The notes beneath the pieces are model-generated. The model made no database searches, was not told where the DNA came from, and saw nothing but the letters and a program-made list of their open reading frames with translations. This document shows, piece by piece, positions 1 through 64,000 of a stretch of 64,000 nt of DNA; positions within the stretch are counted from its first letter, which is position 1; each line of letters starts with the position of its first letter. The translations under genes and the position numbers were made by a program. This DNA is from Bacillota bacterium (GTDB taxonomy: Bacteria; Bacillota; DTU030): the NCBI GenBank assembly GCA_012523785.1, contig JAAYTH010000014.1:8995-72994 (forward strand). The letters run 5' to 3'.

Positions 1-78
1 GCGACCATCGCGGCATTATTTGGAATTGACTGGCCTGGTCCCGGTACAAGTTTTCACCTATTATTGTAATAAAGGAGG

Positions 79-912
79 ATGATTTTACCTATGGATAACT
101 TGCGGGCAAAGATGGAATTTGCCGCCAGTTTTTTGAACAAAAGGTTATCATGCCCACCCAAAGTAGGGATAATATTGGGGACGGGATTGGGCGGCCTGAC
201 AGCGAAAATTACGGAACAGGTGGTGATCCCCTATAAGGATATACCCTATTTCCCCCGGGCAACGGTGAAGGGGCATGCGGGAAAATTGGTCAGTGGCCAA
301 TTGGCTGCTAGGCCAGTGGTGGCCTTCGGGGGAAGGTTCCACTACTATGAAGGGTACACCATGGGGGAAATAACATTTCCCATCCGGGTTATGCAGCTAT
401 TGGGGATAAAGTACCTTATTATAACCAATGCAGCCGGGGGCATGAATCCTGATTTCACCACCGGGGATCTGATGATTATCCAGGATCATATCAACCTCAT
501 GGGGGACAACCCCCTCATTGGGCCCAATGACCCGGAGCTGGGGCCCAGATTTCCCGAATTATCCCAGGCCTACAATTATGAACTGCGGCAGTTGGCAATC
601 CGTAAGGCTGCCGAGGCGGGTATTAGTGTGAAAAAAGGTGTCTATGTGGCTGTACCCGGGCCCAATTTTGAAACTCCGGCAGAACTTATCTTTCTGGCCC
701 GCATCGGCGGGGATGCAGTGGGTATGTCTACTGTCCCAGAGGTTATTGCCGCCTGCCATGCTGGCCTAAAGGTCCTGGGGATTTCTTGTATTACCAACAA
801 AGCCGACGGGCACCATCCCCATGCTGCCGACCATGAAGAAGTCCTGGCCGCAGCCGCGAGGGCGGGGGGGCGTTTACAGCAGTTAGTTGAGCTGGTGGTA
901 TCGGATCTTTAA
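79..912 (+). CDS. punA: purine nucleoside phosphorylase (PNP-I, trimeric type)
   Basis: 277 aa ORF with a PNP/MTAP-family start (GIILGTGLGGL) and good overall match to B. subtilis PunA; synteny punA-dacF-spoIIA as in B. subtilis. Confidence 0.88.
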   Translation: MILPMDNLRAKMEFAASFLNKRLSCPPKVGIILGTGLGGLTAKITEQVVIPYKDIPYFPRATVKGHAGKLVSGQLAARPVVAFGGRFHYYEGYTMGEITFPIRVMQLLGIKYLIITNAAGGMNPDFTTGDLMIIQDHINLMGDNPLIGPNDPELGPRFPELSQAYNYELRQLAIRKAAEAGISVKKGVYVAVPGPNFETPAELIFLARIGGDAVGMSTVPEVIAACHAGLKVLGISCITNKADGHHPHAADHEEVLAAAARAGGRLQQLVELVVSDL

Positions 913-1025
913 TTACTATTTCCCGGTCGGGCAGCAAGATTTTTACCTTTAGGTTATAAATTTCCCCTTCTTCTCATAATAAGATCTTGATGGGACTATC
1001 CGGTGAAGGGAAGGGGGAGAAAAGA

Positions 1026-2195
1026 ATGGGTTTGGGACCCAGGTACCTGGTTGCATTAGTTGTTTTTGCCCTTCTGATGTCTTTACCGTTTCCCCGGGGG
1101 CACTGTCAAGAAATAGAGACCGGGGCTGCCAGTGCTATTTTGCTAGCCGGCGGTACCGGTGAAGTTTTATTTGAAAAGGATCCCCATACACCCAGGGCCC
1201 CGGCCAGCATGACTAAAATTATGACCCTCCTGTTGGCCTTCGATGCCATAAATGCCGGAAGGATTACACTACGGGATCAGGTGGCAATTACGGAGGGTGT
1301 TAAGACCTTGGGTGAGGATCCGGGAACTTGGGTTTGGCTAGAACCGGGGGAAATATGGTCCCTGGAGGAACTGTTAGTTGCCATTGCAGTGGCATCTGCT
1401 AATGATGCCTGTGTTGCTGTGGCCGAACACATTGCGGGAAATGAAAGTATCTTTGTCGAACTTATGAACCAGCGGGCCCAGGACTTGGGTATGGAAAACA
1501 CCCACTTTCAAAACTCCCACGGTCTTAGTGCCGATGAGCATTACATGAGTGCCTACGCTACTGCCCTCCTCAGTCGGGAGGCTAGTAAACATGCGGGATT
1601 GCTAAAACTGACCTCCATCTATGAATACCCGGGGTTTCGCCCCGAGCCGAGACGTCTTGACCTTTGGAATACCAATAAACTTTTAGTGTGGTATGAGGGG
1701 GTCGATGGTTTAAAAACAGGCTGGACGGAGGAAGCTGATTATTGCCTGGCGGCAACGGCCCAAAGAAACGGGCTGCGGCTCATCAGTGTGGTCATGGGGT
1801 GCGGGGCCGCCAATACCCATTTTTCTGAATCAATAAAACTTCTTCAGTATGGATTTGCCAACTACTTTTCCCAACGGGCCGTCAGTAAGGGTCAGATATT
1901 GGAACAAATACCAGTTCTGCGGGGTAAGGAACAGGCAATTGGGTTGGTGGCTGCGGAGGACCTGGATGTTATTTTGCCCAAGGGGGAAAAGGATTTTACG
2001 GTTAAGGTCAATCTGGAAAGGAAGGTGCTAACGGCCCCCGTAGATGCTGGAACCGAATGTGGCCAGATCCAAGTATGGCGTGGGAATAAAATTACTGCTA
2101 GTGTGGCTTTGGTTGCCAGCAGAAGTGTGGAAAGAGGAAACTTTTTATTGTCATCCTGGCGGTTTTTCAAGAAATGGTTCCAATTCGGCGGCTAA
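1026..2195 (+). CDS. dacF: D-alanyl-D-alanine carboxypeptidase (PBP5/DacF-type), signal peptide
   Basis: S11 peptidase motifs (SMTK, SHG) and an N-terminal signal peptide; lies directly upstream of spoIIAA-spoIIAB-sigF. Start set at ATG 1026, which has a GGGGGAG RBS; the track ORF begins at 987. Confidence 0.8.
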   Translation: MGLGPRYLVALVVFALLMSLPFPRGHCQEIETGAASAILLAGGTGEVLFEKDPHTPRAPASMTKIMTLLLAFDAINAGRITLRDQVAITEGVKTLGEDPGTWVWLEPGEIWSLEELLVAIAVASANDACVAVAEHIAGNESIFVELMNQRAQDLGMENTHFQNSHGLSADEHYMSAYATALLSREASKHAGLLKLTSIYEYPGFRPEPRRLDLWNTNKLLVWYEGVDGLKTGWTEEADYCLAATAQRNGLRLISVVMGCGAANTHFSESIKLLQYGFANYFSQRAVSKGQILEQIPVLRGKEQAIGLVAAEDLDVILPKGEKDFTVKVNLERKVLTAPVDAGTECGQIQVWRGNKITASVALVASRSVERGNFLLSSWRFFKKWFQFGG

Positions 2196-2249
2196 CTTGG
2201 CCAGAAATAATAGATTGGCCCATTGATTAAATCCCCTGCTGTCTTCCCT

Positions 2250-2274
2250 ATAGCCTAAAGGGCTATTTTTTTTA
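2250..2274 (+). terminator. rho-independent terminator after dacF
   Basis: ATAGCC/GGCTAT 6-bp stem with a 5-nt loop, followed by an 8-T run. Confidence 0.7.
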
Positions 2275-2336
2275 TGGTTTTCTGTTGCCCCTTTTCGGGG
2301 ATTTGGCAAATTTAAATGGATTTTTTAAATTTCAGC

Positions 2337-2363
2337 AGGAAATCCGGGCCGGGGAGACGAAGT
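2337..2363 (+). promoter_or_regulatory. candidate sigma-H-type promoter for the spoIIA operon
   Basis: AGGAAAT, 12 nt, GACGAAG resembles the sigma-H consensus RnAGGAwWW-N11-12-RnnGAAT, with one mismatch in the -10; correctly placed upstream of spoIIAA. Confidence 0.3.
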
Positions 2364-2397
2364 AAAAGGAAAATACTGTAAAGGGGTGTTCCCCGCC

Positions 2398-2745
2398 GTG
2401 GTCCTAGAATTAAAACTGGAGGCAGCTTGTCTTTTTGTTCGTTTAAAGGGTGATCTGGATCTTTATTCTGTTGATAAAATAAAGGAATTAGTTGACCATG
2501 AACTCAAGCGGACCCAGGCCCGGCTCCTCTTAATTGATTTGTCCCGGGTAGCTTTTATGGATAGCTCTGGCCTGGGTTTTATCCTAGGGCGTTACCGCCA
2601 TCTGCGGGGAAAAGGTGGCCGGGTTGTGCTGGCTGCCCCCGGCCCCCAGGTGCGCCGTGTCCTCGAACTTGCGGGTGTTGAGAGGATAATAAAGATCTAT
2701 GATTCTAAAAAAGCTGCCTGCCGGGCGCAGGGGGAGGTGCTCTAA
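2398..2745 (+). CDS. spoIIAA: anti-sigma-F factor antagonist (STAS domain)
   Basis: STAS/anti-anti-sigma domain with a DSSGLG phospho-serine motif. GTG 2398 is preferred over GTG 2386 because of RBS spacing. Confidence 0.8.
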   Translation: MVLELKLEAACLFVRLKGDLDLYSVDKIKELVDHELKRTQARLLLIDLSRVAFMDSSGLGFILGRYRHLRGKGGRVVLAAPGPQVRRVLELAGVERIIKIYDSKKAACRAQGEVL

Positions 2746-2746
2746 A

Positions 2747-3283
2747 ATGGTAATTAAAAATGAAATGAAGTTGGAATTTAAATCCCAAAAAGTCAACATT
2801 TCCTTTGGTCGTACAGTGGTAGCCGCCTTTATTACCCAACTAGATCCCATAGTGCCGGAAGTAGATGATATCTCGACGGCGGTATCGGAAGCGATTACCA
2901 ATGCCGTCGTCCATGGCTATAAGGGTGATCCTGAAGGGCTTATTCGGATAACAGTAAGATTGCTTACGAATAACTGGGTTGAAATTGTTGTTGAAGATTA
3001 TGGTGTTGGCATATCAGATTTGGCTACAGCCCGGCAGTTCGGTAAAACATCTCAACCGGGGGAAAGAATAGGAATTGGATTTAACCTTATGGAGCAGTGC
3101 ATGGATGAGGTTATTCTGGATACTTCTAGGGAGGGCAATAGGGATAAACTCGAGACTTCGGGATTCTTCCAATTATTGCGCCGGGGGCTGGGTCTGGAGA
3201 AAAAAGCGGATAGGAAAACCGTGCTGGAAGGGCCCGGTACCAGGGTGACCATGCGTAAACGTCTGCAACAGGCTTCCGTCTAG
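2747..3283 (+). CDS. spoIIAB: anti-sigma-F factor / serine protein kinase (GHKL ATPase)
   Basis: Begins MVIKNEMKLEF..., closely matching B. subtilis SpoIIAB; ATG is 1 nt after the spoIIAA stop and has a GGGGAGG RBS. Confidence 0.85.
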   Translation: MVIKNEMKLEFKSQKVNISFGRTVVAAFITQLDPIVPEVDDISTAVSEAITNAVVHGYKGDPEGLIRITVRLLTNNWVEIVVEDYGVGISDLATARQFGKTSQPGERIGIGFNLMEQCMDEVILDTSREGNRDKLETSGFFQLLRRGLGLEKKADRKTVLEGPGTRVTMRKRLQQASV

Positions 3284-3295
3284 GGGGAAGGGTTC

Positions 3296-4078
3296 ATGAC
3301 CAGATATATGGTTGATATGAATTGGAAGGAGCCCGCCCCTTTACCCGAGGCAGAGGTCAAGATTCTCTTGGAACAGGCTCAGGATGGGGATGGAAAGGCC
3401 CGCCAGTGCCTCATCGAAACCAACCTCAGGTTGGTACGGGCGGTGGTCCAACGGTTTACTCCCTGGGGGTATGAACCGGAAGATTTATTTCAAATAGGTT
3501 GTATCGGCCTCGTCAAAGCCGTCGATAACTTTGATCTTGGCTTTGGAGTGAAATTTTCTACTTATGCTGTACCCATGATTATTGGTGAAATCCGGCGATT
3601 TCTACGGGATGACAACCCAATTCGGGTCAGTCGCTCTTTGAAAGAAAGGGGTTATAAGGTTAAAAGGGCAATTGAATCACTCACACAACAATTAGGGCGG
3701 GGGCCGACTGTGCAGGAAATAGCCATCGAAACGGGACTTAAACCAGAAGAAATAGCAACTGCCTTGGAAGCCATCCAAATTCCCACGTCCCTTTCCGAGC
3801 CCATTTATCAAGATGAGGGGGCATCAATTCTATTGTCGGATCAAGTTTCAACCGGGAAGGATGAAATTGATTGGCTGGATAAAGTAATGCTAAAACAGGT
3901 TTTGGAAGTTCTGGAGGAACGGGAACGAAAATTGATCATATTACGTTTTTTCCAGGATAAGACCCAGACGGAGATTGCCCATTTGCTGGGTCTGTCCCAG
4001 GTGCAAATATCCCGTCTGGAAAAGCAAATCCTTAAAAAAATGAAGAAGATTATTGAACCTGGCCACGGGTCTTTTTGA
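3296..4078 (+). CDS. sigF: RNA polymerase sporulation sigma factor F
   Basis: Sigma-70 regions 2-4 and strong similarity to B. subtilis SigF; third gene of the spoIIA operon. Confidence 0.9.
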   Translation: MTRYMVDMNWKEPAPLPEAEVKILLEQAQDGDGKARQCLIETNLRLVRAVVQRFTPWGYEPEDLFQIGCIGLVKAVDNFDLGFGVKFSTYAVPMIIGEIRRFLRDDNPIRVSRSLKERGYKVKRAIESLTQQLGRGPTVQEIAIETGLKPEEIATALEAIQIPTSLSEPIYQDEGASILLSDQVSTGKDEIDWLDKVMLKQVLEVLEERERKLIILRFFQDKTQTEIAHLLGLSQVQISRLEKQILKKMKKIIEPGHGSF

Positions 4079-4228
4079 GCCCCTGCGGTATTTTACCGGT
4101 ATGAAAAAAGATTACTGTGGCATACTAAAGGAGTAGAATTGGGACGGCAATTTAAGAGCAAAGCCAATGAAGCAGAAAAAGATGCATCTTGGAAGATAGC
4201 TATGTGCAAAAGGAGGCAAGTGGTCAAA

Positions 4229-4456
4229 ATGGCGGTCATCAAGGTTATTGAAATAGTGGGGGAATCCCAAACTAGTTGGCAGGATGCTGTACAAAATGCA
4301 CTGAAGGGTGCCTCAAGGACCCTCCGGGGCATTACTGGTGTGGAAATTTATAATTTGACTGCTAATGTGGACAAGGGCCAAATAGTTGAGTATAAGGCCA
4401 ATGTTAAAGTTGCTTTCCCGGTGGAAAACATTTCTTCGGTAGAACCGGATTCCTAA
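4229..4456 (+). CDS. dodecin family flavin-binding protein
   Basis: 75-aa core (MAVIKVIEIVGESQTSWQDAVQNAL...) typical of dodecins. An alternative TTG start at 4139 with an AAGGAG RBS would add a 30-aa Lys-rich extension. Confidence 0.6.
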   Translation: MAVIKVIEIVGESQTSWQDAVQNALKGASRTLRGITGVEIYNLTANVDKGQIVEYKANVKVAFPVENISSVEPDS

Positions 4457-4550
4457 CGGGGATTGGCGATTGGAACTTGGGCCGGGGCTTGTACCTTTTC
4501 TTGTAAACCGAGGGTTTCTGCAAAATAAGGGGATATAGATTGCAGCTGGG

Positions 4551-4573
4551 AAGCACCTTCCGGGTGCTTTTTT
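4551..4573 (+). terminator. rho-independent terminator after the dodecin gene
   Basis: GCACC/GGTGC stem with a 5-nt loop, followed by a 6-T run. Confidence 0.7.
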
Positions 4574-4580
4574 CCTTGCA

Positions 4581-4610
4581 GTATAAATTGGTTTTAGGAT
4601 AGGGATAATA
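4581..4610 (+). promoter_or_regulatory. candidate forespore sigma-G-type promoter for spoVA genes
   Basis: GTATA-N18-GATAATA compared with the sigma-G consensus GHATR-N18-CATXHTA; the spoVA operon is sigma-G dependent in B. subtilis. Confidence 0.35.
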
Positions 4611-4626
4611 AAGGGCATGGGGTGAT

Positions 4627-5082
4627 ATGGTAATGGCTAAATTAACCCGGGAGCAGAAGGCATATAAAGAATGGGCGGATTCCCGCAAACCCCGCCCTTC
4701 CCTGGGCCGCAACATTGCTGTTGCCTTTGTCGTTGGGGGCTTGATCTGTGCCTTGGGCCAAGGTGTCTTGAATTACTTCATTTCCATCGGCATGAGTGCC
4801 AAAGAAGCCGGGGGACCGACTTCAGCTGTTATGATCCTTTTGGGTGCCCTTTTGACGGGATTGGGAATATATGACCGCATCGGAAAGTTTGCTGGTGCTG
4901 GTTCTATTGTTCCTATTACCGGTTTTGCCAATTCCATAGTTGCCCCGGCTTTGGAATATAAGCGGGAGGGTTATGTAATGGGTGTAGGGGCCAGGATGTT
5001 CCAGATTGCCGGGCCAGTCTTGGTATATGGCATGTCGACGGCCTGGCTAGTGGGTTTAATCCATTGGCTAATTCATAAGTAG
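4627..5082 (+). CDS. spoVAC: stage V sporulation protein AC
   Basis: Small membrane protein with the SpoVAC signature (VGGLICALGQG...); the start may be ATG 4633. Confidence 0.85.
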   Translation: MVMAKLTREQKAYKEWADSRKPRPSLGRNIAVAFVVGGLICALGQGVLNYFISIGMSAKEAGGPTSAVMILLGALLTGLGIYDRIGKFAGAGSIVPITGFANSIVAPALEYKREGYVMGVGARMFQIAGPVLVYGMSTAWLVGLIHWLIHK

Positions 5083-5097
5083 GGGGATAATATGTAA

Positions 5098-6123
5098 GTG
5101 GCAGAAAAAAGGCTTGGGGAAGATACCGTTCTGTTTTCCAGTTTCCCATCTATTATCGCAACGGCAACTACGGTGGGGAAAAAAGAAGGAGAGGGCCCCT
5201 GTGCTAAATATTTTGATAAGGTTGTAAGGGACCCCCTTTATGGAGAAGGCACCTGGGAGAAGGCTGAGAGCAAGTTTTTGTTGGAATCGGTTCGCAAGGC
5301 CTTAGAAAAATCCCGTTTAACCTATGACCAGATTCATTTCATGTTCAGCGGGGATCTGTTAAACCAAATTACCGCCTCTAATTTCGCCGCCCGGGAGCTA
5401 CCCATTCCTTTTTATGGCCTGTTTGGCGCCTGTTCGACCTTTACGGAGGGGTTGACCCTGGGGGGAATGGCCATTGATGGAGGCTTTGCCCAGCGGGTTT
5501 TGGTGGGGGCCTCCAGCCATTATCAGGCTGCTGAGAGGCAGTATCGTTATCCCACCGAACTAGGGATACAAAAACCCCCCACAGCCCAGCGAACAGTAAC
5601 TGGTGCCGCTGCTGTTGTATTGGGAAAGGATGGCCCCGGGCCCTTTTTGACGGCGGCCACCATCGGCCGGGTAATAGACATGGGTATTAGTGATCCCATG
5701 AATATGGGTTCAGCCATGGCACCCGCCGCTGTCCACACCATAGTACAACATTTTAAAGATACGGGCCGAAATCCAGATTATTACGATATGATTATTACCG
5801 GGGATCTGGCCAGTGTCGGCAAGGTTTTGGCTGAGGATCTAATGAAAAAAGAGGGCTATGATGTTTCCGATCGCTACACGGATTGTGGTGTCCTGATTTA
5901 CAAGCCAGATGCAGATACCTTGGCCGGTGGCAGCGGGTGTGGTTGTTCTGCCGTGGTCTTCTCTTCCTATTTTTATCCCTTGCTGCAGGAGGAATACCGG
6001 CGCCTACTCCTGGTCAGCACCGGGGCCCTCTTGAGCCCGACTACTTATCAACAGGGGGAGACAATTCCTGCTATTGCCCATGCAGTGGCAATCGAAAGGA
6101 ATTGGCCCGAAGGGGAGTGGTGA
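5098..6123 (+). CDS. spoVAD: stage V sporulation protein AD (thiolase-like fold)
   Basis: 341 aa with strong similarity to B. subtilis SpoVAD; GTG start. Confidence 0.85.
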   Translation: MAEKRLGEDTVLFSSFPSIIATATTVGKKEGEGPCAKYFDKVVRDPLYGEGTWEKAESKFLLESVRKALEKSRLTYDQIHFMFSGDLLNQITASNFAARELPIPFYGLFGACSTFTEGLTLGGMAIDGGFAQRVLVGASSHYQAAERQYRYPTELGIQKPPTAQRTVTGAAAVVLGKDGPGPFLTAATIGRVIDMGISDPMNMGSAMAPAAVHTIVQHFKDTGRNPDYYDMIITGDLASVGKVLAEDLMKKEGYDVSDRYTDCGVLIYKPDADTLAGGSGCGCSAVVFSSYFYPLLQEEYRRLLLVSTGALLSPTTYQQGETIPAIAHAVAIERNWPEGEW

Positions 6124-6124
6124 A

Positions 6125-6475
6125 ATGGATTTTGTCTACGCTTTTTTGCTCGGTGGTGCTATTTGTGCCTTGGGCCAAATACTATTGGACCTGACACCAC
6201 TGACACCAGCCCATGTCCTGGTCTTGTTTGTCTGCAGTGGTGCTGTTTTAAGCGGCTTGGGAATTTACGAAATCTTGATTGACTTTGGTGGGGCCGGTGC
6301 TACCATTCCCCTGCCGGGCTTTGGCCACACCTTGGCCAGTGGGGTTATCCAGGAAATTGAGGCCAATGGTTTTTGGGGGATTTTTAGTGGGGTTTTGGAA
6401 AACGCCAGTGTCGGCTTGGTTGCGGCTGTTGTCATTGGCCTGGTGATAAGCCTCCTTTTTAATCCCAAGGGTTAG
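6125..6475 (+). CDS. spoVAEB: stage V sporulation protein AE (SpoVAEB-type)
   Basis: SpoVAC/SpoVAEB family membrane protein; ATG is 1 nt after the spoVAD stop. Confidence 0.8.
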   Translation: MDFVYAFLLGGAICALGQILLDLTPLTPAHVLVLFVCSGAVLSGLGIYEILIDFGGAGATIPLPGFGHTLASGVIQEIEANGFWGIFSGVLENASVGLVAAVVIGLVISLLFNPKG

Positions 6476-6550
6476 GAAATAAAGCCGGATGTCATGGGGA
6501 TTAAACCGATGGGCAACTGTATAGGGCTTATAATCTTAGGGGAGGTTTAG

Positions 6551-8008
6551 ATGATAAAGCTGGCGAAAAGGCTGCAAGACAATTTGACTTATCTGCGGGA
6601 AAAAATGGGAGTGGGCGAGAGTTTTGATGTCCTTGTGCGGGAGATGGAGATAGCTGGCAAGGATGCCGCCCTGATTTTTGTCGATGGTTTTATCAAGGAT
6701 GAAGTTATGTTCATTATGAAATATCTTTTTCAGCTGCAGCGGGAGGATATTGTCCCCGCAACCATTGACAAACTATACAAAAAATGTGTCATTTATTTTG
6801 AAGTTGATCGGGTGGATACCACGGCGGAATTAATAGATAATATCCTAGCCGGACCAGTGGCTCTCCTGGTTGATGGGGAAAAAGAGGCCATCATTATCGA
6901 CGCCCGGGAATACCCGGCCCGGGGTCCGGAAGAACCCGATATCGAAAGGGTCACCAGGGGATCCCGGGATGGCTTTACCGAAACCCTGATATTTAACACA
7001 GCCCTTATCCGGCGCCGTATTCGTGATCCGGCCCTGAGGGTGGAGTTACTCCAGGTTGGCCAACGCTCTAAGACCGATATTGCTTTGGTGTATATCAAGG
7101 ATATCGCCAATCCAGGAACGGTGGATTTATTGCGGGAACGGATCAGAAAGATTGAAATTGATGGGCTGCCCATGGCGGAAAAATCAGTGGAGGAGTTTCT
7201 TACCCTGGGGACTTGGAACCCCTTCCCCCAGGTTCGCTATACCGAAAGGCCGGATGTGGCTGCAATTCACCTTTTGGAAGGCCATATATTGATTTTGACT
7301 GATACCTCCCCTAGTGCCATCATTGCCCCGGCAACCTTCTTTCATCATCTTCAGCATGCGGAGGAATTTCGACAAAATGCTGCCGTCGGTGCCTATATGC
7401 GTTGGATCCGTTATTTTGGTATACTTTTATCCTTGGTAATAACTCCCCTCTGGCTGCTTTTGGTATTACAACCAGGGCTTTTGCCCCCGGGCTGGGAATT
7501 TATCGGGCCCAAGGAGCCGACTCCAGTACCCATTTTATTGCAATTGTTTTTGGCTGAAGTAGGAGTGGATTTAGTTCGGATGGCTGCTGTACATACTCCT
7601 TCAGCCTTGGCCACCGCCCTGGGTATTATCGCCGCCTTTATGATCGGTGAGATAGCAATTTCTGTCGGGATCTTTACCGGGGAAGTGGTCCTTTACATGG
7701 CCATTGCCGCGGTGGGAACCTTTGCTACCCCCGGATATGAGTTTGCCTTTGCAATACGACTGGTGCGTTTGTTCCTTCTTTTGTCCGTTGGTTTCCTGCG
7801 CCTGCCTGGCTTATTACTTGGGCTGGCTCTCTTCTTATTTTTATTGTTGCGGACCAAATCCTTTAATGTGCCTTATTTATGGCCCTTGTTACCCTTGGAT
7901 GCCGGGGCCTTGGTGGATGTTATTTTTAGAAAACCGGTACCCTTCAAGGTAACCCGGCCGAGTATTTTACATCCACAGGATCCCGACCGGCTTCCATCGG
8001 CTGACTAG
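6551..8008 (+). CDS. spoVAF: GerA-family spore germination protein, SpoVAF-like (GerAA paralog)
   Basis: 485 aa with the GerAA-family N-terminal domain and a C-terminal membrane domain; positioned after spoVAE as spoVAF is in B. subtilis; no gerAB/gerAC partner genes. Confidence 0.7.
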   Translation: MIKLAKRLQDNLTYLREKMGVGESFDVLVREMEIAGKDAALIFVDGFIKDEVMFIMKYLFQLQREDIVPATIDKLYKKCVIYFEVDRVDTTAELIDNILAGPVALLVDGEKEAIIIDAREYPARGPEEPDIERVTRGSRDGFTETLIFNTALIRRRIRDPALRVELLQVGQRSKTDIALVYIKDIANPGTVDLLRERIRKIEIDGLPMAEKSVEEFLTLGTWNPFPQVRYTERPDVAAIHLLEGHILILTDTSPSAIIAPATFFHHLQHAEEFRQNAAVGAYMRWIRYFGILLSLVITPLWLLLVLQPGLLPPGWEFIGPKEPTPVPILLQLFLAEVGVDLVRMAAVHTPSALATALGIIAAFMIGEIAISVGIFTGEVVLYMAIAAVGTFATPGYEFAFAIRLVRLFLLLSVGFLRLPGLLLGLALFLFLLLRTKSFNVPYLWPLLPLDAGALVDVIFRKPVPFKVTRPSILHPQDPDRLPSAD

Positions 8009-8132
8009 GGTAATAAGGGGCAATTTTCTATCCCGTGAAGATGTCGTCCCTAGGGTGGCGGTGTAACCTGGCCGATTCCATTCTGCTTTGGGAGTTGGTC
8101 CCCGGGGACATTTATAGGAGGCAAATAAATAA

Positions 8133-9098
8133 GTGGGGGTATTTCTGGGTATTGATATTGGTTCAGTAAGTACCAATTTGGTCCTGGTTGATAAAGAAGG
8201 AAAAATTAAAGATTCAATTTACCTAAAAACATGTGGTGACCCTATTCGGGTTTTGCAAAAAGGTTTACAGGATCTGTCAGGACGCTGGCGGGATTCTTCC
8301 GTCGAGGGGGTGGGTGCCACCGGAAGTGGGCGCCGCCTGGCCGGGGTGATGATGGGGGCCGATGTGGTTAAAAACGAGATAACGGCCCACGCCGTCGCTG
8401 CCCTAAAGGTTGACCCCCGGGTAAAAACTGTGCTGGAAATTGGAGGTCAAGACTCGAAAATAATTCTCCTCCGCGATGGTATAGTCACTGATTTTGCCAT
8501 GAATACCGTTTGTGCTGCCGGGACCGGTTCCTTCCTTGATAGACAAGCAGCCCGCTTGGGTATACCCATTGAAAAATTTGGTGAATTGGCTTTGCAAGCG
8601 GAGCTCCCGGTGCAAATTGCCGGCAGGTGTGCTGTTTTTGCCGAATCAGATATGGTCCACAAGCAGCAGCTGGGTCACAAGATGGAAGACCTGCTGTTGG
8701 GCCTTTGCCAGGCCCTGGTGCGGAATTATTTGGCCAATGTGGCCAAGGGGAAGGATATCAAGGCCCCGATTTTATTTCAAGGGGGGGTAGCAGCTAATTT
8801 GGGGATGAAGTTATCCTTTGAAAAAGAACTGAATTTGCCCCTTAAGGTTCCACCCCACTATGATGTGATGGGAGCCTTGGGGGCCGCCCTCTTAGCCCAG
8901 CATGCGGTCCGGAAAAATGGGACCAATTTTAGAGGCTTTTCCGTAGGTGAGATGGATTACCGGGTTTCGGGATTTACATGTCCCCATTGTGCTAACCAGT
9001 GCGAGATTGTTGAAATCTATGCCGATGGTGAAGTCCAGACTTGCTGGGGCGGGCGCTGTGGTCGCTGGGAAGCTAAAAATAATTTGCAGAAAAATTGA
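8133..9098 (+). CDS. BadF/BadG/BcrA/BcrD-type ATPase (CoA-substrate-specific enzyme activase, HgdC-like) with Cys-rich C-terminal tail
   Basis: ASKHA-fold start (GIDIGSVSTN) and two Cys in CAAGTG and GRCAVF contexts that match the HgdC [4Fe-4S]-bridging cysteines; C-terminus reads CPHC-x3-C ... C-x4-C; GTG start. Confidence 0.6.
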   Translation: MGVFLGIDIGSVSTNLVLVDKEGKIKDSIYLKTCGDPIRVLQKGLQDLSGRWRDSSVEGVGATGSGRRLAGVMMGADVVKNEITAHAVAALKVDPRVKTVLEIGGQDSKIILLRDGIVTDFAMNTVCAAGTGSFLDRQAARLGIPIEKFGELALQAELPVQIAGRCAVFAESDMVHKQQLGHKMEDLLLGLCQALVRNYLANVAKGKDIKAPILFQGGVAANLGMKLSFEKELNLPLKVPPHYDVMGALGAALLAQHAVRKNGTNFRGFSVGEMDYRVSGFTCPHCANQCEIVEIYADGEVQTCWGGRCGRWEAKNNLQKN

Positions 9099-9123
9099 CA
9101 AGTTTTTGTGGTCATGGTAGAAT
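9095..9123 (+). promoter_or_regulatory. sigma-A promoter driving the lysA leader
   Basis: TTGACA-17 nt-TAGAAT with a TGn extended -10. Confidence 0.7.
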
Positions 9124-9164
9124 GATAACAATTTAATAGCTGGCATACCTCATCCCTTGCCTAA

Positions 9165-9375
9165 GGGGTGGGGTAGAGGCGCGGAGACTCATGAGTATCC
9201 GGTGGGAAAAGGGCATTGATGAACCCGGGAAAAGGGAGCTCCGCCGAAGTCCAGGGTCTGCTGCTGATCCTGCGGCTGGGCCTACATCAAAAAGGTGTAG
9301 GACTGTCATCGGGGTTGTTCGCCACATTCCCGATGGAGGGCTATCCCACGGCTTGGGTGGATGGGCGCGCTTAAG
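9165..9375 (+). ncRNA. lysine riboswitch (L-box) aptamer
   Basis: Conserved L-box blocks are present: AGAGGCGC, GAGUA, GGGAGCUCCGCCGAAG, ACUGUCA and GGAGGGCUAUC, with a P1-closing GGGCGCGC; lies directly upstream of lysA. Confidence 0.8.
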
Positions 9376-9384
9376 TTGCTTAGA

Positions 9385-9412
9385 CCAAAGCTGTAGAGCA
9401 TTTGGTTTTTTT
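9385..9412 (+). terminator. riboswitch expression-platform terminator
   Basis: CCAAA/TTTGG stem followed by a 7-T run, between the aptamer and the lysA RBS. Confidence 0.5.
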
Positions 9413-9468
9413 CATTCCAGCCGGCCCTGCCAACCCCACGAGCCAAATCAAGGAAGGAGCTGGGCATA

Positions 9469-10809
9469 ATGAATTTATCTGGCACCATATGTATCAATGG
9501 CCAGGGGCATTTGGAGATTGGTAAATGTGATGTTGTTGAACTGGCCAAAACCTATGGAACCCCCCTCTATGTGCTTGACGAGGATGGGATTAGACAGAAA
9601 TGCCGGGAGTATCTAGATGCTTTTAGATCATATTATCCCCGGTACAAGGTTCTCTATGCTGGTAAGGCCTTTTCTACCATGGCGATTTTTCGCTTGGTTG
9701 AACAGGAGGGTTTGGGTATTGATGTGGTTTCCGGGGGGGAATTGTATACTGCCCTGGCAGCAAATTTCTCCCCGAAAAACATTTACTTCCATGGGAATAA
9801 CAAAAGCATGGAGGAACTTAATTTTGCCCTATCCGCCGGTGTGGGACAGATTGTGGTTGATAACCCCTATGAGTTGGAAACCCTGGCCCAATTAGTGGAG
9901 GGAAGAAAAAAGAGGGTTGATATTCTTTTACGCCTGACCCCCGGGATTGAAACCCACACCCATCACTATATCCAAACCGGGCAGCTTGATTCCAAGTTCG
10001 GTATTTCCTTGGCTGGGGGGGCTGCCCTGGCTGCTGTAAAACAGGCTTTAAAATATCGGCGCTTAAAACTGAGGGGAATTCACTGCCACATTGGTTCCCA
10101 AGTGCACAATTCTGAATCCTTTGCCCTGGCAGCCCGGCGGATGGTTGAGTTCTTGGCCCAGATCCGGGAGGAAACCGGTCGGCAATTGCCGGAGCTAAAT
10201 CTCGGTGGTGGCTTGGGTATAGCCTACGCCAAGGAGGATAATCCAGAGCCTATTGCTCTTTATATCCGGCGGATTACCGAAGCTGTTAAGGCGGCTTGTT
10301 CTGAGGAGGACATTAACCTGCCCACATTGGTAGTTGAACCAGGACGTTCTTTGGTCGGCGAAGCGGGGGTTGCTATTTATAGAGTTGGAGCCATCAAAGA
10401 AATAGAGGGCATTAGAATCTATGTTTCTGTAGATGGGGGTATGGCTGACAATCCCCGTCCGGCCCTTTATGATGCTAAATATAAGGCAATCTTGGCCAAC
10501 AAGGCGGCAAGGTCTCCCGTACAAAAATATACCATTGCCGGCAAATGCTGTGAATCCGGGGATATACTCATCAAAGATGCTCACCTACCCCCGGTTGAAG
10601 CCGGTGATTTAATTGCTGTACCATCCAGTGGTGCCTACCAATATGCCATGGCCAGCAACTATAACAGATTGCCCCGGCCGGCGGTAGTAATGGCTTCCCA
10701 GGGCCGGGCTGAAGTTATTATTCGCCGGGAAACATATAACGATCTGGTGCGTTATGATCGTATTCCCTCCAGCTGGGGGGAGAAGGAATCCCTCTCTTTA
10801 GTAATGTAA
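9469..10809 (+). CDS. lysA: diaminopimelate decarboxylase
   Basis: 446 aa, PLP fold-III decarboxylase with clear LysA similarity. Confidence 0.9.
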   Translation: MNLSGTICINGQGHLEIGKCDVVELAKTYGTPLYVLDEDGIRQKCREYLDAFRSYYPRYKVLYAGKAFSTMAIFRLVEQEGLGIDVVSGGELYTALAANFSPKNIYFHGNNKSMEELNFALSAGVGQIVVDNPYELETLAQLVEGRKKRVDILLRLTPGIETHTHHYIQTGQLDSKFGISLAGGAALAAVKQALKYRRLKLRGIHCHIGSQVHNSESFALAARRMVEFLAQIREETGRQLPELNLGGGLGIAYAKEDNPEPIALYIRRITEAVKAACSEEDINLPTLVVEPGRSLVGEAGVAIYRVGAIKEIEGIRIYVSVDGGMADNPRPALYDAKYKAILANKAARSPVQKYTIAGKCCESGDILIKDAHLPPVEAGDLIAVPSSGAYQYAMASNYNRLPRPAVVMASQGRAEVIIRRETYNDLVRYDRIPSSWGEKESLSLVM

Positions 10810-10830
10810 AGCGCCCCCGGCGCTTTTTTT
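10810..10830 (+). terminator. rho-independent terminator after lysA
   Basis: AGCGCC/GGCGCT stem followed by a 7-T run. Confidence 0.75.
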
Positions 10831-10934
10831 CTTGCTGCCTTTATGATATAATTTTCTGTGTTGGGGTAGGGAAGACCATCATGTTGGCAATTGGATATGT
10901 TTAGCCACCTGAATTCCCAAGGGGGTAAAAACCA

Positions 10935-11573
10935 TTGTTTGGTCAGGATATGATTTTTCGGATTCCAGCACTTCTTTTGGCTATCACTGTGCATGAATAC
11001 GCCCATGGTAAAATGGCTGATTATTTGGGTGATCCTACGGCCAGGTATGCGGGAAGACTGACCCTTAATCCCCTGGCCCACCTGGACCCCTTGGGTTTAT
11101 TGATGCTGTGGATTTTTCGCTTTGGCTGGGCTAAACCGGTTCCCATCAACCCTTTTCATTTTCACAACCGGCGCCAGGGAATAATTTTGGTCTCCTTGGC
11201 CGGACCGGCGGCCAACCTAGTTACTGCCTTTGTTGTTTTATTGGTTTTCAAGTTTTGGCCGGGTACGGGCCTAGTTGTAAGACAGATACTTTCCTTAGCA
11301 TTTATTTACAACCTATATTTGGCTGTTTTTAACCTCATTCCTATACCCCCCCTGGATGGCTCTAAGGTTTTATGGGGATTTTTACCCCCATCCCGGGCCC
11401 ATGCCTTTTCCAAATTAGAAACCTATGGGCCTATCATATTGATCATACTTATTTATTTGGGCCTTGTCGGGCGCATTATCCTACCCATAGTGGCTGTATT
11501 GACCCATTTTTTAGAAACGATTACAGACTGGTTGGTTTTTGGAGTCATCTATAGATTTCTTTTGGGGTTTTAG
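10935..11573 (+). CDS. site-2-protease-family (M50) membrane metallopeptidase, small YwhC-like
   Basis: HEYAH zinc motif and an NLIPIPPLDG motif; TTG start. Confidence 0.65.
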   Translation: MFGQDMIFRIPALLLAITVHEYAHGKMADYLGDPTARYAGRLTLNPLAHLDPLGLLMLWIFRFGWAKPVPINPFHFHNRRQGIILVSLAGPAANLVTAFVVLLVFKFWPGTGLVVRQILSLAFIYNLYLAVFNLIPIPPLDGSKVLWGFLPPSRAHAFSKLETYGPIILIILIYLGLVGRIILPIVAVLTHFLETITDWLVFGVIYRFLLGF

Positions 11574-11600
11574 ATATTTTCAGAATGGAGGTATATTTAT

Positions 11601-12581
11601 ATGGTGCGGGGTAGAGTACTTAACGGAATGCGTCCCACCAGCAAGCTGCATTTGGGAAACTACCTGGGTTCGGTGGTTAACATGGTTAAACTGCAGGAGG
11701 AGTACGAATGTTTTTACACAATTGTGGATTGGCATGCCTTGACAACGGGCTATGAGGATACCGCCCAACTGCAGGAAAATATTCTTGATATTGCCCTTGA
11801 CTGGCTCAGTGCCGGGGTAGATCCTGAAAAATGTGTGGTGTTTGTCCAATCCCATGTGAAGGAACATGCAGAACTGCATCTCCTCTTGTCAATGTTTACC
11901 CCCCTGGGCTGGCTGGAACGGGTCCCGACCTATAAAGAACAATTGCGGGAACTCAAGGACAGGAATATACATACCTATGGTTTCCTTGGTTATCCCCTCT
12001 TGATGGCGGCTGATATTCTGGCCTACAAGGCCGACACGGTCCCGGTGGGCGAGGATCAGCTTCCCCACTTGGAACTGTCCCGGGAGGTCGTTCGGCGTTT
12101 TAATCATCTTTTTCAGCCGGTTTTTCCCGAACCCCAGGCTAAATTAACCCGGGTGCCTATGCTCCCCGGGATAGACGGACGGAAAATGAGCAAAAGTTAT
12201 GGCAATCATATCCCCATGTCTGCCGGCCCCAATACCATAAGGGAGAAGGTACAGCTGATGGTAACAGACCCGGCCAGGGTGAAAAAGACGGATCCTGGTC
12301 ACCCTGAGGTCTGTACAGTTGCTGCCTTTTACAAGGTATTCTTACCCGAGGGTGTAGATGAGGTTTTTGCCCAGTGCCGGGCTGGAAGCATTGGCTGTGT
12401 TGCTTGCAAGGAGCAATTGATGGATCTTATTATTGAGCGGATGGCACCGATTTACAAGCGGCGGTCAGAACTGGAAAAGGAACCCGATACCATTCGGGAT
12501 ATTCTCAAAAAGGGAGCAGAGCGGGCACGGGAAGTGGCGGCTACTACCTTGGATGAGGTCCGGCGGGCCATGAATGTTTGA
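11601..12581 (+). CDS. trpS: tryptophan--tRNA ligase
   Basis: Class I aaRS with a KMSKS motif and TrpS similarity. Confidence 0.9.
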   Translation: MVRGRVLNGMRPTSKLHLGNYLGSVVNMVKLQEEYECFYTIVDWHALTTGYEDTAQLQENILDIALDWLSAGVDPEKCVVFVQSHVKEHAELHLLLSMFTPLGWLERVPTYKEQLRELKDRNIHTYGFLGYPLLMAADILAYKADTVPVGEDQLPHLELSREVVRRFNHLFQPVFPEPQAKLTRVPMLPGIDGRKMSKSYGNHIPMSAGPNTIREKVQLMVTDPARVKKTDPGHPEVCTVAAFYKVFLPEGVDEVFAQCRAGSIGCVACKEQLMDLIIERMAPIYKRRSELEKEPDTIRDILKKGAERAREVAATTLDEVRRAMNV

Positions 12582-12600
12582 TTTATGGAAGTGAGCCCCG

Positions 12601-13323
12601 GTGACTTATAAAGTTCGGCTGGAAAATTTTGAGGGCCCCTTTGATCTTCTAATACATCTTATCGAGAAGGCGGAAATCGATATCCATGACATCCCCATCG
12701 CCCGGATCACCGAAGACTACTTGGGATACTTGGCGGGGTGGGAAGACATAAACATTGATGCAGCCAGTGAATTTTTGTTGCTGGCCTCCAGGTTGATTGA
12801 AATTAAGTCGAAAATCCTCCTGCCGGTTCCGAGGGAACATGTATTAGAGGGTGATCTTGACGATCCTCGGGATGAATTGGTGGAGCGCCTATTGGAGTAC
12901 AGACTTTTTCGCCAGCTGGCAGCCACACTAAAGGAAATTGCCCTGACAGAGGGGGAAATTTTCAGCAAGGGTATGGATAAATCCTCCGACTGGTTTCCGG
13001 AAGGACAGCCTTTGGAGGGTGTTACCCTTTTGGATCTTACCAATGCCTTCTGGGCAGTCCTGGAAGGGATGCCCGAACCGCCGCTGTTGCGACTTAGCGA
13101 AAAAAAGTTAAGTGTTGAAGAAAGGATAGAAAAACTGTGTAATATGTTGGAAAGCTCGGGTTCGGGGCTCTTGTTCGGGGGGCTTTTCCCTTCCGGGTGT
13201 AATCGCCTGGAAATAATCGTAACCTTCTTGGCCCTTCTAGAGCTTATCCATCGTGGTTATGCCACGGCCTGTCAAGAAGAAAATTTTGGGGATATTTTCA
13301 TTCACTGGTATGGGAGGTTATAA
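12601..13323 (+). CDS. scpA: segregation and condensation protein A
   Basis: ScpA N-terminus (FEGPFDLLIHLI). Confidence 0.85.
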   Translation: MTYKVRLENFEGPFDLLIHLIEKAEIDIHDIPIARITEDYLGYLAGWEDINIDAASEFLLLASRLIEIKSKILLPVPREHVLEGDLDDPRDELVERLLEYRLFRQLAATLKEIALTEGEIFSKGMDKSSDWFPEGQPLEGVTLLDLTNAFWAVLEGMPEPPLLRLSEKKLSVEERIEKLCNMLESSGSGLLFGGLFPSGCNRLEIIVTFLALLELIHRGYATACQEENFGDIFIHWYGRL

Positions 13324-13337
13324 CAATTCACCAATCA

Positions 13338-13901
13338 TTGCCAGCTTTAATGGAGGCCCTTCTTTTTGTGGCCGGGACCCCCCTGACTATTGCAGAGATC
13401 TGTGCCGCAGCTGACCTTGCGCCGGATGATGCAAAATTGGCCCTGGGGGAACTCCAGTCCCAATATGAAAGGGAAGGGAGGGGCCTAAGGCTACGGTTTG
13501 TTGCCGGGGGTTACCAGCTGTGTACCCGGGCTGAATACGCACCCTATATCGAGTCCCTTCTGGGTGGGCGGGAAAAGAATGTGCTTTCCCAGGCTGCTTT
13601 AGAAACACTGGCAATTGTGGCCTATAAGCAACCTGTTACCAGGCATGAAGTTGAAAACATCAGGGGTGTAAGGATTGACAGTGTTCTCAATACCCTGTTG
13701 GAAAAGAAGTTGGTCAAGGAGGTTGGAAGAAAGACTGGGCCGGGTAGGCCGATTCTTTATGGTACGACCCGGGAATTCTTGACTTCCTTTGGGTTACGGG
13801 ATATCAGCGATTTGCCTGAATTGGGTGCCGAATCTGCACGGGACACAAAAGCGGAATTTAAAACCGAAGCCGAATTAGATAGGAAAGAAACCTCCCCCTA
13901 A
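13338..13901 (+). CDS. scpB: segregation and condensation protein B
   Basis: ScpB winged-helix protein, adjacent to scpA. Confidence 0.85.
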   Translation: MPALMEALLFVAGTPLTIAEICAAADLAPDDAKLALGELQSQYEREGRGLRLRFVAGGYQLCTRAEYAPYIESLLGGREKNVLSQAALETLAIVAYKQPVTRHEVENIRGVRIDSVLNTLLEKKLVKEVGRKTGPGRPILYGTTREFLTSFGLRDISDLPELGAESARDTKAEFKTEAELDRKETSP

Positions 13902-13913
13902 AGGGGGTTTTTT
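13894..13913 (+). terminator. rho-independent terminator overlapping the scpB stop
   Basis: CCCCC/GGGGG stem followed by TTTTTTG. Confidence 0.7.
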
Positions 13914-13971
13914 GTATTTATTTCCTAATATTGGTTAGGATAGTGATATATGATGAAGGAAGGCTGGTAAG

Positions 13972-14610
13972 GTGTTCTACTTGTTGATGCTTGGCTTTGT
14001 TTTGTTCTTTCTTCTTTTATTGTGCCTTCCCCTGCGGATAAAAGTCACCTATCACTACCATGCCGGTGGATCCAAACTAAGTTTTTGTTTGCAGGTGCTG
14101 GGGGCTAGTTTTCACCTAGAACCTGGAAAGCGTTATCCCATAAAGACTAGGGACCGACGGGAGGATAGACGGGAAAAGCCGATAAATTTGGCTACATTTA
14201 TATGTACCTGGAAAAAATGGAAGGGATATATAAAGCTGGTGCTGCCCCCTTTGAAACGGTTTTTTTCCCGAAGCAAAATAGATATTAGCCAATTGTGCTT
14301 GAAGGTTGGCACCGGGAATGCGGCAGAGACGGGGATTATTGTAGGTCTGCTCTGGGGTGGCATAGGACTGATAGGCCCCCTTCTATTTCCCCGGGTCAAG
14401 TTTGCACCCCGGATAACACCTGTATACAATCGTCAGGTTCTTAATATATATTTCAGCGGTATATTGGAAGTAGGTCTGGTACATATTATTACTGTGGTGG
14501 TGGGCATGCTTATGTCATTATTGGGGGAAAAATATTCCCGGAAGGGAGAGGAGTTTAGTGGCGGAACATCCAATCCGGGGCTTAATGCAAACTGCCCTGG
14601 AAAGTATTAA
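13972..14610 (+). CDS. ytfI: sporulation membrane protein, YtfI-like (DUF2953)
   Basis: N-terminal TM segment and pairing with ytfJ as in B. subtilis; identification rests mainly on synteny. Confidence 0.45.
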   Translation: MFYLLMLGFVLFFLLLLCLPLRIKVTYHYHAGGSKLSFCLQVLGASFHLEPGKRYPIKTRDRREDRREKPINLATFICTWKKWKGYIKLVLPPLKRFFSRSKIDISQLCLKVGTGNAAETGIIVGLLWGGIGLIGPLLFPRVKFAPRITPVYNRQVLNIYFSGILEVGLVHIITVVVGMLMSLLGEKYSRKGEEFSGGTSNPGLNANCPGKY

Positions 14611-14992
14611 GGAGATGGTTGATGTCAACACCATTGTCGGTGATGCTGTAGAAACGCCCGACGGTAGTGTTGTTATTCCAATTTCCCGGGTTAGTTTTGG
14701 TTTTGCTTCTGGTGGGGGGGATTGTGGGGGAAGTGTTGATGATAATCAAAAAGATCCCCTCCCCTTTGCCGGGGGCAGTGGGGCCGGAGTGTCTATACAG
14801 CCAGTTGCTTTTCTAGTGGTGGGGCGGGGTCAGGTAAGGCTATTACCCGTCGACAGCAGGGCTATGTATGACCGACTTATTGACTTGGCTCCCCAAGTGC
14901 TGAAACAATTGGGCCTTGTGGTCGACAAAGAAGGCGGCAAAGTAGGAGATGAATTTGGGCCGCCTCCTCCAGATTACCAACCTTGGGAGTGA
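14558..14992 (+). CDS. ytfJ: sporulation protein YtfJ/GerW
   Basis: YtfJ signature (DVNTIVGD...VIPISRVSFGFASGGG); GTG start, 53-nt out-of-frame overlap with the upstream gene. Confidence 0.7.
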   Translation: MAEHPIRGLMQTALESIKEMVDVNTIVGDAVETPDGSVVIPISRVSFGFASGGGDCGGSVDDNQKDPLPFAGGSGAGVSIQPVAFLVVGRGQVRLLPVDSRAMYDRLIDLAPQVLKQLGLVVDKEGGKVGDEFGPPPPDYQPWE

Positions 14993-15154
14993 TTAATAAA
15001 AAGGTTGAAATTTGCCAATAACTGCATACCGATAACTCACCCAACCATTTCTCCCATTTCTAACGGGCATGTTTTTTTAAGGGATAGGGCAGGATTGTTG
15101 AAACCCTAGGGAGAAATAATCCATAAGGATTCTAGCAAAAGGGGTGTTGTTAAA

Positions 15155-15562
15155 ATGCAGTTAAAAGAAGCAGTAGACCTTATCTGGCAAAACCGTCGCT
15201 ACATAACCATGGATCCCAAGCAGGCATTAAGCCATCTTAATGAAGAGGTTGCCGAATCCCTCAATGCCTTTTTGCGGAATGATAAGGAAAGGGCCGGGGA
15301 AGAGCTGGGGGATGCCTTATCTTGTCTCTTTATTGCCATAAAGGTGTTGGACATGGATGCCGAGGAAATGGTCCGGCTCCAGGTAGAGAAAATGCAAAAA
15401 CGCGGGGACAAAGTGATGATCATTACTGAAAAGCGGGTGGAAATATACGTCAACGGGGAACTAAAGGGGGGATGGTCCATCTGGGGGCCAGAGGATCGGG
15501 ACCAGGCACGCCAAATTGCCACTGAATTCGGCTGCCAGGTAGTTGAGGAAAACCCCCTCTAA
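15155..15562 (+). CDS. MazG-like nucleotide pyrophosphohydrolase domain protein with a short C-terminal extension
   Basis: All-alpha NTP-PPase motif pattern (HLNEEVAE...EELGD). Confidence 0.5.
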   Translation: MQLKEAVDLIWQNRRYITMDPKQALSHLNEEVAESLNAFLRNDKERAGEELGDALSCLFIAIKVLDMDAEEMVRLQVEKMQKRGDKVMIITEKRVEIYVNGELKGGWSIWGPEDRDQARQIATEFGCQVVEENPL

Positions 15563-15574
15563 AGTCTATACCAA

Positions 15575-15608
15575 ACCGCCTGAATCATGAATCAGGCGGT
15601 TGTTGTTC
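15575..15608 (+). terminator. rho-independent terminator
   Basis: About 11-bp CCGCCTGATTCA-type stem followed by a U-rich tract. Confidence 0.65.
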
Positions 15609-15665
15609 TATGCCCCCACCTTCCTTCATATCCTAAAGACGAAGATGTTGGGGGAGGTGGTGCCC

Positions 15666-16268
15666 ATGATCAATAGAATTTGGCTAGGTTTTTTGTCCAT
15701 AGGTGTTGTAGCGGCATTGGTGACGGGTCAGCCGGAAATGGTGACCAGGGCGGTGACGGAGGGCAGTGAATTGGCAGTTCATACGGCCATTGGGCTTGTG
15801 GGGACCATGGCCTTTTGGTTGGGTCTTATGGGTATTGCGGAGGATGCCGGTTTAATTATTACCCTGGCCGGTATTATCCGCCCCTTTGTAAGATGGCTTT
15901 TTCCCGATGTGCCCCTGGAGCATCCGGCCATGGGTACTATACTCTTGAATATGGGTGCCAATCTGCTGGGCCTGGGAAATGCCGCCACCCCCCTGGGACT
16001 GAAGGCCATGGCCCAACTACAGGAATTAAATGCCCATCCGGATCTCGCATCCAACAGCATGTGTACCCTGCTGGCCATAAATACCTCCAGCATCACCCTG
16101 GTGCCGACCATGGTAATAGCAGTTCGGGCCGCAGCCGGATCTCTTAATCCGGCGGAGATCCTAGGTACTACCATCATTGCTACTACTTGCTCTACAGCGG
16201 CGGCTCTAATTGTCGATGCTTACTGTCGTTACTGCCGTGGCCCGGTGGGGGGTGGTAAAAAATGCTAG
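15666..16268 (+). CDS. spmA: spore maturation protein A
   Basis: SpmA nucleoside-transporter-like membrane protein. Confidence 0.8.
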   Translation: MINRIWLGFLSIGVVAALVTGQPEMVTRAVTEGSELAVHTAIGLVGTMAFWLGLMGIAEDAGLIITLAGIIRPFVRWLFPDVPLEHPAMGTILLNMGANLLGLGNAATPLGLKAMAQLQELNAHPDLASNSMCTLLAINTSSITLVPTMVIAVRAAAGSLNPAEILGTTIIATTCSTAAALIVDAYCRYCRGPVGGGKKC

Positions 16269-16804
16269 TACCCCTTTTGGAAATGGTGTCTTATGGTGCA
16301 ATTCCCCTTTTAATTATTGCCATTCCCCTTTATGCCCATCTTCGGGGGGTCGATGTATTTGCCTCCTTTATCCGGGGGGCTGAAGAAGGATTAAAGACGG
16401 CAATTAGAATAATCCCCCATCTGGTGGCGATGCTGGTGGCAATTGAACTACTTAGATTATCGGGAGTGTTGAATTTGCTGATACAAATCCTAAGGCCACT
16501 CCTAATTTGGGGAGGTGTTCCGGCAGAGGTTTTGCCCTTGGCACTTATACGTCCCTTATCAGGCAGTGCCGCCTTTGGACTTACTGTGGATCTTATTAAC
16601 ACCCATGGGCCCGATTCCTTCGTTGGCCGTCTAGCTTCCACCATGCAGGGAAGCACCGATACGACCTTCTACATTTTGACGGTTTATTTTGGCTCTGTGG
16701 GGATTAAAAAGGTCCGGCATGCCCTCCTGGCCGGTATTTTGGGTGATATTGCTGGCTTTTTAGCCGCTGTCTATATTTGTCAAATGGTTTTTGGACCGAC
16801 ATGA
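16262..16804 (+). CDS. spmB: spore maturation protein B
   Basis: SpmB family; overlaps the end of spmA. Confidence 0.8.
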   Translation: MLVPLLEMVSYGAIPLLIIAIPLYAHLRGVDVFASFIRGAEEGLKTAIRIIPHLVAMLVAIELLRLSGVLNLLIQILRPLLIWGGVPAEVLPLALIRPLSGSAAFGLTVDLINTHGPDSFVGRLASTMQGSTDTTFYILTVYFGSVGIKKVRHALLAGILGDIAGFLAAVYICQMVFGPT

Positions 16805-16880
16805 CTGGGACTGTTGTTGTATTATAGATACTAGGACAGCTGGTCTGTTAGATTGTTTGTATGTCCCAATATAAGAGAGA

Positions 16881-17606
16881 GTGGGGGAAACGGTGCGTTT
16901 GCAAAAATACTTATCCGCCGCTGGAGTTGCCTCCCGTCGCAAATCAGAAGAACTAATTCGGCAGGGGAGGGTTAGGGTCAACGGGGAAATAGCTATCCTG
17001 GGCATTAGGGTGCTGCCCGATCGGGATATCGTTGAGGTTGATGGAAAAAGGGTCACAAGGGAAGAAAAAGTGTACATAATGTTAAATAAACCTGCCGGGG
17101 TAATTACTAGCTGCCGGGATCCCCGGGGACGGACAACGGTAATAGATTTACTTACCGGCATAACCGCTGCCGTACATCCGGTGGGCAGGTTGGATTACGA
17201 TAGTGAAGGGCTGTTATTATTGACCAATGATGGTGACCTAACTTACCGTTTGACCCATCCCAGCTACCAAGTTAAAAAAACTTACCATGTTTTAATTAAA
17301 GGTGTACCGACCCAGGAGGATGTCCAAAAGTTGCGTCAAGGGATTTTACTGGAAGATGGTTGGACAGCCCCGGCCGGTATTCGGGTGTTGGGGCCCCGGA
17401 AGGGCGGCATATTAATAGAGTTTACAATCCATGAGGGGCGGAATAGACAGGTGCGGCGAATGTGGGCCAGCATGGGCTATTGGGTAATAAGGTTGCGCCG
17501 GGTAAAATTCGGCCCTTTAACCTTGGGGGGGCTAGAGCCCGGAAGGTTTCGTTATCTTGACCGCCGGGATGTGATGAGGCTAAAAGGTGTATTTAGGGAC
17601 CCTTGA
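16881..17606 (+). CDS. rluB: 23S rRNA pseudouridine synthase (RluB family, S4 domain)
   Basis: S4 domain and RsuA/RluB catalytic motif. Confidence 0.8.
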   Translation: MGETVRLQKYLSAAGVASRRKSEELIRQGRVRVNGEIAILGIRVLPDRDIVEVDGKRVTREEKVYIMLNKPAGVITSCRDPRGRTTVIDLLTGITAAVHPVGRLDYDSEGLLLLTNDGDLTYRLTHPSYQVKKTYHVLIKGVPTQEDVQKLRQGILLEDGWTAPAGIRVLGPRKGGILIEFTIHEGRNRQVRRMWASMGYWVIRLRRVKFGPLTLGGLEPGRFRYLDRRDVMRLKGVFRDP

Positions 17607-17668
17607 CTTGTTTTCTTCCCCCCGACTACGATATAATTGTTATGTGAATGGGGAAGGAGCCGCAAGAA

Positions 17669-18403
17669 ATGAAGGGCCTGCTGATTGCTATCCAATTTCT
17701 TACCATAATTCCGGTCCGGGGCAATTTTCAAATGAGGGATTTTTCCGGAGCCACCATCTTTTTTCCCCTCATTGGTTTATTAATTGGTTCCATCTTAGGA
17801 CTACTTTACTTCGTAACGTCTTTTTATTTCACATCCTTTACGGCGTCGGCAGTGATAGTAGTAGGGGAAATAATATTAACCAGCGGCTTGCACCTGGATG
17901 GCTTTATAGACACTATTGATGCCCTAGCCAGTGGAAAAGATAGGGAGGCAACCCTGGCTATTTTTAGGGATATCCATACCGGGGCAAAAAGTGTCTTGGC
18001 AGTTTTTGCCCTACTTTTGGGCAAATTTGTATTGGTGGCTGAATTTCCCCCCCCCATAATTTACCCCCTTTTGCTGACCATGCCTGTAATAGGCCGTTGG
18101 ATACAGGTGGGGGCTATGGCACTTTTCCCCTATGCCCGGGAAGCTGGATTGGGGACGGGTTTTATTAATAATATAGGCCCGTGGCATTTACTTGCTGCTA
18201 CCCTTTTCACCCTGGTGGCAACCGGCTGTCTCCTTGGTATTCCCGGGCTGACCGGTATGGTGCTTATAGGTATCATGGCCTATGGCTGTGCCGTCTTGCT
18301 ATCCCGCCGTTTAGGGGGGTTGGTGGGGGATATTTACGGTGCTTTTGGTGAAGTGGGGGAGGTTTTTTTATTATTGCTAATGGCTGTTTTTATTAGGTTG
18401 TGA
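17669..18403 (+). CDS. cobS: adenosylcobinamide-GDP ribazoletransferase (cobalamin synthase)
   Basis: CobS membrane protein signature. Confidence 0.85.
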   Translation: MKGLLIAIQFLTIIPVRGNFQMRDFSGATIFFPLIGLLIGSILGLLYFVTSFYFTSFTASAVIVVGEIILTSGLHLDGFIDTIDALASGKDREATLAIFRDIHTGAKSVLAVFALLLGKFVLVAEFPPPIIYPLLLTMPVIGRWIQVGAMALFPYAREAGLGTGFINNIGPWHLLAATLFTLVATGCLLGIPGLTGMVLIGIMAYGCAVLLSRRLGGLVGDIYGAFGEVGEVFLLLLMAVFIRL

Positions 18404-18435
18404 AAATTTTATCTAGTTGCTAAAGGGGGAAATAA

Positions 18436-19383
18436 TTGCTTATGGGTAAGGGAAGGGGCATTATACTTTGCTGCTGTGTGTTGCTATTTATTATGTCGCT
18501 TAACCTGGGTTGCAGCCGGAAGGAAGGATTGGAACAAGCTGAAGGAGAATTGATTGAAGATGATCTGGGGCGCCAAGTATTGATTACTGCTGTGCCTGAA
18601 CGGATTGTTTCCCTTTCCCCGGCAACTACTGAAAACCTCTTTGCCCTGGGGCTGGGGCCTAGGGTTGTTGCCGGGACCGAATACGATGATTACCCCCCCG
18701 AGGCTCTGGATCTTCCCAAAATCGGTGATTATTCTAACCCTAATTTGGAGGTTGTGGTTTCTCTGGAGCCAGATTTGGTTTTGGCGGACCTTATAATACA
18801 TCAAAAGACCATCGAAGATTTGGAGCGGTTGGGTATTCCCACCCTGGCCTTCGGACCCAACACCATCGAGGGTGTTTATAATACCCTAGGGTGGATGGGG
18901 AGGGCCGCCGGTGTGCCGGACGAGGCAGAGAAATTAGTTGCAGATATGCAGCGGGAGGTTGAAGCCCTTACTGCCCCCTTGGCAGAACTTGTAGAAGAAG
19001 ATAAGCCCACGGTATATTATGAAATCTGGCATGAGCCCTTAATAACAGTCGGACCCAACACCTTTATCAATGATCTGCTTACATTGGCCGGGGGGCGCAA
19101 TATAGCCGCCGATGCCCAGAAGGACTGGCCCCAATATAGTCTGGAAGTATTGGTGGAGGCCGATCCCCAAGTGATTATCCGCCCCCGGCTAACCCACGGG
19201 GAGACAGATGCAGATGTTGAGGACTTTCAGGCTCGCCGGGGCTGGGAAAACATCTCCGCCGTAAGGGAAAGGCGGATTTACTTTGTCGAAGATGACCATA
19301 TTTCCCGGGCGGGGCCCCGCCTGGTTAAGGGTTTGGAAGAATTAGTGGGGATTTTGCATCCCGATTTGTACCCTTCCCACTAG
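18436..19383 (+). CDS. ABC transporter substrate-binding lipoprotein, BtuF/FhuD class (cobalamin/siderophore type)
   Basis: Lipobox LNLGC and the class-III SBP fold. Confidence 0.75.
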   Translation: MLMGKGRGIILCCCVLLFIMSLNLGCSRKEGLEQAEGELIEDDLGRQVLITAVPERIVSLSPATTENLFALGLGPRVVAGTEYDDYPPEALDLPKIGDYSNPNLEVVVSLEPDLVLADLIIHQKTIEDLERLGIPTLAFGPNTIEGVYNTLGWMGRAAGVPDEAEKLVADMQREVEALTAPLAELVEEDKPTVYYEIWHEPLITVGPNTFINDLLTLAGGRNIAADAQKDWPQYSLEVLVEADPQVIIRPRLTHGETDADVEDFQARRGWENISAVRERRIYFVEDDHISRAGPRLVKGLEELVGILHPDLYPSH

Positions 19384-20451
19384 ATGGGGGCTGGCTATAT
19401 GACATCTAAGAGAAAAAAGACATTTCCAACCCTATTGTTTCTAGCTGCCTTGCTGCTAGTGAGCATTGTAGTGGCCCTGGGGATCGGTGCAGTTTCAATT
19501 CCTGTGTCGGAAACCATCCATATTTTAGCCCGCAGTATCCCCATCGGGGGCCGTTTCCTTCTCCCCCCAACTGCAGTGATTATTCCCAGCCATCGGGATA
19601 TCCTCATAGAATTGCGTCTCCCCCGGGTTCTGCTGGCAGTTTTGGTGGGCAGCTCCCTGTCCGTATCCGGGGCGACTTTTCAGGGATTGTTTAAAAACCC
19701 CATGGCAGATCCCCATATAATCGGTGTTTCCGCCGGTGCTGCCCTGGGGGGGACAACGGCCCTGGCCCTGGGCCCAAGGCTGCGTTATTTCGGGCTCGGT
19801 GCAGTGCCCTTATTTGCCTTTGCCGGGGCTTTGCTTACGGTGGTTCTAGTTTATAACATGGCCCGCGTTGGGGGGCGGGCACCCATCATGTCCCTTCTTT
19901 TGGCCGGCATTGCCGTCAGTTCTATTCTGCAGGCCCTGGTATCCCTTATCACTTACTTTAGTGATGGGGAATTACAAAAGATTGTATTTTGGATGATGGG
20001 GAGTCTTTCCGGCCGGGGCTGGGAATATCTACTTTTGGCTTTACCCTATTCCTTGGCTAGTATGGCAGTTATCTGGGTTTTTGCCCGGGATCTGAATGCT
20101 TTTCTTCTGGGGGAGGAACCCGCCCTCCATTTGGGGATAGAGGTTGAGGCGGTAAAACGCTATCTTCTTTGGGCGGCCTCCATGTTGACAGCGTCTGCCG
20201 TTGCCACCAGCGGTCTCATTGGTTTTGTGGGTTTAGTAGTACCCCATGTGGTGCGCCTGCTGCTGGGCCCTGATCACAGAGTACTGTTACCTGCGGTGGC
20301 CTTGACGGGTGGAATCTTTTTAGTGTGGGTAGACATCCTGGCCCGGACCGCCCTTCCCCCCCTGGAATTGCCCCTGGGGCTGTTGACTTCACTGGTAGGG
20401 GGACCCTTTTTCATATATCTGCTGCGAAAACGCAAGCATGCCTTATATTAG
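19384..20451 (+). CDS. FecCD-family ABC permease (BtuC-like)
   Basis: FecCD/BtuC permease with about 9 TM segments. Confidence 0.8.
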   Translation: MGAGYMTSKRKKTFPTLLFLAALLLVSIVVALGIGAVSIPVSETIHILARSIPIGGRFLLPPTAVIIPSHRDILIELRLPRVLLAVLVGSSLSVSGATFQGLFKNPMADPHIIGVSAGAALGGTTALALGPRLRYFGLGAVPLFAFAGALLTVVLVYNMARVGGRAPIMSLLLAGIAVSSILQALVSLITYFSDGELQKIVFWMMGSLSGRGWEYLLLALPYSLASMAVIWVFARDLNAFLLGEEPALHLGIEVEAVKRYLLWAASMLTASAVATSGLIGFVGLVVPHVVRLLLGPDHRVLLPAVALTGGIFLVWVDILARTALPPLELPLGLLTSLVGGPFFIYLLRKRKHALY

Positions 20452-20463
20452 GAGGTTTTAACT

Positions 20464-21735
20464 GTGGGTAAGGTTCACCTGCAGATTGAGGGGATATGCT
20501 GTTCCTATGGGGCAGAGCCCGTTTTAAATGGTGTGGAATTTATAGTGGAAAGGGGAGGACTCTTGGGTATTCTAGGGCCCAACGGTTCCGGCAAAACAAC
20601 CCTCCTCAAGGCCATCAGCCGCACCCTAAAACCCCACTTGGGGAGAGTGCTCTTAGATGATCAGGATATATACCGCATAAATAGTATAGAAGTTGCCCGG
20701 CAAATGGCTGTAGTACCCCAGGAAAGCCACTTTGATTTTCCTTTTACAGCCCGAGAGATCGTAATGATGGGGCGCACCCCTCATTTGGGGCGGTTCCAAA
20801 GTGAATCCCGGCATGATTGGCGGGTGGTGGAACAGGCCCTAGCTTTTACCAATAGCTCTCATCTGGCCGAGAGGCGAATTACTGAACTCAGCGGGGGGGA
20901 AAAACAGCGAATTGCCATTGCCCGGGCCCTGGCCCAAGAACCTGAAGTACTCCTCTTGGATGAACCCACTGCATTTTTGGATATTAACCACCAAACAGAA
21001 ATCCTTACTATCATCCGCCGGCTTAATAAAGATTATAACTTAACGGTTATTATGGTTCTCCACGATTTGAACCTGGCATCTGAGTATTGTGACCAGATCA
21101 TCTTGTTAAAGGAGGGACAGATTTACGCCCTGGGGTCCCCGGAGGAAATCATCACCAGCACCAATATCAATGCCGTCTATGGTTCCAAGGTGTTGATAAG
21201 ACCCCACCCCCTTCACCGCCGTCCCCAGGTCATCCTTTTGGCAAAGGACCAGGCCCAGACTAAAATTGCCGGTGGTGCCAGGGTGCATGTGGTGGGTGGG
21301 GGTGGTATGGCCACATCCCTGTTGGGGGAATTGGTCCAGGCCGGTTATAAGGTGACGGCCGGTGTATTAAATATCGGTGATAGTGATTGGGAGCAGGCGA
21401 AAATCTTGGGCGTTGATACCGTGGAGGCGGCACCTTTTTCCCCGGTGACGGCCGAAAATCACCGCAGCAATTTAGATTATATAGAAAAGGCCCAGTGGGT
21501 AATCCTGGCCCCCATCCCCTTTGGCGAGGGAAATATTTATAACCTTAAGGCCTTGCAGACCGCCGCCCGTCGGGGGCAACGGGTAGTAGTAATTGAACGG
21601 ATTCCTATCCAGGAGCGGGATTATACCGATGGCAAGGGTTTATTGGAGTACCGACACTTATTAAAGTTGGGTGTGATCAGGGTCACCGGTGAAGGGGAAG
21701 TTCTTAGATTGCTTCAAAGGGAGGGGCAAACGTAA
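20464..21735 (+). CDS. ABC ATPase (BtuD/FepC-like) with ~170-aa C-terminal extension
   Basis: Walker A GPNGSGKTT and signature LSGGEKQR; the C-terminal domain (VHVVGGGGMATS...) has no obvious assignment. Confidence 0.8.
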   Translation: MGKVHLQIEGICCSYGAEPVLNGVEFIVERGGLLGILGPNGSGKTTLLKAISRTLKPHLGRVLLDDQDIYRINSIEVARQMAVVPQESHFDFPFTAREIVMMGRTPHLGRFQSESRHDWRVVEQALAFTNSSHLAERRITELSGGEKQRIAIARALAQEPEVLLLDEPTAFLDINHQTEILTIIRRLNKDYNLTVIMVLHDLNLASEYCDQIILLKEGQIYALGSPEEIITSTNINAVYGSKVLIRPHPLHRRPQVILLAKDQAQTKIAGGARVHVVGGGGMATSLLGELVQAGYKVTAGVLNIGDSDWEQAKILGVDTVEAAPFSPVTAENHRSNLDYIEKAQWVILAPIPFGEGNIYNLKALQTAARRGQRVVVIERIPIQERDYTDGKGLLEYRHLLKLGVIRVTGEGEVLRLLQREGQT

Positions 21736-22346
21736 TGGGGGAATGGGGCAGATTGACCCTGGTAACCGGGGGAGCCCGCTGTGGCAAAAGTACCTTTGCG
21801 GAGGATTTGGCGGCCCGGCGGGGTGGAGATGAGGTGACATATATTGCCACCTGTCAACCTTTGGACGATGAAATGGTGGAGAGGGTGGCATTGCACCGGA
21901 AACGTCGCCCACCGGCCTGGCAGACGGTTGAGGAACCCTTTCAGGTGGCGAATGTGCTCGCTAAGGTTGGCTACAAATCTAAGGTGGTCTTGGTGGATTG
22001 CCTGGCCCTCCTTGTTTCCAATTACCTCACCGGGGGATGCCTAACGGATAAGCCGCTAGTAGAAAATACCGTTCTAGTAGAAAAAGCCTGGAATCAGGTG
22101 GAGGCAATTATACAGGCTAGCAGTCGAATTCCGGCCCAGACCATAATAGTATCTAATGAGGTTGGCTGGGGGTTGGTTCCCACCTCATCCCTGGGCCGTG
22201 CCTACCGGGATCTTTTGGGTAAAGCTAATTGTGCCCTTGCCGCCCAAGCCCTGGAAGTATATCTGGTGGTAGCGGGGATGCCCCTGGAGTTAAAATCCTG
22301 GGCCCGGGGTGCCTGTTCAGAGAAGAAAGGTAGAGATCTACCATGA
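21735..22346 (+). CDS. cobU: adenosylcobinamide kinase / adenosylcobinamide-phosphate guanylyltransferase
   Basis: P-loop GGARCGKS and CobU/CobP similarity. Confidence 0.85.
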   Translation: MGEWGRLTLVTGGARCGKSTFAEDLAARRGGDEVTYIATCQPLDDEMVERVALHRKRRPPAWQTVEEPFQVANVLAKVGYKSKVVLVDCLALLVSNYLTGGCLTDKPLVENTVLVEKAWNQVEAIIQASSRIPAQTIIVSNEVGWGLVPTSSLGRAYRDLLGKANCALAAQALEVYLVVAGMPLELKSWARGACSEKKGRDLP

Positions 22347-22969
22347 TCTATGCCGATAATGGCCCAGAAACCCTAAGGGTGTATTTTCTCCGCCATGGCG
22401 AGACGGACTGGAACCGGTGGGGGTTATATCAAGGCCATGGCGATATACCGCTGAATGAAAGAGGACGGCGGCAGGCCATAAAAGTAGCGGTAAAGTTATG
22501 CGGTGAGACCTTTGACAATGTGTATGTAAGTGATCTGGTAAGGGCCGGGGAAACAGCACAAATAATATTGTCCCGGCTAAAGGCTAAAAGTGTGACATCC
22601 CTAAGGGGTTTACGGGAACTGGATTTTGGCCATTGGGAAGGATTGAGCTTTACAGAGGTGGAGGCGGCTTACCCCCAAGAAGTAAAGGATGCCTTTGCCC
22701 AACCCGATGCCTTTAGGCCGCCGGGCGGAGAATCGGTGGTAGAATTGAGGGCCAGGGTTGTTAAGGCTTGGGAGGGGATAATACAGGAAAACCGGGCGGG
22801 TACAATAATGATTGTAACCCATGGTGGCCCCATCAGGGTTTTATGGGGGTACTGGCTTGGCAAAAGGGGGATGGCCCTTTGGAACATTGCCTTTCCCCAC
22901 TGTGCCCTGGGCTTTGCCTCTTTTAATACTGCCGGAAGGTTTCCACAGACATTTATTACCGGGATATAA
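22343..22969 (+). CDS. cobC: alpha-ribazole phosphatase (histidine phosphatase family)
   Basis: RHGETDWN motif; assignment supported by the cobalamin-gene context. Confidence 0.7.
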   Translation: MIYADNGPETLRVYFLRHGETDWNRWGLYQGHGDIPLNERGRRQAIKVAVKLCGETFDNVYVSDLVRAGETAQIILSRLKAKSVTSLRGLRELDFGHWEGLSFTEVEAAYPQEVKDAFAQPDAFRPPGGESVVELRARVVKAWEGIIQENRAGTIMIVTHGGPIRVLWGYWLGKRGMALWNIAFPHCALGFASFNTAGRFPQTFITGI

Positions 22970-23125
22970 AGGAGGCATCTAGGCGAGAAATACTACTAGC
23001 TACCAATGGGATAATGGCTGGTCGCCGGTCAGGGGGGTGGGATGATTGCTAGTTAACTAGAATACCCACAATGGACCTTCAATGCTGGTTGTTTTATTTG
23101 CCTTCTGGGCAAATTGCATTGGTTC

Positions 23126-23154
23126 TTGCCAAGGGGCCCCGCTATTGGTATAAT
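23126..23154 (+). promoter_or_regulatory. sigma-A promoter
   Basis: TTGCCA-17 nt-TATAAT with a TGn extended -10, about 50 nt upstream of the gene at 23207. Confidence 0.7.
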
Positions 23155-23206
23155 ACCCCTCCTTCGGGCATATCATAAAGGAAAGCCTCAAAAAGGAGGG
23201 TAAAGG

Positions 23207-23689
23207 GTGTCCCTTTCACCGGAAGAGAGATTTCTTCGCCTGGTTGCCCGGGTAGAACGGGTAATTTTCTATTCCTTCCTGGGGACCTTCTTAATTGTCA
23301 TCCTGGTTCAAGGTTTTCTGAGCTACCCGCTATCCCGTTATCGTCTCATGTCCTGCTTAAAAAAATCCCCGGAATTGTGCCCGGTGATGGTGGGGGTGGA
23401 GGCGGGAGAAACTGCACCCGCGGCTGTAAGGATTAAAATCCTGGGTCATCAGACCCTCCGCCAGGCTTTTGTTATGGTGGGGGAGGACCGAATAACAAAT
23501 TTTAATAAAGCTGAAGTGGAAATAACCGTTGCTGGGGGAAAGGAAATTATAATAGATGGTTCCTTTTACAAACGCCCCCTTACCTTTAAAATCACAGCTG
23601 TTTCCCCGGGGGTGTTGAGTCCTAATATCGGTCAGGAGGTTACCACCTGGGGTAGCCGGGAGAATTTGGGAAGGGTTAAGTTAAATTGA
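23207..23689 (+). CDS. hypothetical membrane-anchored protein
   Basis: GTG start with an AAAGGAGG RBS; one N-terminal TM segment; no recognisable domain. Confidence 0.4.
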   Translation: MSLSPEERFLRLVARVERVIFYSFLGTFLIVILVQGFLSYPLSRYRLMSCLKKSPELCPVMVGVEAGETAPAAVRIKILGHQTLRQAFVMVGEDRITNFNKAEVEITVAGGKEIIIDGSFYKRPLTFKITAVSPGVLSPNIGQEVTTWGSRENLGRVKLN

Positions 23690-23835
23690 TCTTTCTTGAT
23701 GCTATCGGAGCTGTGGAACGGATTGCTGTTGGACAAGCATCTAGTACATATTGTCGGGGTTTAGTTTAGTATCTGGGGTGGGCCGATTTGCAGTGGCAGG
23801 TCCTCATATCTTATACTGGGTTGGGAGGGACGGGA

Positions 23836-24525
23836 ATGTCTGAAGATGGGCTTAAAAAAATGATTATTGCCATCGATGGTCCAGCAGGTGCAGGCAAGAG
23901 CACCATTGCTAAAATGGTGGCTGATAAACTGGGGTTAAAGCATATTGACACCGGTGCCATGTACAGGGCCCTGGCCCTGAAGGCCATGAGGGAGGGGAAG
24001 GACTGTACAGATGGTAAGGTCTTGATTGACCTACTCAGTAGGAGCAAAATTGAAATTCGGGCTGATAATAGGTGCAGCCCAGCGGTCATTCTCCTTGATG
24101 GTGAAGATGTTTCCGGGGAAATACGACTTCCGGAAATAAACCATAAGGTTTCCCAGGTGGCAAAGGTCCCAGAAATTCGCCGGGAATTGGTTAAGCTGCA
24201 GCGGGAATTAGCTGCGGGCGGCGGTGTTGTGATGGATGGCCGGGATATAGGAACAATTGTTTTACCCGGAGCAGATATTAAAATTTATCTTACTGCCTCC
24301 TTGGAAGAAAGGGTGCGGCGTCGTTACCATGAACTTATACAAAGGGGCTCCCCCACCTCATTGGCTGAAACTAAAAAACAGGTGGTGGACCGGGACAGGG
24401 GAGATCGGGAACGAAAAACGGGACCTTTGAGGATGGCTCCCGATGCTTTTTATCTTGATACCACGGGGCTGACGCCGGAGGAAATTACCGCTAAAATTGT
24501 GCGACTATGTGATGAAGGGGGGTAA
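23836..24525 (+). CDS. cmk: cytidylate kinase
   Basis: P-loop IAIDGPAGAGKST and Cmk similarity. Confidence 0.9.
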   Translation: MSEDGLKKMIIAIDGPAGAGKSTIAKMVADKLGLKHIDTGAMYRALALKAMREGKDCTDGKVLIDLLSRSKIEIRADNRCSPAVILLDGEDVSGEIRLPEINHKVSQVAKVPEIRRELVKLQRELAAGGGVVMDGRDIGTIVLPGADIKIYLTASLEERVRRRYHELIQRGSPTSLAETKKQVVDRDRGDRERKTGPLRMAPDAFYLDTTGLTPEEITAKIVRLCDEGG

Positions 24526-25084
24526 AGATGTGTTCTACCGCTTGGTGCGTGCTATATACCGTTTTTATCTAACTTATTTGCGAGGCTGGGTGGTGGAAGG
24601 AAGGGAGAATATCCCGGCAAGGGGCCCTTTAATCCTTGTGGCCAATCATACTAGTTATTCGGATCCCCCCATTTTAGGGGCCGCCTTGACGCGCCGGGTG
24701 CATTTTATGGCCAAGGAAGAGTTATTCCGCTATCCGGTCTTTGGCCCTATTCTCCACCGGCTGGAAGCATTTCCAGTTAGGAGAGAGGCAGTTGATCGTT
24801 CTGCTATTAGAAAGGCTCTGCAGATCCTCCGGGAAGGAAAGGTCTTGGGGATGTTCCCCGAAGGAACCCGCATCAAGACAGGCCAATTGGGAGAAGCGCA
24901 GCCCGGTGTAGCCTTGTTGGCTACAAAATCGGGGGCTCCTATTTTACCCGTGGGTATAAGTCGGGTGTCGGGCAAATTGATAGTTAGATTCGGGAAAACT
25001 TTCTCCTTAAGGGCCGAAGGCCGGGAGAGGAAGGCGGCGGGGAAAAGGATTATGGCGGAAATTGGATCCTTATTGGAAAAATAA
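24497..25084 (+). CDS. plsC: 1-acyl-sn-glycerol-3-phosphate acyltransferase
   Basis: Acyltransferase motifs (NHTSYSDP, FPEGTR); start uncertain among 24497, 24512 and GTG 24530. Confidence 0.75.
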   Translation: MCDYVMKGGKDVFYRLVRAIYRFYLTYLRGWVVEGRENIPARGPLILVANHTSYSDPPILGAALTRRVHFMAKEELFRYPVFGPILHRLEAFPVRREAVDRSAIRKALQILREGKVLGMFPEGTRIKTGQLGEAQPGVALLATKSGAPILPVGISRVSGKLIVRFGKTFSLRAEGRERKAAGKRIMAEIGSLLEK

Positions 25085-25329
25085 GAAATGCTCCCAGTGC
25101 CAGATTGGGGCTGTAAGCCCCTCCAGCAGTTGGCGGTAATTTCGCCTAGGTGAACAAATGGCGGAAAAATTCGCAGCTGCTTCCATAAAAAGGGGCATTT
25201 ATTTTCAAAAGGAGTAATGGCCAGCTTTTTTGGGAAAAATAGAGGAGTTTAGTGCCTCAATAGCGAATAGGCAAGAGATTAGGGTAGGGGCTATTTTAGA
25301 AAACAAATTGGCTGACGGTAAAGGGGTGA

Positions 25330-27549
25330 TTGAATTTTGTGGAGATTAGAATTGCTCAACACAGCGGTTTCTGCTATGGTGTAAGGAGGGCCCTGGACCA
25401 AACGGAAAAAGCTGTTCAAAATGGGGAAGGACCTGTTTACACCTGGGGTCCCCTAATTCACAACCCTAGGGTCGTAGCAGACTTGGAAAACAAAGGGGTT
25501 GTTTCCCTAAAGAAATTGACCGGGGTTCCACCGGGGAAACTCATCATACGTGCCCACGGAGCACCACCAGAGGTTTATACACAGGCCCAAGAGCGGGGGT
25601 TCACAATTATTGATGCAACCTGCCCCTCAGTACGAAAATGCCAAAGGATAGCAGCGGATTTGGCCCGGGCCGGGAAAGAGATTGTTGTTGTTGGTCGACG
25701 GGATCACCCCGAAGTCATAGGCATCTGTGGCTGGTCGGGGGACAAGGCTATAGTAATAAGGGATCCCGTTGAAGGACAGGCCCTAACCTTCACTAAACCG
25801 GTGGGGGTTTTGGCCCAGACCACCCAGGAGGAAAAAAACTTCCAAGAAGTTGTTAAGATTTTGCAGAAAAGGGCACCGGAATTGGAAGTTTTCCCAACTA
25901 TCTGTGCAGCCACCCGTTCTAGGCAAGAGGCGGCCCTAGAGTTGGCGGAGGACGTAGATGTAATGCTTGTAATTGGTGCCCAAACCAGTGCCAACACCGG
26001 GGAACTGGCCAGATTATGCCGGCAAACAGGTGTTCAAACATATCAGATTGAATCTGCAGCCCAACTGCGCCGGGAGTGGCTGCAAAACAAAGACAGGATC
26101 GGGGTTATTGCTGGAGCTTCAACTCCCGACGTCACCATCGAGGAGGTAATAAGGGTTATGACGGAATTTCAACGGTCAGAAGGAGAAAACATTGAGGACA
26201 TGTACGCCAGTACATTGCGGACACTTGAAGAGGGGGATATCATTTCCGGAAAGGTTGTCCGCATCGATACTGATGAGGTTTTAGTGGACATTGGTTATAA
26301 ATCAGAAGGGGTTCTCCCCTTACAGGAACTCACCGATAAAACAATTTCTTCCCCGGAAGATATTGTGGCGGTGGGTGATGAGATCGATGTCTATGTCATG
26401 AAGGTGGAAAATAGTGAGGGGAACCCACTTCTTTCCAAAAAGCGGGCCGATTATGAAGGTGCCTGGGTTGACTTACAAGAGGCTTATGGAACTGCCGAAC
26501 CCATCGAAGGGGAAGTGTTGCAGGTAGTTAAGGGTGGGTTAATTATTTTTGTGGGCCTGCGTGCCTTTTTGCCGGCCTCCCAGGTGGGATTGCGCTATGA
26601 ACCAAACCTGGAAAAATATGTCGGCCAAACATTGCGGGTAAGGGTCATCGAATTGGAACGGGCCCGCAATAAGGTGATTGTATCGCAAAAAGTAGTGTTG
26701 GAGGAGGAGCTGGCCGAAAAACGCGCCGCCCTATGGGAAGACTTACTTGAAAACCAAGTGCGGCAGGGCAGAGTAACTAAACTTACCGATTTTGGGGCCT
26801 TTGTCGATTTGGGTGGTATCGAAGGCCTGGTCCATATTTCTGAACTTTCCTGGGCGCGGGTAAAACACCCGTCGGAAGTAGTCCAAGAGGGAGAAGATAT
26901 CGAGGTTATGGTTTTGGGTATCGACCGGGAAAGGGAAAGGATTTCCCTGGGTTTAAAACAAGTCCTACCCGATCCCTGGGAAGGGGTAGGGGAAAAATAC
27001 CCGGTGGATTCGATACAAAGGGGAACTGTTACCCACATCGTCGGCTTTGGGGCCTTCGTCCAGCTGGAACCTGGCGTTGAAGGCCTGGTGCACATTTCCC
27101 AATTAGCAAACTACCGGGTTGCAGAAGCCAGTGATGTGGTAGAGGTTGGGCAGAAGGTAAATGTCAAAATTCTTAATGTGAATGAGGCTGATAGGCGCAT
27201 CAGTTTAAGCATTCGGGAAGTTGACCAGGATATTGAAGAGGATGAATATCTGGAACAGGTGGAAGAAGAGCCCACCGGTGGAATTGTGATTGGCGAGGTG
27301 CTGGGGGAACTTTTGGAAGAAAAAAAGGCGGAAGAGGCTGAAGCCGAAAAAATAGAGGAAGCTGAAAAAGCCGAAACTGGGGAAGTAAAGGAAGCTGAAG
27401 AAGCAGAAACTGATGAAACAGAGGAAGCCGAAGACGCTGAAACTGATGAAACAGAGGAAGTTGAAGAAGTCGGAACTGAAGAAACAGAGGAAGCCGGGGA
27501 AACAGAAGAAAATGAAACAGAGGAAGAAGCCGAGGATGATGAAGAGTAA
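25330..27549 (+). CDS. ispH: fusion protein: 4-hydroxy-3-methylbut-2-enyl diphosphate reductase (IspH/LytB) + ribosomal protein S1 (four S1 domains) + acidic repeat tail
   Basis: N-terminal ~280 aa is IspH (FCYGVRRAL), followed by four S1 domains and a ~80-aa Glu/Thr/Ala-rich tail; TTG start. Confidence 0.85.
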   Translation: MNFVEIRIAQHSGFCYGVRRALDQTEKAVQNGEGPVYTWGPLIHNPRVVADLENKGVVSLKKLTGVPPGKLIIRAHGAPPEVYTQAQERGFTIIDATCPSVRKCQRIAADLARAGKEIVVVGRRDHPEVIGICGWSGDKAIVIRDPVEGQALTFTKPVGVLAQTTQEEKNFQEVVKILQKRAPELEVFPTICAATRSRQEAALELAEDVDVMLVIGAQTSANTGELARLCRQTGVQTYQIESAAQLRREWLQNKDRIGVIAGASTPDVTIEEVIRVMTEFQRSEGENIEDMYASTLRTLEEGDIISGKVVRIDTDEVLVDIGYKSEGVLPLQELTDKTISSPEDIVAVGDEIDVYVMKVENSEGNPLLSKKRADYEGAWVDLQEAYGTAEPIEGEVLQVVKGGLIIFVGLRAFLPASQVGLRYEPNLEKYVGQTLRVRVIELERARNKVIVSQKVVLEEELAEKRAALWEDLLENQVRQGRVTKLTDFGAFVDLGGIEGLVHISELSWARVKHPSEVVQEGEDIEVMVLGIDRERERISLGLKQVLPDPWEGVGEKYPVDSIQRGTVTHIVGFGAFVQLEPGVEGLVHISQLANYRVAEASDVVEVGQKVNVKILNVNEADRRISLSIREVDQDIEEDEYLEQVEEEPTGGIVIGEVLGELLEEKKAEEAEAEKIEEAEKAETGEVKEAEEAETDETEEAEDAETDETEEVEEVGTEETEEAGETEENETEEEAEDDEE
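27340..27549 (+). repeat. imperfect tandem ~27-nt coding repeats encoding the acidic tail
   Basis: Repeated units of the form gaaac(t/a)gatgaaacagaggaagccgaag; they produce spurious ORFs on both strands. Confidence 0.6.
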
Positions 27550-28612
27550 TCACTCCCTCCGATCTAACCGCAAGTTAGATCACATTCGTCACGCCCTGGA
27601 TCTGCCCCCTGGTCCCGGGACCACGGGGTTTGAGGATATCCATCTTCTGCATCGCTGCCTACCCGAATTAGCCTGGGAAGAGGTTGAATTATCAACCTCT
27701 TTTCTCGGCCTTTCCTTGTCTGCACCCTTAATCATAAATGCCCTGACCGGTGGAGCCCGGGATGTAACGGATATTAATGCTTCCCTGGCCCGGGTTGCTG
27801 CAGAGATGGGAATTGGCCTAGCTGTAGGCTCCCAAAGGGCAGCCCTGGAGGATCCCGGCCTGGAAGATACTTACCGGGTGGTCCGTCGGGAGAACCCCCA
27901 AGGCGTAATTTTGGCCAATGTCGGTGCCCATACTGCTCCCGCTGATGCCTGCCGGGCGGTAGAAATGATTGATGCTGATCTGTTGCAAGTACACTTAAAC
28001 CCGGCCCAGGAATTGGTGATGCCGGAAGGGGAGCGAGATTTTCGGGGATTGCTCGCTAATATTGGGGATATAATTGCTACTGTTAAAGTGCCGGTAATTG
28101 TAAAGGAAGTCGGGTTCGGCATGGCCCCCCAAGATAGCCTGGCCTTGGTCCAAGCCGGTTGCAAAGGTATTGACATTGGCGGTAAAGGGGGCACAAACTT
28201 TATTGCCATCGAGGAGGCCCGCCGCAGGGATACCTGTGGGCAAGGCTTGCTTGAATGGGGAATTCCCACTGGAATAAGCCTGCTGGAAACAATAAATATA
28301 CTCCAGGGGCAAAATGTTGTTGTTATTGCCTCCGGGGGTATAAAAACCAGTACAGATATAGCCAAATGCCTGGCATTGGGGGCCGGGGCAGTTGGTATTG
28401 CCGGTCGGTTTTTACATATTCTTATAAAAAAAGGGGAGGAGGAGCTCAAAGGGGCCATCAAGGTTCTTAAACAGGAGTTGAAAATGCTCCTCATCTTGAC
28501 TGGGACGGCGACACCGGCGGCCATGAAAAATATCCCGCTAGTAATAACGGGCCGAACCGCCGCTTGGCTTCGGGCCCGGGGAATTTCAGTAGAAACCTTT
28601 GCCTCCCGCTAG
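27536..28612 (+). CDS. fni: isopentenyl-diphosphate delta-isomerase, type 2 (FMN-dependent)
   Basis: Strong similarity to B. subtilis Fni (LDHIRHAL...INALTGG); ATG overlaps the ispH-rpsA stop. Confidence 0.8.
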   Translation: MMKSNHSLRSNRKLDHIRHALDLPPGPGTTGFEDIHLLHRCLPELAWEEVELSTSFLGLSLSAPLIINALTGGARDVTDINASLARVAAEMGIGLAVGSQRAALEDPGLEDTYRVVRRENPQGVILANVGAHTAPADACRAVEMIDADLLQVHLNPAQELVMPEGERDFRGLLANIGDIIATVKVPVIVKEVGFGMAPQDSLALVQAGCKGIDIGGKGGTNFIAIEEARRRDTCGQGLLEWGIPTGISLLETINILQGQNVVVIASGGIKTSTDIAKCLALGAGAVGIAGRFLHILIKKGEEELKGAIKVLKQELKMLLILTGTATPAAMKNIPLVITGRTAAWLRARGISVETFASR

Positions 28613-28754
28613 GGAGGTTTTTGTATGAAAGTTGGAGGGGGAGAACCCCAAACAAATAACGGCGGCACTGCGTTTCACATCCCGTTGGCCTTGACCCTAG
28701 CAGCAAGATATAGGATAATTAGAGGAGAAAAATAAGGGGAGAAGGGTAGTTAAT

Positions 28755-30098
28755 ATGGGGATGGACAGGGTCCAGAAGGGTATTGACATAACTGGGGTGG
28801 CCCCGGACAGTATTGCAGCTGAATTAGATATTGCTCCGGGTGATTGTTTACTTGCCATCGATGGCCAATATCCCCAAGATTTAATTGACTATCGTTACCT
28901 AATTGCTGGGGAAAATGTCAGTATTTATATTCGTAGCGGCGCGGGCAAGGAATATTTATATGAAATCGAAAAGGAATATGATGAGGGCCTGGGCCTAGAA
29001 TTTGCCTCTAAGTGTTTTACTCCAATAAAAAGATGCCAGAATAAATGTATTTTTTGCTTTGTGGACCAAATGCCTCCCGATATGCGCCCCAGTCTTTATA
29101 TTAAGGATGATGATTATCGTCTTTCCTTCCTGGATGGCAGCTTTATAACACTGACGAATCTGGATACCGCCGACATGGGGCGGGTGGCAAAGCTGCGACT
29201 AAGCCCCCTTTATATTTCAGTACATACCACTGATTCCCGGCTACGAAGCCGTATCATGGGGCATAAGGAGGCTGGAGCAATTAAAGAGCGCCTGGAAGAA
29301 TTGGCTGCAGCAGGAATTGATTTTCATGCCCAGGTAGTATTATTGCCCGGCATCAATGATGGTTTTTATTTGGAAGAGACCATCGGTGATTTGATAGAAT
29401 ATTGGCCCCGGGCCCGCTCCCTGGCCCTGGTGCCGGTGGGTTTAACCAGCCACCGGCAGGGACTTTATCCCCTAAAGGGATATGATAAGAAAGAGGCCCG
29501 AAAGATAATCCGCTGGGGACAGGGTTGGCAAAAAAAGCTGCGGAAACGCTTTGGCATTACCTTTTTATATTTGGCCGATGAGTTTTACCTTAGGGCCGGT
29601 GAACCGATACCAGATCGGGCACACTACGATGATTTTCCCCAGCTGGAAAATGGCATCGGGTTATTGCGCCTATTTTACGATGATGTGGCTGAACTGTCTT
29701 TACCCCAGACCCTGGGCCGACCGTATTCAATTACCCTAGTTACCGGGATTTCTGCCGCCGGTGCTGTGGGTAAATTAGCCCAACGGTTGCAACTGGTCGG
29801 AGGGCTTGGGGTGCAGCTAGAAACGGTGATAAATCGGTTTTTTGGCCCCCCCGTGACCGTTGCCGGCCTCATCACCGGTGGGGATCTGCTTGAGCAGCTG
29901 CAAGGCAAAAACCTTGGTGATACACTTTTTCTTCCTGCTGCTATGCTGCGGGCTGGCAGCGATGTTTTTTTAGATAATCTTAGCCTAAAAGATGTCAGCA
30001 GCCGGCTGGGGGTAGATATTGAGGTTGTAGCCGGACCTGCCGAGGTGGCCCGGTGGGTGTGGGGTAAAGGCGGTGAAGGTAAATGGAAAAACCGGTAG
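28755..30098 (+). CDS. DUF512-family protein: N-terminal PDZ-like domain + radical-SAM-like CxxxCxxC
   Basis: CQNKCIFCF motif, and this family's conserved position upstream of der. Confidence 0.6.
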   Translation: MGMDRVQKGIDITGVAPDSIAAELDIAPGDCLLAIDGQYPQDLIDYRYLIAGENVSIYIRSGAGKEYLYEIEKEYDEGLGLEFASKCFTPIKRCQNKCIFCFVDQMPPDMRPSLYIKDDDYRLSFLDGSFITLTNLDTADMGRVAKLRLSPLYISVHTTDSRLRSRIMGHKEAGAIKERLEELAAAGIDFHAQVVLLPGINDGFYLEETIGDLIEYWPRARSLALVPVGLTSHRQGLYPLKGYDKKEARKIIRWGQGWQKKLRKRFGITFLYLADEFYLRAGEPIPDRAHYDDFPQLENGIGLLRLFYDDVAELSLPQTLGRPYSITLVTGISAAGAVGKLAQRLQLVGGLGVQLETVINRFFGPPVTVAGLITGGDLLEQLQGKNLGDTLFLPAAMLRAGSDVFLDNLSLKDVSSRLGVDIEVVAGPAEVARWVWGKGGEGKWKNR

Positions 30099-31402
30099 TG
30101 GCTATTGTGGGACGTCCTAATGTGGGTAAATCCAACCTTTTCAATCGTTTATTGCAGAAAAGAATTGCCATTGTAGAGGATGTACCCGGTGTAACCCGGG
30201 ATAGGCTTTATGGCCAAGCCAACTGGTGTGGCCGGGAGTTTATTCTCATCGACACCGGTGGCATTGTCAAAAGCGATCCAGATGCAATTCAATCCCAGGT
30301 GCTCCTACAGGCTAAGATAGCCATAGAAGAGGCCGAGGTAATTCTATTTGTTGTGGATGGACGGGAGGGCCTCCAACCCGGTGATGAGGATATTGCCCAG
30401 TTACTGCGCCATACCCAAAAACCAGTCCTGGTGGCTGTAAATAAAATTGACAATCTGGAAATGGAATCCCATGTGTGGGAATTTTATACCCTGGGATTAT
30501 TCCCCATAATACCTGTTTCGGCTATACATGGCCATAATACTGGTGATCTTCTAGATGATTTAGTCTCCCTTTTGCCACCATTGGGGGATGGGAAGGTGGA
30601 CGGGGAGGAGGGTTTTGTCGGGGTTGCTGTAGTGGGAAAACCCAATGTGGGAAAGTCATCCCTGGTCAACTTTCTCCTGGGCCAGGAAAGGGTAATTGTC
30701 AGCCCTGACCCGGGGACGACACGGGATGCTATAGACACTTATCTAAAACGGGGGGAAACTGGTTATCTTCTTATTGATACGGCGGGTTTACGCCGCCCGG
30801 CCCGGGTTGCACTCCCGACGGAAAGGTATAGTGTTTTCCGGGCCCTGCGGGCCGTTGAACGCAGCGATATTACCCTCTTACTAATAGATGCCACCTCTGG
30901 GATAACTGAACAGGATAAACGAATAGGTGGCTATATTCATGAGGCTGGCCGGGGGTTGATACTCGTCATTAATAAGTGGGATCTCATGGCCCAGGATCAC
31001 CATACCCGGTTGGAATATGAAAAAGAAGTGCGCCATCAACTCTCCTTTCTTTCTTATGCTCCCCTTGTTTTCATCTCTGCCCACACAGGGCGAGGGGTGC
31101 AGGGGCTTTTTACCCTTATAAACTCTGTGGCCCGGAACCAACGCTTAACCATACCCACTCGTGATCTAAATCGCCTCATTATAGAAGCTGTAGATTTGCG
31201 ACCACCGTCAACCCATAAAGGTAGGCAGGCTAAGATCTTTTATGCCACCCAGACCTCCACTAACCCTCCGGTTTTTCTTCTCTTTGTCAATGATCCTAAA
31301 CTTATTCATTTTTCTTATCTTCGTTATCTAGAAAACAGACTACGGGCAGGTTACGATTTTTCCGGTACGCCCCTGCGTTTACGCCTAAAAAAAAGCACTT
31401 GA
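30083..31402 (+). CDS. der: ribosome biogenesis GTPase Der (EngA), tandem GTPase domains
   Basis: Two G domains (GRPNVGKS, GKPNVGKS) plus a KH-like C-terminus. Confidence 0.9.
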   Translation: MEKPVVAIVGRPNVGKSNLFNRLLQKRIAIVEDVPGVTRDRLYGQANWCGREFILIDTGGIVKSDPDAIQSQVLLQAKIAIEEAEVILFVVDGREGLQPGDEDIAQLLRHTQKPVLVAVNKIDNLEMESHVWEFYTLGLFPIIPVSAIHGHNTGDLLDDLVSLLPPLGDGKVDGEEGFVGVAVVGKPNVGKSSLVNFLLGQERVIVSPDPGTTRDAIDTYLKRGETGYLLIDTAGLRRPARVALPTERYSVFRALRAVERSDITLLLIDATSGITEQDKRIGGYIHEAGRGLILVINKWDLMAQDHHTRLEYEKEVRHQLSFLSYAPLVFISAHTGRGVQGLFTLINSVARNQRLTIPTRDLNRLIIEAVDLRPPSTHKGRQAKIFYATQTSTNPPVFLLFVNDPKLIHFSYLRYLENRLRAGYDFSGTPLRLRLKKST

Positions 31403-31434
31403 CTAAAAAGCGTTCACCAAAGAAATATCGACCC

Positions 31435-31458
31435 AAGCGGCCTAGGGCCGCTTTTTTT
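31435..31458 (+). terminator. rho-independent terminator after der
   Basis: GCGGCC/GGCCGC stem followed by a 7-T run. Confidence 0.75.
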
Positions 31459-31709
31459 AGTGGGGAAGGTATCCTTGAAGTCGGCTATGCTTTTATTGTC
31501 ATATTTTAGCCTTTGTTTAATATACATATAGTGGTTTTAAGTACACTCTGCCTTTTGGACTAACCCTATCTCCCTATGGATGAGCAAGGGGTGGTGAAAA
31601 CCGCTATTGGGGGATGGGAAAATAAGTTGTTCAGTTTTCTTTACCATATTGTTCTAAAACCGGGCAGGGGGAGTAGTAATATGATAATAGGGAGAGGAGG
31701 GAAGATAAT

Positions 31710-33188
31710 ATGGAGAAGATTGATCTTTTCCAAGATATTGCGGAGAGAACTGGGGGAGACATCTTCATCGGTGTAGTAGGACCGGCCCGGACGGGGAAGT
31801 CAACCTTCATCAGGCGTTTTATGGAATTATTGCTATTACCTGGCCTAGAAAGCGAATCGGAAAGGGAACATTTTATGGCTGAATTGCCCCAAAGCGGGGC
31901 GGGCAGGGCAATTATGACCACAGAATTCAAATTTGTTCCCCATGAGGCTGTTGAAGTGACTGCCAAGGATGATGAAGTCCTCCGGGTACAGATGGTGGAC
32001 TGTCTTGGCTATTATGTGGATGGAGCCCAGGGCCATGAGGTAAGGGGGGCCCCCCTATTGGTCCAAACACCTTGGCATGAAGAGGGAATCCCCTTTCAAG
32101 ATGCCGCCGAAGTAGGGCTGCAAAAGGTTATTACGGAACATACCACCATGGGCCTGGCCGTTACTAGCGATGGTACTATAAGTGAAATAGCCCGGGAAAA
32201 CTTCGAGGAAGCTGAACTTAAGATTGTTGCCAAGCTGCAGGAAATTGGCAAACCGTATGTGGTGATATTAAACTCGGCTTTACCCGATGCACCGGAGACC
32301 AGAGCCTTGGCAGACGAGCTGCAAGAACGTTACCAGGTTCCCGTCCTCCCCATGGATGCCAATCGTCTGACCAGGGATGATGTCCATACAGTTTTGCGGG
32401 AAATATTATATGAATTCCCCGTCGGTGAGGTTAATATTGATCTTCCCAGTTGGCTAGAAGGGCTGGAAAGGGATCACTGGCTCCGGCAGAATTTCACCAG
32501 GGCCATCCAGGAGACGATGTCTAAAATTAAGCAGATGAGGGATGCAACCGAGGCAATTGATGTACTTGTGGGTTATGAGTTTGTCCGTAATGCAATTTTG
32601 GCAGCCTTGGATCTGGCCCAGGGTGTGGTTCAGATAAGGGTTATTCCCCAAGAAAACCTCTTGTATCAAGTTATGCAAGAGATTACTGGCACAACACTGA
32701 CTGACGACGCAGACCTCTTGAGGGTACTGCGGGAATACACCTTTGCCAAACAAGAGTACGATAAGGTGGCCGATGCCCTGCAGGATGTGGAACGGACCGG
32801 ATATGGCATAGTGCAGCCCCAATTGGATGAAATGATTTTGGAAGAACCGGAACTGGTAAGACGTGGCAATAGGTTTGGGGTTCGCCTGCGGGCCAGTGCT
32901 CCAAGCTTACACCTGATTAGGGCTGATATAAATGCTGAGGTTTCCCCCATTGTAGGTACTGAAAAACAATGTGAGGAATTGGTGCAATACCTGGCGGAGG
33001 AATTTGAAGATAACCCGGCTAAATTATGGCAGACAAATCTCTTCGGCAAGTCCCTCCATGAGCTGGTAAAGGATGGAATTAGAAATAAATTATACCGCAT
33101 GCCGGAAAACGCCCAAGAAAAACTGCAGGAGACCCTGCAAAGGATTGTAAACGAAGGAGGCGGTGGACTCATCTGTATTATTCTCTAG
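31710..33188 (+). CDS. spoIVA: stage IV sporulation protein A (spore coat basement layer ATPase)
   Basis: 492 aa with Walker A GPARTGKST and strong SpoIVA similarity. Confidence 0.9.
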   Translation: MEKIDLFQDIAERTGGDIFIGVVGPARTGKSTFIRRFMELLLLPGLESESEREHFMAELPQSGAGRAIMTTEFKFVPHEAVEVTAKDDEVLRVQMVDCLGYYVDGAQGHEVRGAPLLVQTPWHEEGIPFQDAAEVGLQKVITEHTTMGLAVTSDGTISEIARENFEEAELKIVAKLQEIGKPYVVILNSALPDAPETRALADELQERYQVPVLPMDANRLTRDDVHTVLREILYEFPVGEVNIDLPSWLEGLERDHWLRQNFTRAIQETMSKIKQMRDATEAIDVLVGYEFVRNAILAALDLAQGVVQIRVIPQENLLYQVMQEITGTTLTDDADLLRVLREYTFAKQEYDKVADALQDVERTGYGIVQPQLDEMILEEPELVRRGNRFGVRLRASAPSLHLIRADINAEVSPIVGTEKQCEELVQYLAEEFEDNPAKLWQTNLFGKSLHELVKDGIRNKLYRMPENAQEKLQETLQRIVNEGGGGLICIIL

Positions 33189-33283
33189 TGATGGTATAAT
33201 CCGATAAGAACTCTGCCTTTAGGGAAGGTCTTGGATGGGTGTCTGTGGTTTTGTCCAGACCCCAGGGCCTATAATAGGGGAAA

Positions 33284-33313
33284 AGCGCGCTGACCACTTT
33301 AGGCGCGCTTTTT
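33284..33313 (+). terminator. rho-independent terminator after spoIVA
   Basis: GCGCGC/GCGCGC 6-7 bp stem followed by a T run. Confidence 0.65.
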
Positions 33314-33314
33314 A

Positions 33315-33343
33315 TTGTCAACTTTTCATACATATGGTATAAT
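33315..33343 (+). promoter_or_regulatory. sigma-A promoter for the ACT-thrC-thrB operon
   Basis: TTGTCA-17 nt-TATAAT with a TGn extended -10. Confidence 0.7.
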
Positions 33344-33394
33344 GTCTACCGTAAACAGAACTATGTATATGGGGAATAGACGGGAGGGGGAAGA

Positions 33395-33844
33395 ATGAAT
33401 GTACAGGATAATTCTCTCTTTTTAGTGAAGGAGGAAGCCTTGCCCAGCACACTGCGAAAAACTCTTTTGGTGAAGGAATACCTAAAAAAAGGGATCTGTA
33501 AAACAGTAAATGAGGCTGTTGAAAAGGCGGGTGTCAGCCGGGCGGCTTACTATAAGTACCGGGATTATATTTTCCCCTTTACCGAATTAAGCCGGGAAAA
33601 AATCGTAACCCTAGCCCTTCTACTTGATCACCAGCCTGGGGTTTTGTCCCAAATACTTGCTGCAATTGCCAGGGCCCGCGGCAACCTCCTGACCATCAAT
33701 CAGGGATTGCCCCTCCAGGGTGTGGCCAATGTGTCCGTTTCTATTGAAACTAGGGAGATGGAAATTGAGATAGATGCCCTTTTAAGCCAGCTCCGCACCT
33801 GTGATGGGGTGCGCAAGATTGATGTTATCGGCCAAGGTTGGTAA
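33395..33844 (+). CDS. ACT-domain regulatory protein (UPF0735/PheB-like)
   Basis: C-terminal ACT fold, about 149 aa, overlapping the downstream thrC region. Confidence 0.6.
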
Positions 33845-33912
33845 GTTGCGCAAAGGGCTTAAATTGTTTAGAAAACGGGATTCGGCTCTTTTCAGAAAAG
33901 GGGGAGGAACAA

Positions 33913-34962
33913 ATGTGGCCGGGACTAATCAGAAATTACAAGAAGTATTTACCCGTCGGTGAAATGACTCCCATTATCACCCTCCATGAAGGCAACACCC
34001 CTTTGGTTCCCCTTGCAAGGCTGGGGGCGGACCTGGGGGGTATTGAACTTTATGGTAAACTTGAGGGCAGCAACCCTACCGGCTCCTTTAAGGATAGGGG
34101 GATGACCATGGCGGTAAGCAAGGCTCTAGAGGAGGGTTCTAGGGCTGTTATCTGTGCTTCCACCGGTAACACATCGGCTTCTGCTGCTGCCTATGCCGCC
34201 CGGGCCGGTATGGGATGTATAGTAGTTATACCCACCGGGGCTATAGCCCTGGGCAAACTTGCCCAGGCCCTTATGTATGGGGCAAAGGTTATTGCTATTG
34301 AGGGAAATTTTGATCAGGCCCTGGATATTGTCCGCCAAGTAAGTGAAAAGCATCCCGTGGCTTTAGTGAATTCCATTAACCCCCTGCGCCTGCAGGGACA
34401 AAAGACGGCCGCCTTTGAGATTTGCGATGAATTGGGAGGTGCACCGACCCATTTGGCCCTTCCGGTGGGAAATGCCGGTAATATCAGCGCCTATTGGATG
34501 GGTTTTAAGGAATATCATCAACGGGGACAAATAGACAATAGGCCCCAAATGCTGGGTTTTGAGGCTGAAGGTGCGGCGGCCATTGTGCGGGGAAAACCAA
34601 TTGCGATGCCGGAGACTATTGCCACAGCCATTCGTATCGGAAATCCTGCCAGCTGGGAAAAGGCAGAAGCTGCTGCCCGAGAATCAGCGGGTCTAATAGA
34701 TTTTGTGACCGATGACGAAATCTTGTCGGCTTATAAGTCCTTGGCCCAACGGGAAGGTTTATTTGTGGAACCAGCCTCGGCTGCCGGACTAGCCGGGGTA
34801 AAGAAGTTGACCGCCAAGGGGTACTTTAAGAAGGGTGATAAGGTTGTTTGTATCCTCACCGGTAATGGACTTAAGGACCCCGACACTGCCCTGGGGAGCA
34901 TTGCACCCCCTGAAAGTGTAGAACCTACCTTGGCCGCCGTGGAAAAAATCATCTGGGGGTGA
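33913..34962 (+). CDS. thrC: threonine synthase
   Basis: PLP fold-II enzyme with ThrC similarity and a SFKDRG lysine motif. Confidence 0.9.
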
Positions 34963-34970
34963 CATAGAAC

Positions 34971-35873
34971 ATGCTAAAGGTCCGAGTACCGGCGACTACT
35001 GCCAATATTGGCTCTGGCTTTGACTGCCTGGGTCTGGCGCTAAATCTGTATAACACTTTGAAGGTTGAAGTAAGCGAAAGGACTGCTATTCGGGTATTTG
35101 GTGAAGGAGAAAGGGAATTATCCCCTTCTACAGATAACTTGGTATACCAATCTATGCTGCGTACATACCAGGAACTAAACATTACACCACCTCCATTGCA
35201 ATTAAAAATGACCAATGAAATCCCCCTGGCCCGGGGTTTAGGCAGTTCCGCCGCGGCCATTGTGGCCGGTATAGTGGCGGCCAATCACCTCACCGGGCAA
35301 AACATTCCCCGGGAAAGATTGCTTGATCTGGCTATAGAGGTGGAGGGTCATCCCGATAATGTTACTCCCGCCCTCTTGGGTGGATTGGTAATCTCGGCAC
35401 CTAAAGGGGATAGAAGCGGTTACCACTGTCTTAAGCTGACTCCACCCCCGGAACTGGAGGCAGTAGTATGTATCCCGGATTTCCATGTGGCAACAGAAGA
35501 TGCCCGGCGGGCACTGCCAGGCCAAGTTCCTTATGCCGATGCAGTCTTTAACATCGGCCGAGTGTCCTTACTTTTGGGGGCCATGGTAAGCAAACGCTGG
35601 GATCTGCTGTCCACCGCCATGGAGGACAAGCTGCATCAACCTTACCGCAAGCACCTGGTCCCGGGCCTTGATCAGGTCTTTTCCCAAGCCATGGAGGCCG
35701 GGGCCCTGGGAGTTGCCTTGAGCGGTTCTGGCCCGACCATCGCGGCACTGGTCAACCAGAATGCCGCTGCCGTGGGGAAAGCAATGGAAGGGGCCTTTAA
35801 AAAGGCCAAGATAAAATCCCGCAGTATTGTTTTGGGGCTTAACGGCCGGGGGGCGGAAATTTTGGAGAAGTAG
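34971..35873 (+). CDS. thrB: homoserine kinase
   Basis: GHMP kinase motif (PLARGLGSSAA). Confidence 0.85.
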   Translation: MLKVRVPATTANIGSGFDCLGLALNLYNTLKVEVSERTAIRVFGEGERELSPSTDNLVYQSMLRTYQELNITPPPLQLKMTNEIPLARGLGSSAAAIVAGIVAANHLTGQNIPRERLLDLAIEVEGHPDNVTPALLGGLVISAPKGDRSGYHCLKLTPPPELEAVVCIPDFHVATEDARRALPGQVPYADAVFNIGRVSLLLGAMVSKRWDLLSTAMEDKLHQPYRKHLVPGLDQVFSQAMEAGALGVALSGSGPTIAALVNQNAAAVGKAMEGAFKKAKIKSRSIVLGLNGRGAEILEK

Positions 35874-36050
35874 GCAGCGGAGGGTACTTGGGGTGGAAAA
35901 GGGTGGCAACATACCTATTGTTTTTAAAACCCTGTGCTGCTAGTTAGTAACCCATTGCGGGTATGATTGTATAATAATTCCCCCGGGAAAACCCCAGTTG
36001 GTTGGTGGATTTGGGATAGGAGGTAATGGTTTAGATTACCCCGAAAGGAG

Positions 36051-37295
36051 ATGGGATTTGTGGACATTGCAATAGAAAAATGGGGGCTTCGGGCAATTGT
36101 GGATGCAGATGTAAGGCGGTCTTTTGCCGCAAAAAAACCACCGGCTTTCCTGGATGTAAAGACAGCTCGAAGAGCAAGGAAATTTCACCAATCCCTGCCG
36201 GGTTATAAGCCTACTCCCCTGAATAATCTATCTAACTTGGCCCGGGAACTGGGAGTAGGCAATATTTATGTGAAGGATGAATCGGCCCGGTTTGGCCTCA
36301 ATGCCTTTAAAGTGTTGGGAAGCTCTTATGCCCTGGGGAAGTTAATTGGCCAAAGGTTGGGGATGGAGGATGAGGAATTGACATTTGCCCATCTTTGTTC
36401 CCAGGGAATACGGAAAAAATTAGGCCGGGTGACCTTTGCCACGGCTACCGACGGTAACCATGGGCGCGGCGTGGCCTGGACGGCACAACAACTGGGCCAG
36501 CCGGCGGTAGTGTATCTGCCCAGGGGTGTAGCCCGATACCGGGTGGAGGCTATTGAGGAAACCGGGGCCAAGGCTGTTGTTACCGATGTAAATTACGACG
36601 ATACAGTCCGCCTAATTGTGAAGACAGCGGAGGAAAAGGGGTGGCAACTGGTACAGGATACAGCCTGGGAAGGATATGAAGAGATTCCCCGTTGGATTAT
36701 GCAAGGATATACTACTATGGCGGTGGAAATCGATGATCAGCTAGAAGATTTTGGTTTACCCCGGCCCACCCATGTGTTTTTACAGGCCGGAGTGGGCTCC
36801 TTTGCCAGTACGATTCTGGGCTATTTTGTCAACCGGGATGGGGAAGAATACCCCCGGACAATTATTATGGAGCCGGAGAAGGCAGCCTGTATTTTTGCCT
36901 CGGCCTTGGCGGGAAAAGAAGAGCCCCAAAGGGTAACCGGGGATCTGACTACTATCATGGCGGGGCTATCCTGTGGTGAACCCAGTCCCCTTGCCTGGAA
37001 CATTATACACTCCTTTGCCGATGGATATGTGGTCTGCCCCGATTATGTTGCCGCCCAGGGTACCCGCATTTTGGCCCATCCCCTGGGGGATGACCAACGG
37101 CTAGTGGCTGGTGAATCGGGTTCGGTGGGGATGGGGTTGCTTTCGCTTTTATTCTCTAAGAGGGAATGTGCCCAACTAAAAGAAAGGCTTGGGCTGGATG
37201 AGAGTTCCAGCGTTTTGCTTATTAACACTGAAGGAGATACGGATCCAGTCAATTACCGCCACATTCTTTGGGATGGCAAATATCCCCTTCCCTAG
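36051..37295 (+). CDS. dpaL: diaminopropionate ammonia-lyase (PLP-dependent)
   Basis: Extensive near-collinear similarity to E. coli YgeX/DpaL (VKDESARFGLNAFK..., TDGNHGRGVAW...QQLGQ, DDTVRL, VQDTAWEGY). Confidence 0.85.
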   Translation: MGFVDIAIEKWGLRAIVDADVRRSFAAKKPPAFLDVKTARRARKFHQSLPGYKPTPLNNLSNLARELGVGNIYVKDESARFGLNAFKVLGSSYALGKLIGQRLGMEDEELTFAHLCSQGIRKKLGRVTFATATDGNHGRGVAWTAQQLGQPAVVYLPRGVARYRVEAIEETGAKAVVTDVNYDDTVRLIVKTAEEKGWQLVQDTAWEGYEEIPRWIMQGYTTMAVEIDDQLEDFGLPRPTHVFLQAGVGSFASTILGYFVNRDGEEYPRTIIMEPEKAACIFASALAGKEEPQRVTGDLTTIMAGLSCGEPSPLAWNIIHSFADGYVVCPDYVAAQGTRILAHPLGDDQRLVAGESGSVGMGLLSLLFSKRECAQLKERLGLDESSSVLLINTEGDTDPVNYRHILWDGKYPLP

Positions 37296-37400
37296 TGCAC
37301 CAAATTAGGTGATGATTAATGAAACAAAGTGGTGGTAACCCCGGGGACTTTTTTTGAGAGGGAGGTGCGGCAACAGCGGGGGTTTACTGTTGCTGACAAG

Positions 37401-38702
37401 ATGCAGGTATTAGATATCATCTCCAAAAAGCGGGATGGTGGGGAGCTCTCGGAAGCGGAGATTGAATTCCTGATTAGCAAGTATGTTGCCGGGGAAATTC
37501 CCGATTATCAAATGGCAGCCTTTCTCATGGCTACTTTTATCCGCGGCATGACTAGGTTAGAAACGGTAGCCCTTACCAAGGCCATGGCCCATTCCGGGGA
37601 AATACTGGATTTATCTGCAGTGCCGGGGTGTAAAGTTGATAAACATAGTACCGGTGGTGTGGGGGACAAGGTCACTCTGGTAGTAGCACCGCTGGTGGCG
37701 GCTGCCGGAGTGCCGCTAGCTAAAATGTCTGGACGGGGGTTGGGCCACAGTGGTGGAACCATTGACAAACTGGAGGCAATTCCTGGGTTTCAGTCGGTAC
37801 TATCCAAAGGGGAATTTATTGCTAACGTGGAGAGAATAGGTTTGGCCCTGACGGGGCAAAGGGAAAATTTGGCCCCGGCCGATAAAAAAATCTATGCCTT
37901 GCGTGATGTAACGGCCACGGTGGCCAGCATCCCCCTTATCGCCAGTTCCATTATGTCCAAAAAAATTGCCGCCGGCGCCAATGCCATTGTCCTGGATGTT
38001 AAGTGTGGTTCTGGTGCCTTTATACCCGATTTGGATGGGGCCCGGGCCTTGGCCAAGGCCATGGTGGATATAGGTACCGATGTAGGACGTCACACGGTGG
38101 CTGTGATCAGCAATATGGATCAACCCTTGGGCAAGGCCGTGGGCAATGCCTTGGAGGTAAAGGAAGCCCTTATGACACTAGAGAATAAGGGGCCGGCTGA
38201 TGTTACTAGGTTGTCCTTAATCCTGGGTGGGCTAATGCTGTTTTTAGCCGGGAAGGTGGAAGATCCCCATCTGGGGGAACAGGTTCTGAAAAACATTCTG
38301 GCCACCGGTGGGGCCCGGCAAAAATTTCGGGAGTTTGTAGCCACCCAGGGTGGTACTGTAAGGGTGCTGGATAATCCAGCATTATTGCCCTCGGCCCCCT
38401 TTAAACTTCCGGTGCTAGCCCCTGCAACAGGTTATATTGCCAAGTTACGGGCAGACATAATCGGCCGCACATCTATGGCCCTGGGGGCTGGGCGGCGAAA
38501 AAAGGATGATAGCATTGACCGGGCAGTGGGAATTGTGCTTGAAGGGAAGATTGGTGATTATGTCCAGGAGGGCCAGCTGCTGGCGGTGGTTCATGCTGGC
38601 AATGAAAATACTGGGCGGGAGGCGGTAGGGCAGGTGCTCCGGGCTTACAGCATTGTTCCCCGGCCGGTTGCACCACCGCCCTTAATTTACGAGGTCATTT
38701 AA
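37401..38702 (+). CDS. pdp: pyrimidine-nucleoside phosphorylase
   Basis: Strong similarity to B. subtilis Pdp. Confidence 0.85.
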   Translation: MQVLDIISKKRDGGELSEAEIEFLISKYVAGEIPDYQMAAFLMATFIRGMTRLETVALTKAMAHSGEILDLSAVPGCKVDKHSTGGVGDKVTLVVAPLVAAAGVPLAKMSGRGLGHSGGTIDKLEAIPGFQSVLSKGEFIANVERIGLALTGQRENLAPADKKIYALRDVTATVASIPLIASSIMSKKIAAGANAIVLDVKCGSGAFIPDLDGARALAKAMVDIGTDVGRHTVAVISNMDQPLGKAVGNALEVKEALMTLENKGPADVTRLSLILGGLMLFLAGKVEDPHLGEQVLKNILATGGARQKFREFVATQGGTVRVLDNPALLPSAPFKLPVLAPATGYIAKLRADIIGRTSMALGAGRRKKDDSIDRAVGIVLEGKIGDYVQEGQLLAVVHAGNENTGREAVGQVLRAYSIVPRPVAPPPLIYEVI

Positions 38703-38729
38703 AGTTAAACGAAAAAAGCTCCCTCGCCC

Positions 38730-38758
38730 TTGATTTTCACAGCCCAATCAGGTATAAT
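38730..38758 (+). promoter_or_regulatory. sigma-A promoter for tRNA-Pro
   Basis: TTGATT-17 nt-TATAAT, about 20 nt upstream of the tRNA 5' end. Confidence 0.7.
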
Positions 38759-38776
38759 GTTGCCACAAGGCGAGGT

Positions 38777-38853
38777 CGGGGTATAGCTCAGTTTGGTAGA
38801 GCGCTAGCATGGGGAGCTAGAGGCCAGCGGTTCAAGTCCGCTTACTCCGACCA
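38777..38853 (+). tRNA. tRNA-Pro (anticodon GGG), CCA encoded
   Basis: Hand-folded cloverleaf: 7-bp acceptor stem, D-arm GCTC/GAGC, anticodon loop ATGGGGA, T-arm AGCGG-TTCAAGT-CCGCT, discriminator A, CCA. Confidence 0.85.
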
Positions 38854-38873
38854 TTTATTATCTTGATAGGCCA

Positions 38874-38897
38874 AAAGCAGGTGCAACCTGCTTTTTT
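38874..38897 (+). terminator. rho-independent terminator after tRNA-Pro
   Basis: GCAGGT/ACCTGC stem followed by a 6-T run. Confidence 0.75.
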
Positions 38898-38934
38898 AAT
38901 TTACAGCCCGACTTGTCCCTAGTCTGGTATAGTA

Positions 38935-38976
38935 CAGCCCGGGACCGTCGGGTATGGGTTCCCGGCTGTTTTTGTA
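38935..38976 (+). terminator. second strong hairpin plus U-tract (tandem terminator or small structured RNA 3' end)
   Basis: 12-bp stem with one mismatch (CAGCCCGGGACC / GGTTCCCGGCTG) followed by TTTTTG. Confidence 0.55.
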
Positions 38977-39199
38977 TTTTTAGATGTATTTAGCGGGTAT
39001 ACTTCTTAATGGGATAATAAGAATTAAGTAACTGCCGGGTATTGCCCTCCCTCCGCTGAATCTTAAATAGGCGGGATGATAATCAAGATGGCCTGTGGCA
39101 TATCCGGGGGGCTGACAAGATATGTTTTGCAAGTATGGTTGAGCAGTTGCAGAATTAAATTGCCTTCCATAGACCAACACACTTCAGGGGGAATTCCCA

Positions 39200-40312
39200 T
39201 TGCCCCACAAGGTTATACACTTATTAAGTATTGCCGCCGGGGGAATCTACCGCCATGTTTTTGATCTTAGCCAGGGGTTAGACCGGGGGGTGTTTTCCCC
39301 GGTCGTGGTGGCCTCACGGTATAATACTTGGTTAGATAAGCCCCCCGGGCGGGGTGTTAAGGTTATTCCCCTTGATATCTGCCGGCGGGAGAATCCCCTG
39401 TTGCCGACGGGGGATTTGCTAAAATTAATATATTTTTTTCAGGAGGAAAAAATAAAGATACTGCATGTACACGGTTTTCGGGCTGCCTTCTGGGGTAGAG
39501 TGGCCGCCCGGCTGGCCGGGGTACCAGTTGTTATTTACACCGTACATAATTTTCCTGTCAATAGGGCCGCCATTGTATATGGCATCGAAGGATTATTAGC
39601 TAATTGGACTACCCATATAATTACGGTATCTGGTGCCTTGCAGGGGAAACTTATCCAGCGGGGTATTCCTTCCGGGAAGGTGACAACTATCCACAATGGT
39701 GTTAAGGCGGCAGAGGTACCGGAGGCTATTATTAAAACTAAAACCAGACGGTATTATAACATCGGCACTGTTGGCCGCCTGGTAGAATTAAAGGGTATTG
39801 AGTATTTTCTCCGGGCGGCTGCCACCGTGGCTGCTGTTGAACCCCGGGCCAGGTTCTATGTTATTGGCGATGGTCCCCGACGAAGCCGCCTGCAGGTCCT
39901 GGCCCATAAGCTGTCTTTAGACGGTGTGGTGTTTTTTACTGGCCATGTGGATAATATGGATAGGTGGTGGCAGGGCCTGGACGTTCTAGTTTCTTGTTCC
40001 CTCCAGGAAGGACTGGGTTTAAGTATTTTGGAAGCAATGGCGGCTTCTATTCCGGTCGTCGGCACCCGGGTGGGGGGGATACCAGAGCTTATTACCAATG
40101 GACTAAATGGTGTTTTGGTTAGACCGAGGGATAGTCAGGCCCTGGCCACTGCAATTTTAGATCTGCTCTTTAATCGCGACTGGAGAACCAGCTTGGGTAG
40201 AAGGGGCAGGGAAAAGGTTTTGGAAAAATTCACCTTGGAGAAAATGGTTACGGCTGTGGAAGGGATCTATCACCAATCATTGCAGAATCTAGGAAGTAAA
40301 GTGAATGAGTAG
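39200..40312 (+). CDS. glycosyltransferase family 4 (GT-B, retaining)
   Basis: GT4 C-terminal motif region (E-x7-E) and an N-terminal Rossmann half; TTG start. Confidence 0.75.
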   Translation: MPHKVIHLLSIAAGGIYRHVFDLSQGLDRGVFSPVVVASRYNTWLDKPPGRGVKVIPLDICRRENPLLPTGDLLKLIYFFQEEKIKILHVHGFRAAFWGRVAARLAGVPVVIYTVHNFPVNRAAIVYGIEGLLANWTTHIITVSGALQGKLIQRGIPSGKVTTIHNGVKAAEVPEAIIKTKTRRYYNIGTVGRLVELKGIEYFLRAAATVAAVEPRARFYVIGDGPRRSRLQVLAHKLSLDGVVFFTGHVDNMDRWWQGLDVLVSCSLQEGLGLSILEAMAASIPVVGTRVGGIPELITNGLNGVLVRPRDSQALATAILDLLFNRDWRTSLGRRGREKVLEKFTLEKMVTAVEGIYHQSLQNLGSKVNE

Positions 40313-42491
40313 ACGGTTATCTTTTATACTTATTGTAATTGGCCTTCTGTGCCTGATGGGCTTTTGGCAGCCGGGGTCGATCAATGCTGCTGGTAGAGAT
40401 AAGAGGGTGATAGTTTTTGTTCTAGATTCCATTAGTATAACGGATTTGTGTGCGGCTATGACCCCTACTATTGATATGCTTATTGATGTGGGTGCCATGG
40501 GTCTAATGAATACAAGCACCTACTCAGGCTCGGCCCGAAATGCTGCCCACTTAACAATAGGGGCGGGGGCCCGGGCCAGTGGTGGTGATGGCCTGGAACC
40601 GGCCTTGGAAATTGGAGAGGAGTGGGGGGGGATCCCGGCGGGGGAGGTATACCGTAACCGGATGGGGCTGATACCCGGGGGTAATATTGTTCACTTGGGC
40701 ATGGCTGAGATTATCGCTGGCAATAGTGGCCTGGCGGCGACGGTTTTACCCGGCGCCCTGGGGCAGACCCTTGCCGATGCTGGCTATACAAGCAGTTTGC
40801 TGGGTAATAGTGATGTTCCCGGTATGCCAAGGCGCCCGGCGGCGGGTATAGTAATTGACTTCACCGGTGTGGTAAAAGATGGTGCTATCGGATCGGATCT
40901 TTTGGGGGAAAATGCCACAGCCCCCTATGGTTTGGAAACGAACATTAATTCTTTACTGGGGGCCCTACATAAAACAACGGATAGTTCTTTACTGGTAATA
41001 GAGTGGGGGGATACCGCCCGGGTTGATGGTTATAGTAGATATTTGCTCCCGGAAGTGGCCGTTGCAGCCCGGCGTCGGGCCGTAGAAAGGGCTGATGAGT
41101 TTCTGGGGGAATTATTAAAAGGCTTGGATCTGGAAGAAACACTACTTTTACTCCTTACCCCCTCACCGGCGATAGGTGGTTATCAAAAAGGAGAACGATT
41201 GACACCAATAATAATGGCCGGGGCGGGTACTGGCACCGGTCTATTATCATCACCCACAACCCGGCGGGCTGGGCTGGTGGCCAACGTAGATGTTGCCCCC
41301 ACCATTATCCGCTTTTTCCAACTAGCTCCACCCTCTACTATGATGGGTAGACCGATGAAGATTGTCCCGGGAGATAATGCACCTGAAACCCTTTCTGCCC
41401 TGGGAGATATTTTCCAAAGGAATTTTGCCTTCCGGCCTATCGTGATCAGGACTTATATTATCTTCATTATTGCAGTTCTTGCCGGTACTACCGGGGCCAT
41501 CTACCGGCCGGGGAGATGGAATTCCCTTGGAGCCCAACTCCTAATTGCTGTTGCTGCTGTTCCCTTGATACTGCTGCTGCTCCCCCTACTAGCACTAAGA
41601 AAGTTGGATATTACACTGTTGGTAATAGCTATTACTACATTTTTGCTGGTTAAACTGGTCTACCGGAAAAAAAACAACCCCCAGCCCTTTATTGTTTTGG
41701 GTCTACTTACCGTGGGCTTGCTGTGGTTGGATTTAGTTTTGGGCCAATCCTTATTGCTTAAATCCCTTTTGGGGTACTGTCCCATCAGCGGTGCCCGCTA
41801 CTATGGAATGGGGAATGAATACATGGGCCTGTATCTGGGGGCGGGATTAATTGGCTGGAGTGGGTTGGCGGGGGAGATAAATACCGCTGGCAGGCGGATA
41901 AATCCTTTTTTTATTGTCCTGCCCGGTTATTTATTCTTGTTACTGTTTATAGCCTCTCCCCGCCTGGGGGCCAATTTTGGAGGCACAATTGCCACCATGT
42001 GGGGGGGTGGTACTACTATCATTTGCTTACAAAAACAAAGGGCACGAAGGAGGCAATTGCTTATTTGGGTTCTGGGGGGAGTGCTGTTATTGATAGCCCT
42101 TGGATGGGGGGATTATTCTTTGGCTGGTGATGGGGCATCACACCTGGGGCGAACAATTGGCCTAATTATTGGGGCTGGCCCCCGGGAGTTGCTGTTAATA
42201 ATTCAACGTAAAGTGGGAATGAACCTGAAACTGTTAAAATATTCTTGGTGGAGTTTGGTAATATTGGCTGTACTGATCCTTTTTATTCTACTCTCCTATC
42301 GCCCCCCCCGTCTTTTAAAGGATTTAGCCCGAGAATTCCCCGCCCTATGGGCAGGTTTTATCGGCAGTGGGATAGGGGCCTTTGTGGCATTTTTAGTGAA
42401 TGATTCCGGGGTCGTTGCCGGGGCAACAGTCTTGATTTTTCCTGTGACTACACTTTTGTTTTTACTGCTGCAGGCCGGGGGCAAAACCTAG
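40305..42491 (+). CDS. large membrane protein: signal peptide + ~330-aa extracytoplasmic domain + ~10 TM C-terminal domain; function unknown
   Basis: 728 aa; ATG overlaps the GT4 stop (translational coupling). The N-domain has a VFVLDSISITD motif that weakly resembles the alkaline-phosphatase-superfamily metal site. Confidence 0.5.
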   Translation: MSRRLSFILIVIGLLCLMGFWQPGSINAAGRDKRVIVFVLDSISITDLCAAMTPTIDMLIDVGAMGLMNTSTYSGSARNAAHLTIGAGARASGGDGLEPALEIGEEWGGIPAGEVYRNRMGLIPGGNIVHLGMAEIIAGNSGLAATVLPGALGQTLADAGYTSSLLGNSDVPGMPRRPAAGIVIDFTGVVKDGAIGSDLLGENATAPYGLETNINSLLGALHKTTDSSLLVIEWGDTARVDGYSRYLLPEVAVAARRRAVERADEFLGELLKGLDLEETLLLLLTPSPAIGGYQKGERLTPIIMAGAGTGTGLLSSPTTRRAGLVANVDVAPTIIRFFQLAPPSTMMGRPMKIVPGDNAPETLSALGDIFQRNFAFRPIVIRTYIIFIIAVLAGTTGAIYRPGRWNSLGAQLLIAVAAVPLILLLLPLLALRKLDITLLVIAITTFLLVKLVYRKKNNPQPFIVLGLLTVGLLWLDLVLGQSLLLKSLLGYCPISGARYYGMGNEYMGLYLGAGLIGWSGLAGEINTAGRRINPFFIVLPGYLFLLLFIASPRLGANFGGTIATMWGGGTTIICLQKQRARRRQLLIWVLGGVLLLIALGWGDYSLAGDGASHLGRTIGLIIGAGPRELLLIIQRKVGMNLKLLKYSWWSLVILAVLILFILLSYRPPRLLKDLAREFPALWAGFIGSGIGAFVAFLVNDSGVVAGATVLIFPVTTLLFLLLQAGGKT

Positions 42492-42540
42492 ATAATGCTC
42501 AATACTAGGCATTGCATATGCAATTAGTAGTAACCTATTA

Positions 42541-42602
42541 TTACCCCGGCCTACTTGGATTACAATTGCTGAATTCCGGGGTAATCGGTTTTTGAGGAGG
42601 AA
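42541..42602 (+). terminator. long-loop hairpin plus T-tract, putative terminator
   Basis: Perfect 9-bp stem TTACCCCGG / CCGGGGTAA with a 36-nt loop, followed by TTTTTG. Confidence 0.4.
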
Positions 42603-42698
42603 ATGGCGGGAGATAGGAAGAATTTAGTATAGAAATCTGGAGCAGGCTATAGGTATTACGGCCAATTAAAGAACCGAATACATAGGGGAGGTAAAAAG

Positions 42699-43766
42699 AT
42701 GAATAGAAGTAGAGACTTATTGCGGGAATTAACTGCTGCAGCGGGCGTATCGGGATTTGAGGGTGAGGTGAGGCGGATAATGCGGGAACGATTGGCCCCC
42801 CTGGCCCACATTGAGCTGGATCGCTTGGGGTGCATCATTGCCCAAAAAACCGGTGATAGGGAAAACCCCACAGTAATGCTGGCTGCCCACATGGACGAAA
42901 TAGGTTTTATGGTAAAGGCTATTACTGCGGATGGTTTTTTACGCTTTACCCCCTTGGGTGGCTGGCCGGAACAGGTCCTTTTGGCCCAAAGGGTCATCAT
43001 AAAAGGTAGGAATGGCGATGTACCTGGTGTCATTGGTTCTAAACCGCCCCATCTGATGGACCGGGAAGAGCGGAAAAAGATGGTGAAAATTAAGGATATG
43101 TTTATTGATGTGGGGGCCAAGGATAGGAAGGAAGTTGACTCTTTTGGGATTAGACCCGGGGATCCGATTGTCCCGGTGGAGAGTTGGGAGGCAATGAAAA
43201 ACGAAAAATTTATAATGGCCAAAGCTATAGATGATCGGGCGGGCTGTGGCCTTTTGATAGAGGTATGTGAAAAATTAAAGGACAATGATCATCCCAACAC
43301 TCTTTATGCCGTCGGTACGGTCCAGGAGGAGGTTGGCACCAGGGGGGCGGCGACCAGTGTGGCAGTAATTGATCCTGATGTTGCTTTGGTTTTGGATGTC
43401 AGTATTGCCACAGATGTACCTGGTTTGAAGGAAGAGGTTGAGGGAAAACTGGGTCAGGGGCCTACCATCGGCTTATACGATTCCTCCATGATACCGAATA
43501 TTAAGTTGCGGGATCTTTGTATACAGACAGCGAAGGAGTATAATATTCCCTATCAATATTCTATTATGGAGGGTGGCGGTACTGATGGGGGCAGAATACA
43601 CCTTCATGGTACCGGGGTCCCCAGCCTGGTTATTGGTGTCCCAGTTCGCTATATCCATAGCCATGTGGGTATTATGCACCTCGACGATTACCTGTGGGCC
43701 CGCCAGCTCTTGGTTGAATTGATAAAAAAATTAGATACTGAGACTACAAAAAATCTAATAAAGTAA
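42699..43766 (+). CDS. M42 family (TET/FrvX/YsdC-type) aminopeptidase, paralog 1
   Basis: M42 signature (LAAHMDEIGF, DDRAGC, EEVGTRGA). Confidence 0.8.
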   Translation: MNRSRDLLRELTAAAGVSGFEGEVRRIMRERLAPLAHIELDRLGCIIAQKTGDRENPTVMLAAHMDEIGFMVKAITADGFLRFTPLGGWPEQVLLAQRVIIKGRNGDVPGVIGSKPPHLMDREERKKMVKIKDMFIDVGAKDRKEVDSFGIRPGDPIVPVESWEAMKNEKFIMAKAIDDRAGCGLLIEVCEKLKDNDHPNTLYAVGTVQEEVGTRGAATSVAVIDPDVALVLDVSIATDVPGLKEEVEGKLGQGPTIGLYDSSMIPNIKLRDLCIQTAKEYNIPYQYSIMEGGGTDGGRIHLHGTGVPSLVIGVPVRYIHSHVGIMHLDDYLWARQLLVELIKKLDTETTKNLIK

Positions 43767-43900
43767 GATATTTAGCCAATATACAGGGTTAACCAAATTT
43801 ATGATAGAATGGTACTGGGGTTGGGATCGGAAGGAAGCATATATAGATATTTCGGGTATTACAGGGTACCTGAAGGGTAATAAAAGGAGGAACAAGCCCA

Positions 43901-44503
43901 TTGTTGCTAATCCCGGGGCTTTTCGGCCTGCTGGTGGGTAAAATCAAAGGGGGGAGGGTTGCAAATTTAGCCTCCCTGCATTTCAAGGGGCTTTATATGC
44001 TCTACATTGCCCTAATATTACAGTTTTTTGTCAGCAAGGCAATGGTGGGAAAATGGAATCCCTATGTTATGGTTGTATCTTATTTGTTGCTCCTAATTTC
44101 CCTGGGGGGCAACCTTCACCTGCCGGGGATGCATCCTATCTTTATGGGCACTTTTTTCAATGCCCTGGTTATAGCGGCCAATGGGGGGCAAATGCCCGTT
44201 GCCCTGGAATTTTTGGGACTGCCCCTTGAACCGGAAATGTTAGCTGCTCTGCGGGGAAAACACACCTTGTTGACGGCAGCTACTAAACTTCCCCTCCTGG
44301 CCGACATCATTCCCTTAAAGATTGCCCCGATATCTTACTATCGCCTCTACAGTATTGGTGATATTTTACAGATGGTAGGCATTTTTTACCTTTTGCAAGG
44401 GGGAATGCAAAGAACCAGCTCTGATAATTGGGCGAAGGGTGGGGTAGGGGAGCTAAAAAGGGATAATATGGGTACCTTAAATAATTCCGGTGTAAATAAG
44501 TAA
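43901..44503 (+). CDS. hypothetical polytopic membrane protein
   Basis: About 5 TM segments; TTG start with an AAAAGGAGG RBS. Confidence 0.4.
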   Translation: MLLIPGLFGLLVGKIKGGRVANLASLHFKGLYMLYIALILQFFVSKAMVGKWNPYVMVVSYLLLLISLGGNLHLPGMHPIFMGTFFNALVIAANGGQMPVALEFLGLPLEPEMLAALRGKHTLLTAATKLPLLADIIPLKIAPISYYRLYSIGDILQMVGIFYLLQGGMQRTSSDNWAKGGVGELKRDNMGTLNNSGVNK

Positions 44504-44805
44504 GGGCAATAGCGGCGGGATACGGTTGTAGGGGGCTTTTATTTTTCTTATGGCAGGATTCCCTTTGCCCATGGAGAAAGATTATGTGTCGAGCATTTTA
44601 GCTCCTGTCGGAGATGCATCATCATGGTCTTTATTATACCGGTATTTTCCTGTTCATGACACATATAATTATTATAACTTCTTGACTTAACCCCCGAAGG
44701 GGATGAGTTGGGGAAAGGTAACTAGTCAGTAGGTTTCCGAACCATCCCCATCGGGGCAGTGTTATGTCCACCTGTGAAGTGCTAGTGCCATAAGGGGGAA
44801 TTAAT

Positions 44806-45846
44806 TTGCGAAAAATTAAAGTTGGTGTTATTTTTGGTGGTAGATCGGGTGAACATGATGTTTCTTTAATGTCTGCCACCTCGGTCCTGAAGGCCATGGA
44901 TAAGAATAAATATGAAGTGATTCCCATTGGTATCACCACGGAAGGGCGTTGGATTACGGAGGGTGATCCCCTTTTACAGTTGAAAGAAAAGGATTTTTCC
45001 GCCGGTGGCTCTATCCCGGTTAACTTGTTGGAAAAAATGGATGTGGCCTTTCCTGTTCTTCACGGCCCTTATGGTGAAGATGGTACTATTCAGGGTTTAT
45101 TTGAAATGTTGAACATCCCCTATGTCGGCGCCGGGGTCGCCGGCTCTGCCGTTGGGATGGATAAAAGGATGATGAAACAGATCTTTTTACAATCAGGTTT
45201 ACCGACTGCTGATTATGTTACATTTTTACGCCGGCAATGGGAGGAAGACAAGGGTGAGGCTATTCGCCTGGTGGCGGAAAATATCGGATTTCCTTGTTTT
45301 GTAAAGCCGGTCAACATGGGTTCTAGTGTTGGGATCAGCAAGGTAAAGGAACGGGAACAGTTAGTAGAGGCAGTGGAGCTGGCTTGCAAATACGATGGGG
45401 AAATAATTGTGGAGGAGTACATTAATTGCCGGGAGATAGAATGTAGTGTTTTGGGGAATGACAAACCCCGGGCCTCTCTTCCCGGGGAGGTGGTACCCCA
45501 CCTAGAGTTCTATGACTATGAAGCAAAGTATACCGATGGTTTAACCGACCTTTTGCTGCCCGCCCCCCTTTCTCCGGAAGAAACGGAAAAGGTGCAGGAA
45601 CTGGCGATAACCGCCTTTCTGTCGGTAAATGCTTGCGGAATGGCCCGGGTTGATTTATTCCTTGACAAGGTTTCGGGTCAATTCTATGTGAATGAACTGA
45701 ACACACTCCCTGGTTTTACACAGTTTAGCATGTACCCTAAAATGTGGGAGATCACTGGCCTTGGTTATTCTGACTTGATTACAGAATTAATAGATTTGGC
45801 ACTGGAAAGATTTGCTGAAAAACAGCGTAACCTGATCAGCTGGTAA
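44806..45846 (+). CDS. ddl: D-alanine--D-alanine ligase (ATP-grasp)
   Basis: Ddl N-terminus (KVGVIFGGRSGEHDVSL) and ATP-grasp motifs; TTG start. Confidence 0.85.
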   Translation: MRKIKVGVIFGGRSGEHDVSLMSATSVLKAMDKNKYEVIPIGITTEGRWITEGDPLLQLKEKDFSAGGSIPVNLLEKMDVAFPVLHGPYGEDGTIQGLFEMLNIPYVGAGVAGSAVGMDKRMMKQIFLQSGLPTADYVTFLRRQWEEDKGEAIRLVAENIGFPCFVKPVNMGSSVGISKVKEREQLVEAVELACKYDGEIIVEEYINCREIECSVLGNDKPRASLPGEVVPHLEFYDYEAKYTDGLTDLLLPAPLSPEETEKVQELAITAFLSVNACGMARVDLFLDKVSGQFYVNELNTLPGFTQFSMYPKMWEITGLGYSDLITELIDLALERFAEKQRNLISW

Positions 45847-45894
45847 TAATATTAGTTTCGCTCTTTTATGGATGGGTAGGGGGGATGAAGGCAA

Positions 45895-46953
45895 TTGGTG
45901 GATCTTGATATTTTACGCCGCCTTTCGGAAGAAGCCGGGGTATCAGGTTCAGAGCTGAAGGTGGCGGAGGTAATTATGGAAGCATTACGCCCCTATACCG
46001 ACAGTGTGGCTAGGGATATATTGGGCAATGTGATTGCCCTCAAGAAGGGGGAAGGGGGCCAACCCCGCCCCCGGGTGTTGTTGGCAGCCCATATGGATGA
46101 GATTGGCCTTATGGTTACCAGGGTGGAGGAGGGGGGATTTTTACGATTTACCACCGTAGGAGGAGTGGATGTACGGACCCTTTTGGGACAAGAAGTTATT
46201 GTCCACGGGGTACACTCTTTGCCGGGGGTCATCGGAGCAAAACCGCCCCACCTCCAGACACCGGACCAAAGAAAGGAGACAATTACAGGGGAGAAATTGT
46301 ATATAGACACCGGGTTTAAAGACAAGGAAAAATTGGAGCAGATAGCTCCCATTGGTACTGTGGCCACAATAGATAGGAACTTGCAATTACTTACCGAGGG
46401 GCGCGTGGCCGGAAAGGCATTGGATAATAGGGCTGGGGTTATGGTACTGCTAGGATGCCTGCAGGAATTAATGGGCATTAAACACTGTGCTGATGTGTAT
46501 GGGGTGGCAACCATCCAAGAGGAAGTGGGGATTAGGGGTGCCATCACCAGTACTTATAAGATCAATCCAGATTTGGGCATTGCTATAGATGTCTGCCACG
46601 GTGATATGCCCGGCACCCGGGGGGACGAAGGATATCCCCTTGACAAGGGTCCGGCCATTGGTTGTGGGCCCCATGTGCATCACCAGCTCTTTAGGGCTCT
46701 GAAGGATAGTGCCGAAAGGGTGGGTATTTCCTATCAGATAGAACCCTCACCAACTCCGGCGGGAACCGATGCCTGGGGAATCCAGATTGCCCGCAGTGGA
46801 ATCCCGACGGCACTAATTTCAATTCCCCTGCGCTATATGCACACATCAGTGGAAACCATATCCACAAGGGATCTTTATGAAACTACCCGCCTGCTAGTGG
46901 CCTTTATCCAAGGTCTGAAGTCTTCCTTTGTGGAGGGATTATTGTGTTACTAA
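45895..46953 (+). CDS. M42 family aminopeptidase, paralog 2
   Basis: LAAHMDEIGLMV, DNRAGV, QEEVGIRGA. Confidence 0.8.
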   Translation: MVDLDILRRLSEEAGVSGSELKVAEVIMEALRPYTDSVARDILGNVIALKKGEGGQPRPRVLLAAHMDEIGLMVTRVEEGGFLRFTTVGGVDVRTLLGQEVIVHGVHSLPGVIGAKPPHLQTPDQRKETITGEKLYIDTGFKDKEKLEQIAPIGTVATIDRNLQLLTEGRVAGKALDNRAGVMVLLGCLQELMGIKHCADVYGVATIQEEVGIRGAITSTYKINPDLGIAIDVCHGDMPGTRGDEGYPLDKGPAIGCGPHVHHQLFRALKDSAERVGISYQIEPSPTPAGTDAWGIQIARSGIPTALISIPLRYMHTSVETISTRDLYETTRLLVAFIQGLKSSFVEGLLCY

Positions 46954-47972
46954 AAAGACTATCTGCGGCCTTTGGACCACCCGGGCAAGAGGGTGAGGTC
47001 CGGGACCTGTTGCGACGGGAAATAGGCCCCTATGTAGATAAGATCTGGACCGATGCTTTGGGTAACCTCTTGGCGGAAAAAAAGGGATTGGAAGAAGGGG
47101 CTCCCCGGGTTATGTTAACAGCCCATATGGATGAGGTTGCCCTTATGATAACCCATATAGAAGATACCGGCCTTCTGCGGTTTAAAACCATGGGGGGCAT
47201 TGACCAAAGAATATTAGTTTCCAAACCGGTTGTGGTGGGTGTGAAAAAAGTGCCGGGGGTTATAGGGTCGAAGGCGATACACCTGGTGACACCGGAGGAA
47301 AGGAAGAGGGCCTTCATGCTGCGGGATCTTTACCTAGACATCGGGGCCAGCTCCAGGGAAGAGGCAGAAAAACTGGTGACAGTTGGTGAAGGTGCAGTTT
47401 TTAACTCCTCTTTTTGCCTCCTAGGTGACAATCGGGTCCGGGCTAAGGCTTTAGACGACCGGGTGGGATGTTCTGCCTTGGTGGAGATTTTGCAAAGACA
47501 GTATCCGGTGACTTTAATCGCTGCCTTTACGGTACAGGAAGAGGTGGGCCTTAGGGGTGCTAGGGTGGCAGCCTTTGGCAAGGATATTGATTTAGCCCTT
47601 GTTTTGGAAGCAACTATGGCCTTTGATGTGCCTGATTCCAAACCCCATGAGACGGTGACCTACCTTGGAGGGGGCCCGGCCTTGACAATTATGGATCGCA
47701 CCCTCATTGCTGATCCTGCTTTGCTTGCTTCTTTGAGGAAAACGGCTCGGGAACGGAAAATTCCCTATCAACTACGCCGAACCGGTACCGGGGGAACCGA
47801 TGGTGGGGCTATCCATCTTACAGAAGATGGAATACCCACGGTGGTGATGGCTGTCCCCTGTCGTTATCTGCACTCTCCGGCTTCAGTCATAGAATTAAGT
47901 GACTACCACCATTTGGTGGATCTGACAAGTGCATTCTTGTCGGAGCTGACGGAAGGGAGGGCTGACAAATAA
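46944..47972 (+). CDS. M42 family aminopeptidase, paralog 3
   Basis: LTAHMDEVALMI, DDRVGC, QEEVGLRGA; GTG start overlapping the upstream gene. Confidence 0.8.
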   Translation: MLLKRLSAAFGPPGQEGEVRDLLRREIGPYVDKIWTDALGNLLAEKKGLEEGAPRVMLTAHMDEVALMITHIEDTGLLRFKTMGGIDQRILVSKPVVVGVKKVPGVIGSKAIHLVTPEERKRAFMLRDLYLDIGASSREEAEKLVTVGEGAVFNSSFCLLGDNRVRAKALDDRVGCSALVEILQRQYPVTLIAAFTVQEEVGLRGARVAAFGKDIDLALVLEATMAFDVPDSKPHETVTYLGGGPALTIMDRTLIADPALLASLRKTARERKIPYQLRRTGTGGTDGGAIHLTEDGIPTVVMAVPCRYLHSPASVIELSDYHHLVDLTSAFLSELTEGRADK

Positions 47973-48970
47973 TGAAAAACATATTGCAACGGCTAATATA
48001 TGCCTTCGGACCCTCGGGAAAGGAGGAGGAGATCCGTTCAGTTTTGAAAGAAGAACTGGCTGTTACAGGCCTGCAACTAAAGACCGATGCCCTGGGGAAT
48101 TTGATTGCTACCAAGCCGGGACAGGGTGGGCGCCTTATGTTGGCAGCCCATATGGATGAGATCGGTCTTTTAGTAACCCATATAGATGATAAGGGTTTCC
48201 TTCGCTTTGCCCCCATTGGGGGCCAGGACCCCAGGAATCTCCTCGGCTCCCGGGTGGTATTTGCCGATGGGACCATGGGCACAATTGGTGCTGAAACAAT
48301 CAAGGAAGCTAAAGACCTAAAGATAGACAAACTTTTTCTTGATATAGGTGCTGCCACCAGCGCCCAAGCCGAAGAAATAGTTCAAATTGGTTCCCCGGCG
48401 GTCTTTGCTCCTCATTTTAGCCATCAGGGGGATCGAATTATCGGTAAATCCCTTGATAACAGGGCCGGTTGTGCACTATTGCTGGCAGTCATCAGGGATC
48501 TGCCCCCGGTTGACTACCACCTGGATTTTGTTTTTACGGTGCAAGAAGAAGTGGGTCTACGGGGTGCCCGAACGGCGGCCTATCATCTTCATCCGGATCT
48601 GGCCTTGGCTGTGGATGTAACGCGAACCGGGGATACTCCTGAATCACCGCCTATGGCGGTTGAATTGGGTAAGGGACCTGCTATAAAAATTAAGGACACT
48701 TCCCTCATCAGCCATCCCCGGGTCCGGGACCTGTTAAAGGAGACTGCCCACTCCAGGGGAATTCCCTTCCAATTGGAAGTTCTTGCCCGGGGGGGCACTG
48801 ATGCCGGGTCCATTCATTTGAGCCGGGAAGGTGTTCCCAGTGGCGTCATTTCAATTCCCACCCGTTATGTGCACAGCCCGGCAGAGGTAATAGATTATCG
48901 GGACTTAACAAATGCTGCCAGCCTCTTATCTGCCTTTATGCAGCAGGAGCAATTATTTCCAGATTTATAA
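47972..48970 (+). CDS. M42 family aminopeptidase, paralog 4
   Basis: LAAHMDEIGLLV, DNRAGC, QEEVGLRGA; 1-nt stop/start overlap with the upstream gene. Confidence 0.8.
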   Translation: MKNILQRLIYAFGPSGKEEEIRSVLKEELAVTGLQLKTDALGNLIATKPGQGGRLMLAAHMDEIGLLVTHIDDKGFLRFAPIGGQDPRNLLGSRVVFADGTMGTIGAETIKEAKDLKIDKLFLDIGAATSAQAEEIVQIGSPAVFAPHFSHQGDRIIGKSLDNRAGCALLLAVIRDLPPVDYHLDFVFTVQEEVGLRGARTAAYHLHPDLALAVDVTRTGDTPESPPMAVELGKGPAIKIKDTSLISHPRVRDLLKETAHSRGIPFQLEVLARGGTDAGSIHLSREGVPSGVISIPTRYVHSPAEVIDYRDLTNAASLLSAFMQQEQLFPDL

Positions 48971-49105
48971 AGTTAATCACCAGTTCTATGGAGGGTCTTT
49001 ATTTTCCCGGCCGGTTTTCTTCCCGGGGAAAGGAAATACCTTACCGGAAGGCGAATATCAATCCCAGGGATGCAAAAGGAGAAATTGAATAAGGGGGAGA
49101 TTTTA

Positions 49106-51193
49106 TTGAAAGAGTTTGGGATCCAACAATTGCGAAATGTGGGTTTGATATCCCACGGCGGTGCTGGCAAAACTACTTTAACTGAAGCAATGCTCTTTAA
49201 TTCCGGCGCTACAGATCGCCTGGGCCGCGTGGATGATGGTTCTTCGGTAATTGATTACGATCCAGATGAAATAAAAAGAAAGATTACCCTTAATACCACC
49301 TTAGCCCCTTGCCAATGGCGGGGAAACAAGATCAATGTGGTTGACACACCGGGGTATGCGGATTTTGTCGGTGATGTCAAGGGTTCACTGCGGGTGGTAG
49401 ATGGGGCTATTGTTCTGGTTTGTGCTGTCTCTGGTGTTGAAGTACAGACAGAAAAAGTATGGCACTATGCGGATAAGTACAATTTGCCCAGACTTGTTTT
49501 TGTTAATAAATTAGAGCGGGAGAATGCTAATTTTTTCAAGGCTCTGCAGCAAATCCAGGAACAATTGTCTGGAAAAGCCGTTGCTTTGAATATCCCCCTT
49601 GGTAGTGAGGATAATTTTAAGGGAATTATTGACTTGGTGAACATGCAGGCCCTCATTTATGATAATGAAAAGGGTAAAGGATTTACCACTGCCGAAATAC
49701 CGGCGGAGCTCCGGGGGGAAGCGGAAGAATATAGGGAAAAATTAATTGAGGCTATTGCAGAAACCGACGATGAATTGGTTATGAAGTATTTGGAGGGTGA
49801 ATCCTTCACCCCGGAAGAAATTAATGCGGGCCTGCGGGCGGGCACCCTGGCCCATGATATTGTCCCTGTCCTCTGTGGTTCTGCCTTGGCCAACATGGGC
49901 CTAGAACCACTTTTGGATACCGTTGTGGCCTGTTTGCCCTCCCCCGGAGATGTTGACGCTGTTGTTGGCAGTGACCCGGACACAGAGGAGGAAGTGGAGG
50001 TTGAATTGAGTAAGGATGGTCCTCTGGCAGCCCTGGTATTTAAGACCATGGCCGATCCCTTTGTCGGCAAGCTGACTTACTTCCGGGTTTATTCCGGGGT
50101 GTTTAACTCCGATAGTCAGGTTTACAATGTTAGTAAAAAAAAGATGGAACGGGTGGGACAACTGTTTATTCCCCGCGGCAAGGAACAGGTGGCGGTAAGG
50201 CACATTTCCGCCGGCGATATAGGTGCGGTGGCCCGGTTGCAAGAAACAAGTACTGGGGATACCATTGGTGAAAGGGATAGGCCAATTTTGCTGGCCCCGA
50301 TTGAATTTCCCCGCCCTTCGTACTCTGTAGCCCTTTTTGCCAAATCCAAGGGGGACGAAGATAAACTTGGCACCGGATTGGGAAGGCTGATGGAGGAGGA
50401 TCCAACCCTCACCGTAGCCCAAAATACTGAAACCAGGGAACTCATTCTCTCGGGTATGGGTGATGTTCACCTTGATGTAACCCTGGAACGTTTAAAGCGG
50501 AAGTTCGGAGTAGAAGTAGATACGAAGGAACCCAAGATACCCTTTAGGGAGACTATCCGCAAGGCGGTAAAAGTTGAGGGTAGACACAAAAAACAAACCG
50601 GTGGGCACGGACAATATGGACATGTTTATATTGAAATGGAACCCTTAGCCGAAGGGGAAGGGTTTGTTTTTGAGGAAAGTATTTTTGGCGGTGCTGTTCC
50701 TAGACAGTACATCCCGGCTGTGGAAAAGGGTATCCGGGAGGCTATGGAGGAAGGTATTTTGGCCGGATATCCGGTGGTGGATTTTAAGGTCAACCTCTAT
50801 GATGGCTCCTATCACAGTGTCGATTCTTCGGAAATGGCCTTTAAAATAGCGGCCATACAGGCTTTCCGGAAGGCAATGGAAGAAGCTCAACCGGTATTGT
50901 TAGAACCCATAATGAATCTGGAGGTACTGGTACCGGATGCCTACATGGGTGATGTTATAGGTGACCTCAACTCTAAGCGGGGCAGGATCCTGGGGATGGA
51001 ACCCCAAGATGGGGAACAGCTGGTAAAGGCCCAGGCCCCCCTGACGGAATTATCCAAGTATGCTATTGATTTGAGATCCCTCACCCAGGGCCGGGGAAGT
51101 TTTGAAATGTCCTTTGACCACTATGAAGAAGTGCCAGCCCGTACTGCTGAAAATATTATCGTCCAAGCCCAGAAGGAAAGAGAAGGGGATTAG
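49106..51193 (+). CDS. EF-G-like translational GTPase paralog with non-canonical G motifs
   Basis: EF-G five-domain architecture. G1 is SHGGAGKTT. Switch II reads DTPGY, with Tyr in place of the catalytic His. G4 reads NKLE instead of NKxD. Likely TTG start at 49106 with a GGGGGAG RBS; the track ORF begins at 49070. Confidence 0.75.
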   Translation: MKEFGIQQLRNVGLISHGGAGKTTLTEAMLFNSGATDRLGRVDDGSSVIDYDPDEIKRKITLNTTLAPCQWRGNKINVVDTPGYADFVGDVKGSLRVVDGAIVLVCAVSGVEVQTEKVWHYADKYNLPRLVFVNKLERENANFFKALQQIQEQLSGKAVALNIPLGSEDNFKGIIDLVNMQALIYDNEKGKGFTTAEIPAELRGEAEEYREKLIEAIAETDDELVMKYLEGESFTPEEINAGLRAGTLAHDIVPVLCGSALANMGLEPLLDTVVACLPSPGDVDAVVGSDPDTEEEVEVELSKDGPLAALVFKTMADPFVGKLTYFRVYSGVFNSDSQVYNVSKKKMERVGQLFIPRGKEQVAVRHISAGDIGAVARLQETSTGDTIGERDRPILLAPIEFPRPSYSVALFAKSKGDEDKLGTGLGRLMEEDPTLTVAQNTETRELILSGMGDVHLDVTLERLKRKFGVEVDTKEPKIPFRETIRKAVKVEGRHKKQTGGHGQYGHVYIEMEPLAEGEGFVFEESIFGGAVPRQYIPAVEKGIREAMEEGILAGYPVVDFKVNLYDGSYHSVDSSEMAFKIAAIQAFRKAMEEAQPVLLEPIMNLEVLVPDAYMGDVIGDLNSKRGRILGMEPQDGEQLVKAQAPLTELSKYAIDLRSLTQGRGSFEMSFDHYEEVPARTAENIIVQAQKEREGD

Positions 51194-51218
51194 GGCCGGG
51201 GGTGGGGAGGAAGGTGCC

Positions 51219-51986
51219 ATGCACATACTAGTGACCAATGATGATGGTATTAATGCATCTGGAATAATTAGCCTTGTTAGTGAATTCACCCCCATTGCCA
51301 AGGTAACTGTTGTGGCCCCGGATCGGGAACGCAGTGCTACCGGCCATGCTATTACCTTCCATAAACCACTGCGGGCCGAGGAAGTTCAGCTGGATGTGGA
51401 GGGGGGAGGAAGGGCTTGGGCCGTCAATGGAACGCCCAGCGATTGTGTTAAGCTGGCCATAAAGGCTCTGCTCCCTGAGCCCCCCGATCTAATTGTCTCC
51501 GGGATAAACCGGGGCCCAAATCTGGGAACAGATGTCTTATATTCAGGAACCGTGTCTGCAGCCATTGAGGGCATCTTATTTGGTATTCCTTCCATTGCCG
51601 TTTCCCTGGCGGCCTTTACCGAATGTTCCTTTGCTACTGCCGCCCATATTACCAGAACCTTAATTCATCAAATAGGGGGCAGATCCCTACCCCCCCACAC
51701 TTTATTGAATGTCAATATTCCCCCGCTACCATTGCATAAATTGCGCGGTATAAAGATATCACGCCTTGGGTTTAGGGAGTATAAAAACATTTTTGAAGAA
51801 AGGCGCGATCCCCGGGGACAAATTTATTATTGGCTGGGGGGGCAAGTGGTGGATTGTGATGAGGAATCGGTAGAGGTTGATATTGGAGCGGTTAAAAAGG
51901 GGTATGTTTCTATAACTCCGGTCCATTTTGATCTGACCAATTATGAACTATTGGAGGAAGTCAAAACCTGGGATCTTTCTCTTTAG
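51219..51986 (+). CDS. surE: 5'/3'-nucleotidase SurE
   Basis: SurE N-terminus (ILVTNDDGI). Confidence 0.85.
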   Translation: MHILVTNDDGINASGIISLVSEFTPIAKVTVVAPDRERSATGHAITFHKPLRAEEVQLDVEGGGRAWAVNGTPSDCVKLAIKALLPEPPDLIVSGINRGPNLGTDVLYSGTVSAAIEGILFGIPSIAVSLAAFTECSFATAAHITRTLIHQIGGRSLPPHTLLNVNIPPLPLHKLRGIKISRLGFREYKNIFEERRDPRGQIYYWLGGQVVDCDEESVEVDIGAVKKGYVSITPVHFDLTNYELLEEVKTWDLSL

Positions 51987-52015
51987 GCCAACTGGCACGG
52001 AGGAGGGAAATTGAA

Positions 52016-53074
52016 ATGCACCCTATCTGGTGGGAAGATGGAAAGGTAGTATTAATCGATCAAACCCGGCTCCCCCACCGACGGGAAAACATTTGTTGCT
52101 CTACTTACCGGGAGGTGGGTGAAGCAATTAGGGGGATGCAGGTCCGGGGAGCACCGGCCCTGGGGGTGGCGGCCGCCTTTGGCTTCGTTTTGGCTGCCCG
52201 GGAATATGCAAACTTGTCCCGGGAATTGTTTCATAAACGGTTAGATGAGGTTGCCACCGCCTTGGCTGCCACACGGCCAACGGCGGTTAACCTTTTCTGG
52301 GCCCTGGACAGAATGCAGAAGGTCGCTGCCGAATATGTTGGCACTGATCCGCATATAATCGCTAATGAGTTGGAAAAAGCTGCCTTGGAATTGGCTACAG
52401 AAGACCGGGAAAACAATCGTCTGATTGGCAGATTTGGCCTTCAATTGGTTTGTCCCAATGCATGTATCCTCACCCACTGTAATGCTGGAGCCCTGGCAAC
52501 GGCAGGCTATGGAACCGCCTTGGGAGTTATCCGGGCCGCCCAGGAGGCAGGAAGGGTGGAGCGGGTCTATGTAGATGAAACGAGACCCCTATTGCAGGGT
52601 GCCCGTCTGACCGCCTACGAACTGCTAGAAGAAGGTATCCCAACTACTCTTATAACGGATAGTATGGCCGGTTACGTCCTACAACAGGGAATGGTGGACC
52701 TGGTTATAGTGGGGGCTGATCGAATTGCCGCTAATGGCGATGTGGCCAATAAAATTGGTACATACAGCCTGGCTGTTTTAGCCCAAGCAAATGATGTCCC
52801 CTTTTATGTGGCTGCCCCAGTATCAAGCTTTGATTTCCAACTTACCAACGGCGCACAAATTCCCATCGAAGAAAGAAGGCCCCAAGAGGTAACCCATTTT
52901 AGAGGGCAACCTGCTGCCCCAGTTGGGGTAGATGTCTTCAACCCAGCCTTTGATGTTACCCCAGCTGAATATATAACTGCCATTATAACTGAGGTGGGAA
53001 TATTGAAACCGCCTTATAAGGTGGGAATTGAGGAGTTAAAGGTACAGAGCAGAATGAAGGATGGCAATGGATAG
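52016..53074 (+). CDS. mtnA: S-methyl-5-thioribose-1-phosphate isomerase (eIF-2B alpha/beta/delta family)
   Basis: MtnA family similarity. Confidence 0.85.
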   Translation: MHPIWWEDGKVVLIDQTRLPHRRENICCSTYREVGEAIRGMQVRGAPALGVAAAFGFVLAAREYANLSRELFHKRLDEVATALAATRPTAVNLFWALDRMQKVAAEYVGTDPHIIANELEKAALELATEDRENNRLIGRFGLQLVCPNACILTHCNAGALATAGYGTALGVIRAAQEAGRVERVYVDETRPLLQGARLTAYELLEEGIPTTLITDSMAGYVLQQGMVDLVIVGADRIAANGDVANKIGTYSLAVLAQANDVPFYVAAPVSSFDFQLTNGAQIPIEERRPQEVTHFRGQPAAPVGVDVFNPAFDVTPAEYITAIITEVGILKPPYKVGIEELKVQSRMKDGNG

Positions 53075-53103
53075 TAGACAATGGGAAGATGGGAGGGGAG
53101 AGG

Positions 53104-54408
53104 GTGTCTGATTTATTGATCTCGGGGGGTACTGTAATTCCTGTAACCAAAGAAGGATGCCTATATGATCCGGGGGAAGTTGCCATCCGGGGCAATGAGA
53201 TATTGTATGTGGGGTCACCGGGGGGGAACCTACCCCAGGACTGGCAACCTCAACGGATAATCAGGGCCGAAGGGAAACTCATCTTGCCCGGTTTTATTAA
53301 TAGCCATACCCATGCCGCCATGAGCCTCTTCCGTGGCTATGGCGATGATCTTCCTTTACAGGAATGGCTAGAAAAGAAGATCTGGCCCGTGGAAAAAAGA
53401 TTAACACCGGATGCCGTCTATTGGGGAACAATGCTGGCCATAGCTGAAATGTTGTTGGCTGGTGTTACAACTTTTGCCGACATGTACTTCTTCCCGGAGG
53501 CCATTGCCCAGGCAGTGGCGGACACCGGGATTAGGGCCTCTATTGCCCTCGGTTTGCTAGGGGTCCAATCTGATTCCGCCGCCAACTTAGAAAGAGCCAT
53601 CCGGTTTTGCAGTGAATGGGATGGCGGTGCTTCGGGAAGAATTACCACCATGTTGGGTCCCCATGCTCCCTACACTTGCCCCCCGAAATTTTTGCAGAGG
53701 GTACTGGATGCCGCCCGGAAATTAGGGGTCGGCGTGCATATTCATTTAGCGGAGACAGAGGCGGAAGTGGGGGATATAAAAAAAGAATATGGCCTAAGCC
53801 CAATTGCTTACTTTTTTGCCCAGGAACCCGGCGATCTACACATACTGGCGGCCCACTGTGTACATGTGGATGAATTGGATATGAATATGCTGGCTGCAGG
53901 CAAGGTTCATGTGTCCCATAACCCGGGCAGCAACCTGAAATTGGCAAGTGGCATTGCCCCCATACCCCAATTACTGGCAAAAGGAGTACCGGTGGCCTTA
54001 GGTACTGATGGGGCCAGCAGTAATAATAATTTGGACCTGTTGGAGGAAGCACGGTTGGCGGCTCTTATCCATAAGGGTTATAGTGGGCAGCCTACGGTAA
54101 TACCGGCCAGAAAAGCACTGGAAATGGCCACCGTTAATGGTGCTGCCGCCCTGGGATTAGCCGGACAGTGTGGCTCTTTGAAAGCAGGAATGAAGGCAGA
54201 TATAATACTGATGGACCGGGAAAAACCCCATATGTATCCGGCAATCAACCCCCTTTCGGCATTGATATACAGTGCCAGGAGCAGTGATGTTGATATGGTG
54301 ATAGTTGATGGCCAGATCCTGGTTGAAGGTGGACAACTTTGCAAGTTGGACCTGGAAAAAATTATGGTCACGGCTGAAAAACATTCAAAAAAATTGTTTA
54401 CAAGCTAG
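53104..54408 (+). CDS. mtaD: 5-methylthioadenosine/S-adenosylhomocysteine deaminase (amidohydrolase)
   Basis: HTHAAMS metal-binding motif and MtaD similarity; GTG 53104 is preferred on RBS grounds, with ATG 53089 as an alternative. Confidence 0.8.
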   Translation: MSDLLISGGTVIPVTKEGCLYDPGEVAIRGNEILYVGSPGGNLPQDWQPQRIIRAEGKLILPGFINSHTHAAMSLFRGYGDDLPLQEWLEKKIWPVEKRLTPDAVYWGTMLAIAEMLLAGVTTFADMYFFPEAIAQAVADTGIRASIALGLLGVQSDSAANLERAIRFCSEWDGGASGRITTMLGPHAPYTCPPKFLQRVLDAARKLGVGVHIHLAETEAEVGDIKKEYGLSPIAYFFAQEPGDLHILAAHCVHVDELDMNMLAAGKVHVSHNPGSNLKLASGIAPIPQLLAKGVPVALGTDGASSNNNLDLLEEARLAALIHKGYSGQPTVIPARKALEMATVNGAAALGLAGQCGSLKAGMKADIILMDREKPHMYPAINPLSALIYSARSSDVDMVIVDGQILVEGGQLCKLDLEKIMVTAEKHSKKLFTS

Positions 54409-54746
54409 CCAACAGGAAATCAATTTGCGTTTATATCGCCCCAGTTTGCCAGGGGGAATAAATTAGAGTGCATTGGTATTGGATAGATACTGATAGTATT
54501 GCAAATAGTCCTGCAATGGGATTGCTTGTTCCAGCACTTGTACCTACAAGTACGTACCACTTCACTAATTTCTTCCCGGGGAGGGACTTCTAGCCCTTCT
54601 GTTTCCCGTCTTGATTTATTTTCTTTAATTATTTCTCACTGGCGGAAGGATATTGGGATTTTATAACGAATAGTAGTAATGTAATGAGTTTTGCAAATTG
54701 ACCCTCACGCAACATTAATAATAATCGAACTACGGAGGTGTAAATA

Positions 54747-55511
54747 ATGCACCCGGTTATCGGCATCACCTGCGCCCTCCAAAAGCCGGATGGCACAGGA
54801 CCGGTACCTACCAGCTTGACACCCAACTATTATGTGAACAGTGATTACTGTACGGCCGTGGAAGAGGTTGGCGCGATTCCCGTCCTAGTACCGATGGTGC
54901 AAAACAAAACTGTAATTGCCAAAATGCTAAAAAATTTAGACGCTATTATTTTTTCTGGGGGAGGCAACGCATTACCAAAGGAGGTGACCGAACAACCCTA
55001 CCTACCTAGTCTGGCGGAACAAAATCCGGAACGCTATCGTTTTGATTCCTATCTTATTCAACAGGTGCTGGACCTGGACATGCCTATGATAGGGATCTGC
55101 CGCGGACATCAGATGATCAATGAAGTAATGGGCGGAACAATCTATTCCAAGATCCAGACCGAGATTCCTGGGGCAAAATCCCATCATCAAGGGGATGTTT
55201 CGGGCGCGAAAGCCTGGCATGCAATAGACATCACGGAGGAATCTAAATTATCCCATATTTTAGGGGAAAATAATATTGAAGTAAACAGTTTCCATAATCA
55301 ATCTGTTTTTAAGGAAGGCAAGGGTCTAAAAATAGTAGCCCGGGCCCCCGATGGTGTGGTAGAGGCTATAGAAAGCCGGGAACATTCTTTTGTTTTTGGA
55401 GTGCAATTTCATCCGGAGAAAATGCGGGATGAAGCCTTTTCCCAAAGATTTTTTACTGCCTTTAGAGAAGCGGCCAATAATTATCGGGACTCAAAGGAAC
55501 CAAATAGATAA
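54747..55511 (+). CDS. gamma-glutamyl-gamma-aminobutyrate hydrolase family protein (class I glutamine amidotransferase, peptidase C26)
   Basis: GICRGHQ catalytic Cys motif and His near the C-terminus. Confidence 0.75.
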   Translation: MHPVIGITCALQKPDGTGPVPTSLTPNYYVNSDYCTAVEEVGAIPVLVPMVQNKTVIAKMLKNLDAIIFSGGGNALPKEVTEQPYLPSLAEQNPERYRFDSYLIQQVLDLDMPMIGICRGHQMINEVMGGTIYSKIQTEIPGAKSHHQGDVSGAKAWHAIDITEESKLSHILGENNIEVNSFHNQSVFKEGKGLKIVARAPDGVVEAIESREHSFVFGVQFHPEKMRDEAFSQRFFTAFREAANNYRDSKEPNR

Positions 55512-55719
55512 ATAAGTGCGGATCCCCGGTAGGTCGGGCCAATACTGGACAAATATGATATAATCCGTATAGAAAAAAACCAGCGACTATTTACTCGTCC
55601 TTGAACTTATGGGCCTGGTATTTCCGGGTACTTACAAATAAAAATAAAGGAGGGATAATGAGGGGGAACGAAGGTAGATACAAGGCATTGAGTATTCTGT
55701 CTCAAAAGGAGGTATATTA

Positions 55720-57309
55720 GTGGACAGAAAATGGTTAATTGTGGTTGCTTTTGTGCTGATTGCAGCCCTTTTTGGGGGAGTATTGGGCGGATGCGGGCCA
55801 GCAGACGAAGTAGAAGAAGAGGAACCTAAAACACTTATCGTCGGCTTAGCCCAGTCGGTTCTTACCCTAGATCCGGCCATGCATAGGGATCGGACATCAG
55901 AAACAGTTATCAGGAATATGTTTGACGGCTTGGTAACCAGGACCACCTCGATGGACATTGTTCCTGAAATTGCAGAATCATATACCCAGTTGACCCCGAC
56001 GGAATGGGAGTTTAAGATTCGGGAAGGAATAACCTTTCACAATGGTGACCCTTTGACTGCGGATGATGTTGAATTTACCTTTATGCGTATTTTGACCGAA
56101 GGCGCCGTTGACGGACAGTCTTCTCCGCGAAAGGGCCTCCTGGGCTCCCTGTTAAAGGTGGAAAAGACGGATGATTATACCGTTCTTTTTACCTTTGAAG
56201 AACCCTGGCCCATATTCCTCCGGATGCTGCCTCACCAGCAAATAGTGCCCAAGAACTACATCGAGGAACATGGCTCTGACTATTTTGCGGAAAACCCCAT
56301 CGGGGCTGGCCCCTTTAAGCTTGTTGAGGCAGCCCTGGATGAAAAAATTGTAATGGAACGGTTCGAAGATTATTACGGTGGCTCTCCTGAGATACCGCCA
56401 GTAGGGCCAGCCCAGGTTGATACTGCTATATTTGAAGTTATACCAGAAACTTCAACCCGAATTGCTGCTCTCCAAGCCGGCGATGTTCACATCATAGCTA
56501 ATGTGCCCACCCATATGGTTGATCAGCTGGAGGCGGATCCCAATATTGCGGTTAAGACCTGCACCGGGACCAACTTCTTCTCCGTAAGCCTGGATATGGA
56601 AGTCTATGAGCCCTTTAATGATGTACGGGTGCGCAAAGCCTTAAACCATGCCGTCGATGTAGATGAAATTATTGCTACAGTTATGGATGGCCTTGCCATA
56701 CGTTGCCCGGGCCCGTGTATTCCGGGTTCCTTTGGCTACAATGAGGCCATCACCGGGTATGATTACGATCCAGAAAAGGCAAAGGAACTGTTGGCCGAAG
56801 CAGGTTATCCAGAAGGAGAGGGTCTAAGTTTCGTCCTTGATACCCAGGATGCCCACAAGGACACAGCCGAAGCCATTGTCCAGTACCTAGAAGAGGTTGG
56901 CATAGATGTCTCGGTCCGGGTTTGGGACTGGGGCGTACTGAAGCCACTCCTGGATGAGGGCGGTGAAAGGGCGGCGGTATTCAGTAGCTGGGGGAACTCC
57001 ACCATGGAACCCCACGACCTTTTCGAGCCCAAGTTCGTATCCAAGCTAGATGATGTCCTGGGCCGTGGTAATTATTCCCGCTACAGCAACCCAGAATTTG
57101 ATGAACTCTTCTTTGAGACAACGGTGCTTATTGATGACAACGAGCGGATAGCAAATTATAAAATACTACAGGAGATGCTCTTTGAGGATGCTCCCGTTAT
57201 CTTTGTCTACACTCCCATGGTTGTAGAGGCCTGTTCGGCACAGGTGGAGAGATGGGAGCCGAGTCCCGACGGACGCATCAACCTCCATCGTGTAGGATTA
57301 AAAGAATAG
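55720..57309 (+). CDS. ABC transporter substrate-binding lipoprotein, family 5 (oligopeptide/dipeptide/nickel)
   Basis: Lipobox LGGC and SBP family 5 similarity; GTG start with an AAAGGAGG RBS. Confidence 0.8.
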   Translation: MDRKWLIVVAFVLIAALFGGVLGGCGPADEVEEEEPKTLIVGLAQSVLTLDPAMHRDRTSETVIRNMFDGLVTRTTSMDIVPEIAESYTQLTPTEWEFKIREGITFHNGDPLTADDVEFTFMRILTEGAVDGQSSPRKGLLGSLLKVEKTDDYTVLFTFEEPWPIFLRMLPHQQIVPKNYIEEHGSDYFAENPIGAGPFKLVEAALDEKIVMERFEDYYGGSPEIPPVGPAQVDTAIFEVIPETSTRIAALQAGDVHIIANVPTHMVDQLEADPNIAVKTCTGTNFFSVSLDMEVYEPFNDVRVRKALNHAVDVDEIIATVMDGLAIRCPGPCIPGSFGYNEAITGYDYDPEKAKELLAEAGYPEGEGLSFVLDTQDAHKDTAEAIVQYLEEVGIDVSVRVWDWGVLKPLLDEGGERAAVFSSWGNSTMEPHDLFEPKFVSKLDDVLGRGNYSRYSNPEFDELFFETTVLIDDNERIANYKILQEMLFEDAPVIFVYTPMVVEACSAQVERWEPSPDGRINLHRVGLKE

Positions 57310-57334
57310 GGTTTAAGCTCAAGTTGAAACAAAA

Positions 57335-57376
57335 AGGGGGAGACCCAGGTCTTCTGGGCTGCTCCCCCCCTTTTCC
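57335..57376 (+). terminator. intra-operon GC-rich hairpin plus T-tract (attenuating terminator between SBP and permease genes)
   Basis: GGGGGAG..CCCAG / CTGGG..CTCCCCC imperfect stem of about 13 bp, followed by TTTT. Confidence 0.55.
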
Positions 57377-57406
57377 GCAAATTTTACCGACAACGGGGGT
57401 GACGTT

Positions 57407-58417
57407 TTGAGGTTGGCGAGGGTTTTAGAAAGAGTATTTGTTGCCATTCCGGTTATGCTGGGGGTAGCCATTATCGTTTTTTTCTTTATGCGCCTTTCCC
57501 CTGGGGATCCGGTGGACTTGATGATGGGTGAGGCAGGCAGTGTTTCACCACGGGAAATGGAGGCCCTGGCAAGGGAGTTTCGCTTGGATGAACCCCTTCA
57601 TATGCAACTGTACCACTTTTTGGCTGGCCTTTTGAGGGGCGATTTGGGGAATTCCTTCGTAAAAAGAAAGCCTGTTGCCAGGCTTGTAAGGGAACATTTG
57701 CCGGCCACGGTAGAGTTGGCCATCGGTGCCCTTGTAATTGCTTTGGTCATTGCCATCCCGATAGGAATAATATCAGCGGTAAAACAGCATTCAATCTTGG
57801 ATCGGGTCTCAATGGCCGGAGCCTTTCTTGGTATTTCCATGCCCGCTTTTTGGATGGGTATAGTTCTTATCTTGGTGTTTTCGGTATACTGGCATGTATT
57901 CCCCTCCCACGGTAGATTACCCTTTGCTGTGGGTTTAAAAACCATCACGGGTTTTTATACTATAGACAGCATTTTGACTGGAAATTGGTCTGCCTTGGCC
58001 AGCACCCTGAAACATCTTTTTTTACCTTCCCTGACTCTGGGGGCTGGTACAGCAGCCACCATTGCCCGCATGACCCGTTCTAGCATGTTGGAAGTGCTGC
58101 GCCAAGATTATATTGTATTGGCTAGGGCTAAGGGATTGACTGAATATGCCGTTGTGGTGAAGCATGCACTACGCAATGCCTTGATACCTACCGTTACCAT
58201 TGTGGCACTCCAAATAGGTACTTTCCTAGGTGGAAATATGATTGTAGAAACTGTCTTCGGCTGGCCCGGCTTGGGACGCTTGGTAGTAGATGCTATTCAA
58301 CGGCGAGATTTTCCCTTGGTACAGGGGGCTGTTATTGTCTATGCCCTCACATTTGTCATGGCTAATCTCCTGGCTGATATTATCTACACCTTTGTTAATC
58401 CTAAGATTGAACTGTAG
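57407..58417 (+). CDS. ABC transporter permease (DppB/OppB type)
   Basis: BPD_transp_1 EAA-type loop; TTG start. Confidence 0.8.
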   Translation: MRLARVLERVFVAIPVMLGVAIIVFFFMRLSPGDPVDLMMGEAGSVSPREMEALAREFRLDEPLHMQLYHFLAGLLRGDLGNSFVKRKPVARLVREHLPATVELAIGALVIALVIAIPIGIISAVKQHSILDRVSMAGAFLGISMPAFWMGIVLILVFSVYWHVFPSHGRLPFAVGLKTITGFYTIDSILTGNWSALASTLKHLFLPSLTLGAGTAATIARMTRSSMLEVLRQDYIVLARAKGLTEYAVVVKHALRNALIPTVTIVALQIGTFLGGNMIVETVFGWPGLGRLVVDAIQRRDFPLVQGAVIVYALTFVMANLLADIIYTFVNPKIEL

Positions 58418-58432
58418 GAGAGGGGGAAGCCA

Positions 58433-59398
58433 ATGAAAGTAAACGAAACCAATGTGCATTTGGCACAGTTACCTACAACTGACCGGAGTCCACTACAGCA
58501 ACATTTATACCTCCTGGGTATAAAACTGCGGCTGCAGCGTCAAAACCTGGGGAATTTTTTCCGCCAGCTTAAACGCCATCCTACAGCTATGGTGGGTGCC
58601 ATAGTTGTAGTTCTGTATATACTAATGGCCATTTTTGCTCCCCTTTTAGTTCCCCATGATCCTTTTACAGGCATTCTTGGCAATAGAATCCTTCCACCTA
58701 AATGGTATGAAGGGGGAAGGCCCGAATATTTACTGGGCTGTGATGAACTGGGGAGGGACCTATTAAGCAGGATTATCTATGGAGCCCGTGTTTCCATTAG
58801 TGTAGGACTCATTTCAGTTACGGTATCGACTGTTATTGGTGTTACGGCCGGAATTGCGGCAGGCTATTACCGGGGCTTGTTTGATGAGATATTTTCCCGT
58901 TTTGCTGATCTACTGTTGGCGTTTCCATTTTTAATATTTGCTTTGGGGGTTATGGTGGCAACGGGGCCAGGATTTTGGAACTTGATTTTTGCCTTGTGTT
59001 TTAAGGGCTGGGTGGAGTTTTTCCGATTGGCCCGGGGAGAAACCCTCTCAGAGAAAACCAAAGAATATGTTGAGGCTGCCAAGGCCAGCGGCCAAGGCCA
59101 TCTAACTATTATGCTTTCTGAGATCATGCCCAATATTATTCACTCTGTTATCGTGTTGGGGACACTTAGAATGGGTTCTTTGATCATTACTGAGGCTTCC
59201 TTGAGCTTCTTAGGGCTTGGCGTAGGCACGAGAATTCCGGCTTGGGGGTCAATGATTTCCAGTGGGCGGCAGTACATGATGAATGCTTGGTGGATTTCCA
59301 CCCTGCCTGGTATGGCCCTCCTGCTACTGGTGTTGAGTATTAATCTCCTTGGGGAAGGCCTGCGGGATATTCTTGACCCGCGTTTGAAAATAGATTAG
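58433..59398 (+). CDS. ABC transporter permease (DppC/OppC type)
   Basis: DppC-like permease. Confidence 0.8.
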   Translation: MKVNETNVHLAQLPTTDRSPLQQHLYLLGIKLRLQRQNLGNFFRQLKRHPTAMVGAIVVVLYILMAIFAPLLVPHDPFTGILGNRILPPKWYEGGRPEYLLGCDELGRDLLSRIIYGARVSISVGLISVTVSTVIGVTAGIAAGYYRGLFDEIFSRFADLLLAFPFLIFALGVMVATGPGFWNLIFALCFKGWVEFFRLARGETLSEKTKEYVEAAKASGQGHLTIMLSEIMPNIIHSVIVLGTLRMGSLIITEASLSFLGLGVGTRIPAWGSMISSGRQYMMNAWWISTLPGMALLLLVLSINLLGEGLRDILDPRLKID

Positions 59399-59429
59399 GA
59401 GCTTTCATATTAAAGGATGTGAAAGAACG

Positions 59430-60431
59430 ATGTTGGTTATTAAAAATTTGAGCACTCACTTTCCCACCGAACGGGGTCTAGTCAAAGCCGTAAACAATGT
59501 CAGCCTTTCGCTGGCAACTGGTGAAATTTTGGGCCTAGTGGGTGAATCGGGCTGCGGCAAGAGTATGACCCTTCTATCTATTCTCAGATTAATACCTTTT
59601 CCCGGTAAAATTGTAGGTGGGGAAGTTTTCTTTAGAGGTAGTAATCTCCTGGAGAAGAAACCAGCAGAAATGCGTGCTTTACGGGGCCAAGACATCGCCA
59701 TGGTTTTTCAGGATCCCATGACCACCCTAAATCCTGTTTTTAAAGTAGGGGAGCAAATTGGAGAATCTCTACGAATTCACGGTGCCATGGGTAAAGAAAG
59801 TTTTCGCAGGAGATACGGTGATAATAAAAAAATTGCGGAAAAGGAACGGGTCCTGGAGTTAATGAAGGAAGTTGGGATCCCGTCTGTTGATGAACGCTAC
59901 CACGAATATCCTCACCAATTCAGCGGCGGGATGCAGCAGCGAGCCCTTATTGCCATTGCCCTTTCTTGTAATCCCCAGCTTTTATTGGCAGATGAACCGA
60001 CGACCGCCCTGGATGTAACCATTCAGGCCCAGATCCTTTCCCTACTGGAGCAGATCAACCGGGAACATGGCACAGGTATTATTTTAGTAACCCACGACTT
60101 GGGGGTTGCGGCTGAGTTTTGTCAGCGCATTGCTGTTATGTATGCCGGCAGTCTGGTGGAGGTAGGACCGACGGATGTGGTTATTGGGGAACCCCGGCAC
60201 CCGTATACGATAGGTTTGTTGCGGTCCATACCTAAGATTAGCAGTAAAAAGGAAAAGATCAAACCCATATATGGCAATGTGCCGGACTTGGCCGGGTTAG
60301 CAGGTGGCTGCCCCTTTGCCCCCCGGTGTGAAGTTGTGAAAGATGCCTGTTATTCCGAGGATATACCGATGCGGCAAATATCTGACGACCACCAAGTGCG
60401 CTGCTTAAATGTACCAGGGCACAGCGTCTAA
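59430..60431 (+). CDS. ABC transporter ATP-binding protein (DppD/OppD type)
   Basis: Walker A GESGCGKS and a C-terminal oligopeptide-ABC extension. Confidence 0.85.
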   Translation: MLVIKNLSTHFPTERGLVKAVNNVSLSLATGEILGLVGESGCGKSMTLLSILRLIPFPGKIVGGEVFFRGSNLLEKKPAEMRALRGQDIAMVFQDPMTTLNPVFKVGEQIGESLRIHGAMGKESFRRRYGDNKKIAEKERVLELMKEVGIPSVDERYHEYPHQFSGGMQQRALIAIALSCNPQLLLADEPTTALDVTIQAQILSLLEQINREHGTGIILVTHDLGVAAEFCQRIAVMYAGSLVEVGPTDVVIGEPRHPYTIGLLRSIPKISSKKEKIKPIYGNVPDLAGLAGGCPFAPRCEVVKDACYSEDIPMRQISDDHQVRCLNVPGHSV

Positions 60432-60447
60432 GAAAGGGGAGAAGTAT

Positions 60448-61440
60448 ATGACAGCTGCAGAACCCTTGGTAAAAACAAAGGGGCTGACAAAATATTTTAC
60501 CAGTAGGCGAAGTTTGGTTGCCAAGCTGGTGGCCCGCCAAAAAGATCATCTTATTAAGGCTGTTGATGATGTTAATCTGGATATTTACCCGGGGGAAACG
60601 TTGGGGCTTGTGGGGGAGAGTGGTTGTGGGAAAACTACCCTCGGGCGCACATTGATCAAGCTTTATGAACCCACATCCGGGGAGATTTTCTACCGTAATC
60701 AACTGGTACACGAACTGAAGGGGAGGGAGCTAATTGCCTTTCGAAAGGAGGCGCAGATTATTTTCCAAAACCCCTACGCCTCCCTCAATCCCCGGAAAAC
60801 TGTGCGAGATATTATTTCGGTCCCCCTACGCACCAGGGGGCTTCGGGAACCTAGGATAATAGAGGAGGAGATTCTCAATCTATTGCAAAGGGTTGGGCTG
60901 AGCCCCAGGCACATTGACAACTACCCCCACCAGTTTAGCGGCGGGCAGCGCCAGAGGATTGGTGTGGCCAGGGCTTTAGCCTTACAACCTAACTTTATTG
61001 TGGCTGATGAGCCGGTATCGGCACTGGATGTTTCAGTTCAAGCCCAAATTATCAACCTCTTGGAAGAACTACAAGAGGAATTTCAGTTAACTTACCTTTT
61101 TATTACCCATGACTTGAGTGTTGTTCATTATATCAGTGATCGGATTGCCGTCATGTATTTGGGGCATATTGTGGAAACAGCACCGACAATAACACTATTT
61201 GAGCGTCCCCTTCATCCCTATACCCAGGCTTTGCTTTCCGCTATTCCTAGTGTGGACAAGGGTTTTCGTCGCAAACGAATTATTCTGGAGGGTACAGTAC
61301 CTACTCCTTTGGATCCACCGCCGGGATGCCGTTTCCACACCCGGTGTTTCGCCAAACTTGGTGATGTTTGTACCCGTGTTACCCCCTCCTTGGTCGAAGT
61401 GGAGGATAATCATTTTGTTGCCTGCCATCATTTCAAATAG
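60448..61440 (+). CDS. ABC transporter ATP-binding protein (DppF/OppF type)
   Basis: Walker A GESGCGKTT. Confidence 0.85.
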   Translation: MTAAEPLVKTKGLTKYFTSRRSLVAKLVARQKDHLIKAVDDVNLDIYPGETLGLVGESGCGKTTLGRTLIKLYEPTSGEIFYRNQLVHELKGRELIAFRKEAQIIFQNPYASLNPRKTVRDIISVPLRTRGLREPRIIEEEILNLLQRVGLSPRHIDNYPHQFSGGQRQRIGVARALALQPNFIVADEPVSALDVSVQAQIINLLEELQEEFQLTYLFITHDLSVVHYISDRIAVMYLGHIVETAPTITLFERPLHPYTQALLSAIPSVDKGFRRKRIILEGTVPTPLDPPPGCRFHTRCFAKLGDVCTRVTPSLVEVEDNHFVACHHFK

Positions 61441-61468
61441 GCCGGATTTGCTTTTTTAATATAAGATC

Positions 61469-61496
61469 AGCACCCTGACCGGGGTGCTTTTTTTAT
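61469..61496 (+). terminator. rho-independent terminator after the ABC operon
   Basis: AGCACCC/GGGTGCT stem followed by an 8-T run. Confidence 0.7.
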
Positions 61497-61658
61497 TGCT
61501 TTTTTTGCCGTTAAAAAATATAAAGTTGTCGAAGGAAAGCCGCTTATTGGTTTTTCCAGCCTAAAAAAGGGATATTTGCACTGGTACAAATGGAAGGATT
61601 TAACAGGTGAAGGTAGTAATAGTAAAAACGAGGAATCTTAACTGGGGGAGGATTGTTT

Positions 61659-63602
61659 ATGGATAGAATTATTAGGTATGTATTAAATGAGAAAAACAGT
61701 AGGGTGCTTTATCCCCACCCCATCTCCAGCCAAATAAGGGAGCAGCTTCTGGAGGCAGCAGTAGGAGCACCAACAGCAACTGCATTACAGGCCTACAGTA
61801 TCATTGTTGTGGAAGATCCCCAGCAACGCCGGAGCTTACACCAAGTCTGCCAGTATCCATCGAATACAGAATCTCCCTTGCTTGTGGTCTTTTGTATTGA
61901 TTTATACCGAATAAAACATATTATTATAGAACAAGAAAAACCCGAACAAGATTTTCACCGGGATTGCCCCAATATATTTATGTTGGCAATTTGTGATGCT
62001 GTGGCGGCGGCCCAGGCCATGGTTACAACCGCCAAAAGGAAAGGCTTAGTGGCAGATTATTCGGGTACCATATTAAATAATGTGGGATGCGTTAGGAAAA
62101 TCCTTGCACTTCCCGAATATGTCTTTCCAATTGCAATGTTACGTTTGGGTTATCACCTGTCCTCCATAGAAAGGCAGCCGGCTTTAATAAACCCCATCCA
62201 TATTAATCGTTATGTTCATCCCGAGGGGAAAGAAACTGCGGAATATAAAAAATACTATCAATACCTTTTTGAAAGCTGTAGTGAATTGCAAGGGGATAGG
62301 GTGGCCGCCGAAGGTCGGGCTATGGATGTTTGGAAGGAATTAACCCACAGCGGTTTTTTTCGTAACATTAGGGAAAAGGATGGGAAAAAAACATACCAAA
62401 GAAGGAAATCAAATTTGGAAGAAATCCACCAAGTCATTCAACAGGCGCAAAAAATTAGCCGTAGACGAAAACAATATAATTTAAAAACTAACTTACTATA
62501 TGGTTTGGCCCGGTTCTATTTAATTAGAAAGCAGCCGGGAAGGGCCTTGAACTGTTTTTCAAAGGCCATACTTCTAATACCAGATGCAGCTGAACTATAC
62601 TGCTGTTTGGGTGCTACACACCAGCATTTGGGAAATATTGAGCGCTCCTTGCATTACTTTGAGAAGGCTGTGAGCTTGTGTAAGCGGGAACCTTATTTTT
62701 ATCTGTGGTTAGGAAAATGTCAACTGCTTCGGGGAGAAGGAGATGCGGCATTACAGTCACTGAATAAGGCCCTAGAACTCGATCCCACCTTCTTGGAGGC
62801 ATGGTTTGCAAAGGCGGCACTTTTGGAAAAAGAAATGGTGTGGGAAGGGGCACTTTATTGTTACCATAAGATAGAATCTTTGAAGCACCGGGATCACCAC
62901 CTGTACAACAACATGGCATTGGCATACCTAGGGTTGGGAAAATTAAAAGAGGCCCGGAAATACTGTGGAAAGGCACTGGATTTAAGGCCCAAAGACCCAA
63001 TAATTCTGGCCAACATAGGACTAATATTTTCCAAAATGGGCGAACATAAGAAGGCTATCGCTTGTTATAATAGGGCCTTAAAGGCCCAACCAGATAATGT
63101 TGATTTACTTAATAACAAAGGGTATTCTTTGCTAAAAATGGAATGTTACCAGGAGGCCTTGGCAATTTATGAACTGGCGTTGGAGTTGAAACCCGGTCTT
63201 CTAAGCGCTTTAGAGAACAAGGCTTCCTGTTTGACCCTTCTGGGGCGTACCAAAGAAGCACTCCATTGTTACAATGCAATCCTGCGGCAGCAACCCTCAG
63301 GGCCAACCGCCCTCAATAATAAAGCCCTCTGTTTGATAAAAATCGGTAAATATAAACAAGCATTAGATTACCATCAACAGGCCTTGAAGAATGATCCGGA
63401 AAATATATCTTTTCTCGGTAATACAGCAGCTTGCTTACTTAAGATGGAAAGATACAGTGAAGCATTAGTCCACTATGAACATGCCCTAAGATTGTATCCG
63501 GAGGAACCGGCATTGTTAAGTGGCAAGGGTGTTTGTCTAGATTATCTGGGACGTTTTGACGAAGCTGTAAATTGTTATAATCATGCCTTGAGGCTGGCAT
63601 AA
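61659..63602 (+). CDS. fusion protein: N-terminal nitroreductase-like (FMN oxidoreductase fold) domain + C-terminal ~10 TPR repeats
   Basis: N-terminal ~190 aa follow the nitroreductase family pattern (QAYSIIVVEDPQQRRSL ... LLVVFCIDLYR ... GLVADYSG). The C-terminal ~400 aa are canonical 34-aa TPR repeats. ATG 61659 has a GGGGGAGG RBS. Confidence 0.6.
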   Translation: MDRIIRYVLNEKNSRVLYPHPISSQIREQLLEAAVGAPTATALQAYSIIVVEDPQQRRSLHQVCQYPSNTESPLLVVFCIDLYRIKHIIIEQEKPEQDFHRDCPNIFMLAICDAVAAAQAMVTTAKRKGLVADYSGTILNNVGCVRKILALPEYVFPIAMLRLGYHLSSIERQPALINPIHINRYVHPEGKETAEYKKYYQYLFESCSELQGDRVAAEGRAMDVWKELTHSGFFRNIREKDGKKTYQRRKSNLEEIHQVIQQAQKISRRRKQYNLKTNLLYGLARFYLIRKQPGRALNCFSKAILLIPDAAELYCCLGATHQHLGNIERSLHYFEKAVSLCKREPYFYLWLGKCQLLRGEGDAALQSLNKALELDPTFLEAWFAKAALLEKEMVWEGALYCYHKIESLKHRDHHLYNNMALAYLGLGKLKEARKYCGKALDLRPKDPIILANIGLIFSKMGEHKKAIACYNRALKAQPDNVDLLNNKGYSLLKMECYQEALAIYELALELKPGLLSALENKASCLTLLGRTKEALHCYNAILRQQPSGPTALNNKALCLIKIGKYKQALDYHQQALKNDPENISFLGNTAACLLKMERYSEALVHYEHALRLYPEEPALLSGKGVCLDYLGRFDEAVNCYNHALRLA

Positions 63603-63623
63603 TTGGCAGGCAGGTTTTAAAAA

Positions 63624-63653
63624 ATGAAGTGTTTAGAAATGAAGTGTTTAGAA
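63624..63653. repeat. 2 x 15-nt perfect tandem direct repeat (atgaagtgtttagaa)
   Basis: Exact duplication in the intergenic DNA between the TPR gene and the tRNA cluster. Confidence 0.5.
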
Positions 63654-63662
63654 ATAATTTAA

Positions 63663-63684
63663 GCAGCGGTATAATCCCCGCTGC
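63663..63684 (-). terminator. hairpin terminator of the minus-strand tRNA operon
   Basis: GCAGCGG/CCGCTGC 7-bp stem followed by an A/T-rich tract on the minus strand, immediately downstream of tRNA-Gln. Confidence 0.5.
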
Positions 63685-63691
63685 CTGTTAC

Positions 63692-63766
63692 TGGTTGGGG
63701 CGGTAGGGGTCGAACCTACGCATACAGGATCCAAAGTCCCGTGCCTTACCGCTTGGCTACGCCCCA
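63692..63766 (-). tRNA. tRNA-Gln (anticodon UUG)
   Basis: Hand-folded: U1:A72, anticodon loop CTTTGGA, T-arm GTAGG-TTCGACC-CCTAC, CCA encoded. Confidence 0.8.
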
Positions 63767-63772
63767 ATATGG

Positions 63773-63859
63773 TGGTGGAGAGGGCTGGATTTGAACCAGC
63801 GAAGGCTTTGCCAGCAGATTTACAGTCTGCCCCCTTTGGCCGAACTTGGGTACCTCTCC
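63773..63859 (-). tRNA. tRNA-Tyr (anticodon GUA), class II long variable arm
   Basis: GGAGAGG acceptor, anticodon loop CTGTAAA, long variable arm and a TTCAAAT T-loop; close to bacterial tRNA-Tyr. Confidence 0.85.
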
Positions 63860-63871
63860 TTTTTAATGTAA

Positions 63872-63946
63872 TGGTGGGCCCACCTGGGATCGAACCAGGG
63901 ACCGACCGGTTATGAGCCGGCTGCTCTACCGCTGAGCTATGGGCCC
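63872..63946 (-). tRNA. tRNA with CAU anticodon (elongator Met or lysidine-modified Ile2; not initiator)
   Basis: G1:C72 acceptor, anticodon loop CTCATAA, and no 3-GC initiator signature in the anticodon stem. Confidence 0.8.
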
Positions 63947-63949
63947 GCG

Positions 63950-64000
63950 TGGTCGGAGCGACTGGATTTGAACCAGCGACCCCTTGCTCCCGAAGCAAGT
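63950..64000 (-). tRNA. tRNA-Pro (anticodon CGG), 3' portion only - truncated by window edge
   Basis: The reverse complement gives anticodon stem-loop CTTGC-TTCGGGA-GCAAG, T-arm GCTGG-TTCAAAT-CCAGT and acceptor 3' CGCTCCG-A-CCA, similar to the Pro(GGG) tRNA at 38777. Confidence 0.5.

Follow-up and report, generated by a model that had tools for sequence, protein, structure and literature searches.

A spoVA-linked activase as the probable electron-injecting subunit of a split DUF2229 enzyme in a Bacillota lineage

The closest described relatives of the protein studied here are Fe–S activases that work with partner proteins. HgdC and HadI (PDB 1hux and 4eht) activate 2-hydroxyglutaryl- and 2-hydroxyisocaproyl-CoA dehydratases, with HgdAB and HadBC as the respective partner enzymes, while the ATPases of class I aromatic-ring reductases (MbdQ/MbdP, BcrA/D, and BzdQ/P) occur as heterodimer pairs. 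DCCP-R and DCCP (PDB 7yyl and 6eno) comprise a stand-alone activase and a HAD-like partner lacking a known physiological substrate. A further type of architecture is represented by our comparator systems, the plasmalogen synthase PlsA/PlsR (C. perfringens CPE1194/1195; in Enterococcus and Lactococcus, PlsA comes from one gene) and the glycerol ester reductase Ger (T. maritima Tmari_0479), built on a 'BBD' core of two tandem activase domains fused to DUF2229 (PMC13159169). All DUF2229 enzymes characterised to date reduce lipid esters (PMC13159169, PMC12838417, PMC8788747).

We analysed a 64-kb stretch of Bacillota DNA (the window; all features given below lie on its forward strand), in which the gene order is spoIIAA-spoIIAB-sigF, spoVAC/D/E, a GerA-type spoVAF (6551–8008), the activase gene, a lysine riboswitch, and lysA (9469–10809). 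The activase thus sits between spoVAF and the L-box/lysA, in agreement with an earlier sequence-only reading of the same DNA. Its coding sequence (8133–9098) opens with a GTG start codon, at a position shared by the orthologues, and encodes 321 aa plus a stop; an AGGAGG ribosome-binding site can be read 9 nt 5′ of the start (8118–8123). The co-oriented genes upstream (spoVAC, spoVAD, spoVAEB, and the GerA-type spoVAF; 4627–8008) probably belong to the same transcription unit. The spoVAF–activase intergenic region (8009–8132), which narrows to just 30 nt in one relative (L009), contains neither a terminator-like hairpin nor a match to a promoter, and transcription of the spoVA operon probably continues into the activase gene. 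Downstream, the unit is bounded by a sigma-70-type lysA promoter (TTGACA-17-TAGAAT, 9095–9123) and the lysine riboswitch (9166–9351).

Residues 5–255 of the protein (8145–8897) make up an ASKHA ATPase domain of the BcrAD_BadFG/TIGR00241 type, recognised both by profiles (Pfam PF01869, E = 2e−47, 162 bits versus a cutoff of 31.5; TIGR00241, 185 bits versus 125) and by its predicted fold. The closest solved relatives were MbdQ, HgdC, HadI, and DCCP-R, to which the AlphaFold model (pLDDT 90) aligned with target-normalised TM scores of 0.82–0.93; in Foldseek, the ATPase domain gave scores of 0.87–0.93 to the first three. MbdQ (PDB 9gai) was the top PDB match in both sequence and structure (E = 4e−39, 35% identity). 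HgdC and HadI, at 30–32% identity and a target-normalised TM of about 0.9, share the ASKHA fold, the ATP-binding motifs, and an equivalent pair of cluster-ligand cysteines, and DCCP-R is 29% identical. By profile and fold, the protein is a BcrAD/BadFG–HgdC-type (archerase) Fe–S ATPase, and the original assignment to the HgdC/BcrAD-type ASKHA activases holds. The family is strongly conserved, with 59–67% identity across Bacillota, Actinomycetota, and other phyla. Inteins are present in some of the homologues.

The predicted ligands of the inter-subunit [4Fe-4S] cluster are Cys127 (NTVCAAGTG, codon 8511–8513) and Cys166 (GRCAVFAES, codon 8628–8630). In a gap-free alignment they fall on residues 127 and 166 of the HgdC chain 1hux, and both are invariant in 96 homologues, which confirms the sequence-only proposal that the cysteines in the CAAGTG and GxCAVF contexts correspond to the HgdC ligands. 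Past this shared core, the window protein adds a 60-residue Cys4 domain that HgdC and HadI lack: sequence alignments to HgdC, HadI, and MbdQ stop near residues 259–263, and those of Foldseek span 263–266 columns. Homologue alignment delimits a C-terminal mini-domain (residues 266–312; 8928–9068), predicted as a three-stranded beta unit, in which F266, G268, C283, C286, N288, C290, E291, G306, C309, and W312 are invariant. The Cys-rich tail noticed earlier (CPHCANQC...CWGGRC) is therefore real and conserved, though just four of its five cysteines are invariant (C283, C286, C290, and C309, with codons at 8979, 8988, 9000, and 9057; pattern CxxCxxxC...C); the fifth, C304 (codon at 9042), is Arg in most homologues. 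In structural comparison with Fe–S domains the tail stayed below significance, and its predicted fold weakly resembles the N-terminal [4Fe-4S] domain of Mo/W-bisPGD molybdopterin enzymes (NapA, ArrA, formate dehydrogenase, and NuoG).

The gene neighbourhoods of homologues point to a specific set of partners. In 62 of 80 species genomes, the activase is adjoined by one or both of two paralogous DUF2229 proteins, here called DUFa and DUFb (some 323 and 372 aa long, respectively). Of these 62 loci, at least 20 lie directly after spoVA, and in 15 lysA then follows; Desulfofundulus, Pelotomaculum, D. gibsoniae, and others carry the DUF2229 pair in the same spoVAF-...-lysA slot, and a Caloranaerobacter locus also combines the activase with such a pair. 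Among 80 metagenome loci collected around DUFb, the order DUFa-DUFb-activase prevails. DUFa and DUFb have three invariant cysteines each, PF06050 matches weakly at their C-termini, and their best PDB profile matches are DCCP and HadC, at a conserved Cys/TRxEAF motif and with marginal E-values of 0.03–0.13. For DUFb the best match is DCCP, over only ~65 residues of the C-terminal motif (E = 0.03). These similarities place DUFa and DUFb weakly in the HAD superfamily. Apart from the generic activase domain, NCBIfam offers no model that covers DUFa, DUFb, or the fused BBD proteins, and literature searches on DUF2229, CoA protein activases, and a sporulation link returned no study of a split three-gene system; a selenium-metabolism paper mentioning an activase concerned a different locus. 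We take COG1924/3580/3581 to be the COG numbers of this activase/DUF2229 family. Taken together, the conserved neighbourhoods and sequence features make it probable that the activase serves as the ATP-dependent electron-injecting subunit of a three-protein enzyme of the benzoyl-CoA reductase/2-hydroxyacyl-CoA dehydratase (BCR/HAD) superfamily, with DUFa and DUFb forming the catalytic part.

This trio corresponds to the fused enzymes module by module. The fused proteins (1358–1463 aa) have the Pfam architecture Act1-Act2-tail-DUF2229-DUF2229, the same as that described for Ger and PlsA (PMC13159169, PMC12838417). They are assembled from the same parts as the trio: a BcrAD_BadFG activase, the Cys4 junction, and two further modules, one a DUF2229 domain and the other DUF2229/HGD-D-like. 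In one of them (P0257, 1416 aa), tied to PlsA/Ger by its architecture, residues 333–650, comprising the second activase domain plus tail, are 48% identical to residues 3–315 of the window activase, and the first activase domain is 45% identical. The four tail cysteines are conserved in the BLASTP alignment with the fused protein, and a profile of the tail segment matches the activase–DUF2229 junction (residues ~560–654) of the fused BBD proteins; the Cys4 junction module as a family feature is defined by the present analysis. Homology to the second activase domain plus linker therefore places the activase in a defined enzyme class. DUFa aligns to P0257 residues 687–997 (29% identity) and DUFb to residues 1029–1400 (24%). 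The two forms also differ: PlsA and Ger have two fused activase domains, while the trio is encoded by three genes in a different order, with one activase that presumably forms a homodimer. With its one activase of 321 aa and no other domain fused to it, the window protein lacks the tandem arrangement of PlsA/PlsR/Ger-type proteins and carries their Cys4 junction. In the window lineage, unlike PlsA/Ger, the activase and the catalytic pair also occupy separate loci (see below).

One refinement of the three-protein reading would go further and specify the substrate, making the trio a split plasmalogen/ether-lipid synthase, equivalent to PlsA/PlsR or Ger, that converts sn-1 acyl esters into vinyl or alkyl ethers in the forespore membrane. 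The module-for-module match, including the common tail, and the restriction of characterised DUF2229 enzymes to lipid ester reductases recommend this idea by analogy. Against it, the catalytic subunits are only 24–29% identical to the fused form, so the transfer of substrate is weak, and the activases make up a close-knit clade of their own (at least 59% identity within, versus 48% to the fused type). We regard this refinement as a tentative possibility.

The sequence-only reading had instead taken the gene for an orphan, a stand-alone activase that would imply an activation step not yet recognised, and some observations do fit a true orphan that has lost its DUF2229 partners and serves another acceptor in the forespore. 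Its statement that no partner lies within 10 kb can be extended to the whole 64-kb window, where tblastn, purpose-built HMMs, and Pfam scans covering most ORFs of at least 300 aa revealed no partner of the DUF2229, HGD-D, or Bcr type; nor was a partner gene present in the 17–21-kb loci of close relatives. Compared with D. gibsoniae and the sister lineage L179, the window clade kept only the activase after spoVA, the two genes upstream of it being absent, and this arrangement has persisted, with the gene under purifying selection, in a clade whose members have diverged to 71% identity. Sporomusa and Actinomycetota likewise include loci with the activase alone.

At the same time, the clade possesses a DUFa–DUFb pair at a separate locus without an activase (ftsE-ftsX-M23-ctpB-membrane protein-DUFa-DUFb). 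The DUFb proteins of these activase-less loci form clade C (P0285/86/87/90/91/95), and assignment of the contigs to the window's own species rests on co-assembly, matched coverage, tetranucleotide composition, and parallel divergence. In the MAG GCA_050945395.1, the DUFa–DUFb pair is on contig 112 and the activase-only locus on contig 2; in ERZ2647830, the pair is on NODE_661 (coverage 4.67) and the activase on NODE_82 (coverage 4.34); and in GCA_040364275.1, the pair shares an assembly with an identical copy of the window protein. Tetranucleotide correlations between clade-C and window-clade loci reached 0.91–0.95, the top matches outside clade C itself among all fetched loci of at least 5 kb, with the DUFa–DUFb contigs at 0.915, slightly under the window's internal range of 0.937–0.972. 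Between the three lineages, DUFb is 82, 74, and 72% identical, in step with the activases, which are 84% and 77% identical to that of the window. At the level of MAGs and assemblies, where binning can err, these data show that the clade's DUFa–DUFb pair is encoded at another locus.

The activase thus looks orphaned because the lineage moved its two partner genes elsewhere. Retention of the Cys4 junction module specific to DUF2229-linked activases, and the existence of reciprocal DUFa–DUFb-only loci elsewhere in the metagenome scan (L095, L112, L119, and L127), likewise speak against a true orphan. These four loci were themselves considered as window-clade loci and rejected, their tetranucleotide correlation with the window being ≤0.78. 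A co-conserved cognate partner had been named beforehand as the finding that would count against a stand-alone activase; the DUF2229 pair is such a partner, adjoining the activase in most of the species genomes and encoded elsewhere in the window clade, and the stand-alone reading therefore fails. We consider a true orphan very unlikely.

The resemblance to solved activators could alternatively mean that the protein serves a classical 2-hydroxyacyl-CoA dehydratase (HgdAB, HadBC, FldBC, or LcdAB), or is the ATPase of a class I benzoyl-CoA reductase, with the enzyme encoded elsewhere; MbdQ, HgdC, and HadI are after all the best solved relatives (30–35% identity), and public annotations use names such as '2-hydroxyglutaryl-CoA dehydratase'. 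However, the scores against the NCBIfam equivalogs of BcrA, BcrD, and BzdQ fell far under their cutoffs (TIGR02259, 105 versus 578; TIGR02261, 66 versus 313; TIGR03192, 77 versus 380; in that order), which leaves the protein outside the class I benzoyl-CoA reductase ATPases. The activase domains of the fused proteins with DUF2229 are closer to it (45–48% identity), and the Cys4 tail extends beyond the part shared with the classical activators. The neighbours, too, are DUF2229 pairs and not full-length HGD-D proteins, Bcr subunits, or CoA-transferases: no HgdAB/HadBC-type dehydratase (full-length PF06050) was found in the window or beside any of ~150 related loci, no BcrBC- or MbdON-type genes accompany the activase, and, in contrast to the paired ATPases of the ring reductases, it is a single gene. 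A classical role is highly improbable. Finally, the local loss of the two upstream genes might suggest a decaying remnant of a broken operon, a view effectively refuted by a dN/dS of 0.06–0.09 (about 0.08) in the activase-only clade, where synonymous sites are near saturation, by an ORF unbroken in all clade members with every catalytic, ATP-binding, and Cys residue kept, and by divergence parallel to that of the neighbouring spoVAD, sigF, and trpS; judged by its codons, the activase of this clade is under strong purifying selection.

A connection of the three-protein system to sporulation, also raised in the sequence-only reading, is plausible from spoVA synteny in many genera together with forespore-type promoters. 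We searched for the patterns GYATA-N14-16-GGnRAnAnT (sigma-F) and GHATR-N17-18-CATxHTA (sigma-G) at a suitable distance from start codons; as positive controls, the regular expression recovered the upstream regions of dacF and ytfJ in related loci. In the window, a sigma-G-type match (GTATG-N17-CATACTA, 4099–4127) precedes the dodecin/spoVA genes, and a putative near-consensus sigma-G-type sequence (GTATA-N18-GATAATA, 4581–4610) lies just 5′ of spoVAC, past a hairpin/T-run. DUFa is preceded by a conserved sigma-F-type block in the window's clade and by sigma-G-type matches in other lineages, which supports the sporulation link, with perfect matches 5′ of only about 12% of DUFa genes. On balance, these promoter patterns incline us slightly towards forespore-specific expression, in which the activase would be transcribed from the spoVA operon and DUFa–DUFb from the conserved sigma-F-type promoter. 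The family is also found in genomes or MAGs of Actinomycetota, Haloplasma, and Sumerlaeota at loci devoid of sporulation genes, so its function cannot be confined to spores.

By analogy with HgdC, HadI, and PlsA, an activase homodimer would bridge one [4Fe-4S] cluster through C127 and C166. A ferredoxin or flavodoxin would reduce this cluster, and ATP binding and hydrolysis would drive a low-potential electron to the Fe–S centres of DUFa/DUFb, which may then reduce or dehydrate a carbonyl or ester substrate by ketyl-radical-type chemistry. The Cys4 mini-domain would bind a metal, either a second [4Fe-4S] cluster, as in the Mo-bisPGD N-terminal domain, or structural Zn, and could act as a docking or relay module toward DUFa. 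Our leading guess for the substrate, offered with considerable reserve, is an acyl ester of a glycerolipid, the kind of substrate used by plasmalogen or ether-lipid synthases.

The orphan-activase lead is thus removed and replaced by a concrete target, a highly conserved three-component Fe–S enzyme that corresponds, in split form, to the plasmalogen and ether-lipid synthases, the sole DUF2229 enzymes characterised so far, and whose Cys4 junction domain may represent an extra cluster lacking in the textbook HgdC/HadI activators. Its recurrent position behind spoVA, together with the forespore-type promoters, suggests that spore formation in anaerobes includes a reductive step with no counterpart in B. 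subtilis. In its most specific and decidedly speculative form, anaerobic endospore-formers would possess a forespore-specific, split PlsA-like radical reductase, encoded as an ancestral part of the spoVA–lysA neighbourhood and equipped with a single activase bearing a second, Mo-bisPGD-like [4Fe-4S] domain; its task would be to modify some component of the forespore, for instance by turning acyl esters of the inner membrane into vinyl or alkyl ethers. If true, this would constitute an unrecognised and widely conserved sporulation function, the genes of which can be split between two forespore-controlled loci.

The ORF at 8133–9098 (+) starts with GTG, has a ribosome-binding AGGAGG 9 nt 5' of it, and encodes a 321-aa protein matching PF01869 over residues 5–255 (E = 2e-47) and TIGR00241 with 185 bits (cutoff 125). 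Its nearest solved structures are MbdQ (9gai_D), HgdC (1hux), HadI (4eht) and DCCP-R (7yyl_E), on which an AlphaFold model built from 96 homologues (pLDDT 90.4) reached target-normalised TM scores of 0.82–0.93. C127 (NTVCAAGTG) and C166 (GRCAVFAE), both invariant across 96 homologues, match HgdC residues 127 and 166 in a gap-free alignment; in 1hux these residues ligate the [4Fe-4S] cluster held between the subunits. The sequence-only reading had named the protein an activase-type ATPase with cysteines at the HgdC ligand positions and, with PF01869, TIGR00241 and the 1hux alignment in agreement, this identification is right.

The gene lies in a sporulation locus ordered spoIIAA-spoIIAB-sigF, spoVAC/D/E, GerA-type spoVAF, activase, lysine riboswitch (9166–9351, 109 bits) and lysA, as had been described. 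The earlier statement that no dehydratase or reductase partner lies within 10 kb was borne out and extends further, as searches of the full 64-kb window turned up no gene of HGD-D, DUF2229 or Bcr type. Several other features of the window were recorded. A small dodecin-family gene (4139–4456) sits between sigF and spoVAC, in the same slot as in the homologous loci L004, L008, L010, L001 and L179. A 739-aa LytB/IspH fusion with four S1 RNA-binding repeats (25330–27549) is overlapped, as called, by an FMN-dependent dehydrogenase-like ORF (27413–28612), the true start of which is therefore probably later. Downstream of a GT4 glycosyltransferase gene, a 728-aa ORF (40305–42491) has no Pfam match at E ≤ 1e-5. 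Four paralogous M42 glutamyl-aminopeptidase genes, three in tandem and one apart, occupy 42699–43766 and 45895–48970, with a D-Ala-D-Ala ligase gene (44806–45846) in the gap among them. A 649-aa protein with an N-terminal nitroreductase-family domain and a long TPR array (61653–63602) is followed by a cluster of minus-strand tRNA genes (63695–64000).

Protein searches returned thousands of activase homologues of ~320 aa, 59–67% identical over 96–100% of the query including the C-terminal tail, from Bacillota, Actinomycetota, Halanaerobiales and other groups. The same slot in Desulfoscipio gibsoniae reads spoVAF - DUF2229 (331 aa) - DUF2229 (365 aa) - activase - (PALP) - lysA, and these three genes also occur, in another context, in Caloranaerobacter; we call the paralogous DUF2229 proteins DUFa and DUFb, and the three genes together the trio. 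When one genome per species was scanned, 80 activase loci were obtained; by tblastn and purpose-built profile HMMs for the partners, DUFa and/or DUFb adjoined the activase in 62, the activase stood alone in 10 (flanks of at least 3 kb on each side), and contig ends cut the remaining 8. In at least 20 of these 62 loci the operon sits immediately 3' of spoVA genes (Desulfofundulus, Pelotomaculum, Desulfotruncus, Desulfotomaculum, Moorella, Desulfosporosinus, Desulfitobacterium, Desulfovirgula, Fervidicola, Thermovorax, Orenia and a Halobacteroidaceae MAG), and lysA comes next in 15. The reciprocal, DUFb-anchored metagenome scan recovered mostly DUFa-DUFb-activase, along with four loci (L095, L112, L119 and L127) carrying DUFa-DUFb with no activase within about 9–10 kb. 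Since activase-only and DUFa-DUFb-only loci both occur, split encoding happens in both directions.

L095 (7957–11529 of ERZ773359 NODE_285) is a reciprocal break of the syntenic slot seen in the window: a 492-aa ORF where spoVAF would lie, DUFa-DUFb, then directly an 876-aa ORF, with ORFs resembling the window M50 peptidase and TrpS beyond the pair, and neither activase nor lysA within ~10 kb. Other activase-only loci with flanks of at least 3 kb (L014, L029, L041 and L045 from Actinomycetota; L027 and L068 from Sporomusa; L042; L071) belong to lineages unrelated to the window, and their activases, 59–64% identical to that of the window, are conserved as elsewhere.

The exact window protein recurs in the biogas/digester assemblies ERZ778607 and ERZ925066 and in GCA_040436515.1 and GCA_040364275.1. 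Relatives at 99, 90, 84, 77–78 and 71% identity (L171, L004–6, L010–13 and L008/9) share the order spoVAF-activase-(L-box)-lysA without DUF2229 genes; sources of this window clade include MAG AS23ysBPME_30, 'Clostridia bacterium DTU030', GCA_050945395.1 and GCA_050951765.1. Within the clade, dN/dS is 0.06–0.09 for the activase (~0.15 for the tail alone), with synonymous sites near saturation, and the protein diverges at the rate of spoVAD, sigF and trpS. On these substitution patterns, the clade's activase is judged functional. The nearest full-operon lineages are L033 and L179, and because the latter keeps the trio within nearly the window gene order (sigF-dodecin-spoVAC/D/E-DUFa-DUFb-activase-M50-trpS-scpAB-...), the ancestor carried the trio at the window position.

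Searching with the L033 DUFb identified three related DUFb clades, one of which (clade C: P0285/86/87/90/91/95) is always found in DUFa-DUFb loci without activase, ordered ftsE-ftsX-M23 peptidase-ctpB, a 414-aa membrane protein, then DUFa-DUFb. P0286 lies on contig JBMNSW010000112.1 of MAG GCA_050945395.1, which has an activase-only locus on JBMNSW010000002.1; P0290 is on ERZ2647830 NODE_661 (coverage 4.67), with the activase that is 84% identical to the window protein on NODE_82 of that assembly (coverage 4.34); and P0291 comes from GCA_040364275.1, which also holds the exact window protein. Tetranucleotide correlations of these contigs with window-clade loci were 0.91–0.95 (best matches among fetched loci of at least 5 kb, clade-C loci themselves excepted), and quarters of the window correlate among themselves at 0.94–0.97. 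DUFb identities among the three lineages (82, 74 and 72%) parallel the activase identities to the window protein (84% and 77%), and clade-C DUFa and DUFb retain every position conserved at ≥95%, except for one D-to-E change in DUFb. From this co-occurrence, composition, parallel divergence and retention, at the level of MAGs and assemblies and not of a closed genome, we conclude that the two partner genes have changed place and have not been lost. The window gene thus encodes the activase of a conserved enzyme built on a DUF2229 pair, and in this clade the genes for that pair have been moved to a second locus. The earlier proposal of an orphan serving an unrecognised activation step fails, as the DUF2229 pair adjoins the activase in most loci and is present at a second locus in the same MAG and assemblies.

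Between ctpB and the relocated pair there is always, in the window clade, the multi-pass 414-aa membrane protein (L184 7609–8853, L185 2–1111, L186 2029–3273), its C-terminal part PDZ-like by eye and with no Pfam match on record; it is probably a separate unit, because a sigma-F-type promoter comes after its gene.

Both DUFa and DUFb hit PF09989, and each shows a weak additional match to the C-terminal end of PF06050 (HGD-D); neither has an NCBIfam model, and single-sequence search found no solved relative. The best PDB matches of a DUFb profile, DCCP (7yyl_C, 6eno) and HadC (3o3m_B), have marginal E-values (0.03–0.13) and span the conserved Cys...TRxEAF segment. Each protein has three invariant cysteines; HAD-type enzymes typically carry three-Cys clusters. 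All modules align to the fused 1416-aa protein P0257: the activase to residues 333–650 (second activase domain plus tail, 48% identity, all four tail cysteines kept) and to the tail-less first activase domain (45%), DUFa to 687–997 (29%) and DUFb to 1029–1400 (24%). Such fused proteins share the 'BBD...' architecture of glycerol ester reductase Ger and of PlsA (PMC13159169), PlsA/PlsR comprising Act1, Act2, Red1 and Red2 of the BCR/HAD family (PMC12838417). Whereas the PlsA/Ger class is fused and has two activase domains, the trio is split and has one; by these alignments it is a split counterpart of that class with a single activase. Literature searches found no paper on the split three-gene form.

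The Cys-rich tail noted earlier is real, with four invariant cysteines (C283, C286, C290 and C309; CxxCxxxC-x18-C), but the fifth in that description, C304, is Arg in most homologues. F266, G268, N288, E291, G306 and W312 are also invariant. AlphaFold predicts beta strands at 276–282, 291–297 and 300–305 (pLDDT ~85 in the full model, 80 modelled alone). Run against 1.84 billion cluster representatives, a profile of the tail returned 539 matches, in four settings: the C-terminus of ~320-aa activases, intein-containing activases of ~740 aa, a DUFb-activase fusion, and proteins of 1358–1463 aa, where it directly follows the second BcrAD_BadFG domain and precedes DUF2229. This junction position in the fused enzymes suggests that the tail may have a docking or relay role. 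A second Fe-S cluster there is a reasonable hypothesis, a structural Zn site being the alternative; sequence-profile searches did not confirm a link to the N-terminal [4Fe-4S] domain of Mo/W-bisPGD enzymes. In the ~740-aa activases (P0139, P0147 and P0207), a LAGLIDADG-type intein lies inside the ATPase domain, Intein_splicing and LAGLIDADG_3 matches interrupting that of BcrAD_BadFG; inteins usually reside in highly conserved, important proteins.

In the window, sigma-G-type matches lie 5' of the dodecin/spoVA genes (4099–4127) and before spoVAC (4581–4610, GTATA-N18-GATAATA). The spoVAF-activase gap (125 nt; 30 nt in L009) has no terminator-like hairpin or promoter match, and lysA has its own sigma-70-type promoter (9095–9123) in addition to the riboswitch. 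Upstream of the relocated DUFa, a block (CTGTATAG-GA-GG...GGGyAATATTCA) is kept in all clade members amid diverged flanks; 61–70 nt before the start codon it reads GTATA-N15-GGnRAnAnT, a sigma-F-type pattern expected 0.0006 times per 150 nt. This second locus, again beside a sporulation gene (ctpB), probably carries a forespore-type promoter. Among 131 distinct DUFa upstream regions, 10 have a perfect sigma-G-type match (GHATR-N17-18-CATxHTA), nine of them 46–73 nt upstream of the start codon (D. gibsoniae, Desulfotruncus arcticus and Anaerovirgula multivorans are among the species with such a match), and six a sigma-F-type match, against background rates of 1.8% and 0.6% in all 1766 upstream regions, DUFa hits and dacF/ytfJ controls included. 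A perfect sigma-G-type match (GTATA-N18-CATATTA, 14459–14488) also stands 5' of the window Spore_YtfJ gene (14558–14992). This pattern recurs ahead of ytfJ and dacF in many related loci, and it serves well as an internal positive control when forespore promoters are sought in these uncultured lineages.

Promoters and context support, as a prediction and not as proof, forespore expression in several lineages. The suggested sporulation link is plausible, on the evidence of spoVA synteny and forespore-type promoter matches, but the enzyme chemistry cannot be spore-specific, since genomes or MAGs of Actinomycetota, Haloplasma, Sumerlaeota and Syntrophobacteria carry the operon as well, with no sporulation genes seen at those loci. 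Relative to the literature found, three points are new: a split form of the PlsA/Ger enzyme class encoded by three genes, the conserved Cys4 junction domain of that form, and the recurrence of its genes within the spoVA-lysA forespore neighbourhood.

Follow-up and report, generated by a model that had tools for sequence, protein, structure and literature searches.

The locus comprises two genes on the forward strand of the window, the whole 64-kb stretch of DNA that was analyzed: a GT4-family glycosyltransferase gene (39200-40312) and, beginning inside its 3' end, a gene for a 728-residue membrane protein, here called MP (40305-42491). The features referred to in the text, in window coordinates, are as follows.

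38777-38853, + strand: tRNA-Pro(GGG), the upstream boundary of the GT4-MP unit (ARAGORN; Rfam tRNA, 65 bits)
38873-38966, + strand: two terminator-like hairpins, at 38873-38895 and 38947-38966 (consensus scan)
39200-40312, + strand: GT4-family (GT-B, retaining-type) glycosyltransferase, 370 residues, predicted cytoplasmic (Pfam, translation)
40305-40312, + strand: 8-nt GT4/MP overlap, ATGAGTAG (sequence)
40305-40364, + strand: MP residues 1-20, signal peptide or signal-anchor helix (AF2 helix 2-20; K/R at the N terminus)
40404-41369, + strand: MP residues 34-355, predicted extracytoplasmic domain of the alkaline phosphatase superfamily that resembles iPGM/apgM and whose catalytic site is degenerate
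41379-42485, + strand: MP residues 359-727, 11-helix membrane domain, WaaL/RodA/FtsW-like fold
41775-41828, + strand: MP outward-facing loop motif GYxPIxGARYYGIGNEYMG (alignments of 110 nonredundant representatives)
42135-42248, + strand: MP long outward-facing loop, residues 611-648, between domain helices 8 and 9 (AF2, conservation, positive-inside analysis)
42540-42593, + strand: inverted repeat followed by a T-run, possible terminator of the pair (sequence)

The first gene starts with TTG, and GGGGGA stands 8 nt upstream of the start codon. The case for assigning its product to the GT4 family is strong: the two-domain GT-B architecture, GT4 Pfam domains in the N-terminal (residues 14-169, PF13439/PF13579) and C-terminal (residues 187-338, PF00534/PF13692) halves, and, as read in the translation, an E-x7-E motif, QEGLGLSILE, are all present. 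The matches were to PF13692 (Glyco_trans_1_4; 5.9e-39), PF00534 (1.6e-35), and PF13439 (Glyco_transf_4; 4.8e-21), and the nearest solved structures are those of BshA (2jjm, 3mbo) and TarM. No NCBIfam equivalog reached its cutoff, the best being TIGR03088 at 160 bits (cutoff, 409), with BshA at 107 (cutoff, 274). A match to PF20706, “GT4-conflict,” was not taken as a sign of a defense role: the matched region overlaps those of the generic GT4 domains, the surroundings are of a housekeeping kind, and PADLOC returned nothing.

The ATG of MP at 40305 lies 8 nt inside the GT4 gene, whose TAG stop occupies 40310-40312, so the arrangement described in a sequence-only reading of this DNA stands; the junction reads ...AAAGTGAATGAGTAGACGG, and AGGAAG is found 9 to 14 nt upstream of the ATG. 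The identical 8-nt overlap was called in a 67%-identical relative (L090), and in the remaining loci with GT4 upstream of MP, the two genes overlap or lie no more than 122 nt apart. The overlap is consistent with translational coupling, and these observations support a tight operon. Upstream, the tRNA gene and tandem hairpins were found where the same reading had placed a tRNA with terminators; the hairpins, terminator-like by consensus, would insulate the pair from tRNA-Pro. No leader RNA or riboswitch was found in an Rfam search of the region 5' of GT4. Downstream, the proposed long-loop terminator held up as a structure in the sequence, with a perfect 10-bp stem and 26-nt loop (42540-42585) followed by CGGTTTTT, but not in its folding, which was no better than that of shuffled sequence (z = -0.27); as the terminator of the pair, it is no more than plausible.

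Architecture and membrane domain of MP

The AF2 model of MP is confident (pLDDT, 89; pTM, 0.87) and shows an N-terminal helix spanning residues 2-20, then an alpha/beta domain (34-355), and finally a set of 11 long helices (within 359-727). This is the order that had been read from the sequence, with 11 long helices in place of the about 10 transmembrane segments first counted. A low-confidence linker (residues 20-29) follows the N-terminal helix, and signal cleavage after INA (residues 26-28) is possible. As had also been noted with respect to LTA synthases, MP inverts the domain order of LtaS, LtaP, EptA (MCR-1), and OpgB, which have an N-terminal membrane domain and a C-terminal alkaline phosphatase (AP) domain. 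The predicted topology of MP rests on an outside ectodomain together with positive-inside counts, short inside loops carrying 1.45 to 3.15 K/R per sequence versus 0.01 to 0.28 for short outside loops.

The membrane domain consists of one helix linking it to the ectodomain and then 10 helices in the order seen in RodA: counted past the linking helix, helices 3 and 5 are each followed by a short outside loop and helix 7 by the large one. The strongest conservation of the whole protein falls in its outside loops: about 10 polar residues (R, K, H, D, E, N) of this domain are 90 to 100% conserved, all in predicted outward loops, where D476, R498, Y500, N504, E505, N557, H613, R635, K636, N640, N699, and D700 are located. 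In the GYxPIxGARYYGIGNEYMG loop, R498, Y500, and N504 are invariant and E505 is 98% conserved among the 110 representatives. The long loop, which is modeled with helices at 613-624 and 627-646 and precedes the last three helices, contains H613 (100%), R635 (99%), K636 (100%), and N640 (95%).

The fold matches that of WaaL, RodA, and FtsW, so that in its polytopic architecture the domain resembles GT-C_B/clan GT-C1, the clan of SEDS proteins (GT119), O-antigen ligases (GT121), and inverting Wzy-type polymerases. In that clan, every conserved residue lies on the outer face, and an extended, conserved extracellular loop is found toward the C terminus; one or two arginines, assigned to diphosphate binding, and a His, Asp, or Glu, assigned to acceptor activation, are conserved as well (PMC10920833). 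By alignment and predicted topology, MP presents the first two of these four features and has candidates for the other two in R498, R635, K636, H613, D476, and E505, which are 98 to 100% conserved.

Sequence comparison did not extend this relationship. Pfam, NCBIfam, and PDB sequence searches returned nothing for the membrane domain, and hhalign of the MP family profile against RodA, FtsW, and WaaL was not significant (probability, ≤1.4%), the SEDS and WaaL profiles being very shallow (1 to 4 sequences). The comparison set comprised RodA, FtsW, and WaaL of Escherichia coli, with Thermus thermophilus RodA and Pseudomonas aeruginosa FtsW taken from PDB alignments; in a control with decoys and reversed sequences, only E. 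coli RodA came out on top (20.3), while FtsW, T. thermophilus RodA, and WaaL lay within the noise. We therefore set aside profile-profile comparison as proof of homology, and the modeled link to SEDS proteins and WaaL is at the level of fold only. One of the closest known systems is the O-antigen ligase WaaL of Cupriavidus metallidurans (PDB 7TPG/7TPJ; CAZy GT121), which has Gram-positive analogues, the pneumococcal LTA ligase TacL among them. MP differs from WaaL in having no detectable sequence similarity and no Wzy_C Pfam match, a helix count of 11, not 12, in addition to an N-terminal anchor, a His that precedes the Arg/Lys of the long loop (WaaL uses R191, R265, and H313), and an N-terminally fused AP-fold ectodomain of 320 residues. 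From RodA and FtsW (GT119) with their class B PBPs, it is set apart by the helix that links ectodomain to core and by a partner domain that is fused and has an AP fold instead of being a transpeptidase.

Since both the most conserved residues and the WaaL/RodA/FtsW-like fold are in the membrane domain, glycan chemistry most likely sits there. It is rather unlikely that MP is no enzyme at all and serves as a sensor or regulator of envelope lipid or glycan, in the manner of PbgA/YejM (LapC), or that it flips or otherwise transports the product of GT4. PbgA/YejM, which works in Gram-negative LPS regulation, does combine a membrane domain with a degenerate AP-like ectodomain, but its 5-helix domain is N terminal and its ectodomain C terminal, the reverse of MP, the membrane folds differ, and only the ectodomain fold is common to the two (hhalign probability, 2.3%, not significant). 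The set of highly conserved polar residues in predicted outward loops is typical of an active site, and the MP fold matches glycosyltransferases, both of which argue for a catalytic membrane domain.

The ectodomain and its alkaline phosphatase fold

Residues 34 to 355 have an alpha/beta core around a central mixed beta-sheet, the fold of the AP superfamily, and the top Foldseek match is apgM (2zkt). Direct annotation of MP with Pfam, NCBIfam, PADLOC, and phmmer and profile searches of the PDB gave only subthreshold hints of this type: Metalloenzyme at 0.0055, SGSH_C in 17 of 41 family members, and an iPGM DxAPTIL motif. PF00884 was above its cutoff in none of the 41. Alignment to E. coli GpmM by hhalign (probability, 89%; E = 2e-6; 289 columns) indicates that the ectodomain is homologous to iPGM, and iPGM/GpmM and archaeal-type apgM (Metalloenzyme, PF01676) are its closest relatives in sequence, with xLDG, IGAG(R), GD, and DxAPTIL..G as motifs common to iPGM and MP. 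The iPGM enzyme is nonetheless cytoplasmic and soluble, with an inserted transferase domain, a complete Mn site, and a Ser nucleophile, all of which MP lacks.

The catalytic center of the superfamily is degenerate in MP. The position aligned with the iPGM nucleophile is Ala77 here and, across the 110 representatives, Asn in 28, Ser in 22, Thr in 20, Gly in 6, and mixed in the rest (Ser/Thr, 38%). Thr70, suggested by “MNT” against “GNS” of iPGM, was considered as an alternative nucleophile and rejected, since hhalign puts the iPGM Ser at 77, at the N terminus of helix 78-87; neither position is conserved. Among the metal ligands, the Asp of the VLDS motif, residue 41, is Asp in 61% and Asn in 23% of the family, and the Gly-Asp of GDxxGH survives, with D236 kept in 97%. 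Its His is replaced by Arg239 or Val240, the Asp-His pair of AP enzymes has become Pro286-x-Pro288 (83% and 85% conserved), and there is no conserved His near the last ligand (residues 293-300), so that no histidine ligands are left among the representatives. The earlier suggestion of an LtaS-, iPGM-, or sulfatase-like metal site was borne out as to the fold but not as to a competent site, of which only the strand 1 Asp and the Gly-Asp remain.

Given the fold, one might suppose that the ectodomain is an active phospho- or sulfotransferase of the LtaS/EptA/sulfatase type that modifies the GT4 product, with the membrane domain acting only as an anchor or as a supplier of phospholipid donor. We give this little credence. 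Neither the nucleophile nor the full set of metal ligands of a catalytically competent AP enzyme is present, whereas enzymes of the LtaS/EptA type have a Thr nucleophile and Asp-His/His ligands at a Mn/Zn site; conservation peaks in the membrane loops instead; and the 11-helix domain of MP differs in fold from their 5-helix domain. With its nucleophile and binuclear metal site lost, the ectodomain is more likely to serve as a binding or regulatory module than as a phosphotransferase. Its remaining invariant polar residues, N168, D170, R177, D236, R239, S316, and T319, would leave room for a possible noncanonical catalytic site.

Family distribution and gene neighborhood

MP belongs to a family that spans over 570 species and forms about 4,600 clusters when grouped at 50% identity; neither Pfam nor NCBIfam has a model for it, and the source names shown are at most “hypothetical protein,” “membrane protein,” or “alkaline phosphatase-like protein.” Our literature search found no description of an AP-like domain fused to a SEDS, WaaL, or Wzy domain. 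The co-occurrence of the two genes, which the sequence-only reading had left to comparison across genomes, was borne out in part: of 80 species, 39 carry GT4 as the immediate same-strand neighbor of MP, on the upstream side in 31 and on the downstream side in 8, against an estimated chance of less than 1% that a GT4 gene adjoins MP. About half of the species have no GT4 beside MP, including close relatives at 55 to 56% identity in which MP and the downstream synteny are kept and the GT4 gene is gone, so the role of GT4 may be accessory.

As had been remarked, the pair stands alone, with no other polysaccharide genes found in the window. A screen of the polytopic ORFs of 84 related loci and the window for SEDS proteins, Wzx/MurJ flippases, priming transferases, and Wzz returned only unrelated transporters, and neither a priming phosphoglycosyltransferase nor a flippase or chain-length regulator was found near MP in any of them. 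Together with the relatives that keep MP without GT4, this speaks against the self-contained module that had been proposed.

In many species, the MP gene lies within the core alaS-ireB-ruvX cell wall housekeeping cluster, and in 15 of the 80, other than the 39 with GT4, it lies between ireB and ruvX. An L,D-transpeptidase gene separates two MP copies at one locus (L069), and an LCP gene is upstream of MP at another (L068); LCP ligases were seen in only two loci and were dropped as recurrent neighbors. Ddl is nearby in the window's clade. We counted these cell wall-flavored contexts (ireB-ruvX, L,D-transpeptidase, LCP, and Ddl) in favor of an envelope role. The recurrent downstream genes of Peptococcaceae, speH and menaquinone genes (UbiE, UbiD, UbiA, and MqnC-like), were judged to reflect synteny, not function.

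SpoIVA and GerA are nearby in the window, and gpr-spoIIP is nearby in relatives. A spore-specific role, raised earlier for the pair, was rejected, since these are ordinary chromosomal neighbors in housekeeping contexts and the family reaches MAGs of Armatimonadota, Actinomycetota, and Atribacterota; some of the phyla with members are not known to form spores.

The peptidoglycan-related neighbors (ireB, L,D-transpeptidase, and Ddl), the RodA and FtsW fold matches, a topology identical to that of SEDS proteins past the extra helix, and similar-looking loop motifs (GARYYGIGNEY versus GAxRWxxLG..QPSE; SPxLGAN versus QPDLG) could suggest that MP is a noncanonical peptidoglycan glycosyltransferase that polymerizes lipid II in SEDS fashion, its fused ectodomain standing in for a class B PBP and GT4 being only loosely associated, but we think this improbable, since the motif similarity has no statistical significance, the catalytic-Asp signature PExHTDFIF and C-terminal SYGGS of SEDS proteins are absent, canonical SEDS proteins are already known from spore-forming Firmicutes, and the GT4 linkage in half of the species suggests a different, sugar-specific substrate.

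Proposed function of the pair

We favor, with a probability of about 0.5, a model of a two-gene envelope-glycan unit in which MP, facing outward as a polymerase or ligase of glycans and carrying a pseudoenzyme ectodomain, works with GT4, the pair probably building a cell envelope glycopolymer in Clostridia. Gene structure, folds, residue conservation, loss of the canonical AP residues, and gene neighborhoods were computed; what we say of the donor type, the polymerase or ligase chemistry, the parts played by the ectodomain and GT4, and the polymer made is inferred. In the cytoplasm, GT4 would use a nucleotide sugar to add a sugar to a lipid in the membrane, which may be a polyprenyl-diphosphate-linked precursor or else a glycolipid serving as acceptor. 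The C-terminal 10(+1)-helix domain of MP, a putative distant structural relative of RodA/FtsW (SEDS) and WaaL, would then most likely polymerize a lipid-diphosphate-linked glycan or ligate it to an acceptor. Its active residues may be the invariant, outward-facing R498, Y500, N504, E505, H613, R635, K636, D476, and N699/D700, the arginines and lysine holding the diphosphate and a His, Asp, or Glu activating the acceptor. The ectodomain would be an integral module for binding or regulation, akin to that of PbgA/YejM or to the class B PBP partner of SEDS proteins. There is a Gram-positive precedent for ligation in the O-antigen-ligase-like TacL, which attaches teichoic acid chains to a glycolipid (PMC5727136).

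A bolder proposal, which we hold only tentatively, is that MP founds a large new family of outward-facing enzymes acting on lipid-diphosphate sugars, a branch of the RodA/FtsW/WaaL/Wzy class with a fused AP-fold pseudoenzyme, and that with GT4 it makes or attaches an envelope glycopolymer or glycolipid conjugate that is shared by Clostridia and neighboring phyla and has so far escaped description. Peptidoglycan, O-antigen, capsules, and teichoic acids are all products of the RodA/FtsW/WaaL/Wzy class, which provides targets for antibiotics and vaccines. If MP were a new branch of it, a conserved step of clostridial envelope assembly would have been overlooked, and the AP-fold domain without a catalytic center would be the second nonhydrolytic use of that fold in the envelope, after PbgA/YejM. 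The model can be tested by comparing substitutions of R498, H613, R635/K636, and D476 with those of D41 and D236 in the ectodomain, for which Thermoanaerobacter/Caldanaerobacter, Terrisporobacter, and Clostridium formicaceticum are possibly tractable hosts.

The gene pair and its boundaries

Features at the GT4-MP pair
38777-38853, forward strand: tRNA-Pro(GGG), upstream of the pair
39200-40312, forward strand: GT4, glycosyltransferase ORF of 370 aa, TTG start with GGGGGA ahead of it
40305-42491, forward strand: MP, membrane protein ORF of 728 aa
42540-42593, forward strand: inverted repeat 3' of MP, perfect 10-bp GC-rich stem, 26-nt loop, T-run

On rechecking the window, both ORFs were found exactly where the sequence-only reading had placed them. 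Because the junction reads AAAGTGAATGAGTAG, the ATG of MP falls 8 nt inside GT4, confirming the overlap, and AGGAAG lies 9 to 14 nt upstream of that ATG. The tRNA with tandem terminators described upstream is tRNA-Pro(GGG), followed by two terminator-like hairpins ahead of GT4. The long-loop terminator proposed downstream has its stem, loop, and T-run, but it folds no more stably than shuffled controls do (z -0.27), leaving it a possible transcription terminator. The window, from a spore-forming Firmicute MAG, encodes SpoIVA and GerA. In Escherichia coli (locus L089), lapC/yejM, encoding a membrane protein with a degenerate alkaline-phosphatase (AP)-like ectodomain, is directly followed by proL, also a tRNA-Pro(GGG) gene (6212-6288); that the same tRNA directly precedes GT4-MP is probably coincidence.

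The family placement of GT4 is firm (PF13692, 5.9e-39; PF13439, 4.8e-21; Pfam), and the protein carries an E-x7-E motif, QEGLGLSILE. No NCBIfam equivalog reached its cut-off (best, TIGR03088, 160 bits versus 409; the BshA model, 107 versus 274), and the closest solved structures are BshA and TarM. Judged by its sequence, which does not reveal the acceptor, GT4 is a predicted generic cytoplasmic enzyme.

A large family with a proposed SEDS-like membrane domain

Neither Pfam nor NCBIfam has a family for MP or for any of 41 diverse homologues, and precomputed Pfam assignments are empty for all 120 among the relatives listed. The family is uniform in length (about 725 aa) and carried by more than 573 GTDB species; a membrane-domain profile retrieved 4,581 clusters (50% identity) at E <=1e-3, 2,073 of these at E <=1e-30. 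Members are mainly Clostridia (Peptococcaceae, Thermoanaerobacterales, Clostridiaceae, Halanaerobiales, and Peptostreptococcaceae such as Terrisporobacter), with others in MAGs assigned to Armatimonadota, Actinomycetota, and Atribacterota.

AF2 model of full-length MP (pLDDT 89, pTM 0.87)
Residues 2-20: helix
Residues 20-29: disordered linker
Residues 34-355: alpha/beta domain (ectodomain)
Residues 359-727: eleven long helices (membrane domain)

This confident model keeps the order previously described, a soluble N-domain and then transmembrane segments, but has eleven helices rather than about ten. The most conserved residues of the whole protein lie in the membrane domain: R498, Y500, N504, H613, K636, and W649 at 100%, D476, R635, and glycines of the G501 type at 99-100%, E505 at 98%, and N699 and D700 at 97%. 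Counting sidedness from an outside ectodomain, short predicted cytoplasmic loops hold 1.45-3.15 K/R per sequence and short predicted outside loops 0.01-0.28. By this predicted topology all conserved polar residues would face outward, and a long outside loop (611-648) with two short helices would lie between the eighth and ninth helices.

SEDS proteins (RodA/FtsW), O-antigen ligases, and inverting Wzy polymerases form clan GT-C1, structural class GT-C_B (Meitil et al. 2024; PMC10920833). In that definition the conserved residues are confined to the outer face, an extended and conserved extracellular loop lies close to the C terminus, one or two Arg bind undecaprenyl diphosphate, and the acceptor is activated by a His, Asp, or Glu; a superposition of 5.3 A over 192 residues was accepted as same-clan (PMC10920833). 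The predicted topology of MP and the placement of its conserved residues fit the first two features, and R498, R635, K636, H613, D476, and E505 are candidates for the other two. After one extra linking helix, the ten remaining helices of MP follow the order of RodA, with small outside loops after helices 3 and 5 and a large one after helix 7. The two small loops bear GARYYGIGNEY and SPxLGAN, at positions occupied in SEDS proteins by GAxRW..QPSE and QPDLG. Profile comparison (hhalign) with SEDS proteins and WaaL gave probabilities of <=1.4% and did not confirm homology. When reversed sequences and 21 polytopic proteins of unrelated families served as controls, E. coli RodA alone came out on top, with other SEDS proteins and WaaL within noise. 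The basis of the clan assignment is therefore the predicted structure together with the topology and the pattern of residues.

An AP-fold domain fused to a SEDS-, WaaL-, or Wzy-like domain was not described in the papers searched. Because the folds of both domains are already known, we rate MP a variant within a known class: a new, large family and architecture among lipid-diphosphate-sugar glycosyltransferases, with a pseudo-enzyme partner domain.

Paralogue pairs of MP recur across loci and may point to a hetero-oligomer. One homologue (P0121, 1479 aa) is two diverged copies fused head-to-tail, Terrisporobacter (L004, 8001-12679) has a tandem duplicate in the order ireB-MP-ireB' (fragment)-MP, and Thermincola (L069) carries two MP genes in one locus.

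The ectodomain and a proposed mechanism

The top Foldseek match of the ectodomain is apgM (2zkt), and its site was compared with that of cofactor-independent phosphoglycerate mutase (iPGM) by alignment and residue counts in 110 representatives. In a Syntrophomonas MAG (L077, 8170-9378), a single case, MP is followed after 15 nt by an archaeal-type apgM gene.

iPGM catalytic residues and their MP counterparts
xLDG Asp (strand 1): D41, in VLDS; Asp 61%, Asn 23%
GNSEVGH Ser nucleophile: Ala77; Ser/Thr 38%
GDMVGH Asp: D236; 97%
GDMVGH His: Arg239 or Val240; R239 100%
ADHG Asp-His pair: Pro286-x-Pro288; 83% and 85%
Last His ligand: none near 293-300; no conserved His

The AP-type metal-binding site suspected at VLDS does not hold up: D41 and D236 are kept, whereas the nucleophile, the Asp-His pair, and the His ligands are gone. 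By these alignments the ectodomain lacks iPGM-type catalytic machinery. A different set is near-invariant (N168, D170, R177, D185, G188, D236, R239, S316, T319, R321, and D329), several at the C-terminal ends of central strands in the AF2 model. A ligand-binding or regulatory pseudo-enzyme is the most economical reading; a non-canonical catalytic site is possible.

We propose, with a probability of about 0.5 for the mechanism as a whole, that GT4 and an outward-facing MP act in glycan transfer. GT4 would glycosylate a membrane lipid at the cytoplasmic face, either a glycolipid that becomes the acceptor in a later step or a polyprenyl-diphosphate-linked precursor whose priming falls to a housekeeping enzyme. 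After flipping of the product, the lipid-diphosphate donor would bind at R498, R635, and K636 in the membrane domain. MP would then pass the glycan on to an acceptor or an elongating chain, using H613, D476, or E505 as the base, in chemistry paralleling that of WaaL, TacL, Wzy, and SEDS. The ectodomain, tethered above the active site, would bind acceptor or product or gate activity. A bPBP partner acts in such a way with SEDS, and the degenerate AP-like domain of PbgA (YejM/LapC) senses LPS; the proposed role may be likened to both.

That MP is instead a sensor, as the PbgA likeness might suggest, or a transporter seems unlikely in view of the conserved polar residues in its predicted outward loops. 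An active phosphotransferase in the ectodomain, with its nucleophile substituted, is quite improbable. A non-canonical peptidoglycan polymerase, despite the RodA-like helix order, is the most doubtful.

Gene neighborhoods

A GT4 ortholog (31-40% identity) is the immediate same-strand neighbor of MP in 39 of 80 species loci, upstream in 31 (overlap to 122 nt) and downstream, similarly tightly, in 8; we put the likelihood that a GT4 gene would lie there by chance at <1%. Genes that stay adjacent while their order flips are, classically, taken to be coupled in function. In a 67%-identical relative (L090) the arrangement is intact, 8-nt overlap included; relatives at 55-56% keep MP-M42-DUF5317-Ddl with no GT4 adjoining MP. 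In 15 species, including Clostridium formicaceticum, Alkaliphilus, Geosporobacter, Halanaerobiales, and Terrisporobacter, MP lies instead within the conserved cluster alaS-ireB-MP-(aldo-keto reductase)-ruvX-DUF1292 with no GT4 nearby. MP can evidently work without an adjacent GT4. No other polysaccharide genes were seen in the window, as first noted, and no flippase, priming transferase, SEDS gene, or chain-length regulator occurs near MP there or in 84 related loci. The pair is linked and not, as had been suggested, self-contained.

The remaining neighborhoods are of a housekeeping kind. One locus has the order LCP-MP-GT4, and Thermincola (L069) has MP, an L,D-transpeptidase (YkuD and PG-binding domains), GT4, and MP. 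Caldanaerobacter and Thermoanaerobacter share gpr-spoIIP-MP-GT4-lepA, and Peptococcaceae have speH with menaquinone genes downstream of MP. In Peptococcaceae-like loci (L007-L048 and similar), the genes after GT4-MP are speH (AdoMet decarboxylase) and a set of menaquinone genes (polyprenyl synthase-like, UbiE/MenG, UbiD, UbiA, and MqnC-like radical SAM genes); a functional tie was considered and judged conserved synteny, though polyprenyl chemistry is nearby.

Genes downstream of MP in the window
42699-43766: M42 aminopeptidase paralogue 1
43901-44503: DUF5317 membrane protein
44806-45846: D-Ala-D-Ala ligase (Ddl)
45895-46953: M42 aminopeptidase paralogue 2
46944-47972: M42 aminopeptidase paralogue 3
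47972-48970: M42 aminopeptidase paralogue 4

The four M42 paralogues (42699-48970) surround the DUF5317 and Ddl genes, and the order MP-M42-DUF5317-Ddl is retained in the relatives L005, L090, and L091. Elsewhere in the window, a single 739-aa ORF (25330-27549) joins an IspH/LytB domain to four S1 RNA-binding repeats, an ispH-rpsA-like fusion.

Follow-up and report, generated by a model that had tools for sequence, protein, structure and literature searches.

An EF-G2-type paralog of elongation factor G, assigned to the Clostridia sub-group of EFG II, in a Bacillota genome

In canonical translational GTPases, the switch II histidine, the P-loop aspartate and the isoleucine of the hydrophobic gate serve ribosome-activated hydrolysis; the P-loop aspartate holds a monovalent cation and is adjoined by the gate isoleucine, the aspartate of the G4 motif NKxD reads the guanine base, and the domain IV loops of elongation factor G (EF-G) reach into the decoding centre. 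The EFG II (EF-G2) subfamily has been described as having a relaxed G2 motif, a G3 motif reduced to DxPG and domains I-III that are more diverged than domains IV-V (Margus, Remm and Tenson, 2011; PMC3150367). Its signatures include a leucine at position 25 that is 99% conserved and a glycine at position 16 that is 86% conserved (PMC3150367), the EFG I states at these positions being threonine and alanine, respectively, and glycine also stands at the position of the P-loop aspartate (Atkinson, 2015, under the name 'EFGII'; PMC4342817). The G2 consensus of the Clostridia sub-subgroup is RxxSI. Whenever just one EF-G gene was present in any of 305 surveyed genomes, it was of the EFG I type.

The characterised EF-G2 proteins differ in their reported activities. 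T. thermophilus EF-G-2 is reported to possess both intrinsic and ribosome-dependent GTPase, as well as poly(Phe) and translocation activity. In M. smegmatis EF-G2, Tyr98 is turned from the gamma-phosphate, and the protein has no ribosome-dependent GTPase. B. thetaiotaomicron EF-G2 (fusA2) is described as lacking GTPase in the title of Han et al. (2023; PMC9841332); its gene is induced 238-fold on carbon limitation and is required for fitness.

The window analysed here is a stretch of 64 kb from a Bacillota contig, in which we followed up an earlier sequence-only reading of an EF-G-like gene (Table 1). Its open reading frame, read directly from the DNA, runs from the TTG at 49106 to the TAG ending at 51193, i.e. 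696 codons including the stop and a protein of 695 aa; the sequence-only reading, which had given 696 aa from the TTG, had the start right, and its length is that of the 695 residues plus the stop. The TTG is favoured over an ATG at 49070, since homologs measure 690-697 aa, and an identical 695-aa protein from a Bacillota MAG is found at NCBI (P0001), where it is named 'elongation factor G'. A Pfam search of the protein returned GTP_EFTU, EF-G_D2, EFG_III, EFG_IV and EFG_C, all intact, in agreement with the five EF-G domains described earlier. The two motifs that had drawn attention were confirmed as well: gtt gac aca ccg ggg tat gcg gat ttt (49340-49366) encodes VDTPGYADF and aat aaa tta gag (49505-49516) encodes NKLE. 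Compared with the 90%-identical ortholog of a related genome (L001), the gene as a whole has a dN/dS of approximately 0.05, with values of 0.07 for the G domain and 0.006 for domain IV, and purifying selection on it is strong.

Table 1. Features of the EF-G2-type gene and of the adjoining surE gene (positions within the 64-kb window)
Feature	Position	Strand	Remarks
fusA2-like gene, EFG II / EF-G2-type EF-G paralog	49106..51193	+	695 aa; TTG start, TAG stop
Shine-Dalgarno GGGGGAG	49093..49099	+	6 nt before TTG; read from sequence
G1/P-loop S16-HGGAGKTT-L25	49151..49180	+	canonical AHIDAGKTT-T; Gly-Gly where Ile-Asp stands
G2/switch I RKITL	49277..49291	+	canonical RGITI; Mg-coordinating Thr kept
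G3/switch II DTPGYADF	49343..49366	+	Tyr84 (TAT, 49355-49357) replaces catalytic His
G4 NKLE	49505..49516	+	Glu137 (GAG, 49514-49516) where NKxD has Asp
G5 region GSALANMG	49877..49900	+	canonical GSALKNKG
Domain IV	50531..50890	+	Pfam EFG_IV; EF-G-type tip loops
Domain IV tip loop KQTGGHGQYGHV	50591-50626	+	EF-G type
Domain IV tip loop LYDGSYHSVDSSEMAFKIA	50795-50851	+	EF-G type
surE (5'/3'-nucleotidase)	51219..51986	+	NCBIfam SurE 325 bits; starts 25 nt after EF-G2 stop

The motifs AHIDAGKTT, RGITI, DTPGH and NKxD of canonical EF-G are all altered in the window protein; the changes in the P-loop and in G2 come in addition to those noted by the sequence-only reading. It is without the switch II histidine (Tyr84), the P-loop aspartate (Gly19) and the isoleucine of the hydrophobic gate (Gly18), and it keeps the nucleotide-binding scaffold, namely GKT, the switch I threonine, DxxG, the Asn-Lys of G4 and the SA of G5. 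The tyrosine had been taken for a special loss in this gene, which proved mistaken, as Tyr or Phe is the normal state of a large and long-described family. Position 84 is Tyr in 95 and Phe in 24 of the 119 closest homologs and His in none of them, and the corresponding counts across 80 species genomes are Y50 F26 D4 H0. The phylogeny sample consisted of 150 representatives of 50%-identity clusters, and 139 non-canonical and 13 canonical sequences were scored for motifs; the His position is Tyr in 69 and Phe in 31 of the 139, and Asp, Ala and Leu are also tolerated. By these counts, Tyr84 is a hallmark of the EFG II / EF-G2 family and no peculiarity of the window gene. Neither Tyr84 nor NKLE is a sequencing error, because Tyr or Phe is found in 119/119 homologs, NKLE also occurs in an independent protein (P0002) and dN/dS is 0.05.

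The remaining G-domain positions follow the same family pattern. The P-loop pattern xH(G/S)(G/S)xGKT is present in 119/119 nearest homologs, and glycine occupies the P-loop Asp position in 97/139 representatives, as does Gly19 here. Leucine at position 25, also found in the window protein, is shared by 116 of the 139 non-canonical representatives, whereas 8 of the 13 canonical ones have threonine. At the Thr position of G2, serine is found in 106/139 representatives, and the window protein keeps the threonine. Thus Leu25, Gly19, a relaxed G2 with Thr, DxPG with Tyr84 and more diverged domains I-III are all shared with EFG II; measured against T. thermophilus EF-G, the G domain is 43%, domain II 47% and domain III 44% identical, while domains IV and V reach 60% and 62%. 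The one EFG II feature that differs is Gly16, which is Ser16 here, as in 94/119 close homologs and 23/139 representatives; Gly16 is better regarded as variable than as a strict feature, because its published conservation is just 86% and serine is the second commonest state.

A neighbour-joining tree of 148 sequences, built without the full-length characterised EF-G2 proteins (1WDT, 9K0Z, 7UVP), groups the canonical EF-Gs (11 in this tree, 13 among the 150 representatives) in a clade with 100/100 bootstrap support and places the window protein outside it. Among the NCBIfam models, NF009381 (PRK12740.1-5; NCBI name 'elongation factor G') matches best, with 998 bits against a cut-off of 583, and the equivalog model NF009377, 'elongation factor G-like protein EF-G2', gives 680 bits, below its cut-off of 890. 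These two are sister models of the PRK12740 series. The canonical EF-G model TIGR00484 is also passed (849 bits, cut-off 659) despite the non-canonical motifs, so that an HMM score alone is not discriminating. Raw PDB scores are no guide to membership either, because even divergent EFG II proteins score best with slowly evolving canonical EF-G; a PDB query with such a divergent member still ranked canonical EF-Gs first. When only the G-domain core (residues 16-140) was compared, the window protein scored 321 with T. thermophilus EF-G-2 (1WDT) and 298 with T. thermophilus EF-G. Judged by its motifs and its position in the tree, the window gene is a member of the EFG II (EF-G2) subfamily, belonging to the little-diverged 'Clostridia' sub-group of a family that has already been described. 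The substitutions are real but ordinary for EFG II / EF-G2, and they represent no new kind of biology.

The gene lies directly upstream of surE, mtnA and mtaD, in the order given by the sequence-only reading, and three tandem M42 peptidase genes precede it. surE has its own ribosome-binding site GGAGGAAGG, and no terminator-like site was found between it and the EF-G2 gene, with which it is probably co-transcribed. Around the EF-G2 gene, searches for promoters and terminators produced no more matches than shuffled sequence, and no leader RNA turned up near it in an Rfam scan. Of all the neighbours, surE is the only one to recur widely: in 30 of the 80 species loci examined it lies no more than 6 kb from the EFG II gene, whereas mtnA and mtaD are linked only in close relatives. 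We rejected the idea that mtnA, mtaD and the M42 peptidases are functionally linked to the gene, as only relatives that are at least 81% identical have them as neighbours. As surE is itself part of a larger syntenic block (queCDE-folE-lepB-surE-EFGII ... ctsR-mcsB-clpC), its linkage is just a weak hint of function and may represent conserved gene order instead. Note also that some NCBIfam models name surE 'stationary phase survival protein'.

Neither the str operon (rpsL, rpsG, tuf) nor a canonical fusA was found in the 64-kb window. As only these 64 kb of the genome were covered and canonical fusA was unseen, one could suppose that the gene encodes the only, housekeeping EF-G of this organism, or that it is a decaying pseudogene. 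Either is hardly credible, since every genome with a sole EF-G in the 305-genome survey had the EFG I type, the open reading frame is intact with dN/dS of 0.05, and a related genome (L047) carries both types on one contig, with a His-type EF-G gene 8 kb from its EFG II gene. The earlier statement that we are dealing with an EF-G paralog and not with housekeeping fusA is supported: the protein falls outside the canonical clade, the gene has no str-operon context, and the protein carries the EFG II signatures. For annotation, the consequence is that a protein which would not be the housekeeping factor scores above the 'EF-G' cut-off of TIGR00484 and bears the name 'elongation factor G' in databases.

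The sequence-only reading had joined the losses of the histidine and of the G4 aspartate, and its call for an ortholog survey has now separated them: Tyr or Phe is family-wide, whereas Glu is sporadic. NKLE is common to P0001 and to the independent, 92%-identical P0002, but the 90%-identical L001 reads GAC, i.e. Asp, at position 137, and NKxE occurs in 4/119 close homologs, 7/80 species and 9/139 representatives. On this distribution, Glu137 is a recent and sporadic single-base change at the third codon position (GAC to GAG), uncoupled from Tyr84. It is conservative, the carboxylate being kept, and most likely tolerated without change in guanine specificity. NKLE and Tyr84 might instead shift nucleotide specificity, for example to ATP, XTP or (p)ppGpp, and set the protein of this lineage apart from other EF-G2; the G4 aspartate is after all the guanine reader, YchF/Ola1 has NxxE for NKxD together with altered specificity, and Glu137 is real, as it is present in both P0001 and P0002. 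Such a shift appears very unlikely, given that the asparagine, the lysine and the carboxylate of G4 are retained and that the exchange arose by one transversion at the third codon position, which 90%-identical relatives lack. NKxE is moreover sporadic in unrelated EFG II lineages, which is the pattern of a tolerated variant and not of an adaptive shift.

Domain IV is very strongly constrained, as its dN/dS shows, and its loop residues vary little or not at all among the 139 family representatives. The conservation of these loops and of the nucleotide-binding scaffold fits a factor that docks, in the manner of EF-G, at the A site and the GTPase-associated centre of the ribosome. The suggestion that the protein could be a ribosome-protection factor found no support. 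In favour of a ribosomal protection protein resembling Tet(M)/Tet(O), or of an EF-G that only recycles, such as spirochaete or mitochondrial EF-G2, one can cite the five-domain EF-G-like architecture, the position of the gene outside the str operon and the leucine after the P-loop, which Tet(M) has too. Nevertheless, both are most improbable: the NCBIfam model tet_protect (NF012153) gives 377 bits against a cut-off of 775, with all specific Tet models far below their cut-offs, Tet(M) keeps DTPGH, and the domain IV loops are of canonical EF-G type. As for recycling, mitochondrial EF-G2 has retained the catalytic histidine along with conserved G motifs, and the mycobacterial protein is unable to recycle ribosomes.

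On balance, we think it probable that the window protein represents EFG II, an ancient accessory paralog that exists beside the str-operon EF-G, and that with a weak or uncoupled GTPase it acts as a starvation-linked slow translocase or ribosome-occupying factor. GTP hydrolysis by the window protein would then be weak, or uncoupled from activation by the sarcin-ricin loop, and the protein, which would not be the main translocase, might serve as a slow, low-cost translocase or occupy ribosomes under energy or nutrient limitation, as has been reported of the Bacteroides and mycobacterial EF-G2. The GTPase-impaired ribosome binder proposed earlier, in a role under stress, matches two of the three characterised EF-G2 proteins, those of M. 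smegmatis and B. thetaiotaomicron; T. thermophilus EF-G-2 keeps the GTPase. Loss of the histidine by itself is no proof of GTPase loss, because this protein has DAPGY and is active. It had been allowed that the Y/E clade might already be known with ordinary GTPase, which is so in part, for T. thermophilus EF-G-2 combines the Tyr with GTPase activity. Since it also shares the Gly P-loop, sequence alone cannot settle GTPase competence, and impairment of the window protein is plausible.

Alternatively, the window protein could serve as a spare or condition-specific EF-G with full competence for ribosome-dependent GTP hydrolysis and translocation, as in T. thermophilus EF-G-2; Tyr84 or another group would then allow hydrolysis. 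The T. thermophilus protein, with DAPGY, GHAGSGKTT and TKLD, reportedly shows both GTPase activity and poly(Phe) synthesis, the window protein is of the least-diverged EFG II type (50% identical to T. thermophilus EF-G, with domains IV and V conserved), and its G domain is under purifying selection (dN/dS 0.07). We nonetheless regard full competence as somewhat doubtful, as the H88Y exchange in mycobacterial EF-G1 nearly abolishes GTPase. Furthermore, the family tolerates Phe, Asp, Ala and Leu at position 84 and has a relaxed G4, which makes it less likely that residue 84 has a precise role in catalysis. Going beyond the weak or uncoupled GTPase that we favour, it is conceivable, though unlikely, that Clostridia-type EFG II proteins, which approach canonical EF-G in length and in domains IV-V but are without the catalytic His, the P-loop Asp and the gate Ile, are GTP-binding translocases that work without hydrolysis, by a route unlike the Bacteroides insertion, and that NKLE might also loosen base specificity here. 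If true, a hydrolysis-free translocase would offer a low-cost mode of translation to Bacillota that live strictly anaerobically and starved of energy, as syntrophs or acetogens.

EF-G2 proteins currently attract interest as translation factors of starvation and stress that may save GTP. To our knowledge, the Clostridia sub-group, which is nearest to canonical EF-G, has no characterised member. It would offer a clean way to find out which of the few changes in the G domain (His to Tyr, Asp to Gly, Ile to Gly) turn a fast GTPase EF-G into a slow factor.

With EFG II as described (PMC3150367), the window protein shares five domains without large indels, the Gly P-loop, Leu25, a relaxed G2 (RxxS/TI), DxPG and a location outside the str operon; it differs in having Ser16 and not the consensus Gly, Thr and not Ser in G2, and Glu and not Asp at the end of G4. 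T. thermophilus EF-G-2 (1WDT/2DY1) is its best partner in the G-domain core and has in common with it Tyr for His, the Gly P-loop, Leu25 and DFVGE/D, the G3 stretch of the T. thermophilus protein being DAPGYGDFVGE. That protein is however shorter (665 aa), and over the full length the window protein scores 528 bits with it, against 741 with canonical EF-G. M. smegmatis EF-G2 (9K0Z/9K10), an accessory paralog for which a stress-associated role has been proposed, reads DTPGYADFVGE where the window protein has DTPGYADFVGD. It is far more diverged, with GPSGGGKTT, TKLD, G2 and G5 that are not conserved, 31% identity to E. coli EF-G and a shorter C-terminal helix, whereas the window protein keeps the P-loop His, the Arg, Ile and Thr of G2, and G5.

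B. thetaiotaomicron EF-G2 (BT2167; 7UVP/8DMF) is likewise an accessory EF-G paralog, but has 718 aa and the G2 motif YGYSV, and the NCBIfam model EFG2_Bacteroid gives 611 bits for the window protein, below its cut-off of 1000. An EF-G2-specific segment of about 26 residues reportedly accounts for the missing GTPase of the Bacteroides protein; there is no room for it in the 695-aa window protein, which aligns to T. thermophilus EF-G without large indels. With canonical EF-G (EFG I) the window protein shares approximately 50% full-length identity (T. thermophilus), a level of similarity to solved EF-G structures that leaves its fold beyond doubt, and highly conserved domains IV and V. With E. 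coli EF-G, the characterised EF-G2 proteins share about 31-34% identity; the window protein lies much nearer to canonical EF-G than they do.

The EF-G2 gene encodes 695 residues from a TTG start, and an identical protein is found at NCBI (P0001, from a Bacillota MAG) under the name 'elongation factor G', probably because it passes the cut-off of TIGR00484. All five EF-G modules are recognized by Pfam (GTP_EFTU with G', domain 2, EFG_III, EFG_IV and EFG_C). The sequence-only reading had pointed out a Tyr replacing the switch II His and an NKLE G4 motif, and the corresponding codons are confirmed in the DNA. Two further departures had not been mentioned there: the P-loop reads SHGGAGKTT-L (canonical AHIDAGKTT-T), and G2 reads RKITL (canonical RGITI). 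Relative to the 90%-identical ortholog of the related locus L001, dN/dS amounts to 0.05 over the whole gene, with 0.07 in the G domain and 0.006 in domain IV, and the gene is thus functional and strongly constrained.

Features of the window and of the related Syntrophomonadaceae locus L047
Feature	Coordinates	Strand	Remarks
Lysine riboswitch RF00168	9166-9351		108.6 bits; upstream of ORF 9469-10809
ispH/ribosomal protein S1 fusion gene	25330-27549		NF000907, 788 bits
tRNA, single	38777-38850	+	
728-aa ORF	40305-42491		Adjoins GT4 glycosyltransferase gene; no Pfam/NCBIfam match; 733-aa product without Pfam match at the equivalent place in related loci L081 and L082
Four M42-family aminopeptidase paralogs	42699-43766, 45895-46953, 46944-47972, 47972-48970		
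Shine-Dalgarno GGGGGAG		+	6 nt before TTG start of EF-G2 gene
EF-G2 ORF	49106-51193	+	TTG start
DTPGYADF (switch II/G3)	49343-49366	+	Tyr84 = TAT 49355-49357
NKLE (G4)	49505-49516	+	Glu137 = GAG 49514-49516
surE	51219-51986	+	ATG start, 25 nt past EF-G2 stop; SurE model alignment and GGAGGAAGG ribosome-binding site
tRNA cluster	63695-64000	-	At least four genes; last one cut by window end
His-type EF-G	L047:1-1902		RGITV, DTPGHVDF, NKMD; truncated at locus start
EFG II gene	L047:10001-12049		

The best 150 hits were kept from a full scan with HMMER against 1.84 billion cluster representatives. The canonical motif set (AHIDAGKTT, RGITI, DTPGH and NKxD, all complete) is present in 13 sequences and absent from 139, the window protein included. 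When 148 sequences were placed in a neighbor-joining tree, a bipartition with 100/100 bootstrap support separated the 11 canonical EF-Gs, among them that of Thermus thermophilus, from the window protein. The 139 non-canonical sequences carry Gly at the P-loop Asp (97), Leu after GKT[TS] (116) and Ser (106) or Thr (31) in G2. These signatures are those published for EFG II, namely G1 'GhxxxGKT', Leu25 conserved at 99%, G3 reduced to 'DxPG', and a relaxed G2 with the consensus RxxSI in the Clostridia sub-subgroup (Margus et al., 2011; PMC3150367). On its motifs and tree position, we assign the window protein to the EFG II (EF-G2) subfamily. Its per-domain identity to T. thermophilus EF-G is 43, 47, 44, 60 and 62%, and domains I-III of EFG II are described as more diverged than IV-V (Margus et al., 2011). 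The G-domain core (residues 16-140) scores best with T. thermophilus EF-G-2 (PDB 1WDT, 321; canonical T. thermophilus EF-G, 298). At full length canonical EF-G is preferred (741 bits versus 528 for EF-G-2), as it is for a distant EFG II member, because canonical EF-G evolves slowly and the published placement of the Clostridia group is close to the EFG II root (Margus et al., 2011). Among NCBIfam models, the protein belongs to the PRK12740 series (NF009381, 998 bits); neither the EF-G2 equivalog NF009377 nor the Bacteroides EF-G2 model reaches its cut-off. The Tet models score far under theirs, and a Tet-like protection factor or a recycling-only factor is very improbable.

At the switch II His position, none of the 119 nearest homologs in the database (56-100% identity) has His; 95 carry Tyr and 24 Phe, so that the substitution is real and beyond chance or error. 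Tyr and Phe are likewise general in 80 species-representative genomes (Y50, F26, D4, H0) and in the non-canonical set (Y69/F31/D10), and Asp, Ala and Leu are also accepted within the family. NKLE recurs in the independent, 92%-identical sequence P0002; 90%-identical relatives have GAC (Asp) where the window has GAG. Glu137 is a third-position GAC to GAG change later than the split from these relatives. NKxE occurs in seven of the 80 species (independently in Moorellales and several Syntrophomonas lineages) and in 4/119 close homologs; in the 139 representatives, the first G4 position is Asn in 112, the second Lys in 89 and the last Asp in 121 or Glu in 9. A change of nucleotide specificity through this Glu, as can accompany NxxE in YchF/Ola1, is possible but unlikely, given that the G4 Asn and Lys are retained and that NKxE is distributed like a tolerated variant.

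All or nearly all large ORFs of the window lie on the + strand. The gene had been placed outside the str operon, and indeed no rpsL, rpsG or tuf occurs within the 64 kb; surE, mtnA and mtaD follow it as had been stated, then a C26 peptidase gene, while ddl and three tandem M42 genes, whose start and stop codons overlap or adjoin one another, precede it. This M42 arrangement is conserved in 81-90%-identical relatives (L001, L081, L082). Although the mechanical surE ORF (51102-51986) begins at TTG 51102 and overlaps the EF-G2 3' end, the SurE alignment and the ribosome-binding site point to ATG 51219 as the true start. The order in 81%-identical relatives is M42 (three genes), EFG II, PHP, surE, PNP, mtnA, mtaD; the window lacks both the PHP-domain gene that these relatives have ahead of surE and the PNP_UDP_1 (MTA phosphorylase-like) gene that they have ahead of mtnA (L081:12107-14861 versus window 51193-52016). 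Moorella mulderi, too, has a PHP-domain gene behind its EFG II gene (L011:12455-13306). The only recurrent neighbor is surE, no farther than 6 kb away at 30 of the 80 loci and mostly upstream in the same orientation; since it is part of a larger block (queCDE, folE, lepB, surE, EFG II, then ctsR-mcsB-clpC), the linkage is a weak functional hint. In L047, a 3.8-Mb contig, a His-type EF-G lies 8 kb upstream of a Tyr-type EFG II in the same orientation; this His-type gene is apparently outside any str operon, since radical-SAM, signal peptidase and surE genes come after it. Across 305 genomes a lone EF-G gene was invariably of EFG I type, and that the window protein is the organism's sole EF-G, or a pseudogene, is scarcely credible.

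The nucleotide-binding scaffold is whole (GKT, switch I Thr, DxxG, G4 Asn-Lys, G5 Ser-Ala) and the domain IV tip loops are EF-G-type and near-invariant across the family, which fits EF-G-like ribosome binding. The protein lacks the switch II His, the P-loop Asp, which binds a monovalent cation in canonical translational GTPases (Atkinson, 2015; PMC4342817), and the P-loop Ile. The latter is part of the hydrophobic gate in the canonical activation mechanism. GTP hydrolysis would probably be weak, or uncoupled from sarcin-ricin loop activation; in that case the protein would act as a slow, low-cost translocase, or would occupy ribosomes, when energy or nutrients are short. The variable His position and loosened G4 suggest that the EFG II family is held less tightly to the classical GTPase cycle. 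The His to Tyr replacement in EF-G2 is already known, with structures and mutagenesis, and the Clostridia sub-group has been recognized since 2011; what is new is an uncharacterized EFG II member with a minor, recent G4 variant. To our knowledge, no Clostridia-type EFG II has been studied biochemically. This is the form nearest canonical EF-G, and its biochemistry is the residual interest.

Both solved EF-G2 proteins share the switch II Tyr: T. thermophilus EF-G-2 has GHAGSGKTT-L, DAPGYGDFVGE and TKLD, and Mycobacterium smegmatis EF-G2 (PDB 9K0Z) has GPSGGGKTT-L, DTPGYADFVGE and TKLD. The GTPase impairment proposed earlier is not safely deduced from His loss alone, since T. thermophilus EF-G-2, despite its Tyr, reportedly has intrinsic and ribosome-dependent GTPase and poly(Phe) activity. 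That the window protein is a fully active GTPase of this kind seems rather unlikely, though worth considering, as H88Y nearly abolishes the GTPase of mycobacterial EF-G1. For a weak or uncoupled GTPase, the comparable systems are M. smegmatis EF-G2, in which Tyr98 points away from the gamma-phosphate and which is without ribosome-dependent GTPase, incapable of ribosome recycling and described as stress-specific, and Bacteroides thetaiotaomicron fusA2, whose product is described in a paper title as lacking GTPase activity; carbon limitation raises fusA2 238-fold and lowers fusA 10-fold, and fusA2 is required for gut colonization.
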